This document shows positions 1 through 64,000 of a stretch of DNA of 64,000 bases, piece after piece. A program made the translations under genes and the position numbers. Each line of letters starts with the position of its first letter. The first letter of the stretch is position 1. Below the pieces are notes generated by a model that was not told the DNA's origin, did no database searches, and was given only the letters and a program-made list of their open reading frames with translations. Origin of the DNA: a virus (lineage: Duplodnaviria; Caudoviricetes); IMG/VR virus record IMGVR_UViG_3300006151_000007, positions 13,242 to 77,241 of that record. One strand, 5' to 3'.

Positions 1-2
1 CT

Positions 3-443
3 ATGAAAGAACTCAGTTTTGACTCCGGCGTGGTCTCCTACTCCCTCAACGGGAAGTGCGAGGTCTCATTCAACCCGGCGGACCACAGTTTCGTGGAAAG
101 GTTTTACGACACGTTCGATAAGCTGGGCGACATCCAGGAGTCCTACGCGAAGAAAGCCGACGAGATGCAGGATCCCAAGGACGCGTTCGGCTTGGCGCAG
201 CAGCGCGACAAGGAGATGCAGCAGGCCCTTGACGGCTTGTTCTCCATGCCGGTCTGCGATGCCGTTTTCGAGGGAATGAGCCTGTGCGCGTTCGCAAACG
301 GCTTCCCAGTGTGGCTCAACTTGATGCTGGCCATCTTGGACGAGGTCGAGGCCAACATCGGCGAGATCCAGAAGCAGGCGGACCCCCGCGTGAAGAAGTA
401 CACAGAAAAGTATAAGAAGTACGCTCCTGGGCGTCAAAAATGA
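3..443 (+). CDS. Tail assembly chaperone
   Basis: Position before Gp15/TMP; distant similarity to 50903..51340. Confidence 0.7.
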   Translation: MKELSFDSGVVSYSLNGKCEVSFNPADHSFVERFYDTFDKLGDIQESYAKKADEMQDPKDAFGLAQQRDKEMQQALDGLFSMPVCDAVFEGMSLCAFANGFPVWLNLMLAILDEVEANIGEIQKQADPRVKKYTEKYKKYAPGRQK

Positions 444-991
444 ACTGGGGATTACCGGAAAGCGTAGAGGTCCAAGGTGTGAACTACCCCATCCGAACGG
501 ACTACCGCTGTATCCTGGACATCATGACCGACATCTCCGCTCCAGGAGTGGACGATCAGGAACGGGCCCTGGCGTTGCTCATCGGCCTGTACCCGGACTT
601 TGACGATATGCCCCATGAGCACTATGAGGACGCGATACAGGCCGGGCTGCATTTCATCAACTGCGATTCCGGCAATGAACCCCATAAGGCGCCCCGTTTG
701 GTGGACTGGGAACAGGACTATGGCCTCATCGTCTCGCCCATCAATCGAGTGATCGGAAGTGAGGTCCGTTCGATCGAATATATGCACTGGTGGACGTTCC
801 TTGCGGCCTATCAGGAGATAGGCGACTGCACCTTTGCCCAGGTGGTCCGCATCCGGGACCACCTGGCGCGAAGGAAGAAACTGGACAAGTCCGACCAGGA
901 GTGGTATCGAAAAAACAGGCATCTGGTGGACTTCAAACGAAAATATACCAGCGCAGACGACGCTCTCGTAAAGGAGTGGAGCGGCGGCTGA
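440..991 (+). CDS. Bacteriophage Gp15-like tail assembly protein
   Basis: IRTDYR motif shared with 51333..51890; ATGA overlap; position. Confidence 0.8.
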   Translation: MNWGLPESVEVQGVNYPIRTDYRCILDIMTDISAPGVDDQERALALLIGLYPDFDDMPHEHYEDAIQAGLHFINCDSGNEPHKAPRLVDWEQDYGLIVSPINRVIGSEVRSIEYMHWWTFLAAYQEIGDCTFAQVVRIRDHLARRKKLDKSDQEWYRKNRHLVDFKRKYTSADDALVKEWSGG

Positions 992-1065
992 ATGCCGGTT
1001 CGCCTGAGAGATCTTGCGGCTCGTTTTCCACATCCGCTGATACATCATCAAAAGGAGAAACTATC

Positions 1066-1764
1066 ATGAAAAATGAACTTATGATCATCGAGCGTAAGGA
1101 AATGGCCGTTGTCAGCAGCAGAGTGATTGCGGAGCGGTTCAATAAGCGTCACAATAACTTGCTTTCCTCCATTTCTGCAATTACAAAGGGTCTGCTTGAA
1201 AATAAGCAGACCCCCGCAGACTACTTTATCAAGTCGTGGTATAAGGAGGACCAGAACGGGCAGACATACCCGGAATATCTTTGCACGCGCGACGGCTTTT
1301 CTCTCTTGGTGATGGGCTTTACCGGAAAAGAAGCCCTGGAATGGAAGCTGAAATACATCAACGCGTTCAATCAAATGGAGGCGTTCATCCAGGAACGCAG
1401 ATCGTCTGAATGGCTGATCACCCGAAAACAAGGGAAGCTCATCCGCCGGGCAGAGACCGATACTCTGGCTAACCTGGTGGAGTATGCCGAAGCCCAGGGA
1501 AGCCGGAACATGCGAAAGCAGGTCTACACCATTTACTCCAAGCTGGTCAATGGTCTTGTCGGGATCGAGAGCGGCGAGCGAGAGACAGCTCCGTTCAAGA
1601 CGATATCCGTGATCGCCTTTTTGGAGGATATGATCCTCCATACCGTGGACGAGGAGATGCGGAAGGGCACCCACTATAAGGAGATCTACAAGATCTGCAA
1701 GTCGAACGGAGAGCAAGTCATGCGGTTCGCGTATCTGCCTCCTGCCCAAAAGATCTCGGCGTAG
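1066..1764 (+). CDS. Rha family phage regulatory protein
   Basis: SSRVIAERFNKRH...YLCTRDGFSLLVMGFTGKEALEWKLKYINAF Rha motifs; RBS aaggag before ATG 1066. Confidence 0.85.
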   Translation: MKNELMIIERKEMAVVSSRVIAERFNKRHNNLLSSISAITKGLLENKQTPADYFIKSWYKEDQNGQTYPEYLCTRDGFSLLVMGFTGKEALEWKLKYINAFNQMEAFIQERRSSEWLITRKQGKLIRRAETDTLANLVEYAEAQGSRNMRKQVYTIYSKLVNGLVGIESGERETAPFKTISVIAFLEDMILHTVDEEMRKGTHYKEIYKICKSNGEQVMRFAYLPPAQKISA

Positions 1765-1813
1765 TCTGAAGAAGGGCAGCGGCCTACCTGCCGCTGCGAA
1801 AGGAGTTTGAACT

Positions 1814-1981
1814 ATGGATGAAAACAAAGTGACCTTGCACGTGGATATCGACATGAGCGAAATGGACGAAGTGACCAGAAAAGCGGAACGGCTGAACGAG
1901 CTTTTAGAAAGGGCCAGCTCAATCGTCGATGAGCTGGCCGCAAAGAGGTCGATCACGCTTTCAGTGGATGTTGGGGATTAG
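1814..1981 (+). CDS. Small hypothetical protein (55 aa, MDENKVTLHVDIDMSE...)
   Basis: Hand-translated ORF with RBS aaaggag; below ORF-track cutoff. Confidence 0.55.
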   Translation: MDENKVTLHVDIDMSEMDEVTRKAERLNELLERASSIVDELAAKRSITLSVDVGD

Positions 1982-2140
1982 ATCGATTTCTTTTCCGCAA
2001 TGTGGGCATGCGCTTTTCCCAGTAGGAACAAGAACTTTTGCATGACAGTTTTTGCAGGAAACTTCATACATTTTCTTTTCGACGGCTTTTTGCGCCTCAC
2101 GTTTGATTGCAGCGTTCATTTTACTGAAATCTAACTTCAC
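1961..2140 (-). CDS. Small zinc-ribbon protein (59 aa, GTG start)
   Basis: CKNC...CPHC; RBS and extended -10 (TGnTAAGAT) upstream on the minus strand. Confidence 0.6.
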   Translation of the reverse strand: MKLDFSKMNAAIKREAQKAVEKKMYEVSCKNCHAKVLVPTGKSACPHCGKEIDLIPNIH

Positions 2141-2203
2141 TTTTTCACCCCCTTCCCCTCGCATCTTACCACACCACCCCGCATTTTGAAAGAAGGTGAT
2201 CAC

Positions 2204-5161
2204 ATGGCAGTCAGTTCCACGGCTGACGGTAGCGTCGTTATCGATATCGATATGGATGTCGGTCAAGCGGAAAAGCGACTGGCGAAACTGCGGTTAGACA
2301 TCAAAAAAACAGAGAAAGAGCTTTCCGACGCGATAGCGGCGCGGGACGAAGCGCAGGAAAAACTTGAAAGCATCCCGTTGGATGCGGAAAAGAAGAAGCT
2401 GGAGGAAATGAAGCAGACCTGGGAAAAGTACGTCGAAATAGATCGCGAACTTGTCCCAGTGAATAGAGAGATCTCCCAGTTAGAAAGCAAGCTGGCGGAA
2501 CAACAAAGCGCTCGCTTGCGAACAGAGGAACAGCTCAAAAAAACAGAAGAGGCGATCGTGTCCGCAAAAAAAGAGCTAAAGCTTTTGGAGGATTCTCCCA
2601 GAGACGATGATAGCTATCGGACGCAGCTAGAGGAAACGAAAGCATTTCTGGAAACTGGGAAACCAGCGATCAACGCGATGCAAGCCCGCCTGGAAGAGTA
2701 CGACAGAGGTATCAAAAATACATCTGCGGCCCTCAATATCCTCAATGAAAAAGCGGCTCAGCTTTCTCTTGGCATCCCAGAAAATATAGTGACCAATAAA
2801 GAAATCGAAGTGCAAGAAGAAAAAGTCAAGGACATTCAGTCGGAATGGGAATCGGCGAAGAAGGAAGTTGACCGTTACAACAAAAGTATTGAGAGCGCGA
2901 CCCAAAAGCTGGGCCAGCAAGAGACCGAGGCGGGCATCCTCATCCAAGAGATTGACGAGGCGGTCAAAAAGCAGGGTGGTTTTTCCAAGGCTTCCAACGC
3001 TGCCGAAAAATCCATGAGCCGCCTTGGCGGGCGTATCATGGAATTGGTAAAGAGCGCGTTCATCTTCAACGTGATCTCCAGAGGTCTGAGCGCGGTCCAG
3101 CAGGTCATGATGAAATACATCAAGACCAACGACGGCGCACGACAGGCGATCGCACAATTGAAAGGAGCGTTGCTGACGCTGGTGCAGCCACTGGTCGAAG
3201 TCATCATACCGGCGTTCACGCTGCTGGTGAACATCTTGACAAGGATCATAACAGCCGTTGCGCGGTTTGTCTCCATGCTGTTCGGAAAAACGCTCAAGCA
3301 GTCCAAGGACGGGGCGAAGTCTCTATACGAAGAGGCCAACGCCATCGACGCCGTAGGTGGAGCGGCAGACGAGGCGGCGGGCTCCCTGGCCGGATTCGAC
3401 GAGATCAATACCATCAGCACGGAAAATGCAAATGGCGCGGGCGGCGGGGGAGCTGCTGGCTCTGAGATCGCGCCGGATTTTGGATTTTCGACAGGCAAGT
3501 ACAAGGATATGATCGATGAGCTCATGGTTTATCTAAGCGGGGCGCTTTTGGTCATCGGCGCTATCCTCCTGTTTTCCGGCGCGAACATCCCCCTTGGGTT
3601 GGGCCTCATGGTCCTTGGCGCGGCTATACTCGCGCAGGAGATCGCGGAAAACTGGGGGGAGATCGACGGGAAGATAAATGAAGCGGTCCAAAGGATATTC
3701 ATCATACTTGGTGGCGCGCTTCTCGTTATCGGCGCGATCCTTTGCTTTACTAGCGCGAACATCCCCCTTGGAATCGGGCTTATGGTCCTTGGGGCAGCTA
3801 TGGCATGGAGCGCTGCGACCCTGAATTGGGGAAGTACTGGAGAAGAGCTAAGAAACGCGTTGGCGTCACTTCTGCAAATCATTGGTCCAATGATCGCCAT
3901 AATCGGCGTGATACTTGCTGTAACAGGGCACTTGCTCCTTGGTATTGGGCTTATCATTGCAGGAATTGCACTGTTTACAGCAGGAGAAGCGGCGGGAGAA
4001 GCGGGTGATTTCATAGAAAACATTCGCTCAAAACTTTCTGACGCATTAGGTGTTATTGGCGCATTTCTCGCAGTCGTTGGCATTTTGTTAATCGTAACAG
4101 GGCACTTTTTAACTGGCTTAGGGGTTCTAATTGCCGGAATAGCCGTTCTCGAATATTCAGAAGTTCGAGATGATGAAGGAATGACCATGAAGGATAAAAT
4201 CAAAACCGTTTTGGAGAAAACACTGAAGGCTGTATCTCCAATGATTGCGATCGTCGGATTGATTCTCCTTCTTGTTCCCGGACAATTTTTGGTTGGTCTT
4301 GCACTTCTGATTACAGGGATAGCCATATTTGAGTATTCGAAAGTAAAAGACGATGGAGGGATGAGCGTACAAGAAAAAATTGAGACGGTTCTAAAAAATA
4401 CGCTCAAAATAGCCAGCAGTTTCCTGCTTGTGCTTGGGTTGATTCTTTTGCTTATTCCTCCAATGTGGCCTACAGCCTTTGGGTTGATTGCGGCTGGTGT
4501 AGTCGGGCTTGTCGCCGCAAAAGTGCTCGATTCTGATGCAATGAAAAACAAATTAAAAGAGATGTGGCAAGGTATAAAAAACTGGTGGAATTCAGGAGAC
4601 GGCCCAAAAAAGTTTTTAACGATAGAATACTGGAAGGGTGTTGGAAAAGATATCATCGACTGGTTTCTTGATGGGTTGAAAGGCGCATGGGACGGCCTGA
4701 CGCGCTGGTTCAATGGAGTATGGGACAACCTATTCGGGAACAGGACGGCATCCGTCAATGTGAAAGCGACATCTTCCGCCGGAAACTACGACAGCGGCCC
4801 TCGCAGGGCAGGCCGTCTCATCCCTGAGATCTCCGCTTATAACATCCCCTCTCTCCCGGAAGCGAAGATCCCGCGCTTGGCCCAGGGCGCGGTCATCCCG
4901 CCCAATCGCGAATTCTTAGCGGTCTTGGGGGACCAGCGGAGCGGGACGAACCTGGAAGCCCCAGAAGATTTGGTCCGCAAGATCGTCCGGGAGGAATCTG
5001 GCGGCGGGAATGCGGAAATGGTCCAGCTACTCCAGGCCATATTGAACGCTGTAAAAGAAGGTAAGGTCATTATGGTAGGCGAAACTGTGCTGGGCAGAAC
5101 TACGATCAAGGCAATCAACAGCGTCAATACAGCCGCCGGGAAACAACTCCTTCTGATCTGA
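2204..5161 (+). CDS. Tape measure protein A
   Basis: N-terminal coiled coil, repeated hydrophobic helices, C-terminal PRLAQGAVIPPN...VLGDQRSG shared with TMP B. Confidence 0.85.
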   Translation: MAVSSTADGSVVIDIDMDVGQAEKRLAKLRLDIKKTEKELSDAIAARDEAQEKLESIPLDAEKKKLEEMKQTWEKYVEIDRELVPVNREISQLESKLAEQQSARLRTEEQLKKTEEAIVSAKKELKLLEDSPRDDDSYRTQLEETKAFLETGKPAINAMQARLEEYDRGIKNTSAALNILNEKAAQLSLGIPENIVTNKEIEVQEEKVKDIQSEWESAKKEVDRYNKSIESATQKLGQQETEAGILIQEIDEAVKKQGGFSKASNAAEKSMSRLGGRIMELVKSAFIFNVISRGLSAVQQVMMKYIKTNDGARQAIAQLKGALLTLVQPLVEVIIPAFTLLVNILTRIITAVARFVSMLFGKTLKQSKDGAKSLYEEANAIDAVGGAADEAAGSLAGFDEINTISTENANGAGGGGAAGSEIAPDFGFSTGKYKDMIDELMVYLSGALLVIGAILLFSGANIPLGLGLMVLGAAILAQEIAENWGEIDGKINEAVQRIFIILGGALLVIGAILCFTSANIPLGIGLMVLGAAMAWSAATLNWGSTGEELRNALASLLQIIGPMIAIIGVILAVTGHLLLGIGLIIAGIALFTAGEAAGEAGDFIENIRSKLSDALGVIGAFLAVVGILLIVTGHFLTGLGVLIAGIAVLEYSEVRDDEGMTMKDKIKTVLEKTLKAVSPMIAIVGLILLLVPGQFLVGLALLITGIAIFEYSKVKDDGGMSVQEKIETVLKNTLKIASSFLLVLGLILLLIPPMWPTAFGLIAAGVVGLVAAKVLDSDAMKNKLKEMWQGIKNWWNSGDGPKKFLTIEYWKGVGKDIIDWFLDGLKGAWDGLTRWFNGVWDNLFGNRTASVNVKATSSAGNYDSGPRRAGRLIPEISAYNIPSLPEAKIPRLAQGAVIPPNREFLAVLGDQRSGTNLEAPEDLVRKIVREESGGGNAEMVQLLQAILNAVKEGKVIMVGETVLGRTTIKAINSVNTAAGKQLLLI

Positions 5162-5169
5162 GGTGTGAC

Positions 5170-5532
5170 ATGAAGATATTGGTCATCAATGGGCACGACT
5201 ACACGCGATGGGTCGCGGACGACGGCTATAACTGGAGCCGGGACGACATCGACAGCTCGAAAACGGTCCGAGTCAAGAGCGGGAAGATGCGCAGGGACAA
5301 GATCACAGAGAAGAGGAACCTTTCCTTCTCGATGCTGCCCATGCCGGAGGAGATGGCCGCTCAGCTCGATACGGACCTCCACGCGAAGCAATTCGAAGTG
5401 AGATACCACGACCTGCACGGGGACCAATCCCGCCAGTTCTACTGCTCTCAATTCCCTGGCGGGCTGCGTCAGGTCACTGACGGCGACGCTCTGATGTGGG
5501 GCGGGATCTCATTCAACCTACACGAGATATGA
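5170..5532 (+). CDS. Distal tail-like protein
   Basis: Immediately after TMP; resembles 55425..55826. Confidence 0.6.
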   Translation: MKILVINGHDYTRWVADDGYNWSRDDIDSSKTVRVKSGKMRRDKITEKRNLSFSMLPMPEEMAAQLDTDLHAKQFEVRYHDLHGDQSRQFYCSQFPGGLRQVTDGDALMWGGISFNLHEI

Positions 5533-5541
5533 GGTATAACG

Positions 5542-6243
5542 ATGGCTCAAACGACCAGCGCATCATGGAAAGCGCTATGGCGCACGCCGGGGACGGAGCG
5601 GGAGTACCGGTTCGAGATCGCGGGGAAGGTGTACGGGCCGGACGTGGAGGTCACGCATTCGGTGGACAGCGGGCTGTATGAGCAGTTCGGCATCGGGAAC
5701 GCGGCCACGGCGAAGCTGACGATATCGCTTTTCGCGGACAGCATCCCGCGCGCGGCCACCATCAAGCGGTATATCCGCCTGCGCAACGGGGAGCGCGTCA
5801 GCGAATGGCTGCCCAAAGGCGTGTTCTTCGCCAACCGGCGCAGCGAAGAGGACGGGTACTGGACCGTGGAAGCTTTCGACGCCATGCGGAAGGCCGAGCG
5901 GCCTTGGGAGCCGGACCAAAGCCTGAGCTTCCCGCTGTCCATGCCGGCCGCGGTGCGGGAGTTCGCCCGGCTGATGGGGGTGGAGGTGGATGAGCGTACA
6001 CGGCTCGACCCGGCCTACACCATCGACTATCCGACCAGCGACCCTGACAGCGATACGGGCGACTACTACAGCATCCGGCAGGTGCTGCAATGGATCGCTG
6101 CCGCCCATGCGGGGAACTGGATCGTGACTGGGGAGGGGAAGCTGCTCCTGGTCCCGCTTCTGTCCTTCCCGGAGGAAACGAGCTACCTCGTCACCGAATA
6201 CGGCTCGGCGATCACATTGGGGGGAGTGAGACTGCTTGTCTGA
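5542..6243 (+). CDS. Baseplate/tail hub protein
   Basis: Position in tail operon, RBS gaggt. Confidence 0.55.
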   Translation: MAQTTSASWKALWRTPGTEREYRFEIAGKVYGPDVEVTHSVDSGLYEQFGIGNAATAKLTISLFADSIPRAATIKRYIRLRNGERVSEWLPKGVFFANRRSEEDGYWTVEAFDAMRKAERPWEPDQSLSFPLSMPAAVREFARLMGVEVDERTRLDPAYTIDYPTSDPDSDTGDYYSIRQVLQWIAAAHAGNWIVTGEGKLLLVPLLSFPEETSYLVTEYGSAITLGGVRLLV

Positions 6244-7924
6244 TAAATTCTTCGTGGGCCTGGACCTGACCGGCATAGAGGACAACGGACTGCACGATCC
6301 GATCTCTCGGGTCACGCTGCTGCTGGACGACGAGAACAGCGTCACTGCCGGGGACGATACAGGCGGGGAGCTGCTGGCGGACTGCCCATACGCCACACCG
6401 GCGATCGCGAACGCCATATTGGCCCAGGTGAAAGGCTATCAGTACCATATGTTCAGCGCAGACGACGCCGGCCTGGACCCGAGCGCGGAGCTGGGGGACG
6501 GCGTGACGGCGGGCGGCATATATTCCGTGATATCCAGGCTCAGCGACGATGGGAGCGGATACCTGGGCGTGACAGCGCCTGGAAAGGCCGAGATGGAGGA
6601 GGAATATCCCACCAGCGGCCCGATGACGGTGGCCTTCGACCGTAAGATCGCCCAGACCCGCTCCAGCATCACCAAGACGGCAGAGCAGATCACGCTCATG
6701 GTGGAGGACCAGGTGGAGGGGCTGGAAGGGAAGCTGGAGCTGACCGCCAGCAGCCTGAGATCGGAGATCGTGGACAAAACAGAGGGGCTGAGCTCCAAGA
6801 TCGAACAGACCGCCAGCAGCCTGACGTCGCGGATCGATGCGACGAACGGGCGCGTGTCCTCCATCGAGCAATACGTGGACGGCATCACGCTATCGGTGTC
6901 GAACGGGTCCACCTCCAGCACCATCGCCTTGAAGTCCGGCAGCGCCACCATCGCCAGCCAGACGATCCGGATGGACGGGCTCGTGACCTTCACCGGGCTC
7001 CAGAGCGGCACCACCACCATCGACGGGGCGTGCATCAAGACCGGGCTCATCTCGGCAGAGCGATTGGAGCTGACCGGAGCGATCACATGGGGGGACCTCG
7101 CCTATGATGCGCAGGGCAAGGTCGTGGACGCGCAGGACGCGGCCAACTCCGCAAAGTCCACAGCGGGCGCCGCTCTGTCTACCGCTCATACCGCGACCGC
7201 GATGGCCAGCGCAGCAGACACGACGGTACGCGGCTGGACGTATCAGGGCACGACCTACATCGACGGGAACCAACTGATGACCGGGACCGTCAAGGCATCC
7301 ACGCTCCAGGGCGGCTCGATCTATCTGCTGGACTATTATGGGAGCCATGCGGGTTCGATGACGCTGTCCGGTGCGTCGTCAGCCGGATACGCCGTGGACA
7401 TCGACAGCTATGGCGCGATGCGGCTCACGGCGCGGTATGGCGACGTATATATCTATTCCGAACAGTATGGCCACTATCTTTGGCTCAGCGATGACGGCGT
7501 TTACGTCAACAACACCTTCGCGTCCCGCAACGTGGCCTCGCTTGGGAACAGTACGTTCCCGTGGAACGACGTGTACGCCCACAACGCCACCATCCAGACT
7601 TCCGACCTGACGCGGAAAAAGGACGTGCGATATGGCCTGGAGGACTATGAGGCGCTGTTCGACGCGCTCAGGCCGATGAGCTTCGTTTTCATGGACGGGG
7701 AGAGCGGCCGGCGGCATCTCGGGATGGGGGCCCAGGACGTGGAGGAGGCGATGGACAGAGCGGGGCTATCCAGCCTGGATTTTGCCGGGTTCATCAAAAC
7801 CGGGCGCTCGGACGGGGCCGGGAGCGATTACGCCCTTCGATACGGGGAGTTCATCCCATTGTGCATCGAGCAGATACAACATCTGAAAGCCCGCGTGGCG
7901 GAGCTGGAAAGGAGGATGGCATGA
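6236..7924 (+). CDS. Tail spike with C-terminal intramolecular chaperone (peptidase S74-like)
   Basis: TSDLTRKKDV...HLGMGAQDVEE...YALRYGEFIPLCIEQIQHLKARVAELE; internal SKIEQTASSLTSRI-type repeats; TTG start. Confidence 0.8.
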   Translation: MSDKFFVGLDLTGIEDNGLHDPISRVTLLLDDENSVTAGDDTGGELLADCPYATPAIANAILAQVKGYQYHMFSADDAGLDPSAELGDGVTAGGIYSVISRLSDDGSGYLGVTAPGKAEMEEEYPTSGPMTVAFDRKIAQTRSSITKTAEQITLMVEDQVEGLEGKLELTASSLRSEIVDKTEGLSSKIEQTASSLTSRIDATNGRVSSIEQYVDGITLSVSNGSTSSTIALKSGSATIASQTIRMDGLVTFTGLQSGTTTIDGACIKTGLISAERLELTGAITWGDLAYDAQGKVVDAQDAANSAKSTAGAALSTAHTATAMASAADTTVRGWTYQGTTYIDGNQLMTGTVKASTLQGGSIYLLDYYGSHAGSMTLSGASSAGYAVDIDSYGAMRLTARYGDVYIYSEQYGHYLWLSDDGVYVNNTFASRNVASLGNSTFPWNDVYAHNATIQTSDLTRKKDVRYGLEDYEALFDALRPMSFVFMDGESGRRHLGMGAQDVEEAMDRAGLSSLDFAGFIKTGRSDGAGSDYALRYGEFIPLCIEQIQHLKARVAELERRMA

Positions 7925-8082
7925 AAGAGCTGCGAAAAGAGCTGGACCAGGCGTACAGCCTGATCTCGTCTATCCCAGTCAACGGGGACGGCGTGGATAT
8001 CATGGCCGCGGCCAGGGAGCACCTGCGCAAAGCGTACCGGATGGCCGGCGGACCCAAGGGCGAGGTGGCAGACGATGGCTGA
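7921..8082 (+). CDS. Small phage tail-region protein (53 aa)
   Basis: ATGA overlap with upstream gene; [12 protein letters not shown]... Confidence 0.6.
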
Positions 8083-8776
8083 CAGGACCACCGGCGGCTT
8101 GAAGGCCGTATCGGAGACGGCGATAGGCGACCTGCCGGGGATACTGGACCTGTACGATGATACGCTGATCCCTGTGGAGCAACAGGGGGAGGCGCGCCAT
8201 ATGAAAGGGTCTCAGTGGAAAAAATACGCCCAGGTAGGCGTGGAGGTCTACGTCTCCTCTGCCCGTGACGCCGCCGCACAAGCTACCGCTGCGGCCGGGG
8301 AAGCCAAGGGCCAGGCGCAAGCGGCCAGTGCGGCCAAGGATGCCGCGCAGGACGCCAGGGACGAAGCGCGGGAGGCCGTGAAAGCGGTAGAGGACATGAC
8401 CGTGTCCGCAGACCAACTGCCGCCTGAGAGCGACCCTGTGGCCGAAAAAACGGCGGTGGGGAAGTCGTTCCACATCCACTTCGGGATCCCGGCGGGGAAG
8501 CAAGGCCCGGCCGGACCGCAGGGAGCACAGGGGGCCCAGGGCCCGGAAGGCGCACAGGGTCCGCAGGGAGCGGCGGGGCCTGTCGGACCGCAAGGACCGC
8601 AAGGCGTGCAGGGACCTGCAGGGCCTCCCGGGATCAACGGCGTGGCGGTCTCGGCGGCTGGGCAGTACGCGTTCAATGTGGATGAGGCGGGGCATCTGAT
8701 CTTGAGCTACACGGACGGCGACGCGCCTGATTTTTCCATAGACAGCAGCGGGCATTTGATCTTGAACATCGAATAA
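8075..8776 (+). CDS. Collagen-like tail fibre protein
   Basis: About 15 consecutive G-X-Y triplets. Confidence 0.75.
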
Positions 8777-8789
8777 AGGGGGACACATC

Positions 8790-10388
8790 ATGCCACAGAT
8801 CGATCTAGGGAACGTAGTAGGCCCGCAGGGGCCGCAGGGAGAGACCGGCCCGCAGGGGCCTGCCGGACCTGCCGGACCGCAGGGCGAACAGGGACCGAGG
8901 GGCCCGGAAGGACCTGCCGGCCCGCAGGGCCAGCAGGGCATCCAGGGGCCTCCAGGCGCTCCGGCGGTCGTGAACGGGTCGAACACGCTGACCATCGCCG
9001 CCGGGGAGAAAATAGAGCTGGCGCAGAGCGGGGACACGCTGACCATCGACTGTACCGCCAGCTCCCGGAACATCCTGATCAACTGGGACTTCCGTAAGCC
9101 GGTGAATCGGAACGGGAAGGAGGAGTACACAGGGGCCCTTAATGTGACGATCGATCGCTGGTCGCACAACGGGGGTACGGCGATCTTTTCCAATGGGTGC
9201 GCACGATGGGACGAGGACACGGTCATGTTCCAAAAAACGTCCAGCGATCTGGACTCTGAACGGTACTATGTCTCGTATATGGACGCTGACGGTCGGGTGT
9301 TCGGAGGGCCGCTGCTCAAAAGATACTCCCTGTATGGAGACTATTGGTTCACGACCGATGATGCGGGCATTTTCTACATGAAGCCCAAAGCCGATAGTCC
9401 GGCCATGGTGGCGGTCAAGGTCGAGCTCGGCGCCCGGCAGACTTTGGCCCACAAAGAGGGCGACAGGTGGGTCTTGAACGACCCGCTTGACTATGACCTC
9501 CAGTACGCCTTATGCAGCCAGTATAGCCAGATCACTGGAGCGCGGGTGGAAGATCGATACATCAATGAGGACCTTTTTGATAACTCATATTTTCTGGACC
9601 CCATCAACCAGAGTGATAAAACAGAGTACACGGGCACAGGGTATGGGATCGACCGTTGGTACTGCTCTATGGTGCAGGTCACGGCGGAAGGGATAAGATC
9701 CATGGACCGGGGCGCCTATATCCAACAGAGACTGGATGGGCCGGTGAAGGACCTTTTGGCAGGGAGAGAGATCACGATATCCTGCATCGTGAACGGGGAG
9801 CTTTACTCTGGGACCGGGATCTATCAAGCGTCTCTTTCGGCACAGAAATATCTCTTTGTGGGCGAAGATATCCAGATCGTTCTCCTTACGGATGGTTCCA
9901 TATTGTTTTGGTTCCCGGATGGGGGCAAGGCGATAAAGTCTGCCAAATTAGAGCTTGGCAAGCAGCAGACCCTGGCCCACAAGGAAGGGGACGTCTGGGT
10001 CCTGAACGAACTTCCCAACAAGATGGAAGAGCTTTTGAAATGCCAAAGGTACTATATAAGAGCAAGGATATCACGACCGCTGTGCTTTATCTTCGATGAT
10101 GGCGGGACTTGTTCGGCCTGGGTCTCCTTGAAGCTGCCCGTAGCGATGAGACTGAACAGACCGGCGGTCTCAAGGTTCACGATCAACAGTTGGATATCTC
10201 ATCAAGGGCAGATCTACGACCCGATGGGGACGGGTGTCAAGTCAGTGGAGGTGATGACCGATGGGTCATGTGAAAAAGATGGGAACATCGCGTTCAAGTT
10301 TGCGCTGAACGACGATCTGGCTCATTATGCCGCAGGATCTTTAGGGTGTATCGCTTCCATTTCACTGACGCTGAATGCGAACTTGTAA
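8790..10388 (+). CDS. Tail fibre/receptor-binding protein: collagen stalk plus two tandem homologous domains
   Basis: G-X-Y run; two N..F..P(V/I)N...IDRW...[12 protein letters not shown] blocks. Confidence 0.75.
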
Positions 10389-10401
10389 GGAGGAGATCGA
10401 T

Positions 10402-10776
10402 ATGGACGAGTTGGAGATGGCTCCCATCATGGAGCCGTTCTGTAATAAACACTACATCATCACCGACGCCCGAGGGCGCATCACGGACGGTTGGAGCAAT
10501 GGGCCGTTCCCGGACCGGGACGCCACGGACGCCATCTGCATCGAGGAGCAGGGCGGCTACCAGTTCCGGCTGTTCCCCGGCGGGGAGGAGAACCCGGCCT
10601 TGTACACGGAGGACGGCGTCCCGCTGTACCGCTGGGACGGGGAGACGGTGATCTCCCGGACGGCGGAGGAGATCCAGGCGGACCTGGCGGCGATACCTGA
10701 GCCCCTTCCCAGCGAGCAGGAGCGGCTGCGGGCGGACGTCGATTTTCTGGCGGCTTTGCAGGGGGTGAGCCTGTGA
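10402..10776 (+). CDS. Tail fibre assembly/chaperone-like protein
   Basis: Follows fibre gene; close homolog begins at 63784. Confidence 0.6.
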   Translation: MDELEMAPIMEPFCNKHYIITDARGRITDGWSNGPFPDRDATDAICIEEQGGYQFRLFPGGEENPALYTEDGVPLYRWDGETVISRTAEEIQADLAAIPEPLPSEQERLRADVDFLAALQGVSL

Positions 10777-10904
10777 GCGTATATGAGCTGGCCCAAAAGT
10801 ACTACCCCAGGCTGTGGGACAAGTCCCGCCTGGGGGCGTTGGTAGAGGCCGGGAGGCTGACGGCGGAGGAAATGGAGGAAATCATCTATCCAAAGGAGAT
10901 ATGA
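10773..10904 (+). CDS. XkdX-like small protein (43 aa, GTG start)
   Basis: MSVYELAQKYYPRLWDKSRLGALVEAGRLTAEEMEEI; typical size, motif and position. Confidence 0.65.
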   Translation: MSVYELAQKYYPRLWDKSRLGALVEAGRLTAEEMEEIIYPKEI

Positions 10905-10907
10905 TCT

Positions 10908-11231
10908 ATGTCTGAGAACTGCAACCCGAACGACTGCCCCGTGTCTGCCCGTGTGGACGCATTGGAGAAGGAGTTCGACCGCTATCGTGGCAACTCCTCC
11001 GAGACCCATCGCCTGATGTTCGACCGCATCGGGGCGTTGGAGCGGAGCGGGGCCGCGCTGGGGGAGAAACTGGACAGCATCGACGAGAAACTGGACGGCC
11101 TGGCGGAGACCGCCAAGGCCCTGACGGAGAAGCCCGCGAAACGGTGGGACGGGTTGGTGGATAAGCTGATCTATGCCGCCGCGCTGGCGGTCGTGGCTTG
11201 GATCGCCGCCGGTATGCCTGGGCTGGGCTGA
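10908..11231 (+). CDS. Lysis-cassette coiled-coil protein with C-terminal TM helix (XhlA-like)
   Basis: Coiled coil then LIYAAALAVVAWIAAG; precedes holin. Confidence 0.55.
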   Translation: MSENCNPNDCPVSARVDALEKEFDRYRGNSSETHRLMFDRIGALERSGAALGEKLDSIDEKLDGLAETAKALTEKPAKRWDGLVDKLIYAAALAVVAWIAAGMPGLG

Positions 11232-11245
11232 GAAAGGAGATACCT

Positions 11246-11449
11246 ATGATGAGTGAAAAGACGAAGAAGTGGCTGAGGGCGGCGGCTGTCCGGGCGGTCA
11301 AGACCATGGCGCAGACGGCGGTGGCCACCATCGGGGCGTCGGCGGTGCTCACCGCCGTGGACTGGCCCATGGTGGCGTCGGCGTCGGTGCTGGCTGGGGT
11401 GCTGTCCCTGCTCACCTCCCTGGCGGGCCTGCCGGAGGTGGAGGCATGA
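11246..11449 (+). CDS. Holin (phage r1t-like)
   Basis: RAVKTMAQTAVATIG...LAGVLSLLTSLAGLPEV; two TM segments. Confidence 0.85.
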   Translation: MMSEKTKKWLRAAAVRAVKTMAQTAVATIGASAVLTAVDWPMVASASVLAGVLSLLTSLAGLPEVEA

Positions 11450-12228
11450 ACCTGCTGGAATGTCTGCTCACCGCCAACCGGTGCTACAAGACCGGGGCGA
11501 AGATCAGGCCCAAAGGCGTGATGGTGCACTCCACCGGGGCCAACAACCCGATGCTCCGGCGGTATGTCCAGCCGGTGGCCACCACGCCGGAGAAGGATGA
11601 GCTGCTGTGGCAGCTCGGGGTGAACCGCAACGGGAACCACTGGAACCGCCCGGGCCTGGACGTGTGCGTCCACGCGTTCATCGGGAAGCTGGACGACGGC
11701 AGCGTAGCGGCGGTGCAGACGCTGCCGTGGGACCATCGAGGCTGGCACGCAGGGACCGGCACCAGCGGCAGGAGCGCCAACGACACCCACATCTCCTTCG
11801 AGATCTGCGAGGACGATCTGACCGACCCGGCCTATTTTGGTCAGGCGTACCAGACCGCCGTGGAGCTGACGGCTATGCTGTGCGCCCGCTACGGGCTGGA
11901 CCCCATGGCGGACGGAGTGGTGATCTGCCACCAGGATGGCTACCGCCGGGGAGTGGCCTCCAACCACGGGGACGTGTACAACTGGTTCCCCAAACACGGA
12001 AAAACGATGGACGACTTCCGGGCCGAGGTGGTCTGGGCGATGAAAGGAGATAGAGCGGACATGGTGTACTTCAAGACACTGGACGATGTGCCCGAATATT
12101 ACCGCGCAGCGGTTGACAAAGCAGTGGACAGGGGAGCGCTCAACGGCACCGGCGGCGGAGAGCTGAACGTTTCCGAGGACCTGTGCAGGACCCTCACTGT
12201 GCTGGACCGGCTGGGGAAGCTGGATTGA
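11446..12228 (+). CDS. Endolysin, N-acetylmuramoyl-L-alanine amidase (Amidase_2-like)
   Basis: GVMVHSTG, HAFIG, GWHAG, ISFEICED, CHQDG motifs; overlaps holin stop. Confidence 0.9.
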   Translation: MNLLECLLTANRCYKTGAKIRPKGVMVHSTGANNPMLRRYVQPVATTPEKDELLWQLGVNRNGNHWNRPGLDVCVHAFIGKLDDGSVAAVQTLPWDHRGWHAGTGTSGRSANDTHISFEICEDDLTDPAYFGQAYQTAVELTAMLCARYGLDPMADGVVICHQDGYRRGVASNHGDVYNWFPKHGKTMDDFRAEVVWAMKGDRADMVYFKTLDDVPEYYRAAVDKAVDRGALNGTGGGELNVSEDLCRTLTVLDRLGKLD

Positions 12229-12275
12229 CGCACGGGCCACGATGTGGTAATATTTGAAAGAAAGGAGCGCAGGAT

Positions 12276-12611
12276 ATGGATAACAAGAAAGAGAATCTTC
12301 CCATCAAGTTGGAATACAGCGACGTGCAGACCGTCCCGCTGGCGCTGCATGAGATGCACATGGCAAGGCTGAACCGGCTGCTTCGGTGGCTGTGCGTGGC
12401 CTGGGCGCTGTCTATGGCTTTCGTGGTCTCGGCCTTCATATGGCTCTGGAACCAGTACGACTACGAAAGCAGCACGGAGCTGTCGGGGGTCTATAACCTG
12501 GTCGATTCCCAAGGCAACGTGATCAGCTCCGACCTTTCCCCAGACGATGTCATCCGTATCCTGGAAGAGCTGAACGATGGCAAGGATCAGGCGGTCCAAG
12601 ACCAGAACTAA
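12276..12611 (+). CDS. Single-TM hypothetical protein
   Basis: One hydrophobic segment; RBS aaaggag. Confidence 0.65.
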   Translation: MDNKKENLPIKLEYSDVQTVPLALHEMHMARLNRLLRWLCVAWALSMAFVVSAFIWLWNQYDYESSTELSGVYNLVDSQGNVISSDLSPDDVIRILEELNDGKDQAVQDQN

Positions 12612-12616
12612 GAAAA

Positions 12617-12865
12617 ATGGGAAAAGCAAGGGTACGCGCGTGCATAAGTGACACCGGCCTCACCCGTTCAGAATGGGAGGCGGCGATCCAGGAGGCGGCC
12701 CTTGGGATAGAGGACACCCGCATCGCGGAGCTGTATCTTTTGGATGCGGTCCCGCAGGTCGATATCGGCGAAGAGCTTGGCTTGAGCCGCAGCGCCATAT
12801 CCAAGCGGCTGTTGAAGATCGTCGATAGGATAGAGCGCACGGCCAGAAAACTGCATATGATCTGA
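12617..12865 (+). CDS. HTH protein (sigma-70 region 4-like)
   Basis: PQVDIGEELGLSRSAISKRL. Confidence 0.7.
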   Translation: MGKARVRACISDTGLTRSEWEAAIQEAALGIEDTRIAELYLLDAVPQVDIGEELGLSRSAISKRLLKIVDRIERTARKLHMI

Positions 12866-12871
12866 CTGGCG

Positions 12872-12905
12872 GAACGCCCCCTCCGAATGATCGGAGGGGG
12901 CGTTC
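12872..12905. terminator. Hairpin terminator after late operon A
   Basis: Perfect 15-bp stem gaacgccccctccga/tcggagggggcgttc. Confidence 0.75.
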
Positions 12906-13072
12906 TATTGCGTATCTACTTGCTGGAGGAGTACATGAAAAGCCGTCTGGAAAACAAATTTATCCGCGCTATTCTTGATGTAAACTGATAACCGGCCCCA
13001 GAGGGAGGAACAGCTTACCCTTTCCCTGTTCCTCCTGCCTGCGGGCTTTGTCCTGTATTTTGGAAGGGGGCG

Positions 13073-13255
13073 ATGTCTTTGCCGAAAGAGCAACCCGATA
13101 AAGCGACGTATGAAATTGAACTTCCACAAGCCATTATAGAAACCTTTGCCCGCTTTCTTGTCCCGGAGATACGGATATACTATGACAGCGAACAGGGTCA
13201 GCGGGAGTTTGCGGAGTGGCAGGAAACACAAGGGGAGGGAATCAGCGAGAATTAA
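13073..13255 (+). CDS. 60-aa protein of the type found next to serine recombinases in Clostridia mobile elements
   Basis: IETFARFLVPEIRIYYDSEQGQREFAEW pattern; family recalled, not searched. Confidence 0.5.
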   Translation: MSLPKEQPDKATYEIELPQAIIETFARFLVPEIRIYYDSEQGQREFAEWQETQGEGISEN

Positions 13256-13263
13256 AGCGATAT

Positions 13264-13307
13264 GCAAAAGCAGGGAACAAGTCACAAATCTTGGCCCCTG
13301 CTTTTGC
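13264..13307. terminator. Bidirectional terminator
   Basis: gcaaaagcaggg...ccctgcttttgc between convergent genes. Confidence 0.65.
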
Positions 13308-13308
13308 C

Positions 13309-13827
13309 TTAGTGCAACTTGAAACCCAATTCGCGTATCATGTGGTAAAGATTTGCAACTTCGACTTCAAATACTTTTGCTATATCAGGTATTTTTGCAT
13401 TTTTACTTGGATACCTACTATTAAGTCCCTTGTTAGGAACTTCAAATGTAACTAAAGTATAGTTATGTGCGGATGCTGTTGCAATGAGCCATGGGTCAGC
13501 AACGCTTCCTTTTGACCACTCTGTCAATGCAGATGGCGTATAACATGGATTTCTTTGAATATATTGCAGGATAGCACTATACTTTTCCAAAATATTTGGT
13601 TGCCTATGATCTACATAAAGACCGATTTCAAGGGCATTCATCCACTCTTTCAGGCTATCGTTTCCCTGGAGGATTTCACTCCTTACTATATCCAAAATAG
13701 CTATTTTCCCATTCTTAATGGCCTGTTCCATCTGATTCCAAAATCCTGGAGCAAAATCAAATGGATAGTAAGTAAGATGTGGAGTTATCAATGAGTTTGA
13801 GTCAATCAAGAAAATGGCTTCACTCAT
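13309..13827 (-). CDS. DUF4411 family PIN-like protein (putative toxin)
   Basis: FLIDSNSLI...YYPFDFAPGFW...ADPWLIA...KIPDIA. Confidence 0.8.
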   Translation of the reverse strand: MSEAIFLIDSNSLITPHLTYYPFDFAPGFWNQMEQAIKNGKIAILDIVRSEILQGNDSLKEWMNALEIGLYVDHRQPNILEKYSAILQYIQRNPCYTPSALTEWSKGSVADPWLIATASAHNYTLVTFEVPNKGLNSRYPSKNAKIPDIAKVFEVEVANLYHMIRELGFKLH

Positions 13828-14999
13828 TTTGTTCCACCTCCTACACTACCAGCCAGATTAGCAAATGTAGAACGATTTGTATTTGTAAGCCGGTAAGCAT
13901 CAGTATAGAGGGTTTTTCCTTCCTGTACGCTACCTACGAGCATGGAAAAAAAACGTTTGTCAATTCTACTTGCAGCAGTGCGATAAAAATCTCCACCACT
14001 TTCACCCTGTTCTTTCTTCCTTTTTCGGCTATCATTATAGAGCTTTACTGCCTGCTTTGCTATTTTTTGATAAAGCTGATAATCAATAAACCCGCTGTCA
14101 TACGCTTTCCTTGCGATCACAGTAATGCCACACTTAAATTCACGCACAAGTATTTCAATTGCCTGTTCAACATTATTTTCTTTGATCGTTAAATTCCAAC
14201 TGTTTATAAATGTGGTTTGTGGCACCAATATTTCGGCTGCTACAGCATTACAAAGCGTTTCAGTTTTGTTAACCTTTTTCCCTGTGCTGTATCGATCATT
14301 AAATAAGCTATTCTCTCCTATACATATGTGAGAGAACTCATGCAACAAAGAGAAAAGCCTGCCATTTATAGAATCATTAGAATTAATAAAAATCAAGGGT
14401 GCATAAGCATCAATAACAGAAAAGGCCCTAAATTCTTCTACATCAAGTGGGCGATGAGTATTATTACCCACGATTCCACTCATCATCACAATAACCCCTG
14501 CGTTGCTGATCGCAGTTCTTATTAGACTAAAAGATTCTTCGACAGTGCAAGTGTCCTTATACCATTCATAGCTAATGTCTAACAAACTACGAACCTTTTG
14601 TGCAAACGTTTCAAAAGAAGATGTGCTTTTTAGCCCTCCAACAAAAGTCAAAGGACTATTTGCTTCAGAAATTAAATACTCATGCATCCACGTCTGCACT
14701 TGATCCATATCATGCAATGTATCAATTAAATTCCGACTTGGATTTTTTAATTCTATGCTATCGATTGTGCGGTACTCGACAATGGACAGCTCTTCTACTG
14801 GTGGAGTTTGCAAGAAAAAATACCCTAATGGTATACCTGTTGCTTTGCTCACTTTTTCAACTTGATTAAAGGTAGGTTTTTTTTCGCCGTTTACCCACAA
14901 ATTCAAATATTCTCTTATTTGATTTGGAAGTGCGTCAATTTTGATATGTGCAATAACCCAATCCAGTATCTCCATAGAAACATTGACAGGTACTTGCAT
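13824..14999 (-). CDS. XRE-HTH + ImmA/IrrE (M78) metallopeptidase
   Basis: W..GEKKPTFNQVEKVSKATGIPLGYFF; RLFSLLHEFSH (HExxH); 4-nt overlap with DUF4411 gene. Confidence 0.85.
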   Translation of the reverse strand: MQVPVNVSMEILDWVIAHIKIDALPNQIREYLNLWVNGEKKPTFNQVEKVSKATGIPLGYFFLQTPPVEELSIVEYRTIDSIELKNPSRNLIDTLHDMDQVQTWMHEYLISEANSPLTFVGGLKSTSSFETFAQKVRSLLDISYEWYKDTCTVEESFSLIRTAISNAGVIVMMSGIVGNNTHRPLDVEEFRAFSVIDAYAPLIFINSNDSINGRLFSLLHEFSHICIGENSLFNDRYSTGKKVNKTETLCNAVAAEILVPQTTFINSWNLTIKENNVEQAIEILVREFKCGITVIARKAYDSGFIDYQLYQKIAKQAVKLYNDSRKRKKEQGESGGDFYRTAASRIDKRFFSMLVGSVQEGKTLYTDAYRLTNTNRSTFANLAGSVGGGTK

Positions 15000-15070
15000 T
15001 ATATTCTCACCTCCAAATTATTACTTTTCGGCACCATCTCTATGATAACAATATTTTACTTTAATAATAG

Positions 15071-15104
15071 GCGGAGGTCAAGGCTTTTATACCTTGACCT
15101 CCGC
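15071..15104. terminator. Hairpin upstream of the ImmA operon promoter
   Basis: 13-bp perfect stem gcggaggtcaagg/ccttgacctccgc. Confidence 0.55.
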
Positions 15105-15337
15105 TGTTCATTTTGACATCAGAGCCACACCAAGACGACAAAGCCGCCCTTAAAATAATAGGTGTTCCTCCAATGTCCGCTTGCTGAAGACTGTCTTCTG
15201 TTCAGACGGACGATGCTGGGCATATTCGATTTTCATGGTAAACCTTCAGGAGCATAAATCTGGGTGCGCCTATATTGCTATAAACTGTGATATTTGTCAA
15301 CTAAAAAGGTAGAAATAAAAAAATATGCGCCAACGAG

Positions 15338-15369
15338 CAGCAAGGCGGGCCTAAGACTGCCCCGCCTTG
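15338..15369. terminator. GC-rich hairpin
   Basis: agcaaggcgggc/gcccgccttgct 12-bp stem. Confidence 0.45.
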
Positions 15370-15496
15370 CTCTGCACTAGACCAGGGGGGGCATAAGGTC
15401 ACATGGGATTTTGGTCAGTCTGGCTCCCCAGGGGCATTATGGGAAAGAAAAATGATGAAGGGGGCTAAATAGCCAGAAAAAGTTTTTGAAAACCTC

Positions 15497-15525
15497 TTGA
15501 CAGTGGGTTAAACCCATGCTATAAT
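15497..15525 (+). promoter_or_regulatory. Consensus sigma-A promoter with near-palindromic spacer
   Basis: TTGACA-17 nt-TATAAT with TG extension; spacer contains TGGGTTAAACCCA. Confidence 0.85.
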
Positions 15526-15556
15526 GGATACAACCTAAAGGAAAGGGGGGCGCAAA

Positions 15557-15709
15557 ATGGGGACCGAAGCTGAGAGGCAGGATACCAGAAAAGCGATGGC
15601 GTTTGATTTGTTTTCCATTATCGACAAAGACCCGGCGAAGGAGACCTACACAAAAGAAGAGATCAAAAAACTGATTTTTGTGTATGTTACCACAGCAGAC
15701 CAGAAGTAA
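15557..15709 (+). CDS. 50-aa hypothetical protein
   Basis: MGTEAERQDTRKAMAFDLFSIIDKDPAKETYTKEEIKKLI...; RBS and promoter directly upstream. Confidence 0.7.
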   Translation: MGTEAERQDTRKAMAFDLFSIIDKDPAKETYTKEEIKKLIFVYVTTADQK

Positions 15710-15753
15710 CAGGAACGGGGCCGGGGGACCGGCCCCGCCCAAGAGGTGAGGAC

Positions 15754-15927
15754 ATGGCAGAAACGCAAGCGCGAAAGGAATGGACGAAGGAAAACACTAC
15801 CTTCGTCGGCTTGAAACTGAACAACCGCACCGATAAAGATATTTTGGAGGCTTTGGAAGGGAGATCCAAGCAGACTGAAATAAAGCGGTTGATCCGTCAG
15901 GGCATGGAGCATGACCTATCAAAATGA
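15754..15927 (+). CDS. 57-aa ribbon-helix-helix-like regulator
   Basis: TTFVGLKLNNRTDKDILEALE...EIKRLIRQG; RBS gaggtga. Confidence 0.65.
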   Translation: MAETQARKEWTKENTTFVGLKLNNRTDKDILEALEGRSKQTEIKRLIRQGMEHDLSK

Positions 15928-15958
15928 AGCAAACATCCTTTTCTGAACAAGTACAGCG

Positions 15959-15992
15959 AAAACTCCTCCGCTGGAATCAGCGGAGGAGTTTT
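15959..15992. terminator. Bidirectional intrinsic terminator
   Basis: aaaactcctccgctg-gaat-cagcggaggagtttt. Confidence 0.85.
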
Positions 15993-17218
15993 TAGTCGGT
16001 CGAAACAGTTCCTAGAAGCTCTTCAAGCTTGTCGCGGTCCCAGAGGAGGACACCTGTGGCTTCGGCTAACTGCTTCGCGCCAGCAGTAAAATATTGATTG
16101 GTCATGACTACGCCCACTTGACAATGGTATAGTGCCTTCCCAGCGTGTACTTCCTGTATAGGTCCATTCCCCAGATTGGAGGAATAGCATTTACATTGGA
16201 TAGCATATCGAATACCATCCTTGACAGCTATAACATCAACTCCCTGGTCTCCACTGCCTTTTGTGACTTCAACATCGGTAAAGCCGTTCTTTTTTAGGAG
16301 TTCAGCACACCAATACTCAAATGCATGGCCATCCATACCGTCTGTTTCCTCTATTTTCCCAACAACAGCTTCGCACTGTTCGAGAATAGATAAACAAGCC
16401 ATTGCATCAATCAAGTTGCTATCGCTCATTTCAGATAAATGCCTTTCCATTTCTTCTGAAAATAATCGACTAAATCCAGCCCCATTTTCCCTTATTAGAT
16501 CTTTATAAAATGAAGTTGCCCGAATTAAGGCAGAATGGATTTGGAGTTCTTTGTTTTTCTCTAGTTCTTTCAAAATATTTGAAGGTTTATCTGTTAATCT
16601 GTTGCTTTTTGCAATAAATAGCTCGTATTTTGCCATAGTTGAAAGAATTGGTATTAACTTGTTTCTTTTTTCGAAATACGTATCAATGCGCACTGATTTA
16701 TTCATTTCGTCATTATAAGAAACGACATCCCATTTTTTCTGTTCCATATATCGATTTATAACTGCATAAAATCCATAAAAAATTGTAAAAGACCAAAAGG
16801 ATACAAAAACAAAGCAGAAAGAAATTTTGTTATAGTTTTCTGGAACCATTTTCAACATAAAAAATCCGATAATCAAAAGAACAACAAATCGGACCGCTCT
16901 TTCTGCCGTTGTGCTTGTTCGGCTATTTCCATCTTTTGTAAATTCTTTTTTAATTGCACGGCATATTGTATTGTCTACTTGTAAAGTGCTTCTTTTTCCG
17001 TCTTTGAAAAAAACAACTATAAAATTACCCTTATTGTAGAACTTTTTGATTTCAAAATTTTTTACATTGACCCAATCGTCTCCTACCTTAACTTCGCATC
17101 TATAAGCAGTTTCGGGAGATATCTTTACTGTTTTGAAAAATGGCAAGGTTATAACCACACTGGAAAAAGAAGTCAGAAGCCCTTGCCCTTTATAATCTCC
17201 GCTTATTACTTTGTTCAT
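15992..17218 (-). CDS. Membrane-anchored Mrr-like (type IV) restriction endonuclease
   Basis: Two TM helices; C-terminal MDGHAFE...GDQGVDVIA...AIQCK...IQEV Mrr_cat motifs; AT-rich. Confidence 0.8.
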   Translation of the reverse strand: MNKVISGDYKGQGLLTSFSSVVITLPFFKTVKISPETAYRCEVKVGDDWVNVKNFEIKKFYNKGNFIVVFFKDGKRSTLQVDNTICRAIKKEFTKDGNSRTSTTAERAVRFVVLLIIGFFMLKMVPENYNKISFCFVFVSFWSFTIFYGFYAVINRYMEQKKWDVVSYNDEMNKSVRIDTYFEKRNKLIPILSTMAKYELFIAKSNRLTDKPSNILKELEKNKELQIHSALIRATSFYKDLIRENGAGFSRLFSEEMERHLSEMSDSNLIDAMACLSILEQCEAVVGKIEETDGMDGHAFEYWCAELLKKNGFTDVEVTKGSGDQGVDVIAVKDGIRYAIQCKCYSSNLGNGPIQEVHAGKALYHCQVGVVMTNQYFTAGAKQLAEATGVLLWDRDKLEELLGTVSTD

Positions 17219-17345
17219 AAAATCCCCTCCACTTACAAAATACCACATTGTTTACAAAATATCAATATTTTCTTGAATTTTGTTATAAGCTGTGTTATTA
17301 TACAAAATATGGGCAAATGCCCTGGTTTTTTGGAGGGATGAGACA

Positions 17346-17897
17346 ATGAAGAAAGCAATGTGTTTGATTTTGTCGATTGCGATTTTTTTGCTTTTGTGTT
17401 CATGTGAGTATGGAGACGATGCAAACAGGGAAAATTCTCAGCAACCTTTACCCAGCGAAACAAGTGATACGGAAGAGACTGTAAACAGTGTTGGGCTAGA
17501 TGGAACTATTTCAGGCGACTGCTTCGATATCTCTATTGTAGATGTAAAATGGACGGATGCGCTGGAAACATCTCTTTATACTGTTACTCCTGAAAAGGAT
17601 GGGAATAAGTTGCTATGTCTGATTTTTTCTGCTAAAAATACAACAGATGAAACATACAACTTAGGATCTTTTAATGCCTACGTCGATAAACAAGCAACGC
17701 TCCCCACATCGGTGATTGGTGGGATCGATGATGCAATGATATTTGTTGGAGCGGTCGCAAGCGGAATGGAAATGAGAGCATATTCAGTTTGGGAACTCCC
17801 CGGAGATTGGGAGGAATTTCAGCTAAATTACTTTGAATCAACTGGGCCAGAGTGCCAACAGTATTTTATACTTCATCAGGATGATATCGCTTCATAA
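17346..17897 (+). CDS. Lipoprotein (DUF4352-like Ig fold; possible superinfection exclusion)
   Basis: Signal MKKAMCLILSIAIFLLLCSC with lipobox; acidic beta-rich body. Confidence 0.7.
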   Translation: MKKAMCLILSIAIFLLLCSCEYGDDANRENSQQPLPSETSDTEETVNSVGLDGTISGDCFDISIVDVKWTDALETSLYTVTPEKDGNKLLCLIFSAKNTTDETYNLGSFNAYVDKQATLPTSVIGGIDDAMIFVGAVASGMEMRAYSVWELPGDWEEFQLNYFESTGPECQQYFILHQDDIAS

Positions 17898-17911
17898 TGC
17901 TGTGATGCAAA

Positions 17912-17948
17912 GGCCCTCGCTACAAAAAGTAGCGGGGGCCTAAATTTT
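17912..17948 (+). terminator. Intrinsic terminator
   Basis: ggccctcgctac/gtagcgggggcc followed by T tract. Confidence 0.75.
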
Positions 17949-17961
17949 TTCTGAAACCTAC

Positions 17962-17999
17962 TTGACTCCTTGCTAGCAAGTGTGATATATTGCTAGCAA
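17962..17999 (+). promoter_or_regulatory. Promoter with two TTGCTAGCAA palindromic operators
   Basis: TTGACT...TGnTATATT; perfect 10-bp palindromes at 17970 and 17990. Confidence 0.75.
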
Positions 18000-18011
18000 G
18001 GAGGTGGACGA

Positions 18012-18185
18012 ATGTCGCCGAGCAACAGCCCCGAGTATTATCGAAAGCGGCGTGAAACTATTGGGCAATTTAGTGTTTCTGTGGCAAGGGAAAAGTTAAA
18101 CGCGCTGACGGAAAGGTTGAACCAACAGAATAAAACAAAGACACAATGGCTCAACGAAAAAATTGATGAAGAACTCGGGAAATAA
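18012..18185 (+). CDS. 57-aa Arc/RHH-like repressor
   Basis: GQFSVSVAREKLNALTERL...TKTQWLNEKIDEEL; RBS ggaggtgg. Confidence 0.7.
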   Translation: MSPSNSPEYYRKRRETIGQFSVSVAREKLNALTERLNQQNKTKTQWLNEKIDEELGK

Positions 18186-18254
18186 AAGGAGCGCCCACCC
18201 TCCCAGCAAGAAGATGTGGACGCTCAGAAACACCAGGAGGTCTCCCCACTGGAT
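18181..18254 (-). ncRNA. Putative antisense small RNA (sar-like)
   Basis: Minus-strand TTGCGC-17-TATACT (18288-18260); hairpin 18189-18225 plus U tract; ends approximate. Confidence 0.45.
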
Positions 18255-18312
18255 ACCTCAGTATACCATGAAGGGAGCCTCCGCGCAAGAACAAAAGGAG
18301 GTTCTTAGAAAA

Positions 18313-18516
18313 ATGACCGAGATCGAGAAGATGAAGAAGTACATCGAGCGGACGAAGTTCCACAGCGCCGGGTTTTACATGAACCTGGACGAAGCGTTCG
18401 AACTCGCAAGGCAAGCGTTTGGCTGCGGAGACCTTCCTATTGAAGCCATCTCTCTGGCCTTCAACTATGGTCGGGCCAAAGGCTACCGCGCAGCGAAAGC
18501 GGAGGTGCGGGCATGA
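18313..18516 (+). CDS. 67-aa phage protein
   Basis: MTEIEKMKKYIERTK...LAFNYGRAKGYRAAKAE; RBS aaggagg. Confidence 0.7.
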   Translation: MTEIEKMKKYIERTKFHSAGFYMNLDEAFELARQAFGCGDLPIEAISLAFNYGRAKGYRAAKAEVRA

Positions 18517-19064
18517 ACGAGCTGAGAGTCCAGGACTTCCACGGGAATCAGGTCATCGATAGCCGGGACGTGGCGGAGATGGTGGAGCGGGACCATCGGG
18601 AGTTGCTGAAAAGCATTCGTACTTATGCAAAATATTTGACTGAGGGCGAAATCCCCCTCAGTGAGTTCTTCATCGAATCCGAGTATAAGGACAAAACTGG
18701 ACGAATCCTCCCTTGTTATCTCATCACAAAAAAGGGCTGCGACATGATCGCCAACAAGACCACGGGCAAGAAGGGCGTGCTGTTCACCGCCGCCTACGTG
18801 TCGGCCTTCGAGGAGATGCGCCAGGCGCTGACCACCGCACCGGCCCGTGTGAGCTTGCCGGAGGGTGTGTCGCTGAGCGGCTTGGCCAAGCTCATCTCCA
18901 TCACGCGCCGGGTCATGCTGGACGCAGGGAGCACGCCGCAGGACGTATGCGGCATGGTCCGGGAGACGTTCGGGGCCGCAGGGCTCCCGGTCCCGTCCAC
19001 GTTCCCCAAGCAGATCCCTGGACAGATGAGCCTGTTCGAGCATGGAGAGGGGGCGTCGGCATGA
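18513..19064 (+). CDS. Rha family regulator
   Basis: IDSRDVAEMVERDHRELL...CYLITKKGCDMIANK.TGKKGVLFTAAYV. Confidence 0.9.
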   Translation: MNELRVQDFHGNQVIDSRDVAEMVERDHRELLKSIRTYAKYLTEGEIPLSEFFIESEYKDKTGRILPCYLITKKGCDMIANKTTGKKGVLFTAAYVSAFEEMRQALTTAPARVSLPEGVSLSGLAKLISITRRVMLDAGSTPQDVCGMVRETFGAAGLPVPSTFPKQIPGQMSLFEHGEGASA

Positions 19065-19186
19065 ACGAGAGGACTATGACGATTGCTCAGATTGCAGACC
19101 TATGCCAACAGGCGGACGCGCGGGAATTGGACCTGATATGGCGCATCCTCCACGCCATGCTCGATAGGAAGGGGGTCCAGGCATGA
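19061..19186 (+). CDS. 41-aa protein, paralog of 25931..26032
   Basis: RELDLIWRILHAML; ATGA overlaps at both ends. Confidence 0.6.
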   Translation: MNERTMTIAQIADLCQQADARELDLIWRILHAMLDRKGVQA

Positions 19187-19965
19187 ACGAGTTGCAGATC
19201 TTCAACCACCCAGACTTTGGGCAGGTTCGTACATACGAGGAAAACGGGAAGGTACTTTTTTGTGGCGTTGACGTTGCTTTTACGCTTGGTTATTCAAAAC
19301 CGCGTAACGCTTTGGCCCAGCATTGTAAGGGAGCCCTAAAACGGGGCATCCAAACAAACGGCGGGATGCAAGAGATGATTTTCATACCCGAGAGTGACTT
19401 GTACCGCCTTGTGTTTGGTTCTAAGCTACCCACGGCGGAGAAGTTCACCGATTGGGTGACGGAGGAAGTCCTCCCCTCCATCCGCCGTACAGGGGGGTAC
19501 ACGGTGCAGCCTACTCCCATGACCCCCGCCCAGCTCATCGCCGCCCAGGCCCAGCTCCTGGTGGACATGGAGAAGCGCATGGACGAAGTTCAGGGCCAGA
19601 CCCGCGCCCTGGAGGCGAAGGTGGACACGGCCATGAAAGCGTTCTCCCGACCGGCGCAGGATCACTGGAAGGCCGACATGGACAAGGCGGTGAAGGAGCT
19701 GAACGCCCGCATGGGCTGGAGCCTGCCGAAGCTGCAAGGGAAGCTCTACCAAACGCTGGAGGACACGGCGAACTGCAACCTCAATATGAGGCTGACCGCC
19801 CTGCGTAAGCGGATGAAAAAGACCGGCATGAGGTACAGGGACGCGAGGATGCTGAACAAGCTGGACGCCGTCGCGGCGGACAAGCAGCTCCGGGCCATCT
19901 TCGAGGGTATCGTGAGGAGCTATCAGGCCCAGGCGGTCCCCAGCAGAGAGGAGGCCCAGGGATGA
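19183..19965 (+). CDS. BRO-N antirepressor-like protein
   Basis: FNHPDFGQVRT...IPESDLYRLVFGSKLPTAEKFTDWVTEEVLPSIRRTGGY. Confidence 0.9.
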   Translation: MNELQIFNHPDFGQVRTYEENGKVLFCGVDVAFTLGYSKPRNALAQHCKGALKRGIQTNGGMQEMIFIPESDLYRLVFGSKLPTAEKFTDWVTEEVLPSIRRTGGYTVQPTPMTPAQLIAAQAQLLVDMEKRMDEVQGQTRALEAKVDTAMKAFSRPAQDHWKADMDKAVKELNARMGWSLPKLQGKLYQTLEDTANCNLNMRLTALRKRMKKTGMRYRDARMLNKLDAVAADKQLRAIFEGIVRSYQAQAVPSREEAQG

Positions 19966-20213
19966 GCGACGGCGACAAGAAGCTCTACGAGCTGACGCTG
20001 AACGCGGACGGCCTGCGCTTCCGGCGCGCCGACCCGCACCCGCTGACGGCGGAACAGAAGTACGACATCGCCAGGAAGCTGCTCCTGCTGGCCGCAGCCG
20101 CCCTGTGCGCGGGTTTCGTGTGGGCGATCGCCGCACTGTGCGACGTCCCCGGGCTGCTCATAACGCTGGCGGTCATATCAGTGTTGGTGATGATGGGGAA
20201 GGGGCTGGATTGA
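19962..20213 (+). CDS. Two-TM membrane protein
   Basis: Two hydrophobic helices; ATGA overlap. Confidence 0.6.
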   Translation: MSDGDKKLYELTLNADGLRFRRADPHPLTAEQKYDIARKLLLLAAAALCAGFVWAIAALCDVPGLLITLAVISVLVMMGKGLD

Positions 20214-20404
20214 GGGCAGGCTTTCCGCGATCTAAACGCAAAGGAGGCTGGGGAGACCCAGCCTCTTTTCATCTTTCCCATAACTTCACATATCTTCACC
20301 GAAACGCCGCACAAGGATCGTTCAGATATGATATGCTCGGACCATAGGAGGACATAGAGATCAGGCAGCAAGGCTGCCATGCCGATAGGCGTCTCTGTGT
20401 CCTC

Positions 20405-20878
20405 CTATTCATAGATGCTCGTATATTCCCCCATCCCGGAAAAGTCCATCTCCCCAGAGAACGTTCCTTTATATGGCGCGTCTACCGGGCCGGAAAGCTT
20501 TTCGAACATGATGAGCGCATACTTATCGCCTTCGCGTAGCTCGATCTCGTCATTCGATACGTTCGTCAGACGGAAAAAGACCTTCGTGTGGTGTCCCGGC
20601 TGATATATCGGAGCATCTAGGGACAAACCCTGACGGATCCTGCTGTTTTTCAGCGACAAGCGAGCTATCATATCGTTCGGTAGCTTGATGTTCTCCTTAG
20701 TGCCTACGAAAACCGATTCTCCGCTTTTCAAAGTGACGTGAGAAGTCAGGGCCTCTCGGGAGACGAAATGATCCGCACGCAGATCGTACCCGATGCTAGT
20801 GAGACAATCCGGCTCGTGGTTCTCGATCAGATCGTGCTTCGATATCCAGTTATGTATCTCGCGGTCTGTCAGCACCAT
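20405..20878 (-). CDS. dcd: dCTP deaminase / trimeric dUTPase-superfamily protein
   Basis: MVLTDREI...GYDLR...KSGESV...E.IKLPND..ARLSLKNSRIRQGL...YQPG; own minus-strand TATAAT. Confidence 0.65.
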   Translation of the reverse strand: MVLTDREIHNWISKHDLIENHEPDCLTSIGYDLRADHFVSREALTSHVTLKSGESVFVGTKENIKLPNDMIARLSLKNSRIRQGLSLDAPIYQPGHHTKVFFRLTNVSNDEIELREGDKYALIMFEKLSGPVDAPYKGTFSGEMDFSGMGEYTSIYE

Positions 20879-20970
20879 ATATACCCCTCCTCGCTGATGG
20901 TACGCTTATTATACACCGAACGATGAAGATCGTAAAGCAAGAAAAATACGCTTCGATTTGGAGGTGCCCG

Positions 20971-21357
20971 ATGGGCTACGCCTATTACGACCCGAACCCC
21001 GCCGGGCGGTCCGTCGGGGACTGCACCGTCCGGGCCATCTCGAAAGCTCTGGGGCAGACGTGGGAAGAGACCTATGTGGGGCTGGCCTTGGAAGGCTTCC
21101 GGTGTGGCGACCTGCCCAATGCCGACGATGTGTGGGGGAGCTACCTGAAAGCGCATGGCTTCACCCGGCACTGGCTCCCGGACGAGTGCCCGGAGTGCTA
21201 CACTGTGGCGGCGTTCGCGCAGGACGAGCCCCAGGGCATCTACGTCTTGTCCATGCCGGGCCGCCATGTGGTGACTGTGGTGGATGGGAGATATTTCGAC
21301 TCATGGGACAGCGGGGGAGAGGTCCCCACATACTACTGGATGAAGGAGCGTCGATGA
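20971..21357 (+). CDS. Cluster gene 1: putative papain-like (C39-like) Cys protein
   Basis: GDCTVRAI...GRHVVTVVDG.YFDSWDS gives a candidate Cys-His-Asp triad. Confidence 0.6.
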   Translation: MGYAYYDPNPAGRSVGDCTVRAISKALGQTWEETYVGLALEGFRCGDLPNADDVWGSYLKAHGFTRHWLPDECPECYTVAAFAQDEPQGIYVLSMPGRHVVTVVDGRYFDSWDSGGEVPTYYWMKERR

Positions 21358-21851
21358 TGGCATACCCTACCTATCAATATCCGGGCTACCAGCCCACACC
21401 GGTCTACTATCCGAGCCCTGTGCCCGACCAGCTCGCCCAGCTCCGGCAGAACCAGATGCAGCAGCCGATGATGCAGGGGCCGCAGATGCCGCAGCAGCCG
21501 GTCCAAGCTGTGCCCCAGCCTCAGCAGGCCGACCCCGGCGGGATCATCTGGGTGCAGGGAGATGCCGGAGCAAAAGCGTACATGGTGGCCCCTGGGAATA
21601 CGGTCCCGCTGTGGGACAGTGAGGACCAGGTGATCTATCTGAAATCGGTGGACATGTCCGGTATGCCGTCCATGCGGGTACTGGATTACACGGAGCGCAG
21701 CATCGCACAGCCACAGCGCCAGGAGCAAGCTGCGCCCAAGATAGACCTGACCCCATACATCACCCGGGACGAGCTGGAGGACATCCTGGCCGAGCGCCTG
21801 AAACGGCCTGGGAGGACCGCCAAGCCAAAGGAGGAAGCGAACGATGAGTAA
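21354..21851 (+). CDS. Cluster gene 2: Y/P/Q-rich N-terminus plus globular domain
   Basis: Low-complexity first 60 aa, then IIWVQG..GAKAY.VAPG..V.LWDSE. Confidence 0.75.
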   Translation: MMAYPTYQYPGYQPTPVYYPSPVPDQLAQLRQNQMQQPMMQGPQMPQQPVQAVPQPQQADPGGIIWVQGDAGAKAYMVAPGNTVPLWDSEDQVIYLKSVDMSGMPSMRVLDYTERSIAQPQRQEQAAPKIDLTPYITRDELEDILAERLKRPGRTAKPKEEANDE

Positions 21852-22086
21852 TCCCATTTTCCAGGCCCTTGGCGGGCCGTGCGGACAGCAGGGAGGCCCT
21901 ATGGGCATGATGCAGGCTTTCCAGCAGTTCATGCAGCAGAATCAGGGCAAGGACCCGAATGAGATGATCCGGCAGATGCTTTCCTCCGGCAAGCTCAACC
22001 AGCAGCAGCTCGACCAGGCCCAACAGATGGCGAAGCAGATGGAGGGGCCGCTGAGCGGGATGAAAGCGATGTTTGGTTTCAAGTAA
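21844..22086 (+). CDS. Cluster gene 3: Gln/Met-rich 80-aa protein
   Basis: Composition; overlap with gene 2. Confidence 0.75.
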   Translation: MSNPIFQALGGPCGQQGGPMGMMQAFQQFMQQNQGKDPNEMIRQMLSSGKLNQQQLDQAQQMAKQMEGPLSGMKAMFGFK

Positions 22087-22139
22087 GTCTAAAAATGCGG
22101 CCGCATTTTAGAAAATACATCAACAAAGGAGAGTAAACT

Positions 22140-23021
22140 ATGTCTCTTGGTAGTGAAAGCGGCGTTCCTGCCGTCATGAATGTGGCTCCCACCGGCTCCG
22201 GCTACAATGGGAACGGCGGCGGCTGGGGCGGTGATTGGGGAGCTTGGATCATCCTGTTCCTCATCTTCGGCATGTTCGGCTGGGGCGGCATGGGTGGCTT
22301 CGGCGGGTTCGGCGGCGGCGCCGGCCTCCAGGGTGCTCTGACCCGCGCCGACCTGTGCAGCGAGTTCAACTTCAACGGCCTGGAGAACGCCGTGCGTGGG
22401 GTACAGCAGGGCATCTGCGACAGCACCTATGCCCTCAACAACTCGATCAACGGCCTGGGCGTGAACGTCATGCAGGGCTTCCACGGCGTGGACAATGCCA
22501 TCTGTAACCTGGGCTTCACCACCCAGCAGGGCTTCAACGCCACCCAGGTGGCCATGATGCAGGGCAACAATGCTCTTCAGGCGCAGCTCGCCCAGTGCTG
22601 CTGCGACAACCGGGTGGGCCAGATGCAGATCGCCAACCAGATGCAGGCGGACACCTGTGCCCTGACCAACACCATGAACAACAACACCCGGGACACTTTG
22701 GCGAACCAGGACGCCAACGCTCGCGCCATCTTGGACGCCCTGACTGCCCAGCGGCTGGAGGCCAAGGACGAGCGCATCGCCGCTCAGGCCGCCCAGATCC
22801 AGGCGCTCCAGCTCAGCGCCTCCCAGGCGCAGCAGAACGCCGCGATCGGCGCGATGATCTCCGCCAGCGAGGCCACCATCCTGCGCCGCACCGGCGCGGA
22901 GTGCCCCACTCCTGCCTACGTGGTGCAGCCGCCCACTCCGGTGAACTTCCCCACCAACTGCTGCGGCACGTTCAACGGCTGGGGCAACAACGGCGGCTGT
23001 AACGGCGGCTGCGGGTGCTGA
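22140..23021 (+). CDS. Cluster gene 4: Gly-rich/hydrophobic N-terminus, long N/Q-rich coiled coil, Cys-rich tail
   Basis: WGAWIILFLIFGMFGWGG; QCCCD; CNGGCGC terminus; strong RBS. Confidence 0.8.
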   Translation: MSLGSESGVPAVMNVAPTGSGYNGNGGGWGGDWGAWIILFLIFGMFGWGGMGGFGGFGGGAGLQGALTRADLCSEFNFNGLENAVRGVQQGICDSTYALNNSINGLGVNVMQGFHGVDNAICNLGFTTQQGFNATQVAMMQGNNALQAQLAQCCCDNRVGQMQIANQMQADTCALTNTMNNNTRDTLANQDANARAILDALTAQRLEAKDERIAAQAAQIQALQLSASQAQQNAAIGAMISASEATILRRTGAECPTPAYVVQPPTPVNFPTNCCGTFNGWGNNGGCNGGCGC

Positions 23022-23139
23022 CACGATCCAACGCATTTTTTGACGCAGTCTGATGCGTTGGCTCCCCGGAACGACGGGTGATCATTTCGGGGCGGCGGAC
23101 CATGTGTCTGCTGCCCCTGACATTTAGGAGGTATGATCT

Positions 23140-23538
23140 ATGGCCTGTAGACCTGTCTGCAAGCTCTGTGACCGGCTGGTGATCAGCCAGGCCGTAACCT
23201 TTACCGGCGGCAATCTGGCGATCGACCTGCCCGCCGGGAACTATAACAACAAAGAAAAGTACTGCATCGTGGTGGCCCAGGCGATCCCTGCTGCCACGAC
23301 TATCAACGCGCCTGTGGTGGTCACCATCGGCGGCGGAACGGAGCTCTATCCTTTGACCGACCGTTGCTGCGCACAGCTCACCGCCTGCGCCATCCGGACC
23401 AGGACGCGGTATGCCACAGTGGTGTCCACCAGCGGGACCGGAGGCACGTTCAAGCTTCTGGGCAACGCCTGCCCGTGCCCCACCAACAACTTGGCCAGCA
23501 TCAACGGGACGGCCCCCGCCGCCGCGCCTACGGCCTGA
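23140..23538 (+). CDS. Cluster gene 5: Cys-rich beta-sandwich-like protein
   Basis: 9 Cys in 132 aa; beta-strand pattern; RBS aggagg. Confidence 0.75.
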   Translation: MACRPVCKLCDRLVISQAVTFTGGNLAIDLPAGNYNNKEKYCIVVAQAIPAATTINAPVVVTIGGGTELYPLTDRCCAQLTACAIRTRTRYATVVSTSGTGGTFKLLGNACPCPTNNLASINGTAPAAAPTA

Positions 23539-23554
23539 AAGGAGAGACGACATC

Positions 23555-23986
23555 ATGGAAAAACTTTACGACCTGAAGGACAAGCTGTGCGAGGAGCTGG
23601 AGGAACTCGCCCGCAAGCAGGAGATGGGAGCGGGGGATCTGGAAGTCATCCACAAGCTCACCGACACCATCAAGAACATCGATAAGATCTGTATGCTGGA
23701 GGACGAAGGCGGCTACAGCGAAGCTGTGGATGGCGGAGACTATGGCCAGGGCTCCAGCTATGCCGGCCGTGGCAGGCGCGATACCAGAGGCCGGTACAGT
23801 CGAGACGACGGGCGGGACGGCGGTATGGCCGGCTACAGTTCCCGCCGCCGGGACAGCCGCGGCCGCTACAGCCGCGACGATGGCCGCAGCGAGATGATGG
23901 AGCATCTGGAGATGGCTCTGGACTCCGCCACCGAAAAGGACCGGGAGACCATCAAGCGCTTCATGCGCCAGTTGGAGAACGCCTAA
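23555..23986 (+). CDS. Cluster gene 6: acidic helical protein with RDxRGRYSRDDGR repeats
   Basis: Two RRD(T/S)RGRYSRDDGR repeats; RBS aaggag. Confidence 0.75.
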   Translation: MEKLYDLKDKLCEELEELARKQEMGAGDLEVIHKLTDTIKNIDKICMLEDEGGYSEAVDGGDYGQGSSYAGRGRRDTRGRYSRDDGRDGGMAGYSSRRRDSRGRYSRDDGRSEMMEHLEMALDSATEKDRETIKRFMRQLENA

Positions 23987-23998
23987 GGGGGTGCGGCG

Positions 23999-24337
23999 AT
24001 GTCCGCGCCGAACCTCAAAGAGATAGAATGGGCCATCTCTGAGTTGGAGCAGGAGGAGAGCTCCGAAGGCCGGTACACGCTGCTGGCCGCGCTCTACACC
24101 TGCCGGAACGAGATGCTTGGCCTGTCCGCTCCCCAGCCGCAGATCGCGGCCTACTCGGAAGCGCCGGCTCCGGCCCAAGAACGGCTGGGCCATTATGGCG
24201 ACAGCGACTTTCTGAGGGCGGTAGCGGGGAAGGACCCGTCGGACGCATGGGCGGTCATGGACGAGCTCATGGAGACGCTCCAGGTGGTGAACCAGAGGGC
24301 CTATGACAGCGTGATGCGGAAGCTGGGGAGATTGTGA
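23999..24337 (+). CDS. Cluster gene 7: helical hypothetical protein
   Basis: RBS ggggtg; ends at terminator. Confidence 0.7.
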   Translation: MSAPNLKEIEWAISELEQEESSEGRYTLLAALYTCRNEMLGLSAPQPQIAAYSEAPAPAQERLGHYGDSDFLRAVAGKDPSDAWAVMDELMETLQVVNQRAYDSVMRKLGRL

Positions 24338-24339
24338 CG

Positions 24340-24366
24340 AGGAGGGGCTGAGAGGCCCCTCCTTTG
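24340..24366. terminator. Terminator closing the cluster
   Basis: aggaggggc-tgagag-gcccctcct then ttg. Confidence 0.7.
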
Positions 24367-24370
24367 TTAG

Positions 24371-24408
24371 CCATATATAGTATGACCTACGGGTTAGTTC
24401 AATTATGG
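24371..24408. other. Putative serine-integrase att site
   Basis: ccatatatagtatgacc-tacg-ggttagttcaattatgg: 17-bp arms, 10/17 inverted matches, overlapping the integrase stop. Confidence 0.5.
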
Positions 24409-25724
24409 CGAAAAGGAGATACAAAAAAACGGTCGTCGTTCGTCACGGTTATCGTGCCGATGACTCGGCTCCAAAACTCCTTTTTTTCCTGTCTTGAAAG
24501 CCATCCATACGCCATCAATATGTTTTGTACGGGCTTGATGTCTACGAGCTTGGGGGGCTGGGCTTCAGGAGCGTGGACTTCTCGCAACTGATCTCGCAGG
24601 GAAAGGTAGTCCCGTTCATACGACTCCTTTTCGATCAGGTCGTTCAGATACAGGTCCTTCAGCTTCTCCATCTTCCGCTTGATCTTTTCCACATCGACGG
24701 TCGGTCGTTTCGATACCGCCGATCGTGTGGCCAAAACATTATGCATCTCGTAGCTCGATATGAGGTTCTCCAAAAGCCATTGCTCCAGGACGAGTTCGCT
24801 CGTCCTTTTTTTATGTGTGCATAAGTGTAACTTCTCATATTTCGTACAGCGATAGTATGTATATTTTTTTGCGACCACATGAGCGCTCAACCGGTTCCCG
24901 CATTCTGCGCAACGCACGAGGCTGGTGAACAGATACACCCGGTCGGATCTGGCAAGGTTCCGTTGCGCTCGTTGCTTGAGCAATTCCTGGCATAGCTGGA
25001 ACTGCTCCTGCGAAATGATAGGCGGGCAGAAGTCGTCTTGCCCGTGCGCGCGGCCGATGTATCGTTCGTTATCTAAGAGGGCGCGGATCCCGGTCTGCCC
25101 GTACACGAGGCCATATTTGTTCATGACGTATTCCCGCAAGGCCCGGACCGACCGGATGATGGTATATTGCTGGAATATATCTTGTGCGATCGGCGCGGTG
25201 TCTGGGTCGATCGCCATCTTCTTGTTCTCTATCTTATATCCCAGAGGCACCTTTCCGCTGATGACCTCTCCACGCTGCACCTTATCTTCAAAAACGAACT
25301 TGATACGTTCTCCAGTCCTGTCCGCCTCGTCCTGAGCCACGCTGAGCATGATGTTTATCTTCAGCCGCCCGGATGCGGTGGAGGTGTCGTAATCCTCCTG
25401 GATGGTGCGCCAGTCCACGTGGCACTTCTCCAAGATCTCCTGGACTTTGTAGTACTCTGCGATATTGCGGAACCATCGGTCCAGCTTGGTGAACACGATG
25501 AGCTCGCCCCTTCCGGCCTGGGCGTCCAGGAGGAGTCGTTGCAGCTCCGGGCGCTTCTTGGCGGGCTTTCGGGCGGAAATGCCCGCGTCTATATAGACGC
25601 CCACCACCTTGTGCCCGTTGGTCTTGGCCCACTCCTCCAGGGCGGTGACCTGTGCCTCGATGGACAAGCCATGGACCGCCTGCTCCTCAGTGGATACACG
25701 GGCGTATAGGAAAACTCGCTTCAT
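24399..25724 (-). CDS. Large serine recombinase (integrase)
   Basis: YARVSTEEQ catalytic Ser motif; recombinase domain; Zn ribbon CAEC...YYRC...C; coiled coil. Confidence 0.95.
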   Translation of the reverse strand: MKRVFLYARVSTEEQAVHGLSIEAQVTALEEWAKTNGHKVVGVYIDAGISARKPAKKRPELQRLLLDAQAGRGELIVFTKLDRWFRNIAEYYKVQEILEKCHVDWRTIQEDYDTSTASGRLKINIMLSVAQDEADRTGERIKFVFEDKVQRGEVISGKVPLGYKIENKKMAIDPDTAPIAQDIFQQYTIIRSVRALREYVMNKYGLVYGQTGIRALLDNERYIGRAHGQDDFCPPIISQEQFQLCQELLKQRAQRNLARSDRVYLFTSLVRCAECGNRLSAHVVAKKYTYYRCTKYEKLHLCTHKKRTSELVLEQWLLENLISSYEMHNVLATRSAVSKRPTVDVEKIKRKMEKLKDLYLNDLIEKESYERDYLSLRDQLREVHAPEAQPPKLVDIKPVQNILMAYGWLSRQEKKEFWSRVIGTITVTNDDRFFVSPFRHN

Positions 25725-25860
25725 TTTATCATCTCCTGGAAAACGTTGCCCGACTCATGATACCACAAATGGGGTCCAATAAACCGGCACTTTAAGCGAT
25801 TTCTCGAAAAATCTACGGTTTCCACGAATGCGGCTGCTTCGTTTTGTGGAAGATTGCGGG

Positions 25861-25889
25861 TTGAAAGCGTGGAACGGTTGTATTATAAT
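25861..25889 (+). promoter_or_regulatory. Sigma-A promoter for the 33-aa gene
   Basis: TTGAAA-17-TATAAT. Confidence 0.7.
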
Positions 25890-25930
25890 TTGCAACAGGC
25901 AAGCGGATAATAGATTGGGAGGAGATATCG

Positions 25931-26032
25931 ATGAGGGACGCAATTTTAAGGGAAAAGATTTTGGAACTTCTTGAATCAGCCAAAGAACGCGAACTAGACC
26001 TAATATATAGGATCCTAAAAAACATGATATAG
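25931..26032 (+). CDS. 33-aa protein MRDAILREKILELLESAKERELDLIYRILKNMI
   Basis: Promoter and RBS gggagga; similar to 19061..19186. Confidence 0.65.
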   Translation: MRDAILREKILELLESAKERELDLIYRILKNMI

Positions 26033-26058
26033 AGATTACTTGGACTGAGCCAAACGGC

Positions 26059-26439
26059 TCAGTCCTTTTTTGTATCCCCAAACAACTCTAGCGCCTTTCG
26101 TTCAATAAACTCCCACTCTGATTCATCCAGCCGGGCCAATATCGACACAAAGCGTCGCTTAAAATTATCTTCTTCTCCTTTCAAAATGTTTCCGACAAAA
26201 TCTGCGATTTCTTGGCTACGGGTCGTAGGCACGAACATGTCTCCCTCGCCAGTTCGAAGCCAATTTTCATTTACATCAAACTCTCGGCAGATAGCCAAAC
26301 GTATTTGGTCGGAAACTGCATTTTCTCCATGTTCAATTTTAGAAATAGCAGATTTTTGTACGCCTACCCGTTCTCCAAATTTCTCCATTGTCAAGGCCTT
26401 AGCTTTCCTCACCTCTTTGATCCTTTCGTTTTCGGTCAA
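26059..26439 (-). CDS. CI-like XRE repressor (TTG start)
   Basis: RIKEVRKAKALTMEKFGERVGVQKSAISKIEHG HTH; RBS aaggaggtgg. Confidence 0.9.
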   Translation of the reverse strand: MTENERIKEVRKAKALTMEKFGERVGVQKSAISKIEHGENAVSDQIRLAICREFDVNENWLRTGEGDMFVPTTRSQEIADFVGNILKGEEDNFKRRFVSILARLDESEWEFIERKALELFGDTKKD

Positions 26440-26466
26440 ATCGACCACCTCCTTATTTACATTCAT

Positions 26467-26570
26467 ACTATAGCATAAAAAAAATGGACCGTCAAGAAAG
26501 AAGTTTCTTTAAGACACAGAAAAAGCTTGACAAAGTTTCTTTAAGGGATTATACTGTGCCTGTAAGATAC
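26467..26570. promoter_or_regulatory. Lysis-lysogeny switch: divergent promoters and three operator-like 15-mers
   Basis: TTGACA-17-TATACT (26527-26555, +); TTGACG-17-TATAGT (26495-26467, -); gtttctttaagacac, gtttctttaagggat, gtgcctgtaagatac. Confidence 0.8.
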
Positions 26571-26587
26571 GAACAGGAGGTGAGACG

Positions 26588-26740
26588 ATGTCTGAGAAGG
26601 ACAAAAGAATCATGGAGACATTTGAAAGGGTCGTTCCCAATCTGAGCGAAATCGACAAGGAAAAGCTGCTGGCTTTTGGTGAGGGCGTAGCTCTTATGGC
26701 CGAGCGGCAGAGGAGCGGCCTAACTCATGGCAGCGCGTGA
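26588..26740 (+). CDS. 50-aa early protein (Cro position)
   Basis: RBS aggaggtga; first gene after the rightward promoter. Confidence 0.7.
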   Translation: MSEKDKRIMETFERVVPNLSEIDKEKLLAFGEGVALMAERQRSGLTHGSA

Positions 26741-26754
26741 GGGGAGGTGAGGAT

Positions 26755-26913
26755 GTGGAAATCATCATTAAGGGCGAACCCAATGAAATCGCTGCCCTCG
26801 TGCTGGCGGCACAGGAGCAACAGACCCACGTGGAGGGCATTGACGTAAAAAAGCTGATCGCGGAAATCAACCGCGCCACCCAGGAAGCTGGAAAAGCTGT
26901 CTTGTTGGTGTAA
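26755..26913 (+). CDS. 52-aa early protein (GTG; MEIIIKGEPNEIAALVL...)
   Basis: RBS ggaggtga; hand-translated. Confidence 0.55.
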   Translation: MEIIIKGEPNEIAALVLAAQEQQTHVEGIDVKKLIAEINRATQEAGKAVLLV

Positions 26914-26991
26914 GCCCAACTACCTGCTGGGCCTTGACGCCAGCCGGCCCAGCGCGTGAGGGGGAAGGTCGGCGGGGGAGGGGGTGAGTCA

Positions 26992-27210
26992 TTGAAAAAG
27001 ACTTTTGAAGAAATCAACAATTCTAGGCCATTCTTGTACAGTGAGAACGATGAGACCCGCAACAGTAGAATTGATGATTGCAACCGCAATGTCGTGCCTG
27101 AACTTCTCTCGCTCATTTATGGGACCCTTCGCATCCTGCTCTTTTTTATCAGCATTTTCTCTGGTGCGATCATTGCGCTCCTTCTCAGAATGATTGCCAC
27201 ACTTACCTGA
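26992..27210 (+). CDS. Small membrane protein (TTG start)
   Basis: C-terminal hydrophobic helix; AT-richer than flanks. Confidence 0.45.
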   Translation: MKKTFEEINNSRPFLYSENDETRNSRIDDCNRNVVPELLSLIYGTLRILLFFISIFSGAIIALLLRMIATLT

Positions 27211-27461
27211 GAGGAGGTGAGCATGTGGACCATCCCCATTCTTTTGAGGACTACAAGGCCGCGCTCCAGGACACGCCCAGCGAACGTATCCGAGAGGAGC
27301 TGCTGGCCGAAGCAGACAGGGGCGGCAGGTTCTCCCCCTGGCAGATGGCGGAGCTTTCTATGGTCCGGGCGGAGTTGTGGGCGTGAAAGGAGCGCCTGGG
27401 CCGTCAGCATCATGCCGTTGGATGATCCAGACAAACTCTATACAGCAAAGGGGAAAGTCAA

Positions 27462-27998
27462 ATGAAAGCAAAAGATTTCTATGGCAGGAGCGTCGTGGAC
27501 AGCCGTGAGGTCGCGGCGATGGTGGAGAAGAAGCATAAGAATCTTCTTGCCGACATTCGTGGGTACATCGAAATAATGGAGAGATCTGGAGAGCTGAAAT
27601 TTCAGCCGTCCGAATTCTTTATCCTCAGTACTTATGTAAGTGAGCAGAACAAAGAGCTCCCTTGCTACTTGATCACCAAAAAAGGCTGCGACATGATCGC
27701 CAACAAACTCACGGGAGAGAAGGGCGTGCTGTTCACTGCCGCCTACGTGTCGGCCTTCGAGGAGATGCAGCAAGCCATCACGGCCCCCAGGCACATCCCC
27801 GAGGTCTCGCCGGGAGGGCTGGCCAAGCTCATCCTTGCCACCCGCAAGGTGATGCTGGAGGCTGGGAGCTCCTCCCTCGACGTGCGGGAGGCCACCAGGA
27901 GCATCTATGAGACTTGGCGCGTCCCCGTCCCGCCCGTGCTCACGAAGCATCTCCCCGACCAGATCAGTTTGTTCGAATGCCCTGCCTTGGAGCAGTAA
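27462..27998 (+). CDS. Rha family regulator, paralog of 18513..19064
   Basis: VDSREVAAMVEKKHKNLL...CYLITKKGCDMIANK; shared C-terminal GLAKLI domain. Confidence 0.9.
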   Translation: MKAKDFYGRSVVDSREVAAMVEKKHKNLLADIRGYIEIMERSGELKFQPSEFFILSTYVSEQNKELPCYLITKKGCDMIANKLTGEKGVLFTAAYVSAFEEMQQAITAPRHIPEVSPGGLAKLILATRKVMLEAGSSSLDVREATRSIYETWRVPVPPVLTKHLPDQISLFECPALEQ

Positions 27999-28066
27999 AA
28001 AGTTCCGTCCAGCGGTGCAAGCCGGACAGGCACAGCGACATATCTTTGAAAGAAGGAGATGATCCT

Positions 28067-28198
28067 ATGGCGATGTTCGATCCAGTCTGTGTTACAAAAG
28101 TGATGAGCGATATCTTGAGTCGCAGAGGTGTGGAGCTGATACTCGTGCCAAAAGGCGAGCCGACACCGTCTCAGGATCGACCTGAGGAGTCTGCATGA
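28067..28198 (+). CDS. 43-aa hypothetical protein
   Basis: RBS gaaggaga. Confidence 0.45.
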   Translation: MAMFDPVCVTKVMSDILSRRGVELILVPKGEPTPSQDRPEESA

Positions 28199-28348
28199 AG
28201 GTCCGCTGGATGGTCTTCCATCCAGCGGTGATGGACAAGCCCTATCGGATCATGCCTCAACGATGAGCTTTTGACGTGAAGGGTCGTCTGTGGTCTTGAC
28301 ATAGTTGTGGGTATGAAAATACATTTTGTAACTTTGAGGAGGATAAAA

Positions 28349-29137
28349 ATGATCGAACTGACAAGAAACTTTCCCCTGGACGTCATCGAGCAGGGGTTGA
28401 AGGACGAGGACTGGCGTGTACGGGCCGCAGCGATGGACGCCTGTCAGGGGCGAGAGGTGCCCTTGGACATCATCGAGCAGGGGTTGAAGGACGAGGACTG
28501 GCGTGTACGGGCCGCAGCGGTGAACGCCTGTCAGGGGCGAGAGGTGCCCTTGGACATCATCGAGCAGGGGTTGAAGGACGAGGACTGGCGTGTACGGGTC
28601 GCAGCGGTGAACGCCTGTCAGGGGCGAGAGGTGCCCTTGGACATCATCGAGCAGGGGTTGAAGGACGAGGACTACGATGTACGGACCGCAGCGATGGACG
28701 CCTGTCAGGGGCGAGAGGTGCCCCTGGACATCATCGAGCAGTGGTTGAAGGACGAGGACTGGCGTGTACGGGCCGCAGCGGTGAACGCCTGTCAGGGGCG
28801 AGAGGTGCCCTTGGACATCATCGAGCAGGGGTTGAAGGACGAGGACTGGCGTGTACGGGTCGCAGCGGTGAACGCCTGTCAGGGGCGAGAGGTGCCCTTG
28901 GACATCATCGAGCAGGGGTTGAAGGACGAGGACTACGATGTACGGACCGCAGCGATGGACGCCTGTCAGGGGCGAGAGGTGCCCCTGGACATCATCGAGC
29001 AGTGGTTGAAGGACGAGGACTGGCGTGTACGGGCCGCAGCAATGAATGTATGGCCAGAGGGTGATCACCACCGAACTGCTGGCCCAGGTCTACGAGACCG
29101 ACACCAACAACATCACACAGAATTTCAAGCGCAATAA
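28349..29137 (+). CDS. HEAT-repeat protein
   Basis: 29-aa units PLDIIEQGLKDEDWRVRAAAVNACQGREV; RBS gaggagga. Confidence 0.8.
   Translation: MIELTRNFPLDVIEQGLKDEDWRVRAAAMDACQGREVPLDIIEQGLKDEDWRVRAAAVNACQGREVPLDIIEQGLKDEDWRVRVAAVNACQGREVPLDIIEQGLKDEDYDVRTAAMDACQGREVPLDIIEQWLKDEDWRVRAAAVNACQGREVPLDIIEQGLKDEDWRVRVAAVNACQGREVPLDIIEQGLKDEDYDVRTAAMDACQGREVPLDIIEQWLKDEDWRVRAAAMNVWPEGDHHRTAGPGLRDRHQQHHTEFQAQ
28373..29044 (+). repeat. Tandem 87-bp coding repeat, 7 full units plus 1 partial, with 261-bp higher-order period
   Basis: Unit starts 28373, 28460, 28547, 28634, 28721, 28808, 28895, 28982. Confidence 0.95.
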
Positions 29138-29882
29138 AAGCAATTTTAGGGAAGGGGTCCATTACTTCCTGCTGCAAGGAAAGGACTTGGACTCCTTCAG
29201 ATTGCAAGTGACTGATAGTCATCTGCAAATTTCTCCAATGACTCGCTCACTTTACCTTTGGACCGAGCGCGGTGCCAACCGCCACTGCAAGATTCTGGAC
29301 ACCCCCAAAGCCTGGGAGCAGTTCGACAACCTGGAGGAGACCTACTTCATGGTGAAAGAGCAAAGGCGGGAGGCGGTGCAGGGGAAGCGTGCCAGCTCCG
29401 CAGAAGAACTGGCCGCCGAGAAGCGTGCCACCACCATGCTGCTCAACGCCAAGAACCGCGCCGCCGCGTTCCTCCAAAAGCTCTATGACCGGGCCGGGGT
29501 CAAGCCGGAGTATCAGGCGCTGGCGGTCAGTGACTTCTACCAGACCGACGGCGTCCACCTCCCGCGCATCGCCTTACAGGGCACGAAGGTCACCTATGAC
29601 AAAAGAACGATCGCGGAAAAGCTGGGCGTCTATTCCAAAGCCTCGGGCGGCAAGGCGCCCCACACGCAGGCCATGGGAGCGATCATCTCCGAACTGACGC
29701 TCTCGCCGGAGGAGCGAGAGGCGGTCCCTTACATCCGCAACGGCCATGATGGGACGGACTTCCAGTACACGCAGAGCGTCATCGACAAGGTCCGCAGTTG
29801 GTTGGAGGAGCGGGCCTGGCCGGATACGATCTCTGCCGGAGGCAAGAACTATCCCATCGTGTATCGAAAAGCGAAGGGATGA
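29046..29882 (+). CDS. ORF6N (KilA-N-like) domain protein
   Basis: GQRVITTELLAQVYE...F.EGVHYFLLQG...LYLWTERGANRHCKILDT.KAWEQF. Confidence 0.85.
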   Translation: MYGQRVITTELLAQVYETDTNNITQNFKRNKSNFREGVHYFLLQGKDLDSFRLQVTDSHLQISPMTRSLYLWTERGANRHCKILDTPKAWEQFDNLEETYFMVKEQRREAVQGKRASSAEELAAEKRATTMLLNAKNRAAAFLQKLYDRAGVKPEYQALAVSDFYQTDGVHLPRIALQGTKVTYDKRTIAEKLGVYSKASGGKAPHTQAMGAIISELTLSPEEREAVPYIRNGHDGTDFQYTQSVIDKVRSWLEERAWPDTISAGGKNYPIVYRKAKG

Positions 29883-29963
29883 GGGCACCTATCCCACATA
29901 TGTGGATAGGGCCGGAAGATCGTGTCGGCAGCGTTTTTTGTACATTTGAATGAGGAGGCAACT

Positions 29964-30251
29964 ATGGAAACGAAGATCGAAGCAGGTTCGAGAGTGTGGG
30001 TCGTAGAGCGCGACGAAGAAGGTCTCGCCTGTGAGGTGTCGGGGTATATGTTCCTCGCGGAAGTGGCTGGGTTCGTCATCGCGACACCCTATATCAGCGG
30101 CACGAAGCATATCGAAAGTATCATGGCCTACCACGCCCAGATGACCGCCGAGAATTACGACACAGATCTGGCCGTGCTCCCGGCCGAGGACTGCTGGCCC
30201 ACGAGAGAGGCCGCGCTCGCGGCGCTTGAAGAGGAGGGGGGAGCGCGATGA
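29964..30251 (+). CDS. Hypothetical early protein
   Basis: RBS gaggagg; ATGA overlap with next gene. Confidence 0.6.
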   Translation: METKIEAGSRVWVVERDEEGLACEVSGYMFLAEVAGFVIATPYISGTKHIESIMAYHAQMTAENYDTDLAVLPAEDCWPTREAALAALEEEGGAR

Positions 30252-30829
30252 GGAAGCGTCTGGACGATTTGTTCGCCCTGCTGATGCTGGCCTTCGGAGT
30301 GGCGGCGGTGCTGGCCGGCGGCTGGTGCCTGGCCCATTCCATCGATCGGGCCGGGGAGGAGGCAGAGCCTATCCCTGTGGCCAGCGTACATATCGAGCTG
30401 CCCCAGCCGTCCCTTGAGCCTGCGCCCGCGCAGGAGCCGCTGCCCACGCCGACTCCAGCGCCTTACGACCCGGACGTCCCACTGTCCCTGGAGCTCCAGC
30501 TCGTGCTCGACGAAGTCTGCGCTGAGACCGGGGTCCCTGTGGCCCTGGCCCTGGGTTTGATCGAGGTGGAGAGCGGTTTCCAGGCGGACGCCGTGAGCCC
30601 GTCGGGCTGCGTGGGCCTTTGCCAACTGAACCCCCTCTATTTCCCGGACGAGCTCTCCCCGGCGGACAACATCCGCTATGGTGTGCGCCATCTGGGCGAG
30701 CTATTGGAACGGTACGGGGACACGGCGGCAGCCCTCACTTCATATAACGCTGGCCACGACACCGGCGCGAGAAGCTACGCGGACGCCGTGCTCGCGGCGG
30801 CGGAAAGGTGGGGGGAGCTGTGTACATGA
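30248..30829 (+). CDS. Membrane-anchored lytic transglycosylase (SLT domain)
   Basis: N-terminal TM; LIEVESGF...S.SGCVGLCQL...ALTSYNAG. Confidence 0.8.
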   Translation: MRKRLDDLFALLMLAFGVAAVLAGGWCLAHSIDRAGEEAEPIPVASVHIELPQPSLEPAPAQEPLPTPTPAPYDPDVPLSLELQLVLDEVCAETGVPVALALGLIEVESGFQADAVSPSGCVGLCQLNPLYFPDELSPADNIRYGVRHLGELLERYGDTAAALTSYNAGHDTGARSYADAVLAAAERWGELCT

Positions 30830-30894
30830 GGTCTGGCCGGGTCCAGGAAGGGCAAAGTGAGGTATTGGACCGCATCGACCAGGGGGGAAAGGGA

Positions 30895-31866
30895 ATGAGC
30901 GGAGGACTACACCTTGACGATCCCCGGTCACAGTATATCGCAAGGATCAGTCACGGGAAAGACAGCCTGAAAATGCTGGATGTGATCGTGTCGCGCGGCC
31001 TTCGGCTCGACCGGATAACCACAACGGATATTTGGGCGACCGATACCATACGTGGGGAACATCCGGAAATGGTGGAGTTCAAAGCGCGGGCGGATGAATA
31101 CATCTGGCGGAGATACCGCATAGAAGTCGAACACCTATGCGCTATGAGGAACGGCGAAAAGGTCACGTATGAAAAGCTGTTTTACCATGTGCCGAAACGC
31201 AAGCCCGAGAAATGCAGGGGAGACATCGTCAACGATAAGGGAGGATCCTCGGGCCCCCGACGCTGTGGGGACCGTGGTATCGATCGGACCTCGCACGGAA
31301 CGCGAACGGACAGGCCGCAAGGCTTCCCTGCACAGATCGGGAGCTGGTGCAAGAAGCTCAAGATCGACTATATACGGATCCCAAGTCAGTGTCGGTCGGG
31401 AAGGGGATCTGCGTACCAAGCTCAAAACAAGGGCTTCCGGCAGCCCCACCGCATCGTGGAATACCTGGGGATAGCTGCGGACGAACCAAAACGATTCGGA
31501 CAGTTGAGCGACAGGAAACGCGCCCCTCTTGTGGAGTTTGGGATCGAAGAGGGTTTGTGCGGGCTTTACTGCCAGTATGAAGGGATACTTGCCCCAAGCT
31601 ATGGAGCGAGCTGCCGGGACGGGTGCTGGATGTGTCACAACCAGGGCGTGGACCAGCTACGACAGCTACGAAAAAACCATCCGGAGTTGTGGGCGCTGCT
31701 CCTGAAATGGGATGCGGACAGTCCGGTGTCCTTCAAGCCGAACGGCCGCACGGTACACGATCATGACCGGCGCTTCCAGATGGAGGACGAGGGCCTGATC
31801 CGAGCAGATGATAGGGGCTTTCGATGGTCCATGCTGGATGAACAGTTGAACTACAGATTGTTTTGA
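30895..31866 (+). CDS. PAPS reductase-like (PP-loop) protein
   Basis: SHGKDS PP-loop; YLGIAADE; RDGCWMCHNQ. Confidence 0.75.
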   Translation: MSGGLHLDDPRSQYIARISHGKDSLKMLDVIVSRGLRLDRITTTDIWATDTIRGEHPEMVEFKARADEYIWRRYRIEVEHLCAMRNGEKVTYEKLFYHVPKRKPEKCRGDIVNDKGGSSGPRRCGDRGIDRTSHGTRTDRPQGFPAQIGSWCKKLKIDYIRIPSQCRSGRGSAYQAQNKGFRQPHRIVEYLGIAADEPKRFGQLSDRKRAPLVEFGIEEGLCGLYCQYEGILAPSYGASCRDGCWMCHNQGVDQLRQLRKNHPELWALLLKWDADSPVSFKPNGRTVHDHDRRFQMEDEGLIRADDRGFRWSMLDEQLNYRLF

Positions 31867-31878
31867 AAAGAGGCAGAC

Positions 31879-31911
31879 ATGAGACCTATCTACGAACCGA
31901 AGGGCGCGGCG
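31879..31911 (+). pseudogene. N-terminal relic of a phage radical-SAM-like gene
   Basis: MRPIYEPKGAA with RBS matches a recalled start of phage radical SAM proteins, then similarity is lost. Confidence 0.35.
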
Positions 31912-32000
31912 GAGAGTGTCGACTACTGGAGGCCACCCAGCTATCCCCATACATCCCCACATGGCATCCAGGGAAGGAGCAGGATAGGGAGGTGGTCTAG

Positions 32001-33341
32001 GTGGAGCATTTAGGCGACATCACGAAGCTGAACGGATACGAGGTCCCGGTGGTGGACGTGGCGATCGGCGGGAGCCCGTGCCAGGATCTGAGCATCGCGG
32101 GGAAGCGGGCGGGGCTGGCGGGGGCGCGGAGCGGGCTGTTCATGGAGCAGGTCAGGATCGTGAAGGAGATGAGGGAGGCAGATGCAGGTCGAGGCCATGC
32201 AGGAGAGCTTGTTCGACCCCGATACATGGTGTGGGAGAACGTCGTCGGAGCCTTTAGTTCCAACAAGGGAGACGATTTCCGGGCGGTCCTCGAAGAGACG
32301 ATCCGGATCGCAGCCCCGGACGCTCCCGACGTTCCATTACCTGCAAAGGGACGCTGGCCTTTGGCAGACTGCTGGATGGGGGACGGCTGGTCCGTCGCCT
32401 ACCGAGTTCTCGACGCGCAGTTTTGGGGAGTGCCCCAGCGCCGCCGTAGGATCGCGCTTGTCGCAGATCTTGGAGGACACGCCGCACCGGAGATACTCTT
32501 TGTCCGCAAAGGCGTGTGCGGGGATTCTGCGCCGGGCGGAACGGCGGGGGAAGAAACTGCCGCCGGAGCTGAAGGAGGCGCTGGAACGGCAGTCGCGCTC
32601 CGGATGAGGTCCGGATGCGAGGGCGGCGGCAAGGGGGCGCTGATCCAGGTGGAGAAGAGCGGGACGCTTGGGTGTAACAACGATCAGACGATCTTTCGTC
32701 TGAACGATCAGGGCGGGAACGCCATCGTCATGCGGCAGCACAGGTTCGGGGAGTACCGGGAGGGCGTGGGGACACTGACCTCACACAACGGAACGCGCCA
32801 TGCCTCGGAAACGCTCGTAGTAGACGGGCAAGTGCGCCGTCTCACTCCGCTGGAATGCGAACGCCTCCAGGGCTTCCCGGACGGGTGGACGGACATAGGG
32901 CCGTGGAGGGACAGCGTGGGGAAGCTCCACAAGCAGAGCAGCGACAGCGCACGCTACAAGGCCCTGGGGAACTCCATCGCCCTGCCGCCCTGGGCCTGGG
33001 TGTTGAAGCGTCTGTGCGCCTGCTATGAGCGGCCCGCGACCATGGCCAGCCTGTTCGACGGGATCGGCGGCTTCCCGCTGATCTGGGAGAGGCTGAACGG
33101 CCCGGGCTCCTGCCTGTGGGCCAGCGAGATCGAAGAGTTCCCCATGGCGGTCACCGCATATCATTTTGGAGAGCCGCAGGAACGATGGAGAGGAGGACGG
33201 CAAATGGGCCGCTACTATTATGACATGGCAGGACGAGGCCGCGAGCTTCCGGAGCGTTCGCTGGAGCCGCCGGATTGTTGGCGGGAGGGGCCGGAGGAAG
33301 AGGAGGACGAGGACGATGCTGACGAAGATCCCTATCGCTGA
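32001..33341 (+). CDS. Circularly permuted C5 DNA cytosine methyltransferase, fused in frame to a 45-aa acidic ORF
   Basis: Order GGSPCQ, WENV, PQRRRR, RRLTPLECERLQGFP, YKALGNS, then SLFDGIGG and WASEIE. Confidence 0.85.
   Translation: MEHLGDITKLNGYEVPVVDVAIGGSPCQDLSIAGKRAGLAGARSGLFMEQVRIVKEMREADAGRGHAGELVRPRYMVWENVVGAFSSNKGDDFRAVLEETIRIAAPDAPDVPLPAKGRWPLADCWMGDGWSVAYRVLDAQFWGVPQRRRRIALVADLGGHAAPEILFVRKGVCGDSAPGGTAGEETAAGAEGGAGTAVALRMRSGCEGGGKGALIQVEKSGTLGCNNDQTIFRLNDQGGNAIVMRQHRFGEYREGVGTLTSHNGTRHASETLVVDGQVRRLTPLECERLQGFPDGWTDIGPWRDSVGKLHKQSSDSARYKALGNSIALPPWAWVLKRLCACYERPATMASLFDGIGGFPLIWERLNGPGSCLWASEIEEFPMAVTAYHFGEPQERWRGGRQMGRYYYDMAGRGRELPERSLEPPDCWREGPEEEEDEDDADEDPYR
32182..32607 (+). 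CDS. Nested alternative-frame ORF (M.EcoHK31I beta-like)
   Basis: SD gggagg before ATG; RLSQILE...YSLSAKACAGILRRAERRGKKLPPELKEAL. Confidence 0.6.
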   Translation: MQVEAMQESLFDPDTWCGRTSSEPLVPTRETISGRSSKRRSGSQPRTLPTFHYLQRDAGLWQTAGWGTAGPSPTEFSTRSFGECPSAAVGSRLSQILEDTPHRRYSLSAKACAGILRRAERRGKKLPPELKEALERQSRSG

Positions 33342-34302
33342 TATGTCCCATGAGGACTGGCTGGCGGAGCGGAGAAAGAGCCTGGGAGGCTCGGACGTCG
33401 GCGCGATCGTCGGGCTGCACCGATACGCCACGCCTTACACGGTCTGGGCCGAAAAGACGGGACGCATCCCGCCGAAGGAGGACAACGAGGCCATGCGCCA
33501 GGGCAGGGACCTGGAACGATATGTGGCGGAACGGTTCACAGAACGCTCCGGCAAAAAGGTGCAGCGATACAGCTATTTGCTGCGGGATGGTTCCGTCCCA
33601 TATCTACACGCGAACATAGATCGACGCGTCGTGGGAGAGCGGAGCGGCCTGGAATGCAAGACCGCCTCGTCTTGGAACGCCGCTCTGTACGCTGGGGGCG
33701 GCTTCCCGGAGAGCTATTATGCACAATGCGTGGCCTATTTGGCGGTGACCGGGTGGGAACGGTGGTATCTGGCGGCGTTGGTGCTGGGGCAGTCGTTCCA
33801 CATCTATCAGATCACGACCATAGCGGACGATGGAGCTCCTGAGTGGTGCGAGGGCAGCGTATATGTGGGCCCGGACGAGATAGATGCGCTGAAGCGCTGC
33901 GCTTCCGAGTTCTGGGAGAACTATGTCGTCCCTGACGAGCCTCCACCGCCTGACGGGCTGGACCCAACGGGGGAGGCCATACAGGAGATCTATGCGGACG
34001 ACGATGGCGGAACGGTCGAACTGTTCGGCCGCGATGGGCTCCTGGAGGACTATTTCCGGCTTTGCGCCGAGAGAGAGGAGACACAGCGGAGGATAGAGGC
34101 CATCAAGCAGACCATCCAGATGGACATGGGGGAGAGCACAGGCGCGGTGTGCGCAGCGGCTCACGTCTCATGGAAGCTCCAGCACCGAAGGAGCTTCGAC
34201 CCCGCGGCGTTCCGCAGGGTACATCCGGAGATATCACTGGAGCCCTTTTACAAGCAGACACAGAGCCGTGTATTCAAGATCACGAGAGAAAAGGAGACAT
34301 GA
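33316..34302 (+). CDS. YqaJ-like viral recombinase/exonuclease
   Basis: WLAERRKSLGGSD...G..LE...ANIDR...LECKT...YYAQC..Y. Confidence 0.9.
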   Translation: MLTKIPIADMSHEDWLAERRKSLGGSDVGAIVGLHRYATPYTVWAEKTGRIPPKEDNEAMRQGRDLERYVAERFTERSGKKVQRYSYLLRDGSVPYLHANIDRRVVGERSGLECKTASSWNAALYAGGGFPESYYAQCVAYLAVTGWERWYLAALVLGQSFHIYQITTIADDGAPEWCEGSVYVGPDEIDALKRCASEFWENYVVPDEPPPPDGLDPTGEAIQEIYADDDGGTVELFGRDGLLEDYFRLCAEREETQRRIEAIKQTIQMDMGESTGAVCAAAHVSWKLQHRRSFDPAAFRRVHPEISLEPFYKQTQSRVFKITREKET

Positions 34303-35150
34303 ACATGGAGAACGCGATCCAAAAGGCCCAGGCCGGGAAGATGGCCACAGGGAAGGCCACTACCATACAAGACTATGTCAAACGCATGGAGAAGGAGATC
34401 GAAAAAGCGCTCCCATCCGTCCTGACCCCGGAACGGTTCACCCGCATCACGCTGTCCGCGCTGTCTACCGACCAGACATTGGCGCAGTGTACGCCCAGAT
34501 CGTTCCTGGGGGCCATGATGACGGCGGCGCAGCTCGGCTTGGAGCCGAACACGCCGCTTGGGCAGGCGTATCTCATCCCTTATCGCAACCACGGCAGACT
34601 GGAATGCCAGTTCCAGCTCGGGTACAAGGGGATGCTGGACCTGGCCTACCGCTCCGGCGTGGTGAGCACGATCCAGGCCCACGTCGTCTATGAGAACGAC
34701 GAGTTCGATCATGAGTTCGGGCTGGAACCGAAGCTCCGTCACGTCCCGGCGAAACGGGACCGGGGCGCGCCTGTATGGTTTTACGCCGTGTTCCGGACGA
34801 AGGATGATGGATACGGTTTCGATGTGATGAGCGTGGAGGAGATCAGGGCCCACGCTCAGAAGTACAGCAAGGCATATAAGAACGGCCCGTGGCAGACGAA
34901 CTTCGAGGAGATGGCGAAGAAAACGGTGTTGAAGCGGGCGCTGAAATACGCGCCGCTCAAGACGGAGTTCGTCCGGGCCGTGGCTTCTGACGAGACGATC
35001 AGGTCCGGGCTGTCCGACGACATGTTCGACCTGCCCGATGAGACGGTCATCGAGACGGAGGATTATGAGGTCGGCGAGGTCACCGGGGAGCTGCCGCTCG
35101 GCGGCGAGGATGGCCCGAAGGGAGCCGCGTCAGGAGAGGGCTCCCATTGA
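34299..35150 (+). CDS. recT: RecT single-strand annealing protein
   Basis: AAQLGLEPNTPLGQAYLIPY...QFQLGYKG...FEEMAKKTVLK. Confidence 0.9.
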   Translation: MNMENAIQKAQAGKMATGKATTIQDYVKRMEKEIEKALPSVLTPERFTRITLSALSTDQTLAQCTPRSFLGAMMTAAQLGLEPNTPLGQAYLIPYRNHGRLECQFQLGYKGMLDLAYRSGVVSTIQAHVVYENDEFDHEFGLEPKLRHVPAKRDRGAPVWFYAVFRTKDDGYGFDVMSVEEIRAHAQKYSKAYKNGPWQTNFEEMAKKTVLKRALKYAPLKTEFVRAVASDETIRSGLSDDMFDLPDETVIETEDYEVGEVTGELPLGGEDGPKGAASGEGSH

Positions 35151-35279
35151 CATCGTCACCCAGGCGGAGCCGGATGCGGTGTGGCTGGCGGGGCAAGGCG
35201 CCAGTCACACCGGCCGCCGGCACAGGCGGAAGGGCGAAGACAAGAGCGCGATCTACATTGAGTACAGGAGGGATACGAA

Positions 35280-35714
35280 TTGCTGAACCATATCGTCATC
35301 ATGGGCCGCCTGGCCCGCGACCCGGAGCTGCGCCACACCCAAAGCGGCATCCCCGTGGCCAGCTTCCGCCTCGCGGTGGACCGGGACTTCAAGGACAAGA
35401 ACACCGGCGAGCGCGCCACTGACTGGATCGACGTGGTGGCCTGGCGGGGCGCCGGCGAGTTCGTCAGCCGTTATTTCACCAAGGGCCGCATGGCCGTGGT
35501 GGAGGGGCGGCTGCAGATGCGGGACTGGACGGACAAAGACGGCGACCGCCGCACTTCCGCCGAGGTGGTGGCGGACAGCGTATACTTCGCCGATGCCCGG
35601 CGGGACAGCGACAGCGCCGGCACGTCCGGGAGCCCTCAGGCCCCGGCGGGACATGGCGCTGCGCCGGGCGGCTGGACCTCCGGACCGACCGACGACGGCT
35701 CCCTTCCCTTCTGA
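35280..35714 (+). CDS. ssb: Single-stranded DNA-binding protein
   Basis: LNHIVIMGRLARDPELR...EGRLQMR...acidic LPF tail. Confidence 0.95.
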   Translation: MLNHIVIMGRLARDPELRHTQSGIPVASFRLAVDRDFKDKNTGERATDWIDVVAWRGAGEFVSRYFTKGRMAVVEGRLQMRDWTDKDGDRRTSAEVVADSVYFADARRDSDSAGTSGSPQAPAGHGAAPGGWTSGPTDDGSLPF

Positions 35715-35727
35715 GGCGGTGAGGCGA

Positions 35728-36045
35728 GTGACCTACATCGACTATCTGAACGACTTCAACCAATGGCTCGAAACCAACGCTCTGCCAGCGTCCTCACAAT
35801 TGATGTTCTACAAATTATTGTACGTCTTCAATAGAGCGGGTTGGCCGGAGTACGTAGGAGTAGATAACTTGCGGTTGATGCTCATGACAGATACCAAGTC
35901 TGAAAAAACGGTCATCCGTGCGCGGGACAAGCTGGTGGAGGCCGGGTTCATCACCTACAAAAAGGGGCGGAAGGGGATGCCGAACCAATACGCTCTTTGT
36001 GAGAAACACTGTAAAAATTACAGTATAAACGACAGTGTATCTTAA
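35728..36045 (+). CDS. Replication initiator, winged-helix N-terminal part (apparently truncated)
   Basis: LMFYKLL..FNRAGW...RARDKLVEAGFI; stop just before the iteron array. Confidence 0.65.
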   Translation: MTYIDYLNDFNQWLETNALPASSQLMFYKLLYVFNRAGWPEYVGVDNLRLMLMTDTKSEKTVIRARDKLVEAGFITYKKGRKGMPNQYALCEKHCKNYSINDSVS

Positions 36046-36169
36046 AAATATACTGTAACCATTACAGTGTATCCGCCAGTATATCCACCAGTATATCCGC
36101 CAGTGTATCCGCCAGTATATCCGCCAGCCATATAAAGACAAAGACATAGACAAAGACAAAGACGTAGAT
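36008..36169. repeat. Putative replication origin: two ACTGTAA-NNN-TTACAGT palindromes, 5 x 12-bp iterons, 6 x 6-bp repeats
   Basis: Palindromes 36008-36024 and 36052-36068; cagt(g/a)tatcc(g/a)c at 36065-36124; aaagac-type units 36134-36169. Confidence 0.8.
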
Positions 36170-36312
36170 ATACTGACCTGTTACGTAGTGCTCCTGTATA
36201 GACGTTCTAAGACTTGAAACTATCATCCTCCTAACGAAAGAGGAGGAGACTTATACCTGGTACGTAGGCGCGGAGGCTTCCTCTCCGCCTTCTCGACAAG
36301 AGGTGAGGTTTT

Positions 36313-36672
36313 TTGAAAAGAAATGAGATCGACGACCTGTTCCGTTTGCTGGCGATCTTCCGCCCTGGGGACAAGCACCTGTCGGACCCGATGCTGCGCT
36401 CCGCGTGGTTCCTGGTCCTGGAACCGTTCGACCACGACGATGTGAGGGATGCGGTGGCAGGATACTTCAGGGAGAACAAATATTGGCCGGACGTGACGGA
36501 CATCGCGAAACGGTGCCCGCGCCCTGTATGTGCCGGGCCGGCGGGAACGGGCCCTGCGGCAAAGAACGCGATGTGTCTCCCGAGCCTGGAGCGTGTCCGC
36601 AGGCATGACGAATGGATCGACAAGTTCCTCGACGATCTCGATCCAGGCTGGAGGGAGCGTTGGAGGGCATGA
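36313..36672 (+). CDS. Putative helicase loader/replisome organiser partner (G39P-like)
   Basis: AW..VLEPFD.DDVRDAV..Y.RENKYWPDV.DI; position after origin. Confidence 0.55.
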   Translation: MKRNEIDDLFRLLAIFRPGDKHLSDPMLRSAWFLVLEPFDHDDVRDAVAGYFRENKYWPDVTDIAKRCPRPVCAGPAGTGPAAKNAMCLPSLERVRRHDEWIDKFLDDLDPGWRERWRA

Positions 36673-37045
36673 TGGCGAAGCTGGTGGTCCCCGGGCCTCT
36701 GCCGGGGCTGAACGACCTCATCACGGCCGAACGCTCCCACAGGCAGAAGGGCGCAGCCATGAAGCGGCAGGTCCAGCGGGTGGTAGAGCAGTGCGCCAAA
36801 AAGCAGTTGCGCGATTTTCGGCCCACTCGTCCGGTTTGGATGAGCACACCTGGTATGAACGAGACCGCCGCAGGGACAAAGACAACATAAGCTCGTTCGG
36901 GCGGAAGGTGATCCAGGATGGGCTGGTCAAGGCCGGGGTCCTCGCCAATGACGGATGGGCGCAGATAGCGGGCTTTTCTGACGAGTTCCACGTGGACGCG
37001 AAGCGGCCGCGCGTAGAGATCGAGATCGGGGAGGTGACGATATGA
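36669..37045 (+). pseudogene. rusA: RusA-like Holliday junction resolvase with a 1-nt frameshift near 36845
   Basis: N-half (LPGLND...PVWMS) and C-half (TWYERDRRRDKDNI...IQDGLV...DG) lie in different frames. Confidence 0.75.
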
Positions 37046-37422
37046 CAGGACTTTCGAGCGCAGTCGAGCTGTACGACCCATATGGGATCAGCCATGCCGT
37101 CAGGCCGTGGGTCAGCCCGCCGGACCCGCCGGAGCAGGTACATACCTGCGACCCGCAGACGGCGATCGACCGCTGCCTCGACTGCAAACGGAAACGATGC
37201 TATGGGAACTGTGCGCCGCACGAGGGAGAGCAGACGAGGACATGGGGATGCTATGACGAGCTCGACGCTCGGATAGATGCCCTGCTGCGCGCCGGCTTGA
37301 GGAGCGGCCCCATTTGCCAGGAGCTCGGGATCGCGATGAAGGAGCTCAAGAACGCGAAGGCGAGGCTGCGCTACAGGGCCAGACGCGACGCAGCGGAGGG
37401 GAGGAGGGGGAAAGACGGATGA
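37042..37422 (+). CDS. Cys-cluster plus HTH-like hypothetical protein
   Basis: CLDCKRKRCYGNC; C-terminal helix-turn-helix pattern. Confidence 0.55.
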   Translation: MTGLSSAVELYDPYGISHAVRPWVSPPDPPEQVHTCDPQTAIDRCLDCKRKRCYGNCAPHEGEQTRTWGCYDELDARIDALLRAGLRSGPICQELGIAMKELKNAKARLRYRARRDAAEGRRGKDG

Positions 37423-37790
37423 GACCGATCGATGCAGATGGACTTGAGATCGACATGGCGGAAGAAGTGTTCGACGGAGATGGGGGCTATAAGATCTTCG
37501 GGTACAGCAAACGGCAGATCGACGCCGCACCCACCATCGCCTCGCAGCCCAACGACCCGCTCACCCTGGAGGAGCTGAGGGGGATGGACGGGGAGCCGGT
37601 GTGGATAACGCCGGGCGGGTTTTGGGCGTTGGTCATAGCTAAGGCTGATGAGCGCGTTAGACTTAGATGCAATGACGGCGAAACCGTTTGGGCGGATAAA
37701 GAAATCGAATTGGTGGGGCCGGTATACCGCCGCAGGCCGGAGGAGGGGGTTAGGAGAACGATATGCGTTATTCGTGGTGGGGGCATATAA
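37419..37790 (+). CDS. Hypothetical phage protein (MRPIDAD...PLTLEELRGMDGEPVW)
   Basis: Motifs common in phage early regions; ATGA overlap. Confidence 0.6.
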   Translation: MRPIDADGLEIDMAEEVFDGDGGYKIFGYSKRQIDAAPTIASQPNDPLTLEELRGMDGEPVWITPGGFWALVIAKADERVRLRCNDGETVWADKEIELVGPVYRRRPEEGVRRTICVIRGGGI

Positions 37791-38068
37791 AGGCGATCAT
37801 ACGGGCATATCCAGCCCGCCAGGGGAAGGAGCTATCTGGCGTAGCCCTGAGAGATCAGATGGCCGTGCAAGGAGCCATAGAGGCTACAAGACACATGGAT
37901 GGCGGAGAAGCGAGGATGAAGGTCATCAGATTGTTGCACTGGAGCGTTCCGATTACACTCAATTTGAACGGAGTCGCACTTGCTGTCAAGTGTGATAGGG
38001 CCACAGCGGCAAGATGGCAGCGCAAATTCTTTGAAGAAGTGGCGAGGAACCGAGATCTGCTCGATTGA
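37763..38068 (+). CDS. Putative late transcriptional activator (RinA/ArpU position)
   Basis: Last early gene; C-terminal HTH VALAVKCDRATAARW. Confidence 0.6.
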   Translation: MRYSWWGHIKAIIRAYPARQGKELSGVALRDQMAVQGAIEATRHMDGGEARMKVIRLLHWSVPITLNLNGVALAVKCDRATAARWQRKFFEEVARNRDLLD

Positions 38069-38400
38069 AAGATGCGACTTTTTGACCTTGTTTTTATGCG
38101 ATAATAAGGCAGGTGGGAGCCCTCCATCCTCCCACCCATGCTCCTCCTCCTCTTGACCACGAAGGGGCAGCGGGTCTCGGTCCGCTGCCCCGGATGTGGG
38201 AGATGTGCCGTTCTTTGAAGCTCATATCTCTGTGTAGCGGGAAGCGGCAGGGGCTATATGCAGTGGACCGGCGCATGGACCGGGAGCTGCACTGTGAGAG
38301 GAAACGCATGGCGGGGTATGTTCCCGCAGCCTTTTCTATCAGATCAAAATGCAAAACATTCTCCTTGGTTGAGATAGACCTGGAGCAAGAGGTGATGAGA

Positions 38401-38844
38401 GTGGCCCGTGGTAAGTTTGGATATTGGCTGACTGAGGACGGGCTACTGCTGTTGGGCGGGTGGGCCCAGGAGGGGCTGACCGATGAACAGATGGCAGAAA
38501 AGATGGGGATCGTTCCATCAACGCTATACGACTGGAAAAACAAATTCCCAAAGATTTCAGAGGCCCTAAAAAAGGGAAAAGAAATCGTTGATATCCAGGT
38601 CGAAAACGCTTTGCTCAAACGGGCGCTCGGCTATGATTATCAGGAGGAACGGGTCGAGCGTTCTGACAAAGACGGCGTAAAAGTGATCCAGACGTTGAAG
38701 CATGTCCCGCCCGATACGACGGCTCAGATCTTTTGGCTGAAGAACCGCAGGCCAGATAAATGGCGAGACAAGCCGGTCGACGTGAAAGAACAGACCACCG
38801 TGGAAGACCTGACCGCGCTGGCGGAGAAATTGAGGGCTGAATGA
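38401..38844 (+). CDS. terS: Terminase small subunit (GTG start)
   Basis: HTH LTDEQMAEKMGIVPSTLYDW; VENALLKRALG; AQIFWLKNRRPDKWRD. Confidence 0.8.
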   Translation: MARGKFGYWLTEDGLLLLGGWAQEGLTDEQMAEKMGIVPSTLYDWKNKFPKISEALKKGKEIVDIQVENALLKRALGYDYQEERVERSDKDGVKVIQTLKHVPPDTTAQIFWLKNRRPDKWRDKPVDVKEQTTVEDLTALAEKLRAE

Positions 38845-38845
38845 C

Positions 38846-40135
38846 ATGACCCTCACCCAAACCATCCCTTGGTCCGACTTCTCGGACAAGCATAAATACT
38901 ACATCCACAATGCCCTGAAAAGCCGCATCTGCGTGGCGGAGGGGGCGATACGATCCGGAAAGACTATCGACCACTGCATCATCGCCGCAGCGCACCTGGA
39001 GCTGTGTCGGGACAAGATCCACCTCGCGTCCGGCTCCACCATCGGCAATGCCAAGCTGAACATCGGTGTATGCAATGGTTTCGGTTTGGAGGCCCTGTTC
39101 CGTGGCCGCTGTAAGTGGGGCAAATACCGGGACAACGAGGCACTGTTCCTCTACACCCAGACCGGCGAGAAGGTGGTCGTTTTCGCCGGGGGCGGCAAGG
39201 CCGACAGCTACAAGCGTATCTTAGGAAATTCCTACGGTTTGTGGATCGCAACGGAGATCAATGAGCACTACGACAGCGACGACAGTCGGGAGTCGTTTAT
39301 CAAGGTGGCCTTTGGCCGTCAGGCGGCAGCGCAGGACCCGCTGGTGCTGTGGGACCTGAACCCCTGCAACCCGAACCATCGGATCTATGAGGACTACATA
39401 GACCATTACGCAAGGACCGGTCTCTCAGGCTACCTATACGAGCATTTCACCATCGACGATAATCTCTCCATCTCCAACGAGCGTCGGGAGGAGATCAAGG
39501 CGCAGTACGATCCGTCCAGCATCTGGTACAAGCGGGACATCCTTGGGCAGCGGTGCGTGGCCGAGGGCCTGGTGTATCCCATGTTCAGCGAAGAGGGCCA
39601 CGTGGTGGACGAGATACCCTGGCAAGCCCTCCAGCGGGGGAGATGGTATATCTCGGTAGATTATGGCACAGTGAACCCGACCTCGGCGGGGCTTTGGTGC
39701 CTGTGGCGGGGGACGGCGTATCGCGCCGGCGAATATTACTATGACAGCAGGAAGCCTGGGAACCATCAGCGCACGGATGAAGAGCATTATGCAGGTCTGG
39801 AGGAGCTGGCCGGAGACAAGAAGATAGATCGGATCGTCGTGGACCCATCCGCAGCCAGCTTCAAGGAGACGATCCGGAGGCACGGGAGGTTCGCCGTGTG
39901 GGACGCAGACAACAGCGTCGTGGATGGCATCCGGTTGACGGCGTCGCTGTTGCAGGCCGGTCGGATCCTGATCCACAGGGACTGCAGGGGCCTGCTGTCG
40001 GAGATCGCCGCATACCGCTGGGACACGGAAGCGTCGATGGATACGGTGATAAAAGAAGCGGATCACGCCTGTGACGACATGCGGTACTTCTGCTCCACTA
40101 TCATGGCGCGGGAAGTGCGGTCTGCGGGCATATGA
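38846..40135 (+). CDS. terL: Terminase large subunit (PBSX-like)
   Basis: EGAIRSGKT Walker A; SVDYGTVNP; DHACDDMRY. Confidence 0.92.
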   Translation: MTLTQTIPWSDFSDKHKYYIHNALKSRICVAEGAIRSGKTIDHCIIAAAHLELCRDKIHLASGSTIGNAKLNIGVCNGFGLEALFRGRCKWGKYRDNEALFLYTQTGEKVVVFAGGGKADSYKRILGNSYGLWIATEINEHYDSDDSRESFIKVAFGRQAAAQDPLVLWDLNPCNPNHRIYEDYIDHYARTGLSGYLYEHFTIDDNLSISNERREEIKAQYDPSSIWYKRDILGQRCVAEGLVYPMFSEEGHVVDEIPWQALQRGRWYISVDYGTVNPTSAGLWCLWRGTAYRAGEYYYDSRKPGNHQRTDEEHYAGLEELAGDKKIDRIVVDPSAASFKETIRRHGRFAVWDADNSVVDGIRLTASLLQAGRILIHRDCRGLLSEIAAYRWDTEASMDTVIKEADHACDDMRYFCSTIMAREVRSAGI

Positions 40136-40180
40136 CAGGGACATTTCGATGGGCTATCAAAAAAGAGGAGGATATCTAGC

Positions 40181-40555
40181 ATGAACGAACTGAAAGTGTT
40201 CAACTATGAGAGCAATGAGGTCCGCACCATCATGCGTGATGGGGAGCCGTGGTTCGTGCTCAAGGATGTGTGCCGGATCTTGGACATATCAGACCACAAG
40301 GTCGTTGCTAGGCGATTGGATAAGGATGAGGTGTGCCAAACACCCATCACCGATAGCATGGGTCGCAAACAGGATACGACCATCATCAACGAGTCGGGCC
40401 TGTACAACGTCTGGGACACCAATGCTGTTGACCGTGGCGAGGATGTGCCGCTCAAGGAAAACGACCACTGCATGGATGCCGTGCGATATATGGTGAAGAC
40501 CTTGCGCCTTGTCAAAAAATCTGCCGAAAAGGAACACAGGTCTATTTGGGATTAG
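40181..40555 (+). pseudogene. Chimera: BRO-N N-terminus fused to a foreign TerL C-terminus
   Basis: MNELKVFNYESNEVR...NESGLYN then VWDTNAVDRGEDVPLKENDHCMDAVRY. Confidence 0.75.
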
Positions 40556-40565
40556 GAGGATGAAG

Positions 40566-40808
40566 ATGGGAATCCATCCATATGAACAGAAGATAGAGTT
40601 AAAACCTTGCCCGTTTTGTGGCACTCCAATGAATACAGGCAACCATTTCGGGCTTTTTGGATGGCACGAGCCAGATTGCTTCTTTTTCTATCTCGACGAG
40701 CATGAAGTGGATATGTACGAAGAAGATATATTTCCGGGGTTTATTTCCGCATGGAACAAAAGATACGAGCAGAAAAGGGAAAACGTAAATGCAGACAGGC
40801 AACATTGA
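40566..40808 (+). CDS. Lar-like zinc-finger protein
   Basis: ELKPCPFCG...AWNKR. Confidence 0.6.
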   Translation: MGIHPYEQKIELKPCPFCGTPMNTGNHFGLFGWHEPDCFFFYLDEHEVDMYEEDIFPGFISAWNKRYEQKRENVNADRQH

Positions 40809-41013
40809 AAATATCTCTTTTTCTAAATTCCGTTGTAACGGCTGCGGAATGGTGTTCAGCATTGTGGAGCCAAAAGAGATTTGCCCGGAATGCGGATTAT
40901 TCTTTTGCGAAGCGTGTGCCAAAAGCGGAAAATATTCAAGCAATAAGTTGAAGAATATGGGAAATGTAGGAGGCGAGCCGCCGAATTGTAAATCACATAT
41001 CAAGGTCTGGTAG
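40789..41013 (+). CDS. Zinc-ribbon protein
   Basis: CNGC, CPEC, CEAC. Confidence 0.5.
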   Translation: MQTGNIENISFSKFRCNGCGMVFSIVEPKEICPECGLFFCEACAKSGKYSSNKLKNMGNVGGEPPNCKSHIKVW

Positions 41014-41108
41014 ACTGCGGACAGGACGAACGCCGTCGAATGGATCTTATCCGTTCCGTGGTGGATCAGCACCGCAGCAGCGAAGCGTATAAGATCGCCG
41101 CTAAATGA
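40992..41108 (+). pseudogene. N-terminal relic of a foreign SPP1-type portal gene
   Basis: ITYQGLVDCGQDERRRMDLIRSVVDQHRSSEAYKIAA resembles recalled TYQD...RMDF...H.SS..YK portal starts. Confidence 0.55.
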
Positions 41109-41121
41109 GAGGAGCATCATC

Positions 41122-41880
41122 ATGAACGAACTGCAAATCATGAACATCAAGGGTATCAAGTGCTATGAGAAGGATGGCGTTGTGTACCTGGACCTCGAAA
41201 CCTGTGCTCGTGGGTTGGGGTTTACGCAAGAGAAGAGCGGTGTGGAATATGTCCGTTGGGAAACGGTGAACGGTTATTTGGAGGAAATTGGTTTTCCCAA
41301 GAAGTTGGGAAAGGGTGATTTTATCCCCGAAAACATCTTCTACCGCCTTGCCATGAAGGCAAAGAACGCCGTCGCGGAGGCGTTCCAAGCCAAGATCGCC
41401 GATGAGGTCATCCCCTCCATCCGCCGCAACGGCGGATACATCCACGGGCAGGAGAACATGACGCCGGAGGAGTTGATGGCAAAAGCGCTGATGGTGGCGC
41501 AAAAGACTTTGGCCGACCGGGAGGCCCGCATCTCGGCACTGGAGATCGCCAACTCCGCCCTGACAGTGGAGACGCAGGTCATGAAGCCCAAAGCGGACTA
41601 CTTCGACGAACTGGTTGATCGGAACCTGCTGACCAATTTCCGGGAGACGGCGAAGCAGTTGGAGGTCAGGGAGCGGGACTTCATCCAGTTCCTGACCAAC
41701 AAGAAGTACATCTACCGGGACAAGCGTGGCAAGCTGATGCCCTATGCCCAGCATGTGGATAGCGGCCTGTTCGAGGTCAAGGAGTGCTTCAACGAAAAGA
41801 CCCAGTGGAGCGGCACCCAGACGATGGTGACGCCCAAGGGTCGGGAGACCTTCCGGCTGCTGTTCGTCGGGGCGGCGTGA
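41122..41880 (+). CDS. Antirepressor (BRO-like N-terminus + ANT/KilAC C-terminus)
   Basis: FIPENIFYRL...DEVIPSIRRNGGY; MKPKADYFD...RETAK...QTMVTPKG. Confidence 0.9.
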   Translation: MNELQIMNIKGIKCYEKDGVVYLDLETCARGLGFTQEKSGVEYVRWETVNGYLEEIGFPKKLGKGDFIPENIFYRLAMKAKNAVAEAFQAKIADEVIPSIRRNGGYIHGQENMTPEELMAKALMVAQKTLADREARISALEIANSALTVETQVMKPKADYFDELVDRNLLTNFRETAKQLEVRERDFIQFLTNKKYIYRDKRGKLMPYAQHVDSGLFEVKECFNEKTQWSGTQTMVTPKGRETFRLLFVGAA

Positions 41881-41915
41881 ATGGCTCGGCTATCAAAAAG
41901 AGGAGGATATCCGTC

Positions 41916-42536
41916 ATGAACGAACTGAAAGTGTTCAACTATGAGAGCAATGAGGTCCGCACCATCATGCGTGATGGGGAGCCGTGGTTCGTGCTCAAGG
42001 ATGTGTGTATGGTGCTGGGCATTGCGAACCATAAGAATGTTGCGGCTAGGCTTGAGGATGATGAAAAAGATGGGGTCCGTATGGCGGACCCCATCGGACG
42101 GATGCAGGATACGACCATCATCAACGAGTCGGGCCTGTACGACGTCATCCTCCGTTCTGACAAGCCGGAAGCCAGGCCCTTCCGAAAGTGGGTGACGGGC
42201 ACCGTCCTCCCGGCGATCCGTAAGACCGGCTCGTACAGCGCCGACGTCCTGACGGACGGAACGAAGGCCGCGCTTGCCGAAGCCAAAGCCAAAAACGCCC
42301 GGGCCCGCGTGGCTTCCATGTGGATGAAGCTGGCCAAGGAAAACCCCATCCCGGAGTACAAGGCGATCTGTGCCCATTATGCCAGCGCGGAGCTGACCGG
42401 CGGGCAAGCGGTGCTCCCTCTCCCCGAGGCGACGGAGCGTACATACAGTGCCGCCGAGGTCGGAGAGCTGCTGGATGGCATAAGCGCCGATATAGTGGGG
42501 CGCATGGCGAACCAGGCCCCCGCGATCTTGATATGA
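41916..42536 (+). CDS. BRO-N protein
   Basis: INESGLYDVILRSDKPEARPFRKWVTGTVLPAIRKTGSY. Confidence 0.85.
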   Translation: MNELKVFNYESNEVRTIMRDGEPWFVLKDVCMVLGIANHKNVAARLEDDEKDGVRMADPIGRMQDTTIINESGLYDVILRSDKPEARPFRKWVTGTVLPAIRKTGSYSADVLTDGTKAALAEAKAKNARARVASMWMKLAKENPIPEYKAICAHYASAELTGGQAVLPLPEATERTYSAAEVGELLDGISADIVGRMANQAPAILI

Positions 42537-42572
42537 GGCGGGGGAGATATCGCATCCAAGAGAGGGAGATAC

Positions 42573-43985
42573 ATGGGCATCATCGAATGGGCGCTGAACA
42601 AGTTCGGCTACACGAAACAGGATAGAGTGACGATCCCTGCCGGGACCATCGAGAAGGAGTTCAGTGTGCTCCCTGCCGCCTCCCGGAAGATGGAGGACGC
42701 TATCGACCTCTGGTATTCCATGTATATCGACCACCCTCCCTGGGAGAGCTGCGATGTGCGGCCGCTGGGATTGCCGGGGGCCATCGGTCGGGAGCTGGCC
42801 CGTCATGCGTTGACGGAGTTCTCTGTGGCCGTGTCCGGCAGCGAAAGGGCGAAGTACATCGACCGGCAGATGCAACTGGCGGTGGCAAGGTTCGGGATCG
42901 ATCTGGAGCTGGGCCTCTGCCTGGGCGGGGTGTGCCTCAAGCCGTACCCGGAAGATGGCCGCATCTTGGTGGACGCTTTCACAACGCGCTTCACGCCGAC
43001 CCGCTTCGATGGGGCCGGCAAGGCGATAGGCGGCGTGTTTGAGAGCAAACCTGTGCGCCAGGGAAAAGACTGGTTCGTCAAGCTGGAGTACCACGACTTC
43101 CAGATACGCGAGGATGGCAGCAAGGTCTACGTGGTGGAAAACAAAGCATTCCGCAGCGGACGGGACGGCGGGATCGGTACTCAGGTCCCTCTCGATGCCA
43201 TAAAGGAATGGGCAGGACTGGAGGAGCATAAGGAGATCGAAGGTCTGACCGGCCCGCTGTTCTCCTATTTCAAGCCGCCGATAGCCAATCGGGTGGAGCC
43301 AGATTCGCCTATGGGGGTCTCCGTGTATTCCGGAGCGGTGATGGACCTCATACGGGAAGCGGACCTGCAGTGGGAGCGTATCTGGTGGGAGTTCAAGAGC
43401 GGGGAGCGGAAGATCTTCTCAGATGCCACGCAGATCGATGCAGGACAGATCGGGGACCGCCTTTTCCTGAAAGGCTCTTTTACCAGGGATGGGAACCTGT
43501 TCGAGCAGTTCAGCCCGGAGCTGCGGAACACCGCGCTATATGACGGGCTCCAATATATCTTGAAGATCATCGAGTTCAATGTGGGGCTCGCTTTCGGAAC
43601 GATCTCCGACCCGCAGTCCGTCAACAAGACGGCCACCGAGGAGATCATGACCAAACACCGGCAGTATGTGACGGAGGACTGCATCCAGAAAACGTTCCAG
43701 ACGACATTGGACGATCTGATCTACGCTATGGACGCGTGGTGCGACCTGGCGCAGCTTGCTCCGGCTGGGGAGTACAGCGTGGGATACAACTGGGGCGACG
43801 GGGTCCTGGACGATCCTGAGACCAGACGGCAGGACATGGCCATGGGGCTCCAGCTCCTTCACGCCTCCGTTATTGGGCCGGTGGAATACCGTATGCGCTA
43901 CTTCGGCGAAGACGAGGAGACCGCCCGGAAGATGCTGCCGGATATGGAAGATATGACGGATGAGGAACAGGACGAGGTGGAGTAA
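42573..43985 (+). CDS. Portal protein (A118-like)
   Basis: Size, position, TATE motif, acidic tail. Confidence 0.85.
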   Translation: MGIIEWALNKFGYTKQDRVTIPAGTIEKEFSVLPAASRKMEDAIDLWYSMYIDHPPWESCDVRPLGLPGAIGRELARHALTEFSVAVSGSERAKYIDRQMQLAVARFGIDLELGLCLGGVCLKPYPEDGRILVDAFTTRFTPTRFDGAGKAIGGVFESKPVRQGKDWFVKLEYHDFQIREDGSKVYVVENKAFRSGRDGGIGTQVPLDAIKEWAGLEEHKEIEGLTGPLFSYFKPPIANRVEPDSPMGVSVYSGAVMDLIREADLQWERIWWEFKSGERKIFSDATQIDAGQIGDRLFLKGSFTRDGNLFEQFSPELRNTALYDGLQYILKIIEFNVGLAFGTISDPQSVNKTATEEIMTKHRQYVTEDCIQKTFQTTLDDLIYAMDAWCDLAQLAPAGEYSVGYNWGDGVLDDPETRRQDMAMGLQLLHASVIGPVEYRMRYFGEDEETARKMLPDMEDMTDEEQDEVE

Positions 43986-45794
43986 ATGCCGCGCTATCCG
44001 TTCAGCCCGGAGATATTGGATGCCCTCCCCGAAGAGCTGGCGGAGCTGTTCCGGGGCCTGGAACTGAAGCTGCTGGAAGAGATCTGCTCCAGGCTTCGTC
44101 TGGCCGGCGAGCTGAACGAGGTCACGGTCCAGGACGTCCGGGCTTTGCGCTCCCACGGCGTGGATCTGGAGGACATCAAGAGGGCCATCTCCAAGACGAC
44201 CGGCGTCGGCATGGACAAGCTGGAGGCCCTGTTGGACGATGTAGTGGCGCGCAATCAAAGATACTACACATCGATGATCGATATCGCACAGGTGACTTTT
44301 CCGCAGAGGCTGGTGGACGAACGGGATATCGACGCTATCCGGCGACAGACTGTCGATGGATTCACCAACCTCACCCGGTCCATGGGGTTCCTGGTACGGG
44401 ACGGACGGCACAAGGTCATGCTTCCGCCAGCAAAGGCGTACCAGTGGGCCCTGGACAGCGCGGAGCTCCAGATACAGTCCGGGGCCATCAGCTACACCCA
44501 AGCCATCGGCGGGGCGGTCAAACAGTTGGCGGAGCGGGGGATGTGCGTCGCCTATGACGAAAGCGGGAACGTGCTCCCCAATCGGGTGGCCTATGAGAGC
44601 GGGCACATCGACCATCTGGACGTGGCCGTCCGGCGGGCGGTCATGACCGGCGTCAACCAGCTCAACCAGCAGTACCGGGAGCAGTCCATGGACTGTCTGG
44701 AGACGGACCTTGTGGAGGTCACGGCCCACTCCGGGGCACGGGACACGGACGGCCCCAACGGCTGGGAGAACCATGCGGCGTGGCAGGGGAAGGTGTACCG
44801 CTGGAGCGCGAAGCCGAAGACCTCCAAAGGCGTCTACCCGGATTTTGCAAAGACCTGCGGATATGGGAGCGTTACCGGCATCGGCGGGGCCAACTGCCGC
44901 CATTCCTGGTGGCCGTTCGTCGAGGGCGTCAGCGAACGCGCCTACACGGACGGGGACCTCGCCGCCATCGACCCGGAGCCCTTCCGGTATGAGGGCCGCA
45001 CCTACACTGCCTACCAGGCCACCCAGAAGCAGCGGGAGATCGAACGTACCGTGCGGAAGCTGGAGCGGACAAAGACCGCATACACTGCCGCGGGGCTCAC
45101 CGGTCAGGCAGACGCCGCGAGCATCCGCCTGGGGCGGCTGAAGAAGGAGTACCGGAAGTTCAGTAGGGCCGCAGGGCTGAAGGAACAGCGAGAGCGGATG
45201 CGGGTGCTGGATAGAAGCGGAGCGGCCTCCCGTGGGCAGAGCGCAGGAAGCAGCGTTGCAGGCAGGCCGGGAAGACCGGTGCAGATCGGAACGGTGGATT
45301 TCTCCGACAAAAGGGCGGTTCTTACCCAGATGGATGCAGCGCAGAAAGAAACCGAACCGCTGGACTACGAGGTCAACCGCACCGTGACGGCGGACGGAAA
45401 GGTCTGGCGCGTTGTGGGCGAGGCCGGGGAAGTTCATCCGGAGAGTATTCCCAGCAGTCTGACTGGGTCCTACTCCTATCACAATCACCCGGCGGCACAA
45501 ACCTGGTTCTCTTTCAGCGCAGAGGATGTGCGGTTCTTCTTCGAAAGTAGGCAGGCATATTCCAAAGCATCTGATTATTTATATGAATATATCATGGAAA
45601 GAACACCGGATACTCTTGCAGTATCACCGGATGTGGTGTATCATAGGTTCAAAGAGATTTTCAAGACAGACGTTTTTCAACTTTCCGATGAAGGGAAGAT
45701 CAATATTGACGAAGATGGGTTCCATGAAGTCATGCGGCGATTAAGCCGAGAATTTCGCTTTCAGTACAGGAGGGTAAAAACAAATGGCAGTTAA
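43986..45794 (+). CDS. Minor capsid protein (MuF-like) with C-terminal extension
   Basis: LVEVTAHSGAR...NCRHSW; extra domain with YHNHP...FSAED. Confidence 0.8.
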   Translation: MPRYPFSPEILDALPEELAELFRGLELKLLEEICSRLRLAGELNEVTVQDVRALRSHGVDLEDIKRAISKTTGVGMDKLEALLDDVVARNQRYYTSMIDIAQVTFPQRLVDERDIDAIRRQTVDGFTNLTRSMGFLVRDGRHKVMLPPAKAYQWALDSAELQIQSGAISYTQAIGGAVKQLAERGMCVAYDESGNVLPNRVAYESGHIDHLDVAVRRAVMTGVNQLNQQYREQSMDCLETDLVEVTAHSGARDTDGPNGWENHAAWQGKVYRWSAKPKTSKGVYPDFAKTCGYGSVTGIGGANCRHSWWPFVEGVSERAYTDGDLAAIDPEPFRYEGRTYTAYQATQKQREIERTVRKLERTKTAYTAAGLTGQADAASIRLGRLKKEYRKFSRAAGLKEQRERMRVLDRSGAASRGQSAGSSVAGRPGRPVQIGTVDFSDKRAVLTQMDAAQKETEPLDYEVNRTVTADGKVWRVVGEAGEVHPESIPSSLTGSYSYHNHPAAQTWFSFSAEDVRFFFESRQAYSKASDYLYEYIMERTPDTLAVSPDVVYHRFKEIFKTDVFQLSDEGKINIDEDGFHEVMRRLSREFRFQYRRVKTNGS

Positions 45795-46011
45795 TAAAGA
45801 TCATCCCGATTACCCGGTATACTCAAGAAAGCATAAAGACTTGTGGGACGCGTATTTGAAACTGGAAGAGGAGGAGCTTGAAAAGTATCCTGAGTATCAC
45901 GGACTGGACCATCCGGCCTGTGTCACGTTGCGGCCTTTTTATCGGAAGTTTAGTGAAGATATCAAGGCCCTGCAAAAGGAATACGCGTATCTATTTACGG
46001 AGGAGAAATAG
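45784..46011 (+). CDS. 75-aa putative immunity protein
   Basis: Overlaps the stop of the extended minor capsid gene; AT-richer. Confidence 0.5.
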   Translation: MAVNKDHPDYPVYSRKHKDLWDAYLKLEEEELEKYPEYHGLDHPACVTLRPFYRKFSEDIKALQKEYAYLFTEEK

Positions 46012-46070
46012 CATCAACACACTGCAAACCGTGAATATCTAGCGTCATAGAAATGAATATGGAGCGCCAA

Positions 46071-46116
46071 GAGCCATCAGCTGCCGGGAACCCCCGGTTT
46101 CTGATGGCTCTTTTGT
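46071..46116 (+). terminator. Intrinsic terminator
   Basis: gagccatcag...ctgatggctc plus ttttgt. Confidence 0.65.
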
Positions 46117-46128
46117 TGGGAGGATACC

Positions 46129-46242
46129 ATGACCGATCTGTATTTCAAGATGAAGATCATCGCATGGGCCGCAAAGGTTCCCCTGGTTATAATCATCGCG
46201 GTTTGCTGCCTGATCGCGTTTATCATCGACAAACGACGGTAA
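46129..46242 (+). CDS. 37-aa hydrophobic peptide
   Basis: MTDLYFKMKIIAWAAKVPLVIIIAVCCLIAFIIDKRR; RBS gggagga. Confidence 0.55.
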   Translation: MTDLYFKMKIIAWAAKVPLVIIIAVCCLIAFIIDKRR

Positions 46243-46272
46243 AATCCGCTGCGGCGGTTTTATGCAAATTTT

Positions 46273-46301
46273 GACGGCCCGGCGTCGCAAAAATTCCGGG
46301 C
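46273..46301 (+). promoter_or_regulatory. Putative H-type pseudoknot before the scaffold RBS (GP20 RNA-motif-like)
   Basis: GACG/CGTC and GCCCGG/CCGGGC interleaved stems. Confidence 0.5.
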
Positions 46302-46314
46302 AAAGGGAGGTATC

Positions 46315-46959
46315 ATGACACGCGAGTTTCTGAAAAACCTCGGTCTGGAGGACTCCGTCATTGACAAGATTCTGGCTGAGAACACCCAGGACGTCAACCA
46401 GGAGAAGGCCCAGACCACCACCGCCCAGACCGCTCTGGCGGACACCCAAGGCAAGCTCACCGCCGCGAGCGAGGAGCTGGAGAAGCTGAAAAATGCCGGC
46501 GGCGATGGCGATGCAGCTGGTATCAAGAAGCAGCTCTCCGAGCTCCAGGAGAAGTACAAGACCGACATTGCCGAGCGCGACGCCAAACTGGCGGACCGGG
46601 ACTACTCCGACGCCATCACCCGGGCCATCTCCGGCAGGGCGCTGAAATTCTCCAGCAAGGCGGCGGAGCGGGATTTCATCGCCCGCGTCAAGGAGAAGAA
46701 GCTGGAGCTGACGGACGGGGAGCTCACGGGCCTGGACGACTTCATCAAGGCCCAGCGGGAGGCGGACCCGGACGCCTTTGCCCCCGACAAGGCGTCCCCG
46801 CGCTTCATCACCGGAGGCGGCGGCGGGCACGGCGCTCCCGGCGGTGGCGGGACGAAAACACCGGCGGAGCTGATGGCGGAGGCCATCGGCAAGGCCAACG
46901 CGGAGAGCGGCAAAGCCGCCAATGACATCATTTCTGCTTATACAGGAGGGAAATCGTAA
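46315..46959 (+). CDS. Scaffolding protein (GP20-like)
   Basis: MTREFLKNLGL...IDKILAEN; coiled coil; Gly-rich tail. Confidence 0.85.
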   Translation: MTREFLKNLGLEDSVIDKILAENTQDVNQEKAQTTTAQTALADTQGKLTAASEELEKLKNAGGDGDAAGIKKQLSELQEKYKTDIAERDAKLADRDYSDAITRAISGRALKFSSKAAERDFIARVKEKKLELTDGELTGLDDFIKAQREADPDAFAPDKASPRFITGGGGGHGAPGGGGTKTPAELMAEAIGKANAESGKAANDIISAYTGGKS

Positions 46960-47291
46960 TGGCACTTGAAGCGATGGGGTACAAAACCAAAACCGTCAGC
47001 GCGGATGTGGAGATCCTCTACAACAGCGAGTTCGTGGGGGACGCCATAACGCTGGACGCCGCCTCCTTCACGGACGGCGTGTGCAAGGCCGGCACGCCGA
47101 TGGCCGCAAAGGGGACCAAGGCTGCGGGGGCGGACGCGTTCGGCATCCTGCTCCACGACGTGGACCAGAAGCGCCCCCAGGGCACGGTGGTCGTCGGCGG
47201 CTACATCAATACCGCTGCGGCGGAGGCCCACTCCGGCGTGACCATCAGCGAGGCGGTCAAGGCCGCGCTGAAGAACGTTGTATTTATGTGA
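46959..47291 (+). CDS. Head decoration/capsid accessory protein
   Basis: Between scaffold and MCP; CKAGTPM...GILLHDV. Confidence 0.65.
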   Translation: MALEAMGYKTKTVSADVEILYNSEFVGDAITLDAASFTDGVCKAGTPMAAKGTKAAGADAFGILLHDVDQKRPQGTVVVGGYINTAAAEAHSGVTISEAVKAALKNVVFM

Positions 47292-47307
47292 CGAGGAGGA
47301 AAAGAAC

Positions 47308-48540
47308 ATGAGGCTGACTGAAATCTACAGCGCGAAGGCGATTGCCATCCAGCAGACGGAGGCCGCCGGCAACCGGCAGGCGTATTTCGGCGAGGGCCTG
47401 TTCCCGCCCAGGAAGAAGATGGGCCTGGACCTGAAGTGGATCAAGACCCACAAGGGCCTGCCCGTGTCCCTGGCGCCGTCCAACTTCGACGCGAAGTCCA
47501 CCCTGCGCAGCCGGGAGGGCATCAAGATGGACGAGACCCAGATGGCCTTCTTCCGGGAGTCCATGCTGGTCAAGGAGGAGGACGAGCAGAACATCATGCG
47601 GGTGCGGGAGGCCAGCGACCCCTACGCCCTGGAGGTCCTGAACCATGTCTACGACGACACCAACACCCTGGTGGAGGGCGCGCGGGTCGTGGCGGAGCGG
47701 ATGCGGATGCAGCTTCTCGCACCCGTGGACGATGGCTCCCCCCGGATCAACATCGAGGCAAACGGCGTCCAGTACTCCTACAACTACGATGCCGGCGGCA
47801 CCTACCAGAGCGGCCATTACCGGGCCCTGACCGGCACGGCCCAGTGGAGCGACCTCGCCAACAGCGACCCCCTGAGCGACGTGATGAGCGCCCAGGACGC
47901 CGTGGAGGCCGAGACTGGCACCCGGCCCTCCATGCTGCTCCTGAGCAAGAAGACCATGGGCTACCTCAAGAAGAACGTGAAGGTCCGCTCCGCCATTCTC
48001 GCCCAGAACGTCACGGCCAACGTCCTGGTGACAGACGCCCGGGTGACGGAGCTCTTCAGCACGGAGCTGGGCATCCGCCTCGTTGTCTACACCAAGAAGT
48101 ACAAGGACGAGACCGGTACGACCCACCAGTTCTATCCGGACGATATGGTCACCCTCCTGCCGGACGGCGCCCTGGGCAGTACCTGGTACGGCACCACGCC
48201 CGAGGAGCGCACTCTGCTGGGCAGCGGCAAGGCGGATGTGGCGATCGTGGACACCGGCATCGCCGTGGCGGTCAGCGTCACCATTGATCCCGTGAACACC
48301 AAGACCACAGTCTCCGAGATCGTGCTGCCCTCCTACGAGCGCATGGACGAGACCTTTGTGATCAAGGTCGCCGGCGACACATCTACTGCCGCCCTGTCCG
48401 ATGTTCCCAATGAGCAGGACGATCTCGACAGTATGACGAAGGACGAACTGCTCGCCTACGCCAACGCGCACAACATCAGCGGCGTCAGCGCCTCCATGAA
48501 CAAGGCGGATATCCTGTCCGCGATCAAGGCCGCGAGCTGA
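47308..48540 (+). CDS. Major capsid protein with C-terminal Rho_N/HeH-like appendage
   Basis: Capsid-E-like body; tail DLDSMTKDELLAYA...MNKADILSAI. Confidence 0.85.
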   Translation: MRLTEIYSAKAIAIQQTEAAGNRQAYFGEGLFPPRKKMGLDLKWIKTHKGLPVSLAPSNFDAKSTLRSREGIKMDETQMAFFRESMLVKEEDEQNIMRVREASDPYALEVLNHVYDDTNTLVEGARVVAERMRMQLLAPVDDGSPRINIEANGVQYSYNYDAGGTYQSGHYRALTGTAQWSDLANSDPLSDVMSAQDAVEAETGTRPSMLLLSKKTMGYLKKNVKVRSAILAQNVTANVLVTDARVTELFSTELGIRLVVYTKKYKDETGTTHQFYPDDMVTLLPDGALGSTWYGTTPEERTLLGSGKADVAIVDTGIAVAVSVTIDPVNTKTTVSEIVLPSYERMDETFVIKVAGDTSTAALSDVPNEQDDLDSMTKDELLAYANAHNISGVSASMNKADILSAIKAAS

Positions 48541-48557
48541 GAAAGGAGGCCCGCCGG

Positions 48558-48980
48558 ATGGCTTACGCTGACTACGATTTTTACCTGAACGAGTACCTCG
48601 GGGACGCGATCACCGGGGAGGACTTCCCGCGGCTCTCCCAGCGGGCCTCCGACTACATCAGATCGGCCACCAAGGGCCTCTCCGACAGGGCGGACGGCTT
48701 GCAGTTGGAGGCCGTGAAAAAGTGCGCCTGCGCCATTGCGGACATCCTGCTGGACGAGAGCATCATGACGGCAAGCGCGTTCAGCGGGGAGCAGGCGGTC
48801 TCCAGCGAGACGGTGGGGGGCTGGTCCAGGAGCTACCGCGCCCCTTCCGTCTCCTCCGCTGAGGTGTCATACCTCGCCGGGCGGAAGCGGGAGGCCCTGC
48901 TGCTGTACCTGGGGGAGCTCCCGGCCTTCGCCGGTATTTTCAAAGTGAGGTCGTACCCATGCCCGCACCGAAGAGGCTGA
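48558..48980 (+). CDS. Head-tail connector
   Basis: MAYADYDFY...Y.G..I...F..L..RAS.YI; SSETVG.WS.SY. Confidence 0.75.
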   Translation: MAYADYDFYLNEYLGDAITGEDFPRLSQRASDYIRSATKGLSDRADGLQLEAVKKCACAIADILLDESIMTASAFSGEQAVSSETVGGWSRSYRAPSVSSAEVSYLAGRKREALLLYLGELPAFAGIFKVRSYPCPHRRG

Positions 48981-49018
48981 GCCGCCCCCGGCGGCTGAAC
49001 GCGTCCCCAGCGGCGGGG

Positions 49019-49495
49019 ATGTTCCCCCACGCGGTCACGCTTTACAACGTGGCCGTCAGGACCGGCAGGGGGACGGTCAGGAGCACGGTGGAAAGCAGCG
49101 TCACCCTCCTGCGGGGCGTGTTCCTGGACGCCTCCAGGGGGGCGGACCCGGACCGGAACGGCCTGGAGGGCGCGGACGGGGCGGTCCTGTACGTGCCCTC
49201 CGGCGTGGAGGCCGTGGACGCGGTGACCGGGGAGCCGAAAGCGTACCTGCCGCCGGTGGAGTTCTGGAGCGCGGGAGATAAAAGCGGCTTTTGGACCCTG
49301 GCGGCCAGCAGCCGGAGCGCCCCCGGCAGGGGCTTTACCTTTTTCGTGAAGGGCCTTGCCCCTCCTCCGGAGGGTACGTCTCCGGAGGAGGTGCGGGGGC
49401 GGCTGGAGGCGCTGTACGACCAGGTGTACCACGTCTCCAGGATCAAAGAGCGGAATTTCGGAGGACTGGCCCACTGGGAGATCGGAGGGGTGTGA
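49019..49495 (+). CDS. Head closure/minor capsid protein
   Basis: MFPHAVTLYN...; position. Confidence 0.6.
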   Translation: MFPHAVTLYNVAVRTGRGTVRSTVESSVTLLRGVFLDASRGADPDRNGLEGADGAVLYVPSGVEAVDAVTGEPKAYLPPVEFWSAGDKSGFWTLAASSRSAPGRGFTFFVKGLAPPPEGTSPEEVRGRLEALYDQVYHVSRIKERNFGGLAHWEIGGV

Positions 49496-49505
49496 GAAGG
49501 CCGGT

Positions 49506-49919
49506 TTGACATTCAAAGTGGAAACAAGGGGCTTCGGAGATATCGCCCGGAGGATGGCCCAGGCCGCGCCTGGGGTGAAGCATACCCTCGCGGTCCAGAT
49601 GGCGAAGGACACGGAGCCGTATGTCCCCGCGCGGACGAAGTCCTTTGCCGGCCGGACGCAGGTGGACGGCGACACCATCATCTACCCCGGCCCCTATGCC
49701 CGGTTCCTCTACAGGGGGAAGCTGATGATCGACCCCAGGACCGGCAGTCCCTTCGCGACAAAGGGGGCGACCAAGATCGTCACGGGCAGGGACCTGGATA
49801 TCAGCACGGCGGTCCATAGCAAGGCCCAGGACCACTGGTTCGAGGCATCCAAGGCCCAGAACATGAGGAAATGGGAGCGAGTAGCAGGGAGGGCAATGCG
49901 GCATGAGTTCGGAAGATAG
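49506..49919 (+). CDS. Minor capsid/neck protein (start uncertain)
   Basis: DTEPYVP...IIYPGPYARFLY...AQDHWFE; no ATG, TTG assumed. Confidence 0.65.
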   Translation: MTFKVETRGFGDIARRMAQAAPGVKHTLAVQMAKDTEPYVPARTKSFAGRTQVDGDTIIYPGPYARFLYRGKLMIDPRTGSPFATKGATKIVTGRDLDISTAVHSKAQDHWFEASKAQNMRKWERVAGRAMRHEFGR

Positions 49920-50379
49920 GACCATTGAATTTGTCTCCGCTTTTGAGGAGGCGGGAATCTCCAGAAACCTTTTGGATTGGCTGAACAAGTGGCTGGAGGC
50001 GCAGGCGGACATCCCCTTTTCCATTGATTTCATTGACTATGAGTTCATGGAGGACGAGACGCCCGGCATGGCGATGTCCCTTGTCCAGAGCGCCTATATC
50101 GTAGAGCGGTTCATCAACGGGGCATACACAGCGGACTATCAGTTCAAGATCATCTACAGGACGGCTCCGGATACCCCGGAGGCCCGGCTGAGCGCGGACG
50201 AGCTCCTGGACGGGCTCGCACAGTGGGCCGCGGGGCAGAAGCCGGATATCGGCGACGGTCTGGAGGTCCAGGAGATCGAGCAGGTCACTCCCGCCGCCCT
50301 CTTCGCCCGGATGGCGGGGGGCTGGGAGGACCATCAAATATTCATGCGGATGACCTATCAGGTCCATCCCGGAAAGTGA
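49903..50379 (+). CDS. Tail terminator-like protein
   Basis: Position before major tail protein. Confidence 0.6.
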   Translation: MSSEDRTIEFVSAFEEAGISRNLLDWLNKWLEAQADIPFSIDFIDYEFMEDETPGMAMSLVQSAYIVERFINGAYTADYQFKIIYRTAPDTPEARLSADELLDGLAQWAAGQKPDIGDGLEVQEIEQVTPAALFARMAGGWEDHQIFMRMTYQVHPGK

Positions 50380-50386
50380 GGAAACT

Positions 50387-50899
50387 ATGGCAGAAAAAAG
50401 AAGCGCGTTCCTTCTCTTCATCAACACGGCGAAGGGGACCGGCGCGGGAACCTACGCCCTGGTCGGCGACGGCGTCACGGAGCTGACGATCTCCTACAAC
50501 CCTCAGACCAGCACAGAGCAGTACATCCACCAGGACACGGCCACCACGGAAATGACCGGCTACCAGCCCAATGCCCCTGTTACCTCCCAGGTGGTCAAGG
50601 GGGACCAGGCCTTTGAATTCATCAACGATATGCGCAGGCGTCTCCCCATTGGCAGCGACGCCCATACGGATATCGTTATGGTGGATGTCTTCGAGACCGC
50701 ATCCTCCGGCAGCTACCCTGCTACGAGGCAGCCGGTCTCCATCCAGATCGACAGCTACGGCGGCGCGGCCTCTGACCCGCTCTCCATCGGCTACACCATC
50801 AACTGGCGCGGAGCGGGGGAAGATGGGACTTTCAATCCTGAGACAAAGGTCTTCACCAAAGGTGCATCGGCAGCAGCCAACATGGAAGAGGAGGAATAA
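50387..50899 (+). CDS. Major tail protein
   Basis: LVGDGVTEL..SYNPQT...YIH; position. Confidence 0.75.
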   Translation: MAEKRSAFLLFINTAKGTGAGTYALVGDGVTELTISYNPQTSTEQYIHQDTATTEMTGYQPNAPVTSQVVKGDQAFEFINDMRRRLPIGSDAHTDIVMVDVFETASSGSYPATRQPVSIQIDSYGGAASDPLSIGYTINWRGAGEDGTFNPETKVFTKGASAAANMEEEE

Positions 50900-50902
50900 G
50901 AG

Positions 50903-51340
50903 ATGGCAGGCATTCGCGTAAACACCGGGGTGAAGCGCATCGAAGTCAATGACGATGGCGATTACATCACCCTGAGCCTGAGCGACAACGACTTTCTCAA
51001 CCGATTTTTCGCCCTGTATGAAAATTCACAGAAGATGGCGAATGAGTTCTCTTCCAGCGAGGCGCAGATCAGGGAGAAATACCAAGGGGACGCAGAAACC
51101 AGCGCGGCTTGCTTGCGGGAAGTGCTCTCCATCTATACGGAGGCCGGAAAGAACATGATGTCTGAGGTTGACAATCTCTTTGGCGCGGGCACCTGCCAAA
51201 AGGTGTTCGGAGACATCACGCCCAGTTTTGAGCTTTACTATGATTTCTTCGAGCAGCTCACCCCGTACTTGCAGGAGTTTGCGAAGGAGAAGACCCAGCG
51301 CATGAGCAAGTACAGCGCCGCCCGCACCGGCAATGTATAA
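50903..51340 (+). CDS. Tail assembly chaperone
   Basis: Position; distant similarity to 3..443. Confidence 0.7.
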   Translation: MAGIRVNTGVKRIEVNDDGDYITLSLSDNDFLNRFFALYENSQKMANEFSSSEAQIREKYQGDAETSAACLREVLSIYTEAGKNMMSEVDNLFGAGTCQKVFGDITPSFELYYDFFEQLTPYLQEFAKEKTQRMSKYSAARTGNV

Positions 51341-51890
51341 CGCCATGCTGGACCGCCTGCCGGAGGACTACTGCGGCTGGCTCATCCGCACGGACTACCG
51401 GATCGGGGTGCAGATTCAACTCTGCATCTCCGACCCGGAGCTCAGCGACAGCGAGAAGACCGGCACGGCGCTGTCCCTCCTGTACGGCAACGGCATCCCC
51501 GATCTCCAGACCGCTCTGGAGGGCCTTTCCTGGTTCATGTCCTGCGGAAACGCCCCTGCCGCGTCCGGGGGAGACGATGAGCCGGAGGTGTTTTCCTTTG
51601 AATACGATTCTGCCCGCATCGTCTCCGCGTTTCGGAAGGTGTTCGGCATCGATATCAGCCGGTCAAAGCTCCACTGGTTCGAGTTTATGCCCATGCTGGG
51701 GGATTTGACGGATACGGCGTTTACAAACATCATCAACATTCGGACCACTTCGGCCTCTGAGGTTTCTTCACAAAAGCGGGCGGAATTTATGCGCATGAAA
51801 AAGCGCTTTGCGCTCCCGAACCAGTACACCCAGGAGGAGCTGGAGACCATCAACGGCATCCTGGAGAAGGTGCGCGGTCCGGCTACATGA
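51333..51890 (+). CDS. Gp15-like tail assembly protein
   Basis: IRTDYR; FSFEYD...I.SAF...GID; LHWFEF. Confidence 0.8.
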   Translation: MYNAMLDRLPEDYCGWLIRTDYRIGVQIQLCISDPELSDSEKTGTALSLLYGNGIPDLQTALEGLSWFMSCGNAPAASGGDDEPEVFSFEYDSARIVSAFRKVFGIDISRSKLHWFEFMPMLGDLTDTAFTNIINIRTTSASEVSSQKRAEFMRMKKRFALPNQYTQEELETINGILEKVRGPAT

Positions 51891-51915
51891 CCACCGGAGG
51901 AGGTGAAATCATCCA

Positions 51916-54900
51916 ATGTTTGGATATGACGGTTCTGTCCGTATCAAGGCTGACCTGAACCACTCCGATTTCGACCGGGGCATTGCCCACATGACCAAAT
52001 CGGTCAACAACTTTGGCGGGACCCTGAAAAAGGTTGCCGGTATCATCGGCACAGTGTTCGGCGTCGCCACGCTGGTCAACTTCGGCAAGGAGGCTGTCAA
52101 ACTTGCCTCCGATATCCAGGAGGTCCAGAACGTCATTGATGTGACGTTCGGGAGCGGAGCGGCCAAAATCGAAGAATTTGCCCAGTCCGCTGCGGAGGCG
52201 TTCGGCCTGTCCGAGCTGTCCGCAAAGCAGTACGCCGGAACAATGGGGGCGATGCTCAAATCCTCCGGACTTGCCACCAGCGCGGCGCAGGATATGTCCA
52301 TCGCGCTGTCCGGCTTGGCGGGGGACCTGGCATCGTTCTACAACCTGAACACCGATGAGGCGTTTGAGAAGATACGCTCCGGCATCAGCGGCGAGACGGA
52401 ACCTCTGAAACAGCTCGGCATCAACATGAGCGTGGCGAACCTGGAAGCCTACGCGCTCTCGAAGGGCATCACGAAGAGCTATAAGTCCATGTCCCAGGCG
52501 GAACAGGTGCTCCTTCGCTACAACTATCTGCTGAGCGTGACCACGGACGCCCAGGGGGATTTCGCCCGGACCTCCGGGAGCTTTGCAAACCAGATCCGTA
52601 TCCTCCAACTCAATTTTGACCAACTGAAGATTGCCGTGGGCAACGCGCTGATCCCAATTGCTCAGGCGGTCTTGCCGGGGATCAATGCCATTATCGCGGC
52701 GCTCACAAAACTCGCCAGGGTTTTCGCAAAAGTGACCAACCTTCTGTTTGGCAGGAATACAGAGGGCAAAACGGAGACCGGCGTCGCTTCGTCCGCGAGT
52801 TCTGCCGCAACAGCAACGGACAAACTGACGGAATCCACGGAGAACGCCGGGAGCGCGGCAAAAAAGGCGGCAAAGGACATGAAGGGCGTCCAGGCCGGAT
52901 TTGACGAGCTCAATATCCTTGCAGGGAAAGCGGCCTCCAGCCTGGGAGACGCCGCAGGAGGGCTGGACCTCAGCAACACAGATGTGGAGCTTCCCGATGT
53001 GGACACAGAGGGAGAGATATTCAGTGATGTGGAGATCTCCCCGAAGCTCAAGGAGGACATAGAAGCCCTGCGGGACGCCCTGGACCGTATCTGGGACGTG
53101 TTCAAAAAATCCTGGGAGCTCAATGGGCCGGAGGTCATAGACGCCGCCAAAAGGGCTTTAGAATCCATCTATGAACTGCTCAAGGCCATTGGACGGGCCT
53201 TTACGGAGGCGTGGACCGGCGGCGCGGGGCTGGAGTTCTTAAATGCAGTCTGGGATTTCCTGGAGATGATCCTGAACGTTATCGCAGATATCGCGGACGC
53301 CTGGAAGACGGCATTTGACAACGTCGGGACGGAATTTTTTGAATCGATCCTCTTCATGTTCACGGAGATCCTGAAACTGCTGACCAGCATCGGGGAGGCG
53401 TTCCGGGAGGCGTGGAACGACGGTTCCGGCGTGGAAATCTGTGAGACCATCCTCAAGATTTTCACCAACATCTATAACACCATCGGGACCATCGCCATGA
53501 AGCTCCGGGAGGCATGGGAGGCAAACGGGAACGGCGTCGCCATCTGGAACGCGATCCTGGACATCGTGCAGACAGTCCTCAGCTTCATAGAACGGCTTAC
53601 GGCGTCAACGCTGGAGTGGGCGAAGGGGCTCAATTTCGAGCCGCTTATGGCCGCGTTCCGGGGCCTCCTGGAGGCTATCGAGCCCCTTGTGACTGTGATA
53701 ACAGACGGGTTGGCATATGCCTACGAAAATGTGCTGCTGCCGTTTGGAAAATGGTTCCTGGAGGAGCTTGCCCCTGTTGGGATAGAATTGGTCACTGCGG
53801 CTATCGAAGCACTTACCGCAGTCCTGGAGGCAATCAAGCCCCTTGCAGAATGGCTGTGGGAGAACTTTTTACAGCCGATTTCAGAGTGGACCGGCGGTGT
53901 GATTGTCACTGTTCTGGAGGCCATCGCTGACGGCTTGCACGACATTGCATCCGTCATCAACGGGGAGCTCTCTCTTACCGATTTTATTGCGCAGCTCACA
54001 CCGCTGCAGACCCTTCTTCTGGGGATCGCTTCCGCTCTGGTCGCGGTCAAGGTGGCAGCCGCCGGTATGGCTCTGGTGGAAACGATCAAAAAAATTGTTG
54101 AATATCTGACGAAATTGGACCTTCTTGATGCTCCGGGGATCATCGGGAAATTGGCACAGGTCTTCACGATTGCAAGCTCCTCAGCCTATACCTTTTCGGA
54201 TGCAATGCAAATGGTGTTTGGACCTGGTTCTATCCTCGCAGGCATTGGCGCACTCGTTGGCGGCGCTGTAATAGCAATCACCAATTTTATTTCCATGCTG
54301 AAAAACGGATTCAGTTGGGCAAATGAAGCGCTCATGCTTCTTGGCATTGCGATTTCCGCAGTTGGCGCAATTATCCTGGGCGCTCCCGCTCTTGTCGCAG
54401 GCGTGATTGCAGGAATTGTTGCGGCTGTAGCGACTATGGTCGTTGTGCTCAAAGATAATTGGGAGGAGGTCAAAAAGGCCGGAGCAGAGGCGTGGGAGAA
54501 AATCAAGGAGGCATGGAACGCGGCGGGAGAGTGGTTCAGTAAGAATGTGGCAGAGCCCATCGCGAAATTCTTCAAGGACGCATGGGAAAATGTCAAGCAA
54601 TTTGCCGCAGATGCCTGGGAAGCTGTCCAAGATGCTTGGGATTCTGCAAGCGAGTGGTTCAACACCAACGTCGTTGAGCCCGTAGCCGAATTTTTCTCCG
54701 GCCTCTGGGAGGACGTCCAGCAGTTGGCCTCCGACGCCTGGGACGGCATTGTCTCCGTCTGGGAGACGGTTTCCGGGTGGTTCGATGAAAACATCATCCA
54801 ACCCGTGGCGGAGTTTTTCGGCGACCTGTGGGACGGCATCAAGGAAGGGGCAAGCGAACTTTGGGACAACGTGGTCTCCATCTGGGAGAAAGCCGGAGAC

Positions 54901-55428
54901 TGGTTCAAAACCAATGTGGCGGACCCCATCGGCGCGGCCTTTGAAGCTGTCGGAGAATTCATCAAGGGTGTTTTCAACGGCATCATCGGCACGGTCGAGG
55001 GCATGATAAACGGCGTGATCAAGGGCATCAACTGGCTCATTGAACAGCTCAACAAGATCAAGATCGACATCCCGGAGGGCGTACCGCTGGTTGGCGGGAC
55101 GAAATTCGGCATCAACATCCAGAAGGTGTCCGACGTGAAGCTCCCCCGCCTCGCCAACGGCGCGGTGATCCCGCCAAACCAGCAGTTTGCGGCGGTCCTG
55201 GGCGACCAGCGCAGCGGCATGAACTTTGAAGCGCCGGCGGGCCTTGTCCGGCAGATGGTCACAGAGGGGATTCAGGCGGCAATGGCCCAGGGCGGCGGCT
55301 TTGGGCGCGGCGGCAACATGACCGTTGTCCTGGAAGTGGACAAGCGGGAGTGGGGCCGGGCAACGGTCAAATTCGGCGGCGCTGAATATCAGCGCATCGG
55401 AACAAAACTGGTGGAGGCACGCACATGA
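51916..55428 (+). CDS. Tape measure protein B
   Basis: 1170 aa; W/F-spaced 11-residue repeats; PRLANGAVIPPN...LGDQRSG. Confidence 0.9.
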   Translation: MFGYDGSVRIKADLNHSDFDRGIAHMTKSVNNFGGTLKKVAGIIGTVFGVATLVNFGKEAVKLASDIQEVQNVIDVTFGSGAAKIEEFAQSAAEAFGLSELSAKQYAGTMGAMLKSSGLATSAAQDMSIALSGLAGDLASFYNLNTDEAFEKIRSGISGETEPLKQLGINMSVANLEAYALSKGITKSYKSMSQAEQVLLRYNYLLSVTTDAQGDFARTSGSFANQIRILQLNFDQLKIAVGNALIPIAQAVLPGINAIIAALTKLARVFAKVTNLLFGRNTEGKTETGVASSASSAATATDKLTESTENAGSAAKKAAKDMKGVQAGFDELNILAGKAASSLGDAAGGLDLSNTDVELPDVDTEGEIFSDVEISPKLKEDIEALRDALDRIWDVFKKSWELNGPEVIDAAKRALESIYELLKAIGRAFTEAWTGGAGLEFLNAVWDFLEMILNVIADIADAWKTAFDNVGTEFFESILFMFTEILKLLTSIGEAFREAWNDGSGVEICETILKIFTNIYNTIGTIAMKLREAWEANGNGVAIWNAILDIVQTVLSFIERLTASTLEWAKGLNFEPLMAAFRGLLEAIEPLVTVITDGLAYAYENVLLPFGKWFLEELAPVGIELVTAAIEALTAVLEAIKPLAEWLWENFLQPISEWTGGVIVTVLEAIADGLHDIASVINGELSLTDFIAQLTPLQTLLLGIASALVAVKVAAAGMALVETIKKIVEYLTKLDLLDAPGIIGKLAQVFTIASSSAYTFSDAMQMVFGPGSILAGIGALVGGAVIAITNFISMLKNGFSWANEALMLLGIAISAVGAIILGAPALVAGVIAGIVAAVATMVVVLKDNWEEVKKAGAEAWEKIKEAWNAAGEWFSKNVAEPIAKFFKDAWENVKQFAADAWEAVQDAWDSASEWFNTNVVEPVAEFFSGLWEDVQQLASDAWDGIVSVWETVSGWFDENIIQPVAEFFGDLWDGIKEGASELWDNVVSIWEKAGDWFKTNVADPIGAAFEAVGEFIKGVFNGIIGTVEGMINGVIKGINWLIEQLNKIKIDIPEGVPLVGGTKFGINIQKVSDVKLPRLANGAVIPPNQQFAAVLGDQRSGMNFEAPAGLVRQMVTEGIQAAMAQGGGFGRGGNMTVVLEVDKREWGRATVKFGGAEYQRIGTKLVEART

Positions 55429-55826
55429 GCACAAGTGTATTTGCCGTAGACGGCGTGGAATATCCCGGTGTGTTTGTAAAATCCCCCCTCCGCAGGTCCT
55501 TCAACGTCCTGGACGGAGAGAACGCGGGCCGGACGATGGACGGCAAAATGCAGAGGGATATCATCGGTACATATTACACGTACCACATGGACCTCGATAT
55601 GAGCAACAGCGACCCGGACGAATATGACGCCCTGTTTGAAGCGCTGTCCGCTCCCGTGGACAGCCACCAGATTACCGTGCCCTACGGACAGTCTTCGATC
55701 ACCTACGAGGCATATGTGGCGAACGGGGAGGATGAGCTGGAGCGCATTCACCGGGACGGCTCCAGAAAGTGGAACAACCTGTCCATCAACTTCGTGGCGA
55801 TGGACCCCAATAGGAGGGCGTCATGA
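55425..55826 (+). CDS. Distal tail-like protein
   Basis: After TMP; GRTMDGKMQRD. Confidence 0.65.
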   Translation: MSTSVFAVDGVEYPGVFVKSPLRRSFNVLDGENAGRTMDGKMQRDIIGTYYTYHMDLDMSNSDPDEYDALFEALSAPVDSHQITVPYGQSSITYEAYVANGEDELERIHRDGSRKWNNLSINFVAMDPNRRAS

Positions 55827-57352
55827 GTGTCCGCATCATCTACCAGGACATCGCCACGGGCGCGGACGAGGATGCGGCGGTCACCACCCCGGACGCCTCC
55901 GGGTTTTCGGACGTGTCGCTCCTGCCCTTCGGCGGGGGCGGGGCCCCGATAGCCGTCCTGGAGCCCTTCAGTTGGCTCCTGGACGGCACCCGGGAGGTGC
56001 TGGAGGACCAGCCCATACCCTTCTGGTCCACGGCCCAGAGCGACATCAACGGCGTATTCGAGGCCCCGCCGGAGATCACCTTCGAGTTTGATGAGCGCTA
56101 CACCGCGCCGGGGCTGTTCCTGACCTTCGCGCCGGAGGTTGGGGAGTACTGCCGGAGCGTGACGGCCTCCTGGTACCGGGGGATCACCCTCTTGGCTACG
56201 GCGGAGTTTGAGCCGGACGGTCCGGAGTACTTCTGCCCCACGACCGTGGAATCCTTCGACAAGGTGGTCCTGCGGCTGAACGCCACCAACTACCCATACC
56301 GCTATGCCAAGCTCCGGCACGTGGCGTTCGGCGTGTCCAGGCAGTTCCAGAGGGACGAGCTGAGGGACGTGCGCGTGGTGGAGGAGGTCAGCATCCTCTC
56401 TTCGGAGGTGTCCGTGAACACCCTGGACTTCACCCTGGACAGCAAGTCCGATGTGGAGTATATGTTCCAGTTCAAACAGCCGGTGTCGGCGTTCAACGGG
56501 GAGCAGTTGATCGGCGTCTTCTACATCAGCGATTCCACCCACCGGGCCCGGGGGCTCTACGACGTGTCCTGCATCGACGCCATAGGCGTCCTGGATGAGG
56601 ACCCATTCCCGGCGGGGATGTACAGCGAGTACCCGGCAGGGGCGCTGCTGGAGGACATCATCGGCGGACATTTCGAGATGGAGTTGGACGCGGCGCTGAC
56701 CAACGTGCCAATTACCGGATACATGCCCCCCTGCACCCGGAGGGAGGCCATGCAGCAGGTAGCATTTGCCCTGCGGGCGATGGTGGACACCAGCGGCACG
56801 GAGAAGATACGCTTCTACCGGGACCGGCAGGACCTGCCCCGGCGCATCCCGGCGGGACGGGTGTACAGCGGCGGCACCGTGGACACCTCCGCCATTGTGA
56901 CGGCGGTGCAGGTGACCTCCCACAGCTACAGCACCTCCGGCGAGGGGAGCGACACCGTGGAGGTGGACGGCGTGACGCACTACCACAGCACGTCCGTCGT
57001 CACCATCAACAACCCCAACGTCACGGCCAACGACAAGCAGAACGTGGTGGAGGTCAAGGACGCCACGCTGGTGAGCCCCATGAACGCCCCGGCTGTGGCC
57101 CAGCACCTCTACGACTATTACACCAAGCGGCAGACCCAGCGGGTACGGATCGTGATGGACCAGGAGAAGCCCGGGGACCATGTGGCGGCACCTACGCCCT
57201 GGGATACCACCGTGGACGGTTTCATCACCTCCATGAGCATCGTCCTGAGCGGCATCGCGGCGGCGGACTGCGAGATCGTGGGCGTGGACGTGCGGCGCGT
57301 GGGGGAGACCGAGGGCATCGTCAGCGGTGAATTTGACTGCGGGGAGGTATAG
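55823..57352 (+). CDS. Baseplate hub/tail protein
   Basis: Position and size. Confidence 0.6.
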   Translation: MSVRIIYQDIATGADEDAAVTTPDASGFSDVSLLPFGGGGAPIAVLEPFSWLLDGTREVLEDQPIPFWSTAQSDINGVFEAPPEITFEFDERYTAPGLFLTFAPEVGEYCRSVTASWYRGITLLATAEFEPDGPEYFCPTTVESFDKVVLRLNATNYPYRYAKLRHVAFGVSRQFQRDELRDVRVVEEVSILSSEVSVNTLDFTLDSKSDVEYMFQFKQPVSAFNGEQLIGVFYISDSTHRARGLYDVSCIDAIGVLDEDPFPAGMYSEYPAGALLEDIIGGHFEMELDAALTNVPITGYMPPCTRREAMQQVAFALRAMVDTSGTEKIRFYRDRQDLPRRIPAGRVYSGGTVDTSAIVTAVQVTSHSYSTSGEGSDTVEVDGVTHYHSTSVVTINNPNVTANDKQNVVEVKDATLVSPMNAPAVAQHLYDYYTKRQTQRVRIVMDQEKPGDHVAAPTPWDTTVDGFITSMSIVLSGIAAADCEIVGVDVRRVGETEGIVSGEFDCGEV

Positions 57353-57355
57353 CGG

Positions 57356-57895
57356 ATGCAGAGATTCAGGGATTTTCTCATAACGGACCGGACGGCGGCG
57401 GACGTGGAGCGGGTAAAGGCCCTTGCGGCCCTCTTCGACCGCTACACCGGTCGCTTCCAGGGCACCCCGGCCCAGTATCAGGAGCTGATGGACGGGCCCA
57501 AAGGGGCCTATACCTGGGTGGACCTGAACCGGGTAACCAGGGGATATGCCTATGTGGCGACACGCCTCGCGGCGGACGGGTACCGGCTGGAACCGGAGAT
57601 CTGTCCGGCGTACCTGGTAGCCGTGGGGACCGCCCCGGCGGGGGCGAACTTCTCCGGCGGCGGCATCTTCTACCAGGGCGAGACGGCCACGGTGCGGGCC
57701 ATCAACGACGCATACAACGAATTCGACGAATGGCAGGAGGACGGGCGGACCGTCAGCCGGGATATCGAATACAGCTTCACGGTGGACCGGGACCGGCGGC
57801 TCCTGGCGGTGTTTGAACCGCTGGACGACGGGAAACTGGGCGTCGTAGGCCGGGGCCTCATCGGAAGCGCGAGGATCGGAAGGAGGGGCGCGTAA
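57356..57895 (+). CDS. Tail protein: N-half of a conserved baseplate gene plus an InlB B-repeat-like domain
   Basis: LITDRT.ADV.RV...KGAY...DLNRV then GGGIFYQGETATVRA...W...YSFTV. Confidence 0.6.
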   Translation: MQRFRDFLITDRTAADVERVKALAALFDRYTGRFQGTPAQYQELMDGPKGAYTWVDLNRVTRGYAYVATRLAADGYRLEPEICPAYLVAVGTAPAGANFSGGGIFYQGETATVRAINDAYNEFDEWQEDGRTVSRDIEYSFTVDRDRRLLAVFEPLDDGKLGVVGRGLIGSARIGRRGA

Positions 57896-58398
57896 TGGCC
57901 TACACACCGACAGAATGGAAGGACGGCGACCTGATCTCCGCCGCCCGGATGAACAAGCTGGAGCAGGGCGTGGCAAATGAACAGGTGGGGCCTCCGGGGC
58001 CCCAGGGGGAGCAGGGCATCCAGGGTATCCAGGGGCCGATCGGGCCCCGTGGCGCGCAGGGGGAGCCGGGGGAGACCGGGGCGACAGGTCCTGCGGGGCC
58101 TGCCGGTCCGGGGGTGCCCGCGAGAGGCGCGGCGGGTCAGGTGCTTGCCAAGAAGAGCGGCACGGACTACGACACGGAGTGGATCGATCCGCCGGAGGGC
58201 GGGGGCGCGTTTACTGAGACCGACCCTACCGTGCCGGACTGGGCGAAACAGCCCAATAAGCCGACGTATACCGCGCAGGAGGTGGGGGCGATACCATCGG
58301 GTGCCGTGACCGCTATCCAGGTGATGACAGAGGCCGAGTATGCCGCTCTCCCCGGTACCGCTAAATCCCCCTCCACCCTGTACCTCATAAAGGAGTAG
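57895..58398 (+). CDS. Collagen-like tail protein
   Basis: About 14 G-X-Y triplets; GQVLAKKSGTDYDTEW; ETDPTVP.WAK. Confidence 0.75.
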   Translation: MAYTPTEWKDGDLISAARMNKLEQGVANEQVGPPGPQGEQGIQGIQGPIGPRGAQGEPGETGATGPAGPAGPGVPARGAAGQVLAKKSGTDYDTEWIDPPEGGGAFTETDPTVPDWAKQPNKPTYTAQEVGAIPSGAVTAIQVMTEAEYAALPGTAKSPSTLYLIKE

Positions 58399-58401
58399 GT
58401 C

Positions 58402-59775
58402 ATGCTGAAGCTTGGAACGGAAAATATCTCCGGCCTCTATGTGGGAGAGCAGAAGATCAAAAAGGCGTTCGTTGGAGAGCAGTTGGTGTTTGAGGATAAT
58501 CCAACTTACACGGTGTATTTCTATGCGGTTGATGAAGAGGATTCGAGTAAAGTTCTCAATTCCAGCTCGTTTACTGTAAATCCAGGAGAATCTGTTTCCG
58601 TGAATCCGTGGGATATCAACGGATACAACTTTGCGGGTTGGTATGACGAAAGCGGGAATCTGGTCAGTTCCGGTTCGTCCTTTTCTGTTACTCCGACAGG
58701 AGATGCAACATATTATCTTAAATACTATGAGTATTATACGCTTCTTGTGTCTGCTTCTGGATTTGTGAGTTCCGAGCTGGTAGTCACAATAAATGGAGAA
58801 GACTACACCATTACAAGGAATGCAGACGCGCAGGGGAATGGGGCGGAATTGCATCTCCGCAAAAATTCCGTAGTAACTGTTAAGACCAAGACGATCCCAA
58901 GCGGGTACAAATTCGACAAGTGGGGATTGGTTTACGCGAATGTTACAAGCACTGCTGATCCGTATACATTCACGCTGACTCGAGATTTGGAAATTTTGCA
59001 CGGGTATCTCTCCAAAGCATCTCGGGTCCCGGCGGGGTATACGGAGCTGGAGTATCTCGCAAACAACCCAAGTATAGCGTATAGCAATCTTTCAACTTGT
59101 CCTGTAATCAATGTGCCATTACCGACGGTTGCGTTGAATACGGTTGAGATAACATTCATGGTTACTGGAAATCCGGCATCTTCACTTACGTCGATAGACG
59201 CAAAAGGATATGCTCCATTGTTCGGGTATACAAATGGAAATTCGACACAAATCAGAGGGGCTGGTCTGTATTTCAAGGGGATGGATGTGTGTTTTGGAAA
59301 CGGAATATATATACTCAAGTCAGGGAATTTGACCGCCCCATTGCATTGGACGATGACGCAGAACACAAAATACACTATGAGGGCGAAGATCGATGAGGGC
59401 ATAACCTATAATGGAACGTCGCTATCCACGACAAGATGGTATGGTAACGCAACATTTAAGCGTACGTCTTCATTGATTTGGATGTCATTTTTCAATGCCG
59501 CAATATATACTGCGTCCGGTGGATTATCCTATGCATCATATGCAAAAACCCCTGTAAATGTTCGTATTTATGGATTCAATATGCTTGATGCTGACGGTAA
59601 CTATATCATGCAGTTGATACCTTGTAAGAATCCATCTGGGGTGTTGGGATTCTACAACACAGTTGACCGGACATTTTATAGAAATACTCGTGGCGTTGTA
59701 GCGAATAACAGCGCTATTACATCAACATTCACAGACGTTTCAACATACCCGCTTATCGCAGGCCCCGCAGTCTAA
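58402..59775 (+). CDS. AT-rich adhesin/receptor-binding-like protein (B-repeat-like plus lectin-like domain)
   Basis: GYNFAGWY and GYKFDKW repeats; PAGYTELEYL; LIPCKNPSGVLGFYN. Confidence 0.6.
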   Translation: MLKLGTENISGLYVGEQKIKKAFVGEQLVFEDNPTYTVYFYAVDEEDSSKVLNSSSFTVNPGESVSVNPWDINGYNFAGWYDESGNLVSSGSSFSVTPTGDATYYLKYYEYYTLLVSASGFVSSELVVTINGEDYTITRNADAQGNGAELHLRKNSVVTVKTKTIPSGYKFDKWGLVYANVTSTADPYTFTLTRDLEILHGYLSKASRVPAGYTELEYLANNPSIAYSNLSTCPVINVPLPTVALNTVEITFMVTGNPASSLTSIDAKGYAPLFGYTNGNSTQIRGAGLYFKGMDVCFGNGIYILKSGNLTAPLHWTMTQNTKYTMRAKIDEGITYNGTSLSTTRWYGNATFKRTSSLIWMSFFNAAIYTASGGLSYASYAKTPVNVRIYGFNMLDADGNYIMQLIPCKNPSGVLGFYNTVDRTFYRNTRGVVANNSAITSTFTDVSTYPLIAGPAV

Positions 59776-59792
59776 GAAAGGAGGCACCAGCC

Positions 59793-60059
59793 ATGCCCGA
59801 AACATCCCCGCCCCGGCCCTGGACGCTCCAGGACATCCCCACCATGCAGAACATGGATAGATACCTGTCCATGCTACGGGCCTTGCGGCAATTCCTCCCG
59901 CGCGGCACCGCAGCGCCGGAGGTGCCCGCAGACATGAACGGCTTGACCTTCCGTACGGCAAACGACATCGAAACGATCCTGATGGAGGCGGACCAGGCCG
60001 TTACCAATTTAGAGAACAGCTGGTTCGTATCCGGCGAAATCGACGCAGGAGGTTTTTAA
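59793..60059 (+). CDS. C-half of the baseplate gene begun at 57356
   Basis: W...DIPT...M.RYL..L.ALR...P.VPADMNGLT...ANDIE.IL...W..SGEI.AG. Confidence 0.55.
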   Translation: MPETSPPRPWTLQDIPTMQNMDRYLSMLRALRQFLPRGTAAPEVPADMNGLTFRTANDIETILMEADQAVTNLENSWFVSGEIDAGGF

Positions 60060-60060
60060 T

Positions 60061-60411
60061 ATGCAGGATGGTATTATCAACGGCACCGGGAATTCCCGGT
60101 ATTTGAAGACCATCAGCGGCTTTCTCAGCCTATACCCCACCTATGAGGCGTTCGCCCAGGCGCTGATTGCAGGCACCCTGCCCATCGACCTGAACGGCAA
60201 GAACCAAGACGGTTGGGCCCAGCAGGGTACGCCCCTGAACAAGGCGAACCTGCTCACCGACGCCACCGCCGCCCTGGTGGGCCTGGGAGCGGAGGCGAAC
60301 CCGGACGAGATGTTCGCTACCCTCGCAAACCGCATCACCTACGGGACCGAGGAGCTGACGCCGGGGGTGTCGCCCCTCGCTACCGGGGCCATCTATGTGC
60401 AGTATGAGTGA
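60061..60411 (+). CDS. Tail fibre-type small protein
   Basis: MQDGII.GTGNSRYLK...GTPLNKANLL; G.IYVQYE. Confidence 0.6.
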   Translation: MQDGIINGTGNSRYLKTISGFLSLYPTYEAFAQALIAGTLPIDLNGKNQDGWAQQGTPLNKANLLTDATAALVGLGAEANPDEMFATLANRITYGTEELTPGVSPLATGAIYVQYE

Positions 60412-60515
60412 GGGGCGAGGGATGGGTACTAAGTATGCCCCCTATCTCACACTCTACTATATTCAAAGGATAAATTAACAGTTACAGATAGTGGATTAAC
60501 AGGGGGATTAGCATT

Positions 60516-61562
60516 ATGGCTACTAGATATAATCGTTATATTTGGGCGTTGTATTTGACATCAAACAACATGTTGAATGGATATGTTACTAGGTTAGATC
60601 GAAATGCAATTACGGATGGCTCTGTAGGTTCTGGAGTACGCTACTCATATGTCGGAGAAGATTATATTTTGTATGATGGTACAACTATATCAGTATCCAG
60701 AGAAGGCAACCAAACCAAGTTCACCGTAACTACCGGCGGTAGCATTCCATATCCACATTCCGTGAGTTCTGAGTATGCAACTAGATTAAAAACGCTTGCA
60801 TTTGAATGTGATGTACAAGTTAACAAAAGCGGATGGACATCTTTTATAAAACAATCAGGTGTATCCCCATTCAGTGTTACTAAAACATATACTGTAAACA
60901 ATGGCTTTGATACTGTTCAATTTAGGTATACTTTTGCGGATTTAAATGGCGCAGCAATTGAAAATTTCACATTATCCCCTATATATAAATCTAGCCATAC
61001 TATAACTGTAAAGGCAGATACTGGAGGAAGCGTATCCGGCGGAGGAACCTACGAGGAAGGAACCTCCGTGACCGTCAAAGCCACCGCCTCCTCCGGCTAC
61101 CGGTTCTCCCGCTGGACGGAGGGCGGGGCCACAGTAAGCTCCAACGCGTCGTACACATTTACTGTCACCCAAAATCGGACACTGACTGCGGTATTTTCCA
61201 AGATTCTCCCCTCCTACCGCATCACCGTCACCGCCTCCCCCGCCAACGGCGGCACCGTGAGCGGCGGCGGGAGCTACGAGAGCGGGCGGAGCGCAACCGT
61301 CCGGGCCACCCCGGCGGCGGATTTCCTCTTCGTGGAGTGGCAGGAGGACGGCGTGGCTGTCAGTACCAACCCCACCTACACCTTCACCGTCAGCAAGGCC
61401 CGGACCCTGACCGCCGTCTTCAAGCGCAAGCTGTCCGCATACGTGGGCATTGAGGGCAAGGCGCGAAAGGCGACAAACCTCTACGTCGGGGTCGACGGCA
61501 AGGCCAGGAAGGTCGTGCGGGCGTACATCGGCGTAGACGGGAAAGCACAGAAATTCTTATAA
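60516..61562 (+). CDS. Tail protein: AT-rich N-domain, two InlB B-repeat-like domains, triple YVG.DGKARK tail
   Basis: Two GG.VSGGG.YE.G...TV.AT...W...S.N..YTFTV...RTLTAVF units. Confidence 0.7.
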   Translation: MATRYNRYIWALYLTSNNMLNGYVTRLDRNAITDGSVGSGVRYSYVGEDYILYDGTTISVSREGNQTKFTVTTGGSIPYPHSVSSEYATRLKTLAFECDVQVNKSGWTSFIKQSGVSPFSVTKTYTVNNGFDTVQFRYTFADLNGAAIENFTLSPIYKSSHTITVKADTGGSVSGGGTYEEGTSVTVKATASSGYRFSRWTEGGATVSSNASYTFTVTQNRTLTAVFSKILPSYRITVTASPANGGTVSGGGSYESGRSATVRATPAADFLFVEWQEDGVAVSTNPTYTFTVSKARTLTAVFKRKLSAYVGIEGKARKATNLYVGVDGKARKVVRAYIGVDGKAQKFL

Positions 61563-61575
61563 GGAGGCGAGTGCC

Positions 61576-62217
61576 ATGTTTCAACTTTACGCAAACAAAA
61601 CCCAGCTAACCGTCCGCGCCCGCGAACCCCTCACCAGCGGCAGCGTGAACGCCTACGAGGCCAGGTTCGAGTTCTCGCCGGACTGGGAGGGCCTGACAAA
61701 GACGGCGGTCTTCAAGGCGGGGAATGAGGTCCGGAGCGTGCTCCTGGGCGATGACAGCCAGTGCGCCATTCCGTGGGAGGTGTTAAGATCCCACGGCCGG
61801 CAGTTAACTGCCGGGATCTGCGGCACCCGGGGCACGGATATGGTGCTTCCGACCGTATACGCGAACCTGGGAACCATCCTGGAGGGGGCCGCGCCCGGGG
61901 AGAATGCCCGGCCTCCCACCCCGGACCTGTGGGAGCAGGCCATCGCCCGGAAAGCGGACGGGATGAAGCTGGACGATCTGACGCTGCGCCTCTTGTCGGG
62001 AACGGAGACGATAGCCGAGGTGGAGCTCCCGCCTGCAGGCGGCGGGGAGGGCGGTACATCTGACCACCGGTCCCTGACCGGACGGGACGCAGGGAATCAG
62101 CACCCAATCGCCGCCATTACCGGCCTTGGGGAGACGCTGGAGACCATCCCGCGCCCCATGACGGCGGATGAGCTGCGAAAAATTTTGTTAGGAGGAACGA
62201 AACATGCCCACAAATAA
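61576..62217 (+). CDS. BppU-like baseplate upper protein
   Basis: TSGSVN.YEARFEFSPDWEGLTKTAVF. Confidence 0.6.
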   Translation: MFQLYANKTQLTVRAREPLTSGSVNAYEARFEFSPDWEGLTKTAVFKAGNEVRSVLLGDDSQCAIPWEVLRSHGRQLTAGICGTRGTDMVLPTVYANLGTILEGAAPGENARPPTPDLWEQAIARKADGMKLDDLTLRLLSGTETIAEVELPPAGGGEGGTSDHRSLTGRDAGNQHPIAAITGLGETLETIPRPMTADELRKILLGGTKHAHK

Positions 62218-62698
62218 CACCAGCGCATACCTTGACGGCGACCGCGTGGCTGAGCTGTGGACGGCGGTAAAGACGGCCCTGGCGGGCAAGGCGGACCTCG
62301 CTGATCTGGACGGCTACACCACCCCGGACGCAGTGGCAACGGCCATCACATCGGCTTTGGCCAACTACGCCACCAACGCCGGAGTACAGATCGCCATTGC
62401 TGCGGCTTTGGCCAATTACATGACCGAGAGCGAGGTCAATGATGCCATTGCAAAGGCGGTCACGGAGGCGGCGCACATCACCTTTGAGGCGGTGGATGCT
62501 CTGCCGGAGACCGGCGCTCCCAACAAAATCTATCTCGTTCCCAGCGGCGGCGGGAGCGGGAACGAGAAAAACGAGTACATGTGGATCAACGGCGCGTGGG
62601 AGCTCCTCGGGAGCACGGAGGTGGACCTGACCGGCTACTGGTCCAAACAGGAGCTGCGGGCCATGACGGCAGCGGAATTGCAGGCGATCCTGGTATGA
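62204..62698 (+). CDS. Fibre-like structural protein
   Basis: V.ALPETG..NKIYLVP...EYMWINGAWELLG..VDL.GY. Confidence 0.6.
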   Translation: MPTNNTSAYLDGDRVAELWTAVKTALAGKADLADLDGYTTPDAVATAITSALANYATNAGVQIAIAAALANYMTESEVNDAIAKAVTEAAHITFEAVDALPETGAPNKIYLVPSGGGSGNEKNEYMWINGAWELLGSTEVDLTGYWSKQELRAMTAAELQAILV

Positions 62699-63762
62699 GC
62701 TTTCTTGACGATGCACGGACCCGGGAGCTGTGGGAGAAGGTCAAAGCAGAGCTCTCTGGGAAGCAGCCCAAGCTGCGCGGCAGCGCGGGGCAGGTGGTGG
62801 GGTTCAACACCCAGGGAGCGGCGGTGGCGGTGAGCGGGTGGAGTAATCCGAATCTGCTGGATAACTGGTATTTTGCGGACCCAGTTAACCAGAGGGGGCA
62901 GACAGAGTATAGCGGCATTGGGTATACGATTGACAGGTGGAAATGGGGAACTGCGAACGGCATGGCTGTAATTGTTGATGCAGGGATAGAAGTAAAACGA
63001 ACCACCAGTACAAGGGTCATATTAAATCAGGCCCTTACCACTGACCGCGAAACATTTCAGAAAATGTTTTCCGGGAGAACGGTTACAATATCCGCTCTTT
63101 TTGGTCAGACCTTACGTCACGCCACACTGACAATCCCGACTGATGATACAAGTGACTGGTATCCCGGCGGAACAGCTTCTGAGAAAGTAGACGATATGTA
63201 TGTTCGTCTTTCAATCTATGGCTCAACAAGAAATTTCAACCTTTCCTTTGATGTGTACGTTTCTACTGGCGGAAACGGTGGCGGCTTGGTGACCGCTGTA
63301 AAATGCGAATATGGCACCCAGCAGACCTTGGCCCACCAGGATGCGGACGGTAACTGGGTGCTCAATGACCCGCCGCCGGACAAGGTGCTGGAGTTGCTGA
63401 AATGTCAGAGGTACTATCGAGTGCTTGATTGGGGGACTAGTATGTACGCTCTTGGCTTCCCTGGCATGGTCACGAACGTGGCAAAGGATGTCGTTTTCCA
63501 AATCCCGAACGCTGTTTCATTTCGGGCAATACCGTCCGTTTCGGTATCCTCTGACTTCAAGGTGCTGCTCAGAAATCATGCTGGATACATTGGCAGCTCA
63601 GCCGGATTAGTCCCAAGTTCCTTAAGGATAAGCACGGTGCCAAGGCAAGTGCCCTCTATATCCATGACCGCAAATTTTGATGGAGTCGATCTAGGCGACA
63701 ACAATGTTCCAATTTATGTTGCAATTAGTGCGGGCAAGCTGATTTTTGATGCCAATTTGTAA
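62695..63762 (+). CDS. Tail fibre/receptor-binding protein, homologous to the domains of 8790..10388
   Basis: NPNLLDNWYFADPVNQRG...IDRW...QQTLAH...WVLND...ELLKCQRYY. Confidence 0.75.
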   Translation: MSFLDDARTRELWEKVKAELSGKQPKLRGSAGQVVGFNTQGAAVAVSGWSNPNLLDNWYFADPVNQRGQTEYSGIGYTIDRWKWGTANGMAVIVDAGIEVKRTTSTRVILNQALTTDRETFQKMFSGRTVTISALFGQTLRHATLTIPTDDTSDWYPGGTASEKVDDMYVRLSIYGSTRNFNLSFDVYVSTGGNGGGLVTAVKCEYGTQQTLAHQDADGNWVLNDPPPDKVLELLKCQRYYRVLDWGTSMYALGFPGMVTNVAKDVVFQIPNAVSFRAIPSVSVSSDFKVLLRNHAGYIGSSAGLVPSSLRISTVPRQVPSISMTANFDGVDLGDNNVPIYVAISAGKLIFDANL

Positions 63763-63783
63763 TTATCTGAAAGGAGAGAGGGC

Positions 63784-64000
63784 ATGAACACAAATGATAT
63801 CCGTCATTACATCGCCATTGATGCCCAGGGCCGGATCACCTCCGGCTGGAGCGACGGCCCGCAGCGGGACCGGGACACCACCGGCGCGGTCTGCATTAAC
63901 GAGGCGGGCGGCTACCAGTTCCGGCTCCACCCCGGCGGAGAGGAGAACCCGCCCCTCTACACGGAGGACGGCATCCCCCTCTACCGCTGGGACGGGGAGC
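63784..64000 (+). CDS. Tail fibre chaperone-like protein (partial), homolog of 10402..10776
   Basis: GRIT.GWS.GP..DRD.T.A.CI.E.GGYQFRL.PGGEENP.LYTEDG.PLYRWDG. Confidence 0.75.
   Translation, partial: MNTNDIRHYIAIDAQGRITSGWSDGPQRDRDTTGAVCINEAGGYQFRLHPGGEENPPLYTEDGIPLYRWDGE

Follow-up and report, generated by a model that had tools for sequence, protein, structure and literature searches.

A mobile gene cassette of fixed order in viruses of gut Clostridia, tentatively read as a late stalk-and-knob assembly at the membrane

The closest described systems are found on spore surfaces, in phage lysis, among virion and lysogenic-conversion genes, and in late gene control. The BclA-type exosporium nap of the Bacillus cereus group is a fibre stalk, made of a collagen repeat, fused to a C1q-like BclA_C knob; it has no export signals and is exposed after lysis. 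A BclA_C-like fold is also present on collagen-like phage fibres, and the chaperones of phage fibres are typically encoded by small helical genes downstream of the fibre gene. The other systems considered were the two-component spanins (lambda Rz/Rz1), fibre modules such as T4 fibritin and the collagen-like fibres with C1q-type tips, phage morons (lambda bor and lom, and those of HK97-type) and activator-dependent late promoters (Mu Mor/C, with GerE of B. subtilis as a structural relative).

The window analysed here is a stretch of 64,000 nucleotides from a 77-kb IMG/VR record in which two related siphophages are joined. An earlier note on it had described a tight seven-gene operon at the prophage end, closed by a terminator, and proposed a spore-surface role for its low-complexity and Cys-rich products. 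The features are the following:

TM7 gene, 12276..12611, + strand: 111-aa predicted single-pass membrane protein (cluster c7 HMM, E 2.5e-23)
HTH gene, 12617..12865, + strand: 82-aa stand-alone sigma-70 region 4 / LuxR-GerE-type protein (HMM c9 E 7.8e-5, c11 E 4.9e-4)
Hairpin after the HTH gene, 12872..12905, + strand: -31.8 kcal/mol, z -7.3
g1, 20971..21357, + strand: 128 aa, putative papain-like Cys-His-Asp enzyme, accessory slot (phrog_3754, E 1.6e-25)
g2, 21357..21851, + strand: disordered Y/P/Q-rich N-terminus, beta domain of ~55 aa and C-terminal amphipathic helix, universal slot (phrog_21718, E 1.1e-27)
g3, 21844..22086, + strand: 80-aa Q/M/G-rich small helical protein (phrog_22984, E 3.8e-25)
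Dyad or hairpin, then AAATACATCAACAAAGGAG, 22088..22113, + strand: just 5' of g4, with a weak fold (-7.5 kcal/mol, z -1.8)
g4, 22140..23021, + strand: hallmark protein (phrog_16490, E 4.5e-66)
g5, 23140..23538, + strand: 132-aa predicted 9-Cys beta-sandwich, fibre-tip-like 'knob' (AlphaFold2 pLDDT 83)
g6, 23555..23986, + strand: helical N-terminus, R/G/Y/S-rich region with two RRDxRGRYSRDDGR units, helical C-terminus (phrog_28802, E 8.4e-11)
g7, 23999..24337, + strand: 112-aa helical protein, accessory slot, seen only with g6-type proteins
Closing hairpin, 24338-24368, + strand: terminator-like, -23.2 kcal/mol, z -4.7, with a short U-tract; no shuffle folds equally well
Serine integrase gene, 24399-25724, - strand: heads the second siphophage of the record

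All seven co-directional ORFs (20971-24337, + strand) were confirmed, each with a GGAG-type ribosome-binding site (Shine-Dalgarno) 5-10 nt upstream and with intergenic gaps of -8 to 118 nt, and the closing hairpin is strong despite its short U-tract, so that the tight operon of the earlier note holds. The start of g1 was taken as the ATG after GGAGG, the longest ORF beginning at 20923. The compositions claimed before were correct on recount: g2 has 13% P, 13% Q and 6% Y, g3 has 21% Q, 14% M and 14% G, g4 has 15% G and 13 Cys including CCC and a CNGGCGC end, g5 has 9 Cys, and RRD[TS]RGRYSRDDGR is present twice in g6. The GC (0.58-0.66) and GC3 (0.78-0.88) of the genes resemble those of the adjoining phage late genes, which bears out the phage-like style reported. 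Regarding the position, 'prophage end' was only roughly right, as the operon is flanked by the late/cargo region of the first siphophage and by the integrase of the second, a convergent gene whose stop codon is 31 nt beyond the closing hairpin. The extent was also underestimated: g1 to g7 are real, but the unit is larger and includes two more conserved genes at 12276-12865.

Actually, g1 to g7 are a copy of a mobile cassette whose genes keep a fixed order; this cassette is very common in viruses of gut Clostridia, is swapped between them and is uncharacterised despite its abundance. The full order is TM7, HTH regulator, g1, g2, g3, g4, g5, g6 and g7; in the window the first two genes stand 8 kb upstream of g1, separated by an inserted defence island. 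This order is kept in 83 genome or phage loci and in 80 IMG/VR loci, which is far beyond chance, and the co-conservation of the genes asked for by the earlier note was found. Relatives of g4 form at least 2147 clusters at 50% identity and at least 7959 at 90% identity, and copies of the cassette were found in at least 557 IMG/VR contigs and at least 165 species genomes, all from gut or rumen Clostridia. The undescribed multi-protein system that had been suspected is genuine, with a Cys-rich structural core and a small putative Cys/His/Asp enzyme.

Usually the cassette forms the end of the late operon, behind holin and endolysin genes, or it is placed within the head genes. Its upstream neighbours are co-directional holins and endolysins, and downstream the strand flips to integrases, most carriers being temperate. 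In many loci the first cassette gene is 3-21 nt from the endolysin or holin, and in at least 16 loci the cassette lies between portal/minor capsid and scaffold/major capsid genes. A complete copy, with the hairpin-plus-box unit described below, is found at 21873-26447 in Butyrivibrio virus Ceridwen, the single cultured example. The Ceridwen genome has all its genes on one strand and carries no integrase, and encodes an XRE regulator and an antirepressor. Only lytic growth was observed for this phage (PMC7372960), and its host belongs to a genus described as forming no spores (PMC6249431).

TM7 opens the conserved gene order of the full cassette and, as in other loci, directly follows the endolysin (11269-12228 here); the strongest hydrophobic 19-mer of its product covers residues 39-57. 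The HTH protein of the window matches Pfam Sigma70_r4 with an E of 5e-4, which is under the curated cut-off. Among the 39 members of its family, 29 match Sigma70_r4 and 11 match GerE, and the best natural PDB match of the family profile is GerE (1fse, E 8.5e-7). From its sequence the HTH protein is presumed to be the regulator of the cassette. Half of the loci (23 of 46) have a unit of hairpin, T-run and -10-like box behind the HTH gene, compared with 0.45 expected from shuffles and 1 of 46 control pieces; by inspection, the recurrent box is TATAAT-like and not sigma-E/sigma-K-like. In the window, the corresponding hairpin (12872-12905) borders the 8-kb insert, and the T-run and -10 box of the other loci are missing. 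As these 8 kb and a divergent gene cut the cassette from the late operon, it would require its own promoter here; our search upstream of g1 in the window identified none. The hairpin upstream of g4 recurs in many loci with differing stem sequences, as seen by inspection of the upstream sequences. The cassette thereby recalls activator-dependent late promoters: its sigma-region-4/LuxR-type protein of roughly 70 aa adjoins putative promoters that have a dyad and a -10 box with no clear -35. Unlike the Mu Mor/C type, the cassette dyads vary in sequence by locus and also resemble intrinsic terminators.

The hallmark protein g4 has an acidic N-tail, a Gly-rich transmembrane segment (about residues 34-55), a helix at 80-105, a long helix of 135 residues at 117-251 that carries an invariant CCC, and a C-terminal tail with conserved Pro and Cys (CP..Y.VQPP..V.FPTNCCG...CGC). 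It is predicted to be a membrane anchor followed by this helix and a Cys/Pro tail; in the AlphaFold2 model, helix 150-250 has a pLDDT above 85 and the remainder is low. Judged by K/R bias, 63 of 79 sequences would have their C-terminal part in the cytoplasm, and none shows the reverse orientation. In hydrophobicity, no segment of the other six proteins (g1-g3, g5-g7) reaches the score of the g4 and TM7 membrane segments; the maximum of g5 comes near that level, but it falls inside the predicted beta-sandwich interior. Export signals are absent from all the partner proteins.

The model of g5 resembles the distal domain of phage fibres. In the PDB it comes closest to the Pa193 baseplate/tail-fibre chain 9b45_2 (Z 5.6, rmsd 3.6, 94 residues), a modest likeness, as the Foldseek E-values against the PDB are above 0.05; against BFVD, the matches include tail fibre and receptor-binding proteins with E from 2.6e-4 to 1e-3. 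Therefore the earlier statement that nothing here resembles virion genes needs softening. Slot 5 is filled by one of two unrelated proteins (c5 and c6, between which no homology was found), and 3 of 34 members of the alternative, c6, match BclA_C. These knob proteins are rather conserved and not hypervariable, with a mean column identity of 57% and 48%.

The other slots are built in a similar way. Slot 3 also has two types, c4 and c10, with no detectable homology, one alternative small protein showing a faint colicin-immunity match (E 0.12, below any threshold). The g1 gene is present in 62 of 63 loci with a g3-type protein and in 2 of 58 with the alternative. All of 42 homologues of g1 share Cys18 and His99, and at least 90% of them have Asp105/Asp110; no sequence match to g1 was found in Pfam or the PDB. 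For g2 there are two subfamilies, c2 and c12, which share homology (hhalign probability 98.9%). Slot 6 can hold a DUF7841 protein (c13, E 1e-28) in place of g6. The g7 cluster, c8, was found in 31 loci, always together with c1, and g7 gave no family match and no PDB match.

The best fit for the cassette is, in our opinion, a late, lytic-cycle stalk-and-knob assembly at the membrane, which we hold tentatively, at close to but below an even chance. In this proposal the sigma-region-4/GerE-like protein would be made at the end of the late operon, the timing being suggested by gene position, and the cassette proper would be transcribed from its own -10-type promoter directly behind the terminator-like hairpin. 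The Gly-rich segment would put g4 into the cytoplasmic membrane, where it probably oligomerises into a coiled-coil rod of roughly 20 nm with a Cys/Pro-rich end. The knob (g5 here, a BclA_C-like protein elsewhere) may assemble on this rod, the partly disordered partners g2, g3, g6 and g7 may join it, and g1 may process or modify g3. Because the partners lack export signals, the assembly would form on the cytoplasmic face and meet the outside only at cell lysis, after which its target could be the envelope, cell debris or progeny particles. In favour of this are the conserved order, the places taken in phage genomes, the HTH family with its hairpin-plus-box unit, the g4 model and charge bias, the fibre-tip-like knobs, the link of g1 to g3-type proteins and the copy in Ceridwen. 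Nevertheless, the g4 sequence shows no co-variation with the type of slot-5 protein, which was unexpected and counts against a tight stalk-knob interface. The modest g5 matches, the low confidence of most of the g4 model, the separation from the late operon in the window, and the XRE regulator and antirepressor of Ceridwen, one phage only, weigh on the same side.

Such an assembly would share with the spanins its place directly after the holin and endolysin, a single-pass membrane protein, a long coiled coil, conserved Cys, a Pro-rich element and a fusogen-like hydrophobic segment. However, the hosts of the cassette have no outer membrane, its proteins have no lipoprotein signal, the g4 rod is cytoplasmic by charge bias whereas Rz faces the periplasm, and there are five to eight partners and not one.

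A possible, though unlikely, alternative is that g4 and g5 form an accessory virion fibre that decorates the phage head or tail, with g2, g6 and g7 as adaptors or chaperones and g1 as maturation peptidase, the whole being a mobile add-on for adsorption or adhesion. The tip-like fold of g5, the BclA_C-like alternative knob, a long helix in g4 like the fibritin-type shafts, the small helical genes downstream, as with fibre chaperones, and the loci within the head gene block all agree with this and with the described fibre modules. On the other hand, shaft and knob are separate proteins in the cassette and the shaft starts with a conserved Gly-rich hydrophobic segment that looks membrane-anchoring. 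The cassette also has its own regulator and a putative terminator-insulated promoter, is mostly found behind the lysis genes, not within the structural block, and does not belong to the tail gene block. Furthermore, it is optional and moves among phages with different structural genes, so that it is difficult to see where on the particle it could specifically attach.

Rather improbable is a conversion module, or moron, expressed in lysogeny and acting through superinfection exclusion, an altered inner membrane face, or a membrane-tethered condensate of the Q/Y-rich and RG-rich disordered proteins. In phages of Gram-positive bacteria the site between lysis genes and integrase is the classic one for lysogenic-conversion genes, and this position alone does not prove a lytic function of the cassette. 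The cassette is, like the morons, mobile, inserted at varied late-region sites and insulated by hairpins on both sides, with a promoter-like box behind a terminator; moreover, in the window it adjoins the defence island and antirepressor genes, and integrases follow it in the mostly temperate carriers. It differs from them in having seven to nine genes in fixed order, swappable slots and its own transcription factor. Against this role, the complete cassette is retained by the apparently virulent Ceridwen, with no integrase and only lytic growth (PMC7372960), the HTH gene often lies a few nt behind late genes, several copies are inside head operons, and TM7 and HTH, the two genes scanned with PADLOC, gave no match.

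We give little credence to a fibre-shaped bacteriocin or adhesin released by lysis, whose knob would bind the target cell while the Gly-rich segment of g4 enters its membrane, with g3 or its alternative as immunity protein. The lack of export signals in the partners, hence release by lysis, the swappable knobs, the resemblance of the g4 segment to membrane-inserting peptides and the faint immunity match are in its favour, but no toxin or immunity family was matched by the cassette proteins, the knobs are rather conserved, and the charge bias of g4 suits a stable anchor in the producer membrane.

The least probable reading, and a very doubtful one, is that of the earlier note: a phage-encoded coat or exosporium module made in the mother cell, exposed after its lysis and matured by g1. 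The Cys-rich and Q/Y-rich compositions and R/S/Y repeats are coat-like, GerE is the best natural PDB match of the regulator, and sporulation markers were found in 49 of 50 carrier genomes tested. As in the BclA nap, there is a stalk-plus-knob logic with Cys-rich components, a few slot-5 proteins match BclA_C, and no signal peptides are present, so assembly would be cytoplasmic and exposure would follow lysis. Unlike the nap, the proposed stalk is alpha-helical, membrane-anchored and a separate polypeptide, the g5 fold is different, there is no ExsY, CotY or BxpB-type partner, and the cassette is phage-borne, behind lysis genes. SpoIVA is as frequent among carrier genomes (46 of 50, 92%) as in the Oscillospirales background (275 of 301, 91%), therefore the host test does not discriminate. 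The spore-coat reading is unsupported because the complete cassette occurs in Ceridwen, a phage without integrase that was seen only in lytic growth and infects a non-spore-forming genus; in addition, the cassette is linked with late and lysis genes or lies within head gene blocks, its box by inspection is not of sporulation type, its proteins match no spore-coat family, and the structure comparison of g5 gave no endospore-appendage match.

Regarding the proposed maturation protease, the invariant Cys and His and near-invariant Asp of g1 agree with that claim, but its family also stands alone in unrelated phages, namely Bacillus Tsamsa-like phages, Geobacillus GBK2 and Lak megaphages, and g1 is therefore not a dedicated coat-maturation protease. 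DUF7841, the alternative of slot 6, is also found in crAss-like phages.

The seven co-directional plus-strand reading frames that the earlier note had described, here g1 to g7, are all present in the window, and a GGAG-type site precedes each of their start codons. Their compositions also agree with that description: P, Q and Y are abundant in g2, and Q, M and G in g3; g4 has much Gly and 13 Cys, g5 contains 9 Cys, and g6 carries two RRDxRGRYSRDDGR units. The GC content (0.58-0.66) and GC3 (0.78-0.88) are similar to those of the surrounding phage late genes, which bears out the phage-like GC style noted before. The terminator that had been read at the operon end is a hairpin of -23.2 kcal/mol (z -4.7), 31 nt ahead of the stop codon of a convergent large serine recombinase gene (24399-25724). 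However, the seven genes are only a part of the unit, since two more cassette genes lie upstream. The genes of this copy, and the endolysin gene before them, are:

11269-12228, endolysin gene, the last of a stretch of tape measure, tail, fibre and endolysin genes
12276-12611, TM7 (membrane protein), directly after the endolysin gene, located with a family HMM
12617-12865, HTH gene, after TM7 (HMM of protein cluster c9, E 7.8e-5; Sigma70_r4, E 5e-4, below the cut-off)
20971-21357, plus strand, g1 (putative enzyme)
21357-21851, plus strand, g2
21844-22086, plus strand, g3 (small protein)
22140-23021, plus strand, g4 (hallmark protein)
23140-23538, plus strand, g5 (knob)
23555-23986, plus strand, g6
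23999-24337, plus strand, g7

No function for g1 to g7 was found in the Pfam, NCBIfam and PHROGs families: neither Pfam nor NCBIfam gave a match at E up to 0.1, and in PHROGs g1, g2, g3, g4 and g6 fall in families of unknown function. Profile searches against PDB sequences with g1, g2, g5, the alternative knob, g6 and g7 gave nothing significant, and in the ESM Atlas g4 led only to unnamed viral clusters and g2 to nothing. The databases and literature searched state no role for any core component of the cassette.

Nevertheless, relatives of the hallmark protein g4 number in the thousands (at least 7959 when clustered at 90% and at least 2147 at 50%), spread over hundreds of phages that infect dominant Clostridia of gut and rumen. 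They occur in 165 species genomes, every one of gut or rumen Clostridia, and in 557 or more IMG/VR contigs. With g1 as a tblastn query we came upon Butyrivibrio virus Ceridwen, the only cultured carrier that we found, where the HMMs then located the complete cassette in the order TM7, HTH, g1, g2, g3, g4, a BclA_C-like knob, an inserted mobile gene, g6 and g7. As Ceridwen grows on B. fibrisolvens DSM 3071, this metagenomic puzzle can be taken to the bench.

Gene clustering and family HMMs over 163 loci revealed a fixed gene order with swappable slots, that is, positions that alternative proteins can occupy. In most loci a membrane protein of about 100 aa (TM7) and an HTH protein of about 68 aa stand ahead of g1 or g2. 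The g2 slot is universal, with two homologous subfamilies (hhalign probability 98.9%), and it is followed by a small-protein slot with two unrelated forms. The g4 slot is also universal, and after it comes a beta protein of roughly 135 aa, again in two unrelated forms. Slot 6 holds either a g6-type or a DUF7841 protein, whereas g1 and g7 occupy accessory slots. The g1 enzyme appears to be linked to g3, because it accompanies the g3 form of the small protein (62 of 63 loci) and hardly ever with the other form (2 of 58). Fused forms of g4 and g1 were seen in single contigs only and are probably chimeric. Seven to nine genes that keep their order, allow exchange at some slots and bring along a regulator and an enzyme imply a real molecular machine. 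The earlier note was right that this is a real, undescribed system, although it is probably not the spore module that it proposed.

Regarding the slots, the DUF7841 domain, for which a literature search returned nothing, is also found in crAss-like phages (NC_055893, NC_055888 and others), annotated there as 'RNA polymerase sigma factor/ubiquitin-like protein'. The BFVD entry A0A8S5LXP6 is labelled as a DUF7841 protein and also matches the g5 fold; it may be a fusion of the slot-5 and slot-6 proteins.

The Cys-His-Asp residues claimed for g1 are indeed conserved, C18 and H99 being invariant and D105 and D110 present in at least 90% of 42 sequences, and g1 has Cys, His and Asp/Asn in the order of the papain-like (clan CA, C39-like) peptidases. 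There was no Pfam or PDB sequence match for g1, only a faint Phage_YunG-like hit in 3 of the 42 members. Lone relatives of g1 were found in Bacillus Tsamsa-like phages, Geobacillus GBK2 and Lak megaphages. A double-glycine leader in g3 was considered and set aside as weak, because the GG is not invariant.

The HTH protein groups with the sigma-70 region 4 and LuxR-GerE type HTH domains: 29 of 39 family members match Sigma70_r4 (best E 6.7e-9), 11 of 39 match GerE, and the family profile finds GerE (1fse) in the PDB at E 8.5e-7, the window copy being weaker than the family. In the window around 8 kb of inserted DNA part TM7 and HTH from g1, and therefore the regulator, judged from this arrangement, can probably act in trans. 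A hairpin, a T-run and a box that by inspection looks TATAAT-like, a recurrent putative promoter, follow the HTH gene at its 3' side in 23 of 46 loci (average of 0.45 in shuffles, 1 of 46 in control pieces) and also in Ceridwen. Neither this unit nor a sigma-70-type promoter was found upstream of g1 in the window. Another hairpin lies in the spacer between g3 and g4 (22088-22113 in the window). Its stem sequence varies by locus with the pairing kept, and the palindrome is often perfect, as around GCGGCCGC, TCTGGCCAGA or CAGCTG; an AAATA-type box comes next. The same spacer is an insertion hotspot, with an HNH/NUMOD4 homing endonuclease in two loci (L003 and L046) and other small minus-strand genes.

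As for the time of expression, the cassette is typically preceded by co-directional holin and endolysin genes and followed by integrase genes on the opposite strand. The gap to the preceding late gene is often 3-21 nt, and at least 16 loci have the cassette between the portal/minor capsid and the scaffold/major capsid genes. These neighbours, short gaps and head-block copies point to late expression, as far as gene positions can tell.

The AlphaFold2 model of g4 has a membrane helix (34-45), a helix (80-105), a single long helix (117-251; pLDDT > 85 for residues 150-250) and an unstructured Cys/Pro tail. Among 79 relatives the mean K/R was 0.35 in the N-tail and 1.8 in the C-flank, the C side being higher in 63 and the reverse in none. 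According to the positive-inside rule the rod of g4 should thus face the cytoplasm, which fits with its partners, as a clear signal peptide or membrane anchor was found in none of g1, g2, g3, g5, g6 and g7. The top hydrophobic score among these proteins belongs to g5, but it falls inside a predicted beta-sandwich. Neither the columns of g4 nor its type of C-terminal tail were found to vary together with the knob type; the N-terminus of g4 appears to co-vary with the g2, g3 and g6 types, in a way inseparable from shared ancestry. A complex prediction of g4 (140-293) with g5 scored 0.00, which gives no verdict and is evidence for neither side.

Two-component spanins share several features with g4, namely a predicted single-pass membrane protein with a coiled coil, conserved Cys (in g4 an invariant CCC) and a gene position after the endolysin, but the predicted topology of g4 is opposite to that of Rz. 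Two-component spanins also have an outer-membrane lipoprotein as partner and a diderm host, whereas an N-terminal signal or lipobox was seen in none of the cassette proteins and the carriers are Clostridia.

The beta-sandwich predicted for g5 (pLDDT 83) has as its closest solved match the C-terminal domain of a Pa193 baseplate/tail-fibre chain (PDB 9b45_2, Z 5.6, rmsd 3.6 over 94 residues), the Foldseek E-values against the PDB being above 0.05. Its BFVD matches are end regions of tail fibre, receptor-binding and collagen-like proteins, at E 2.6e-4 to 1e-3 and with TM-scores of 0.37-0.53. The alternative slot-5 protein, which is unrelated to g5 and absent from the window, has a BclA_C match in 3 of 34 members. 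Both proteins resemble fibre tips, which suggests that the cassette may form a stalk-and-knob assembly. g5 has three N-terminal Cys, and an endospore appendage (Ena) pilin was also considered for it; the Foldseek/VIA model matches included no Ena chain, there was no DUF3992 hit, and we set this candidate aside.

The reading that we prefer, tentatively, is that of a cassette that regulates itself, is active in the lytic cycle and would build a stalk anchored in the membrane, together with a fibre-tip-like knob and disordered partners, the whole becoming exposed at lysis. More doubtful is the wider proposal of a late phage function of a new class, namely an apparatus that regulates itself, acts 'very late' and makes stalk-and-knob fibres, membrane-anchored and stapled by disulfides or metal, together with disordered partners. 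Once exposed at lysis, these would coat, tether or shield the progeny particles or the cell debris, for instance as a protective matrix or through the masking of receptors. We know of no phage that makes a post-lysis structure of this kind. A cassette acting at or after lysis would add a step to the textbook holin-endolysin picture in Gram-positive hosts.

An accessory virion fibre is somewhat less probable still; the tail-fibre matches of g5 and the copies inside the head block are to be weighed here together with the predicted membrane anchor of g4. If the cassette does decorate particles, it would be a new portable adsorption device. We consider it unlikely that the cassette is a conversion module expressed in lysogeny. 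The site ahead of the integrase is the usual location of conversion genes too, and, as regards a moron, flanking hairpins and a -10-like box (putative promoter) are recurrent; the cassette is kept in an integrase-free phage, Ceridwen, whose 39.7-kb genome has every gene on one strand. Only lytic growth has been observed for Ceridwen, and its authors consider it probably virulent (PMC7372960). We regard an agent that is released by lysis and acts on other cells as very unlikely, and the spore surface module comes last of all.

This last idea came from the earlier note, which foresaw a phage-encoded spore-surface or protective-envelope module with its own maturation protease and named restriction to spore-forming hosts as one of its checks. 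No match of g1 to g7 to spore coat or exosporium proteins (BclA, ExsY/CotY/CotZ, CdeC, CotG) was found in Pfam/NCBIfam at E up to 0.1, and the restriction does not hold, since Ceridwen, with its complete cassette, is a phage of a genus that is non-spore-forming by description (PMC6249431). The Ceridwen copy, the lone g1 relatives and the DUF7841 domain in crAss-like phages argue against a spore-specific role. The host check was uninformative: SpoIVA was found in 46 of 50 carrier genomes, compared with 275 of the 301 genomes sampled from the same order, which is no enrichment, as 91% of the order has the gene. Of the four carriers that lack SpoIVA, three have Spo0A and SpoVA. In two genome loci (L057 and L059) the g4 homologue is apparently split into two ORFs with different neighbours, and one of these genomes (G035) lacks SpoIVA, Spo0A and SpoVA matches altogether; this may be a decaying or variant copy.

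Regarding the genomic setting, the window covers bases 13242-77241 of a 77-kb IMG/VR virus record. By self-comparison the record holds two related siphophages, one behind the other, whose head and tail genes are around 70% identical (DNA, head genes). The second begins with the serine integrase at 24399-25724 and is cut off by the record end within its lysis region. The record may be either a tandem prophage or an assembly chimera. Upstream of the operon, the tape measure, tail, fibre and endolysin genes are followed by a low-GC defence-type block, then by antirepressor and Bro genes and by a divergent dCTP-deaminase-like gene. The block, a minus-strand island of low GC (0.37-0.46) at 12905-17248, is inserted between the HTH gene of the cassette and g1 and looks like defence or toxin-antitoxin-type cargo:

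13309-13827, minus strand, DUF4411 protein gene, within the island
13824-14999, minus strand, HTH and M78 peptidase protein gene with RmrA-like PADLOC hits, within the island
15992-17248, minus strand, gene of a 418-aa Mrr_cat restriction-endonuclease-like protein, within the island
20405-20878, minus strand, dCTP-deaminase-like (DCD) gene, 157 aa, divergent from g1

No PADLOC match was found for the DCD gene, which could have a nucleotide-depletion or dUTPase-like function. A further mobile gene (cluster c23, without a Pfam match) is inserted at varied sites, such as 6364-7026 of the locus in the window's own record (L005), the cassettes of L096-L106 and 24928-25722 in Ceridwen (L168). In the window's own record it interrupts the minor capsid (Mu F-like) gene, leaving two pieces. 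In other phages it is found next to the knob gene, on the side of either g4 or g6, and its behaviour is that of a free-standing homing gene. Finally, the early region of the second phage has a tandem array at 28373-29046, within the ORF 28307-29137, with a period of 87 nt and copies 92-97% identical.
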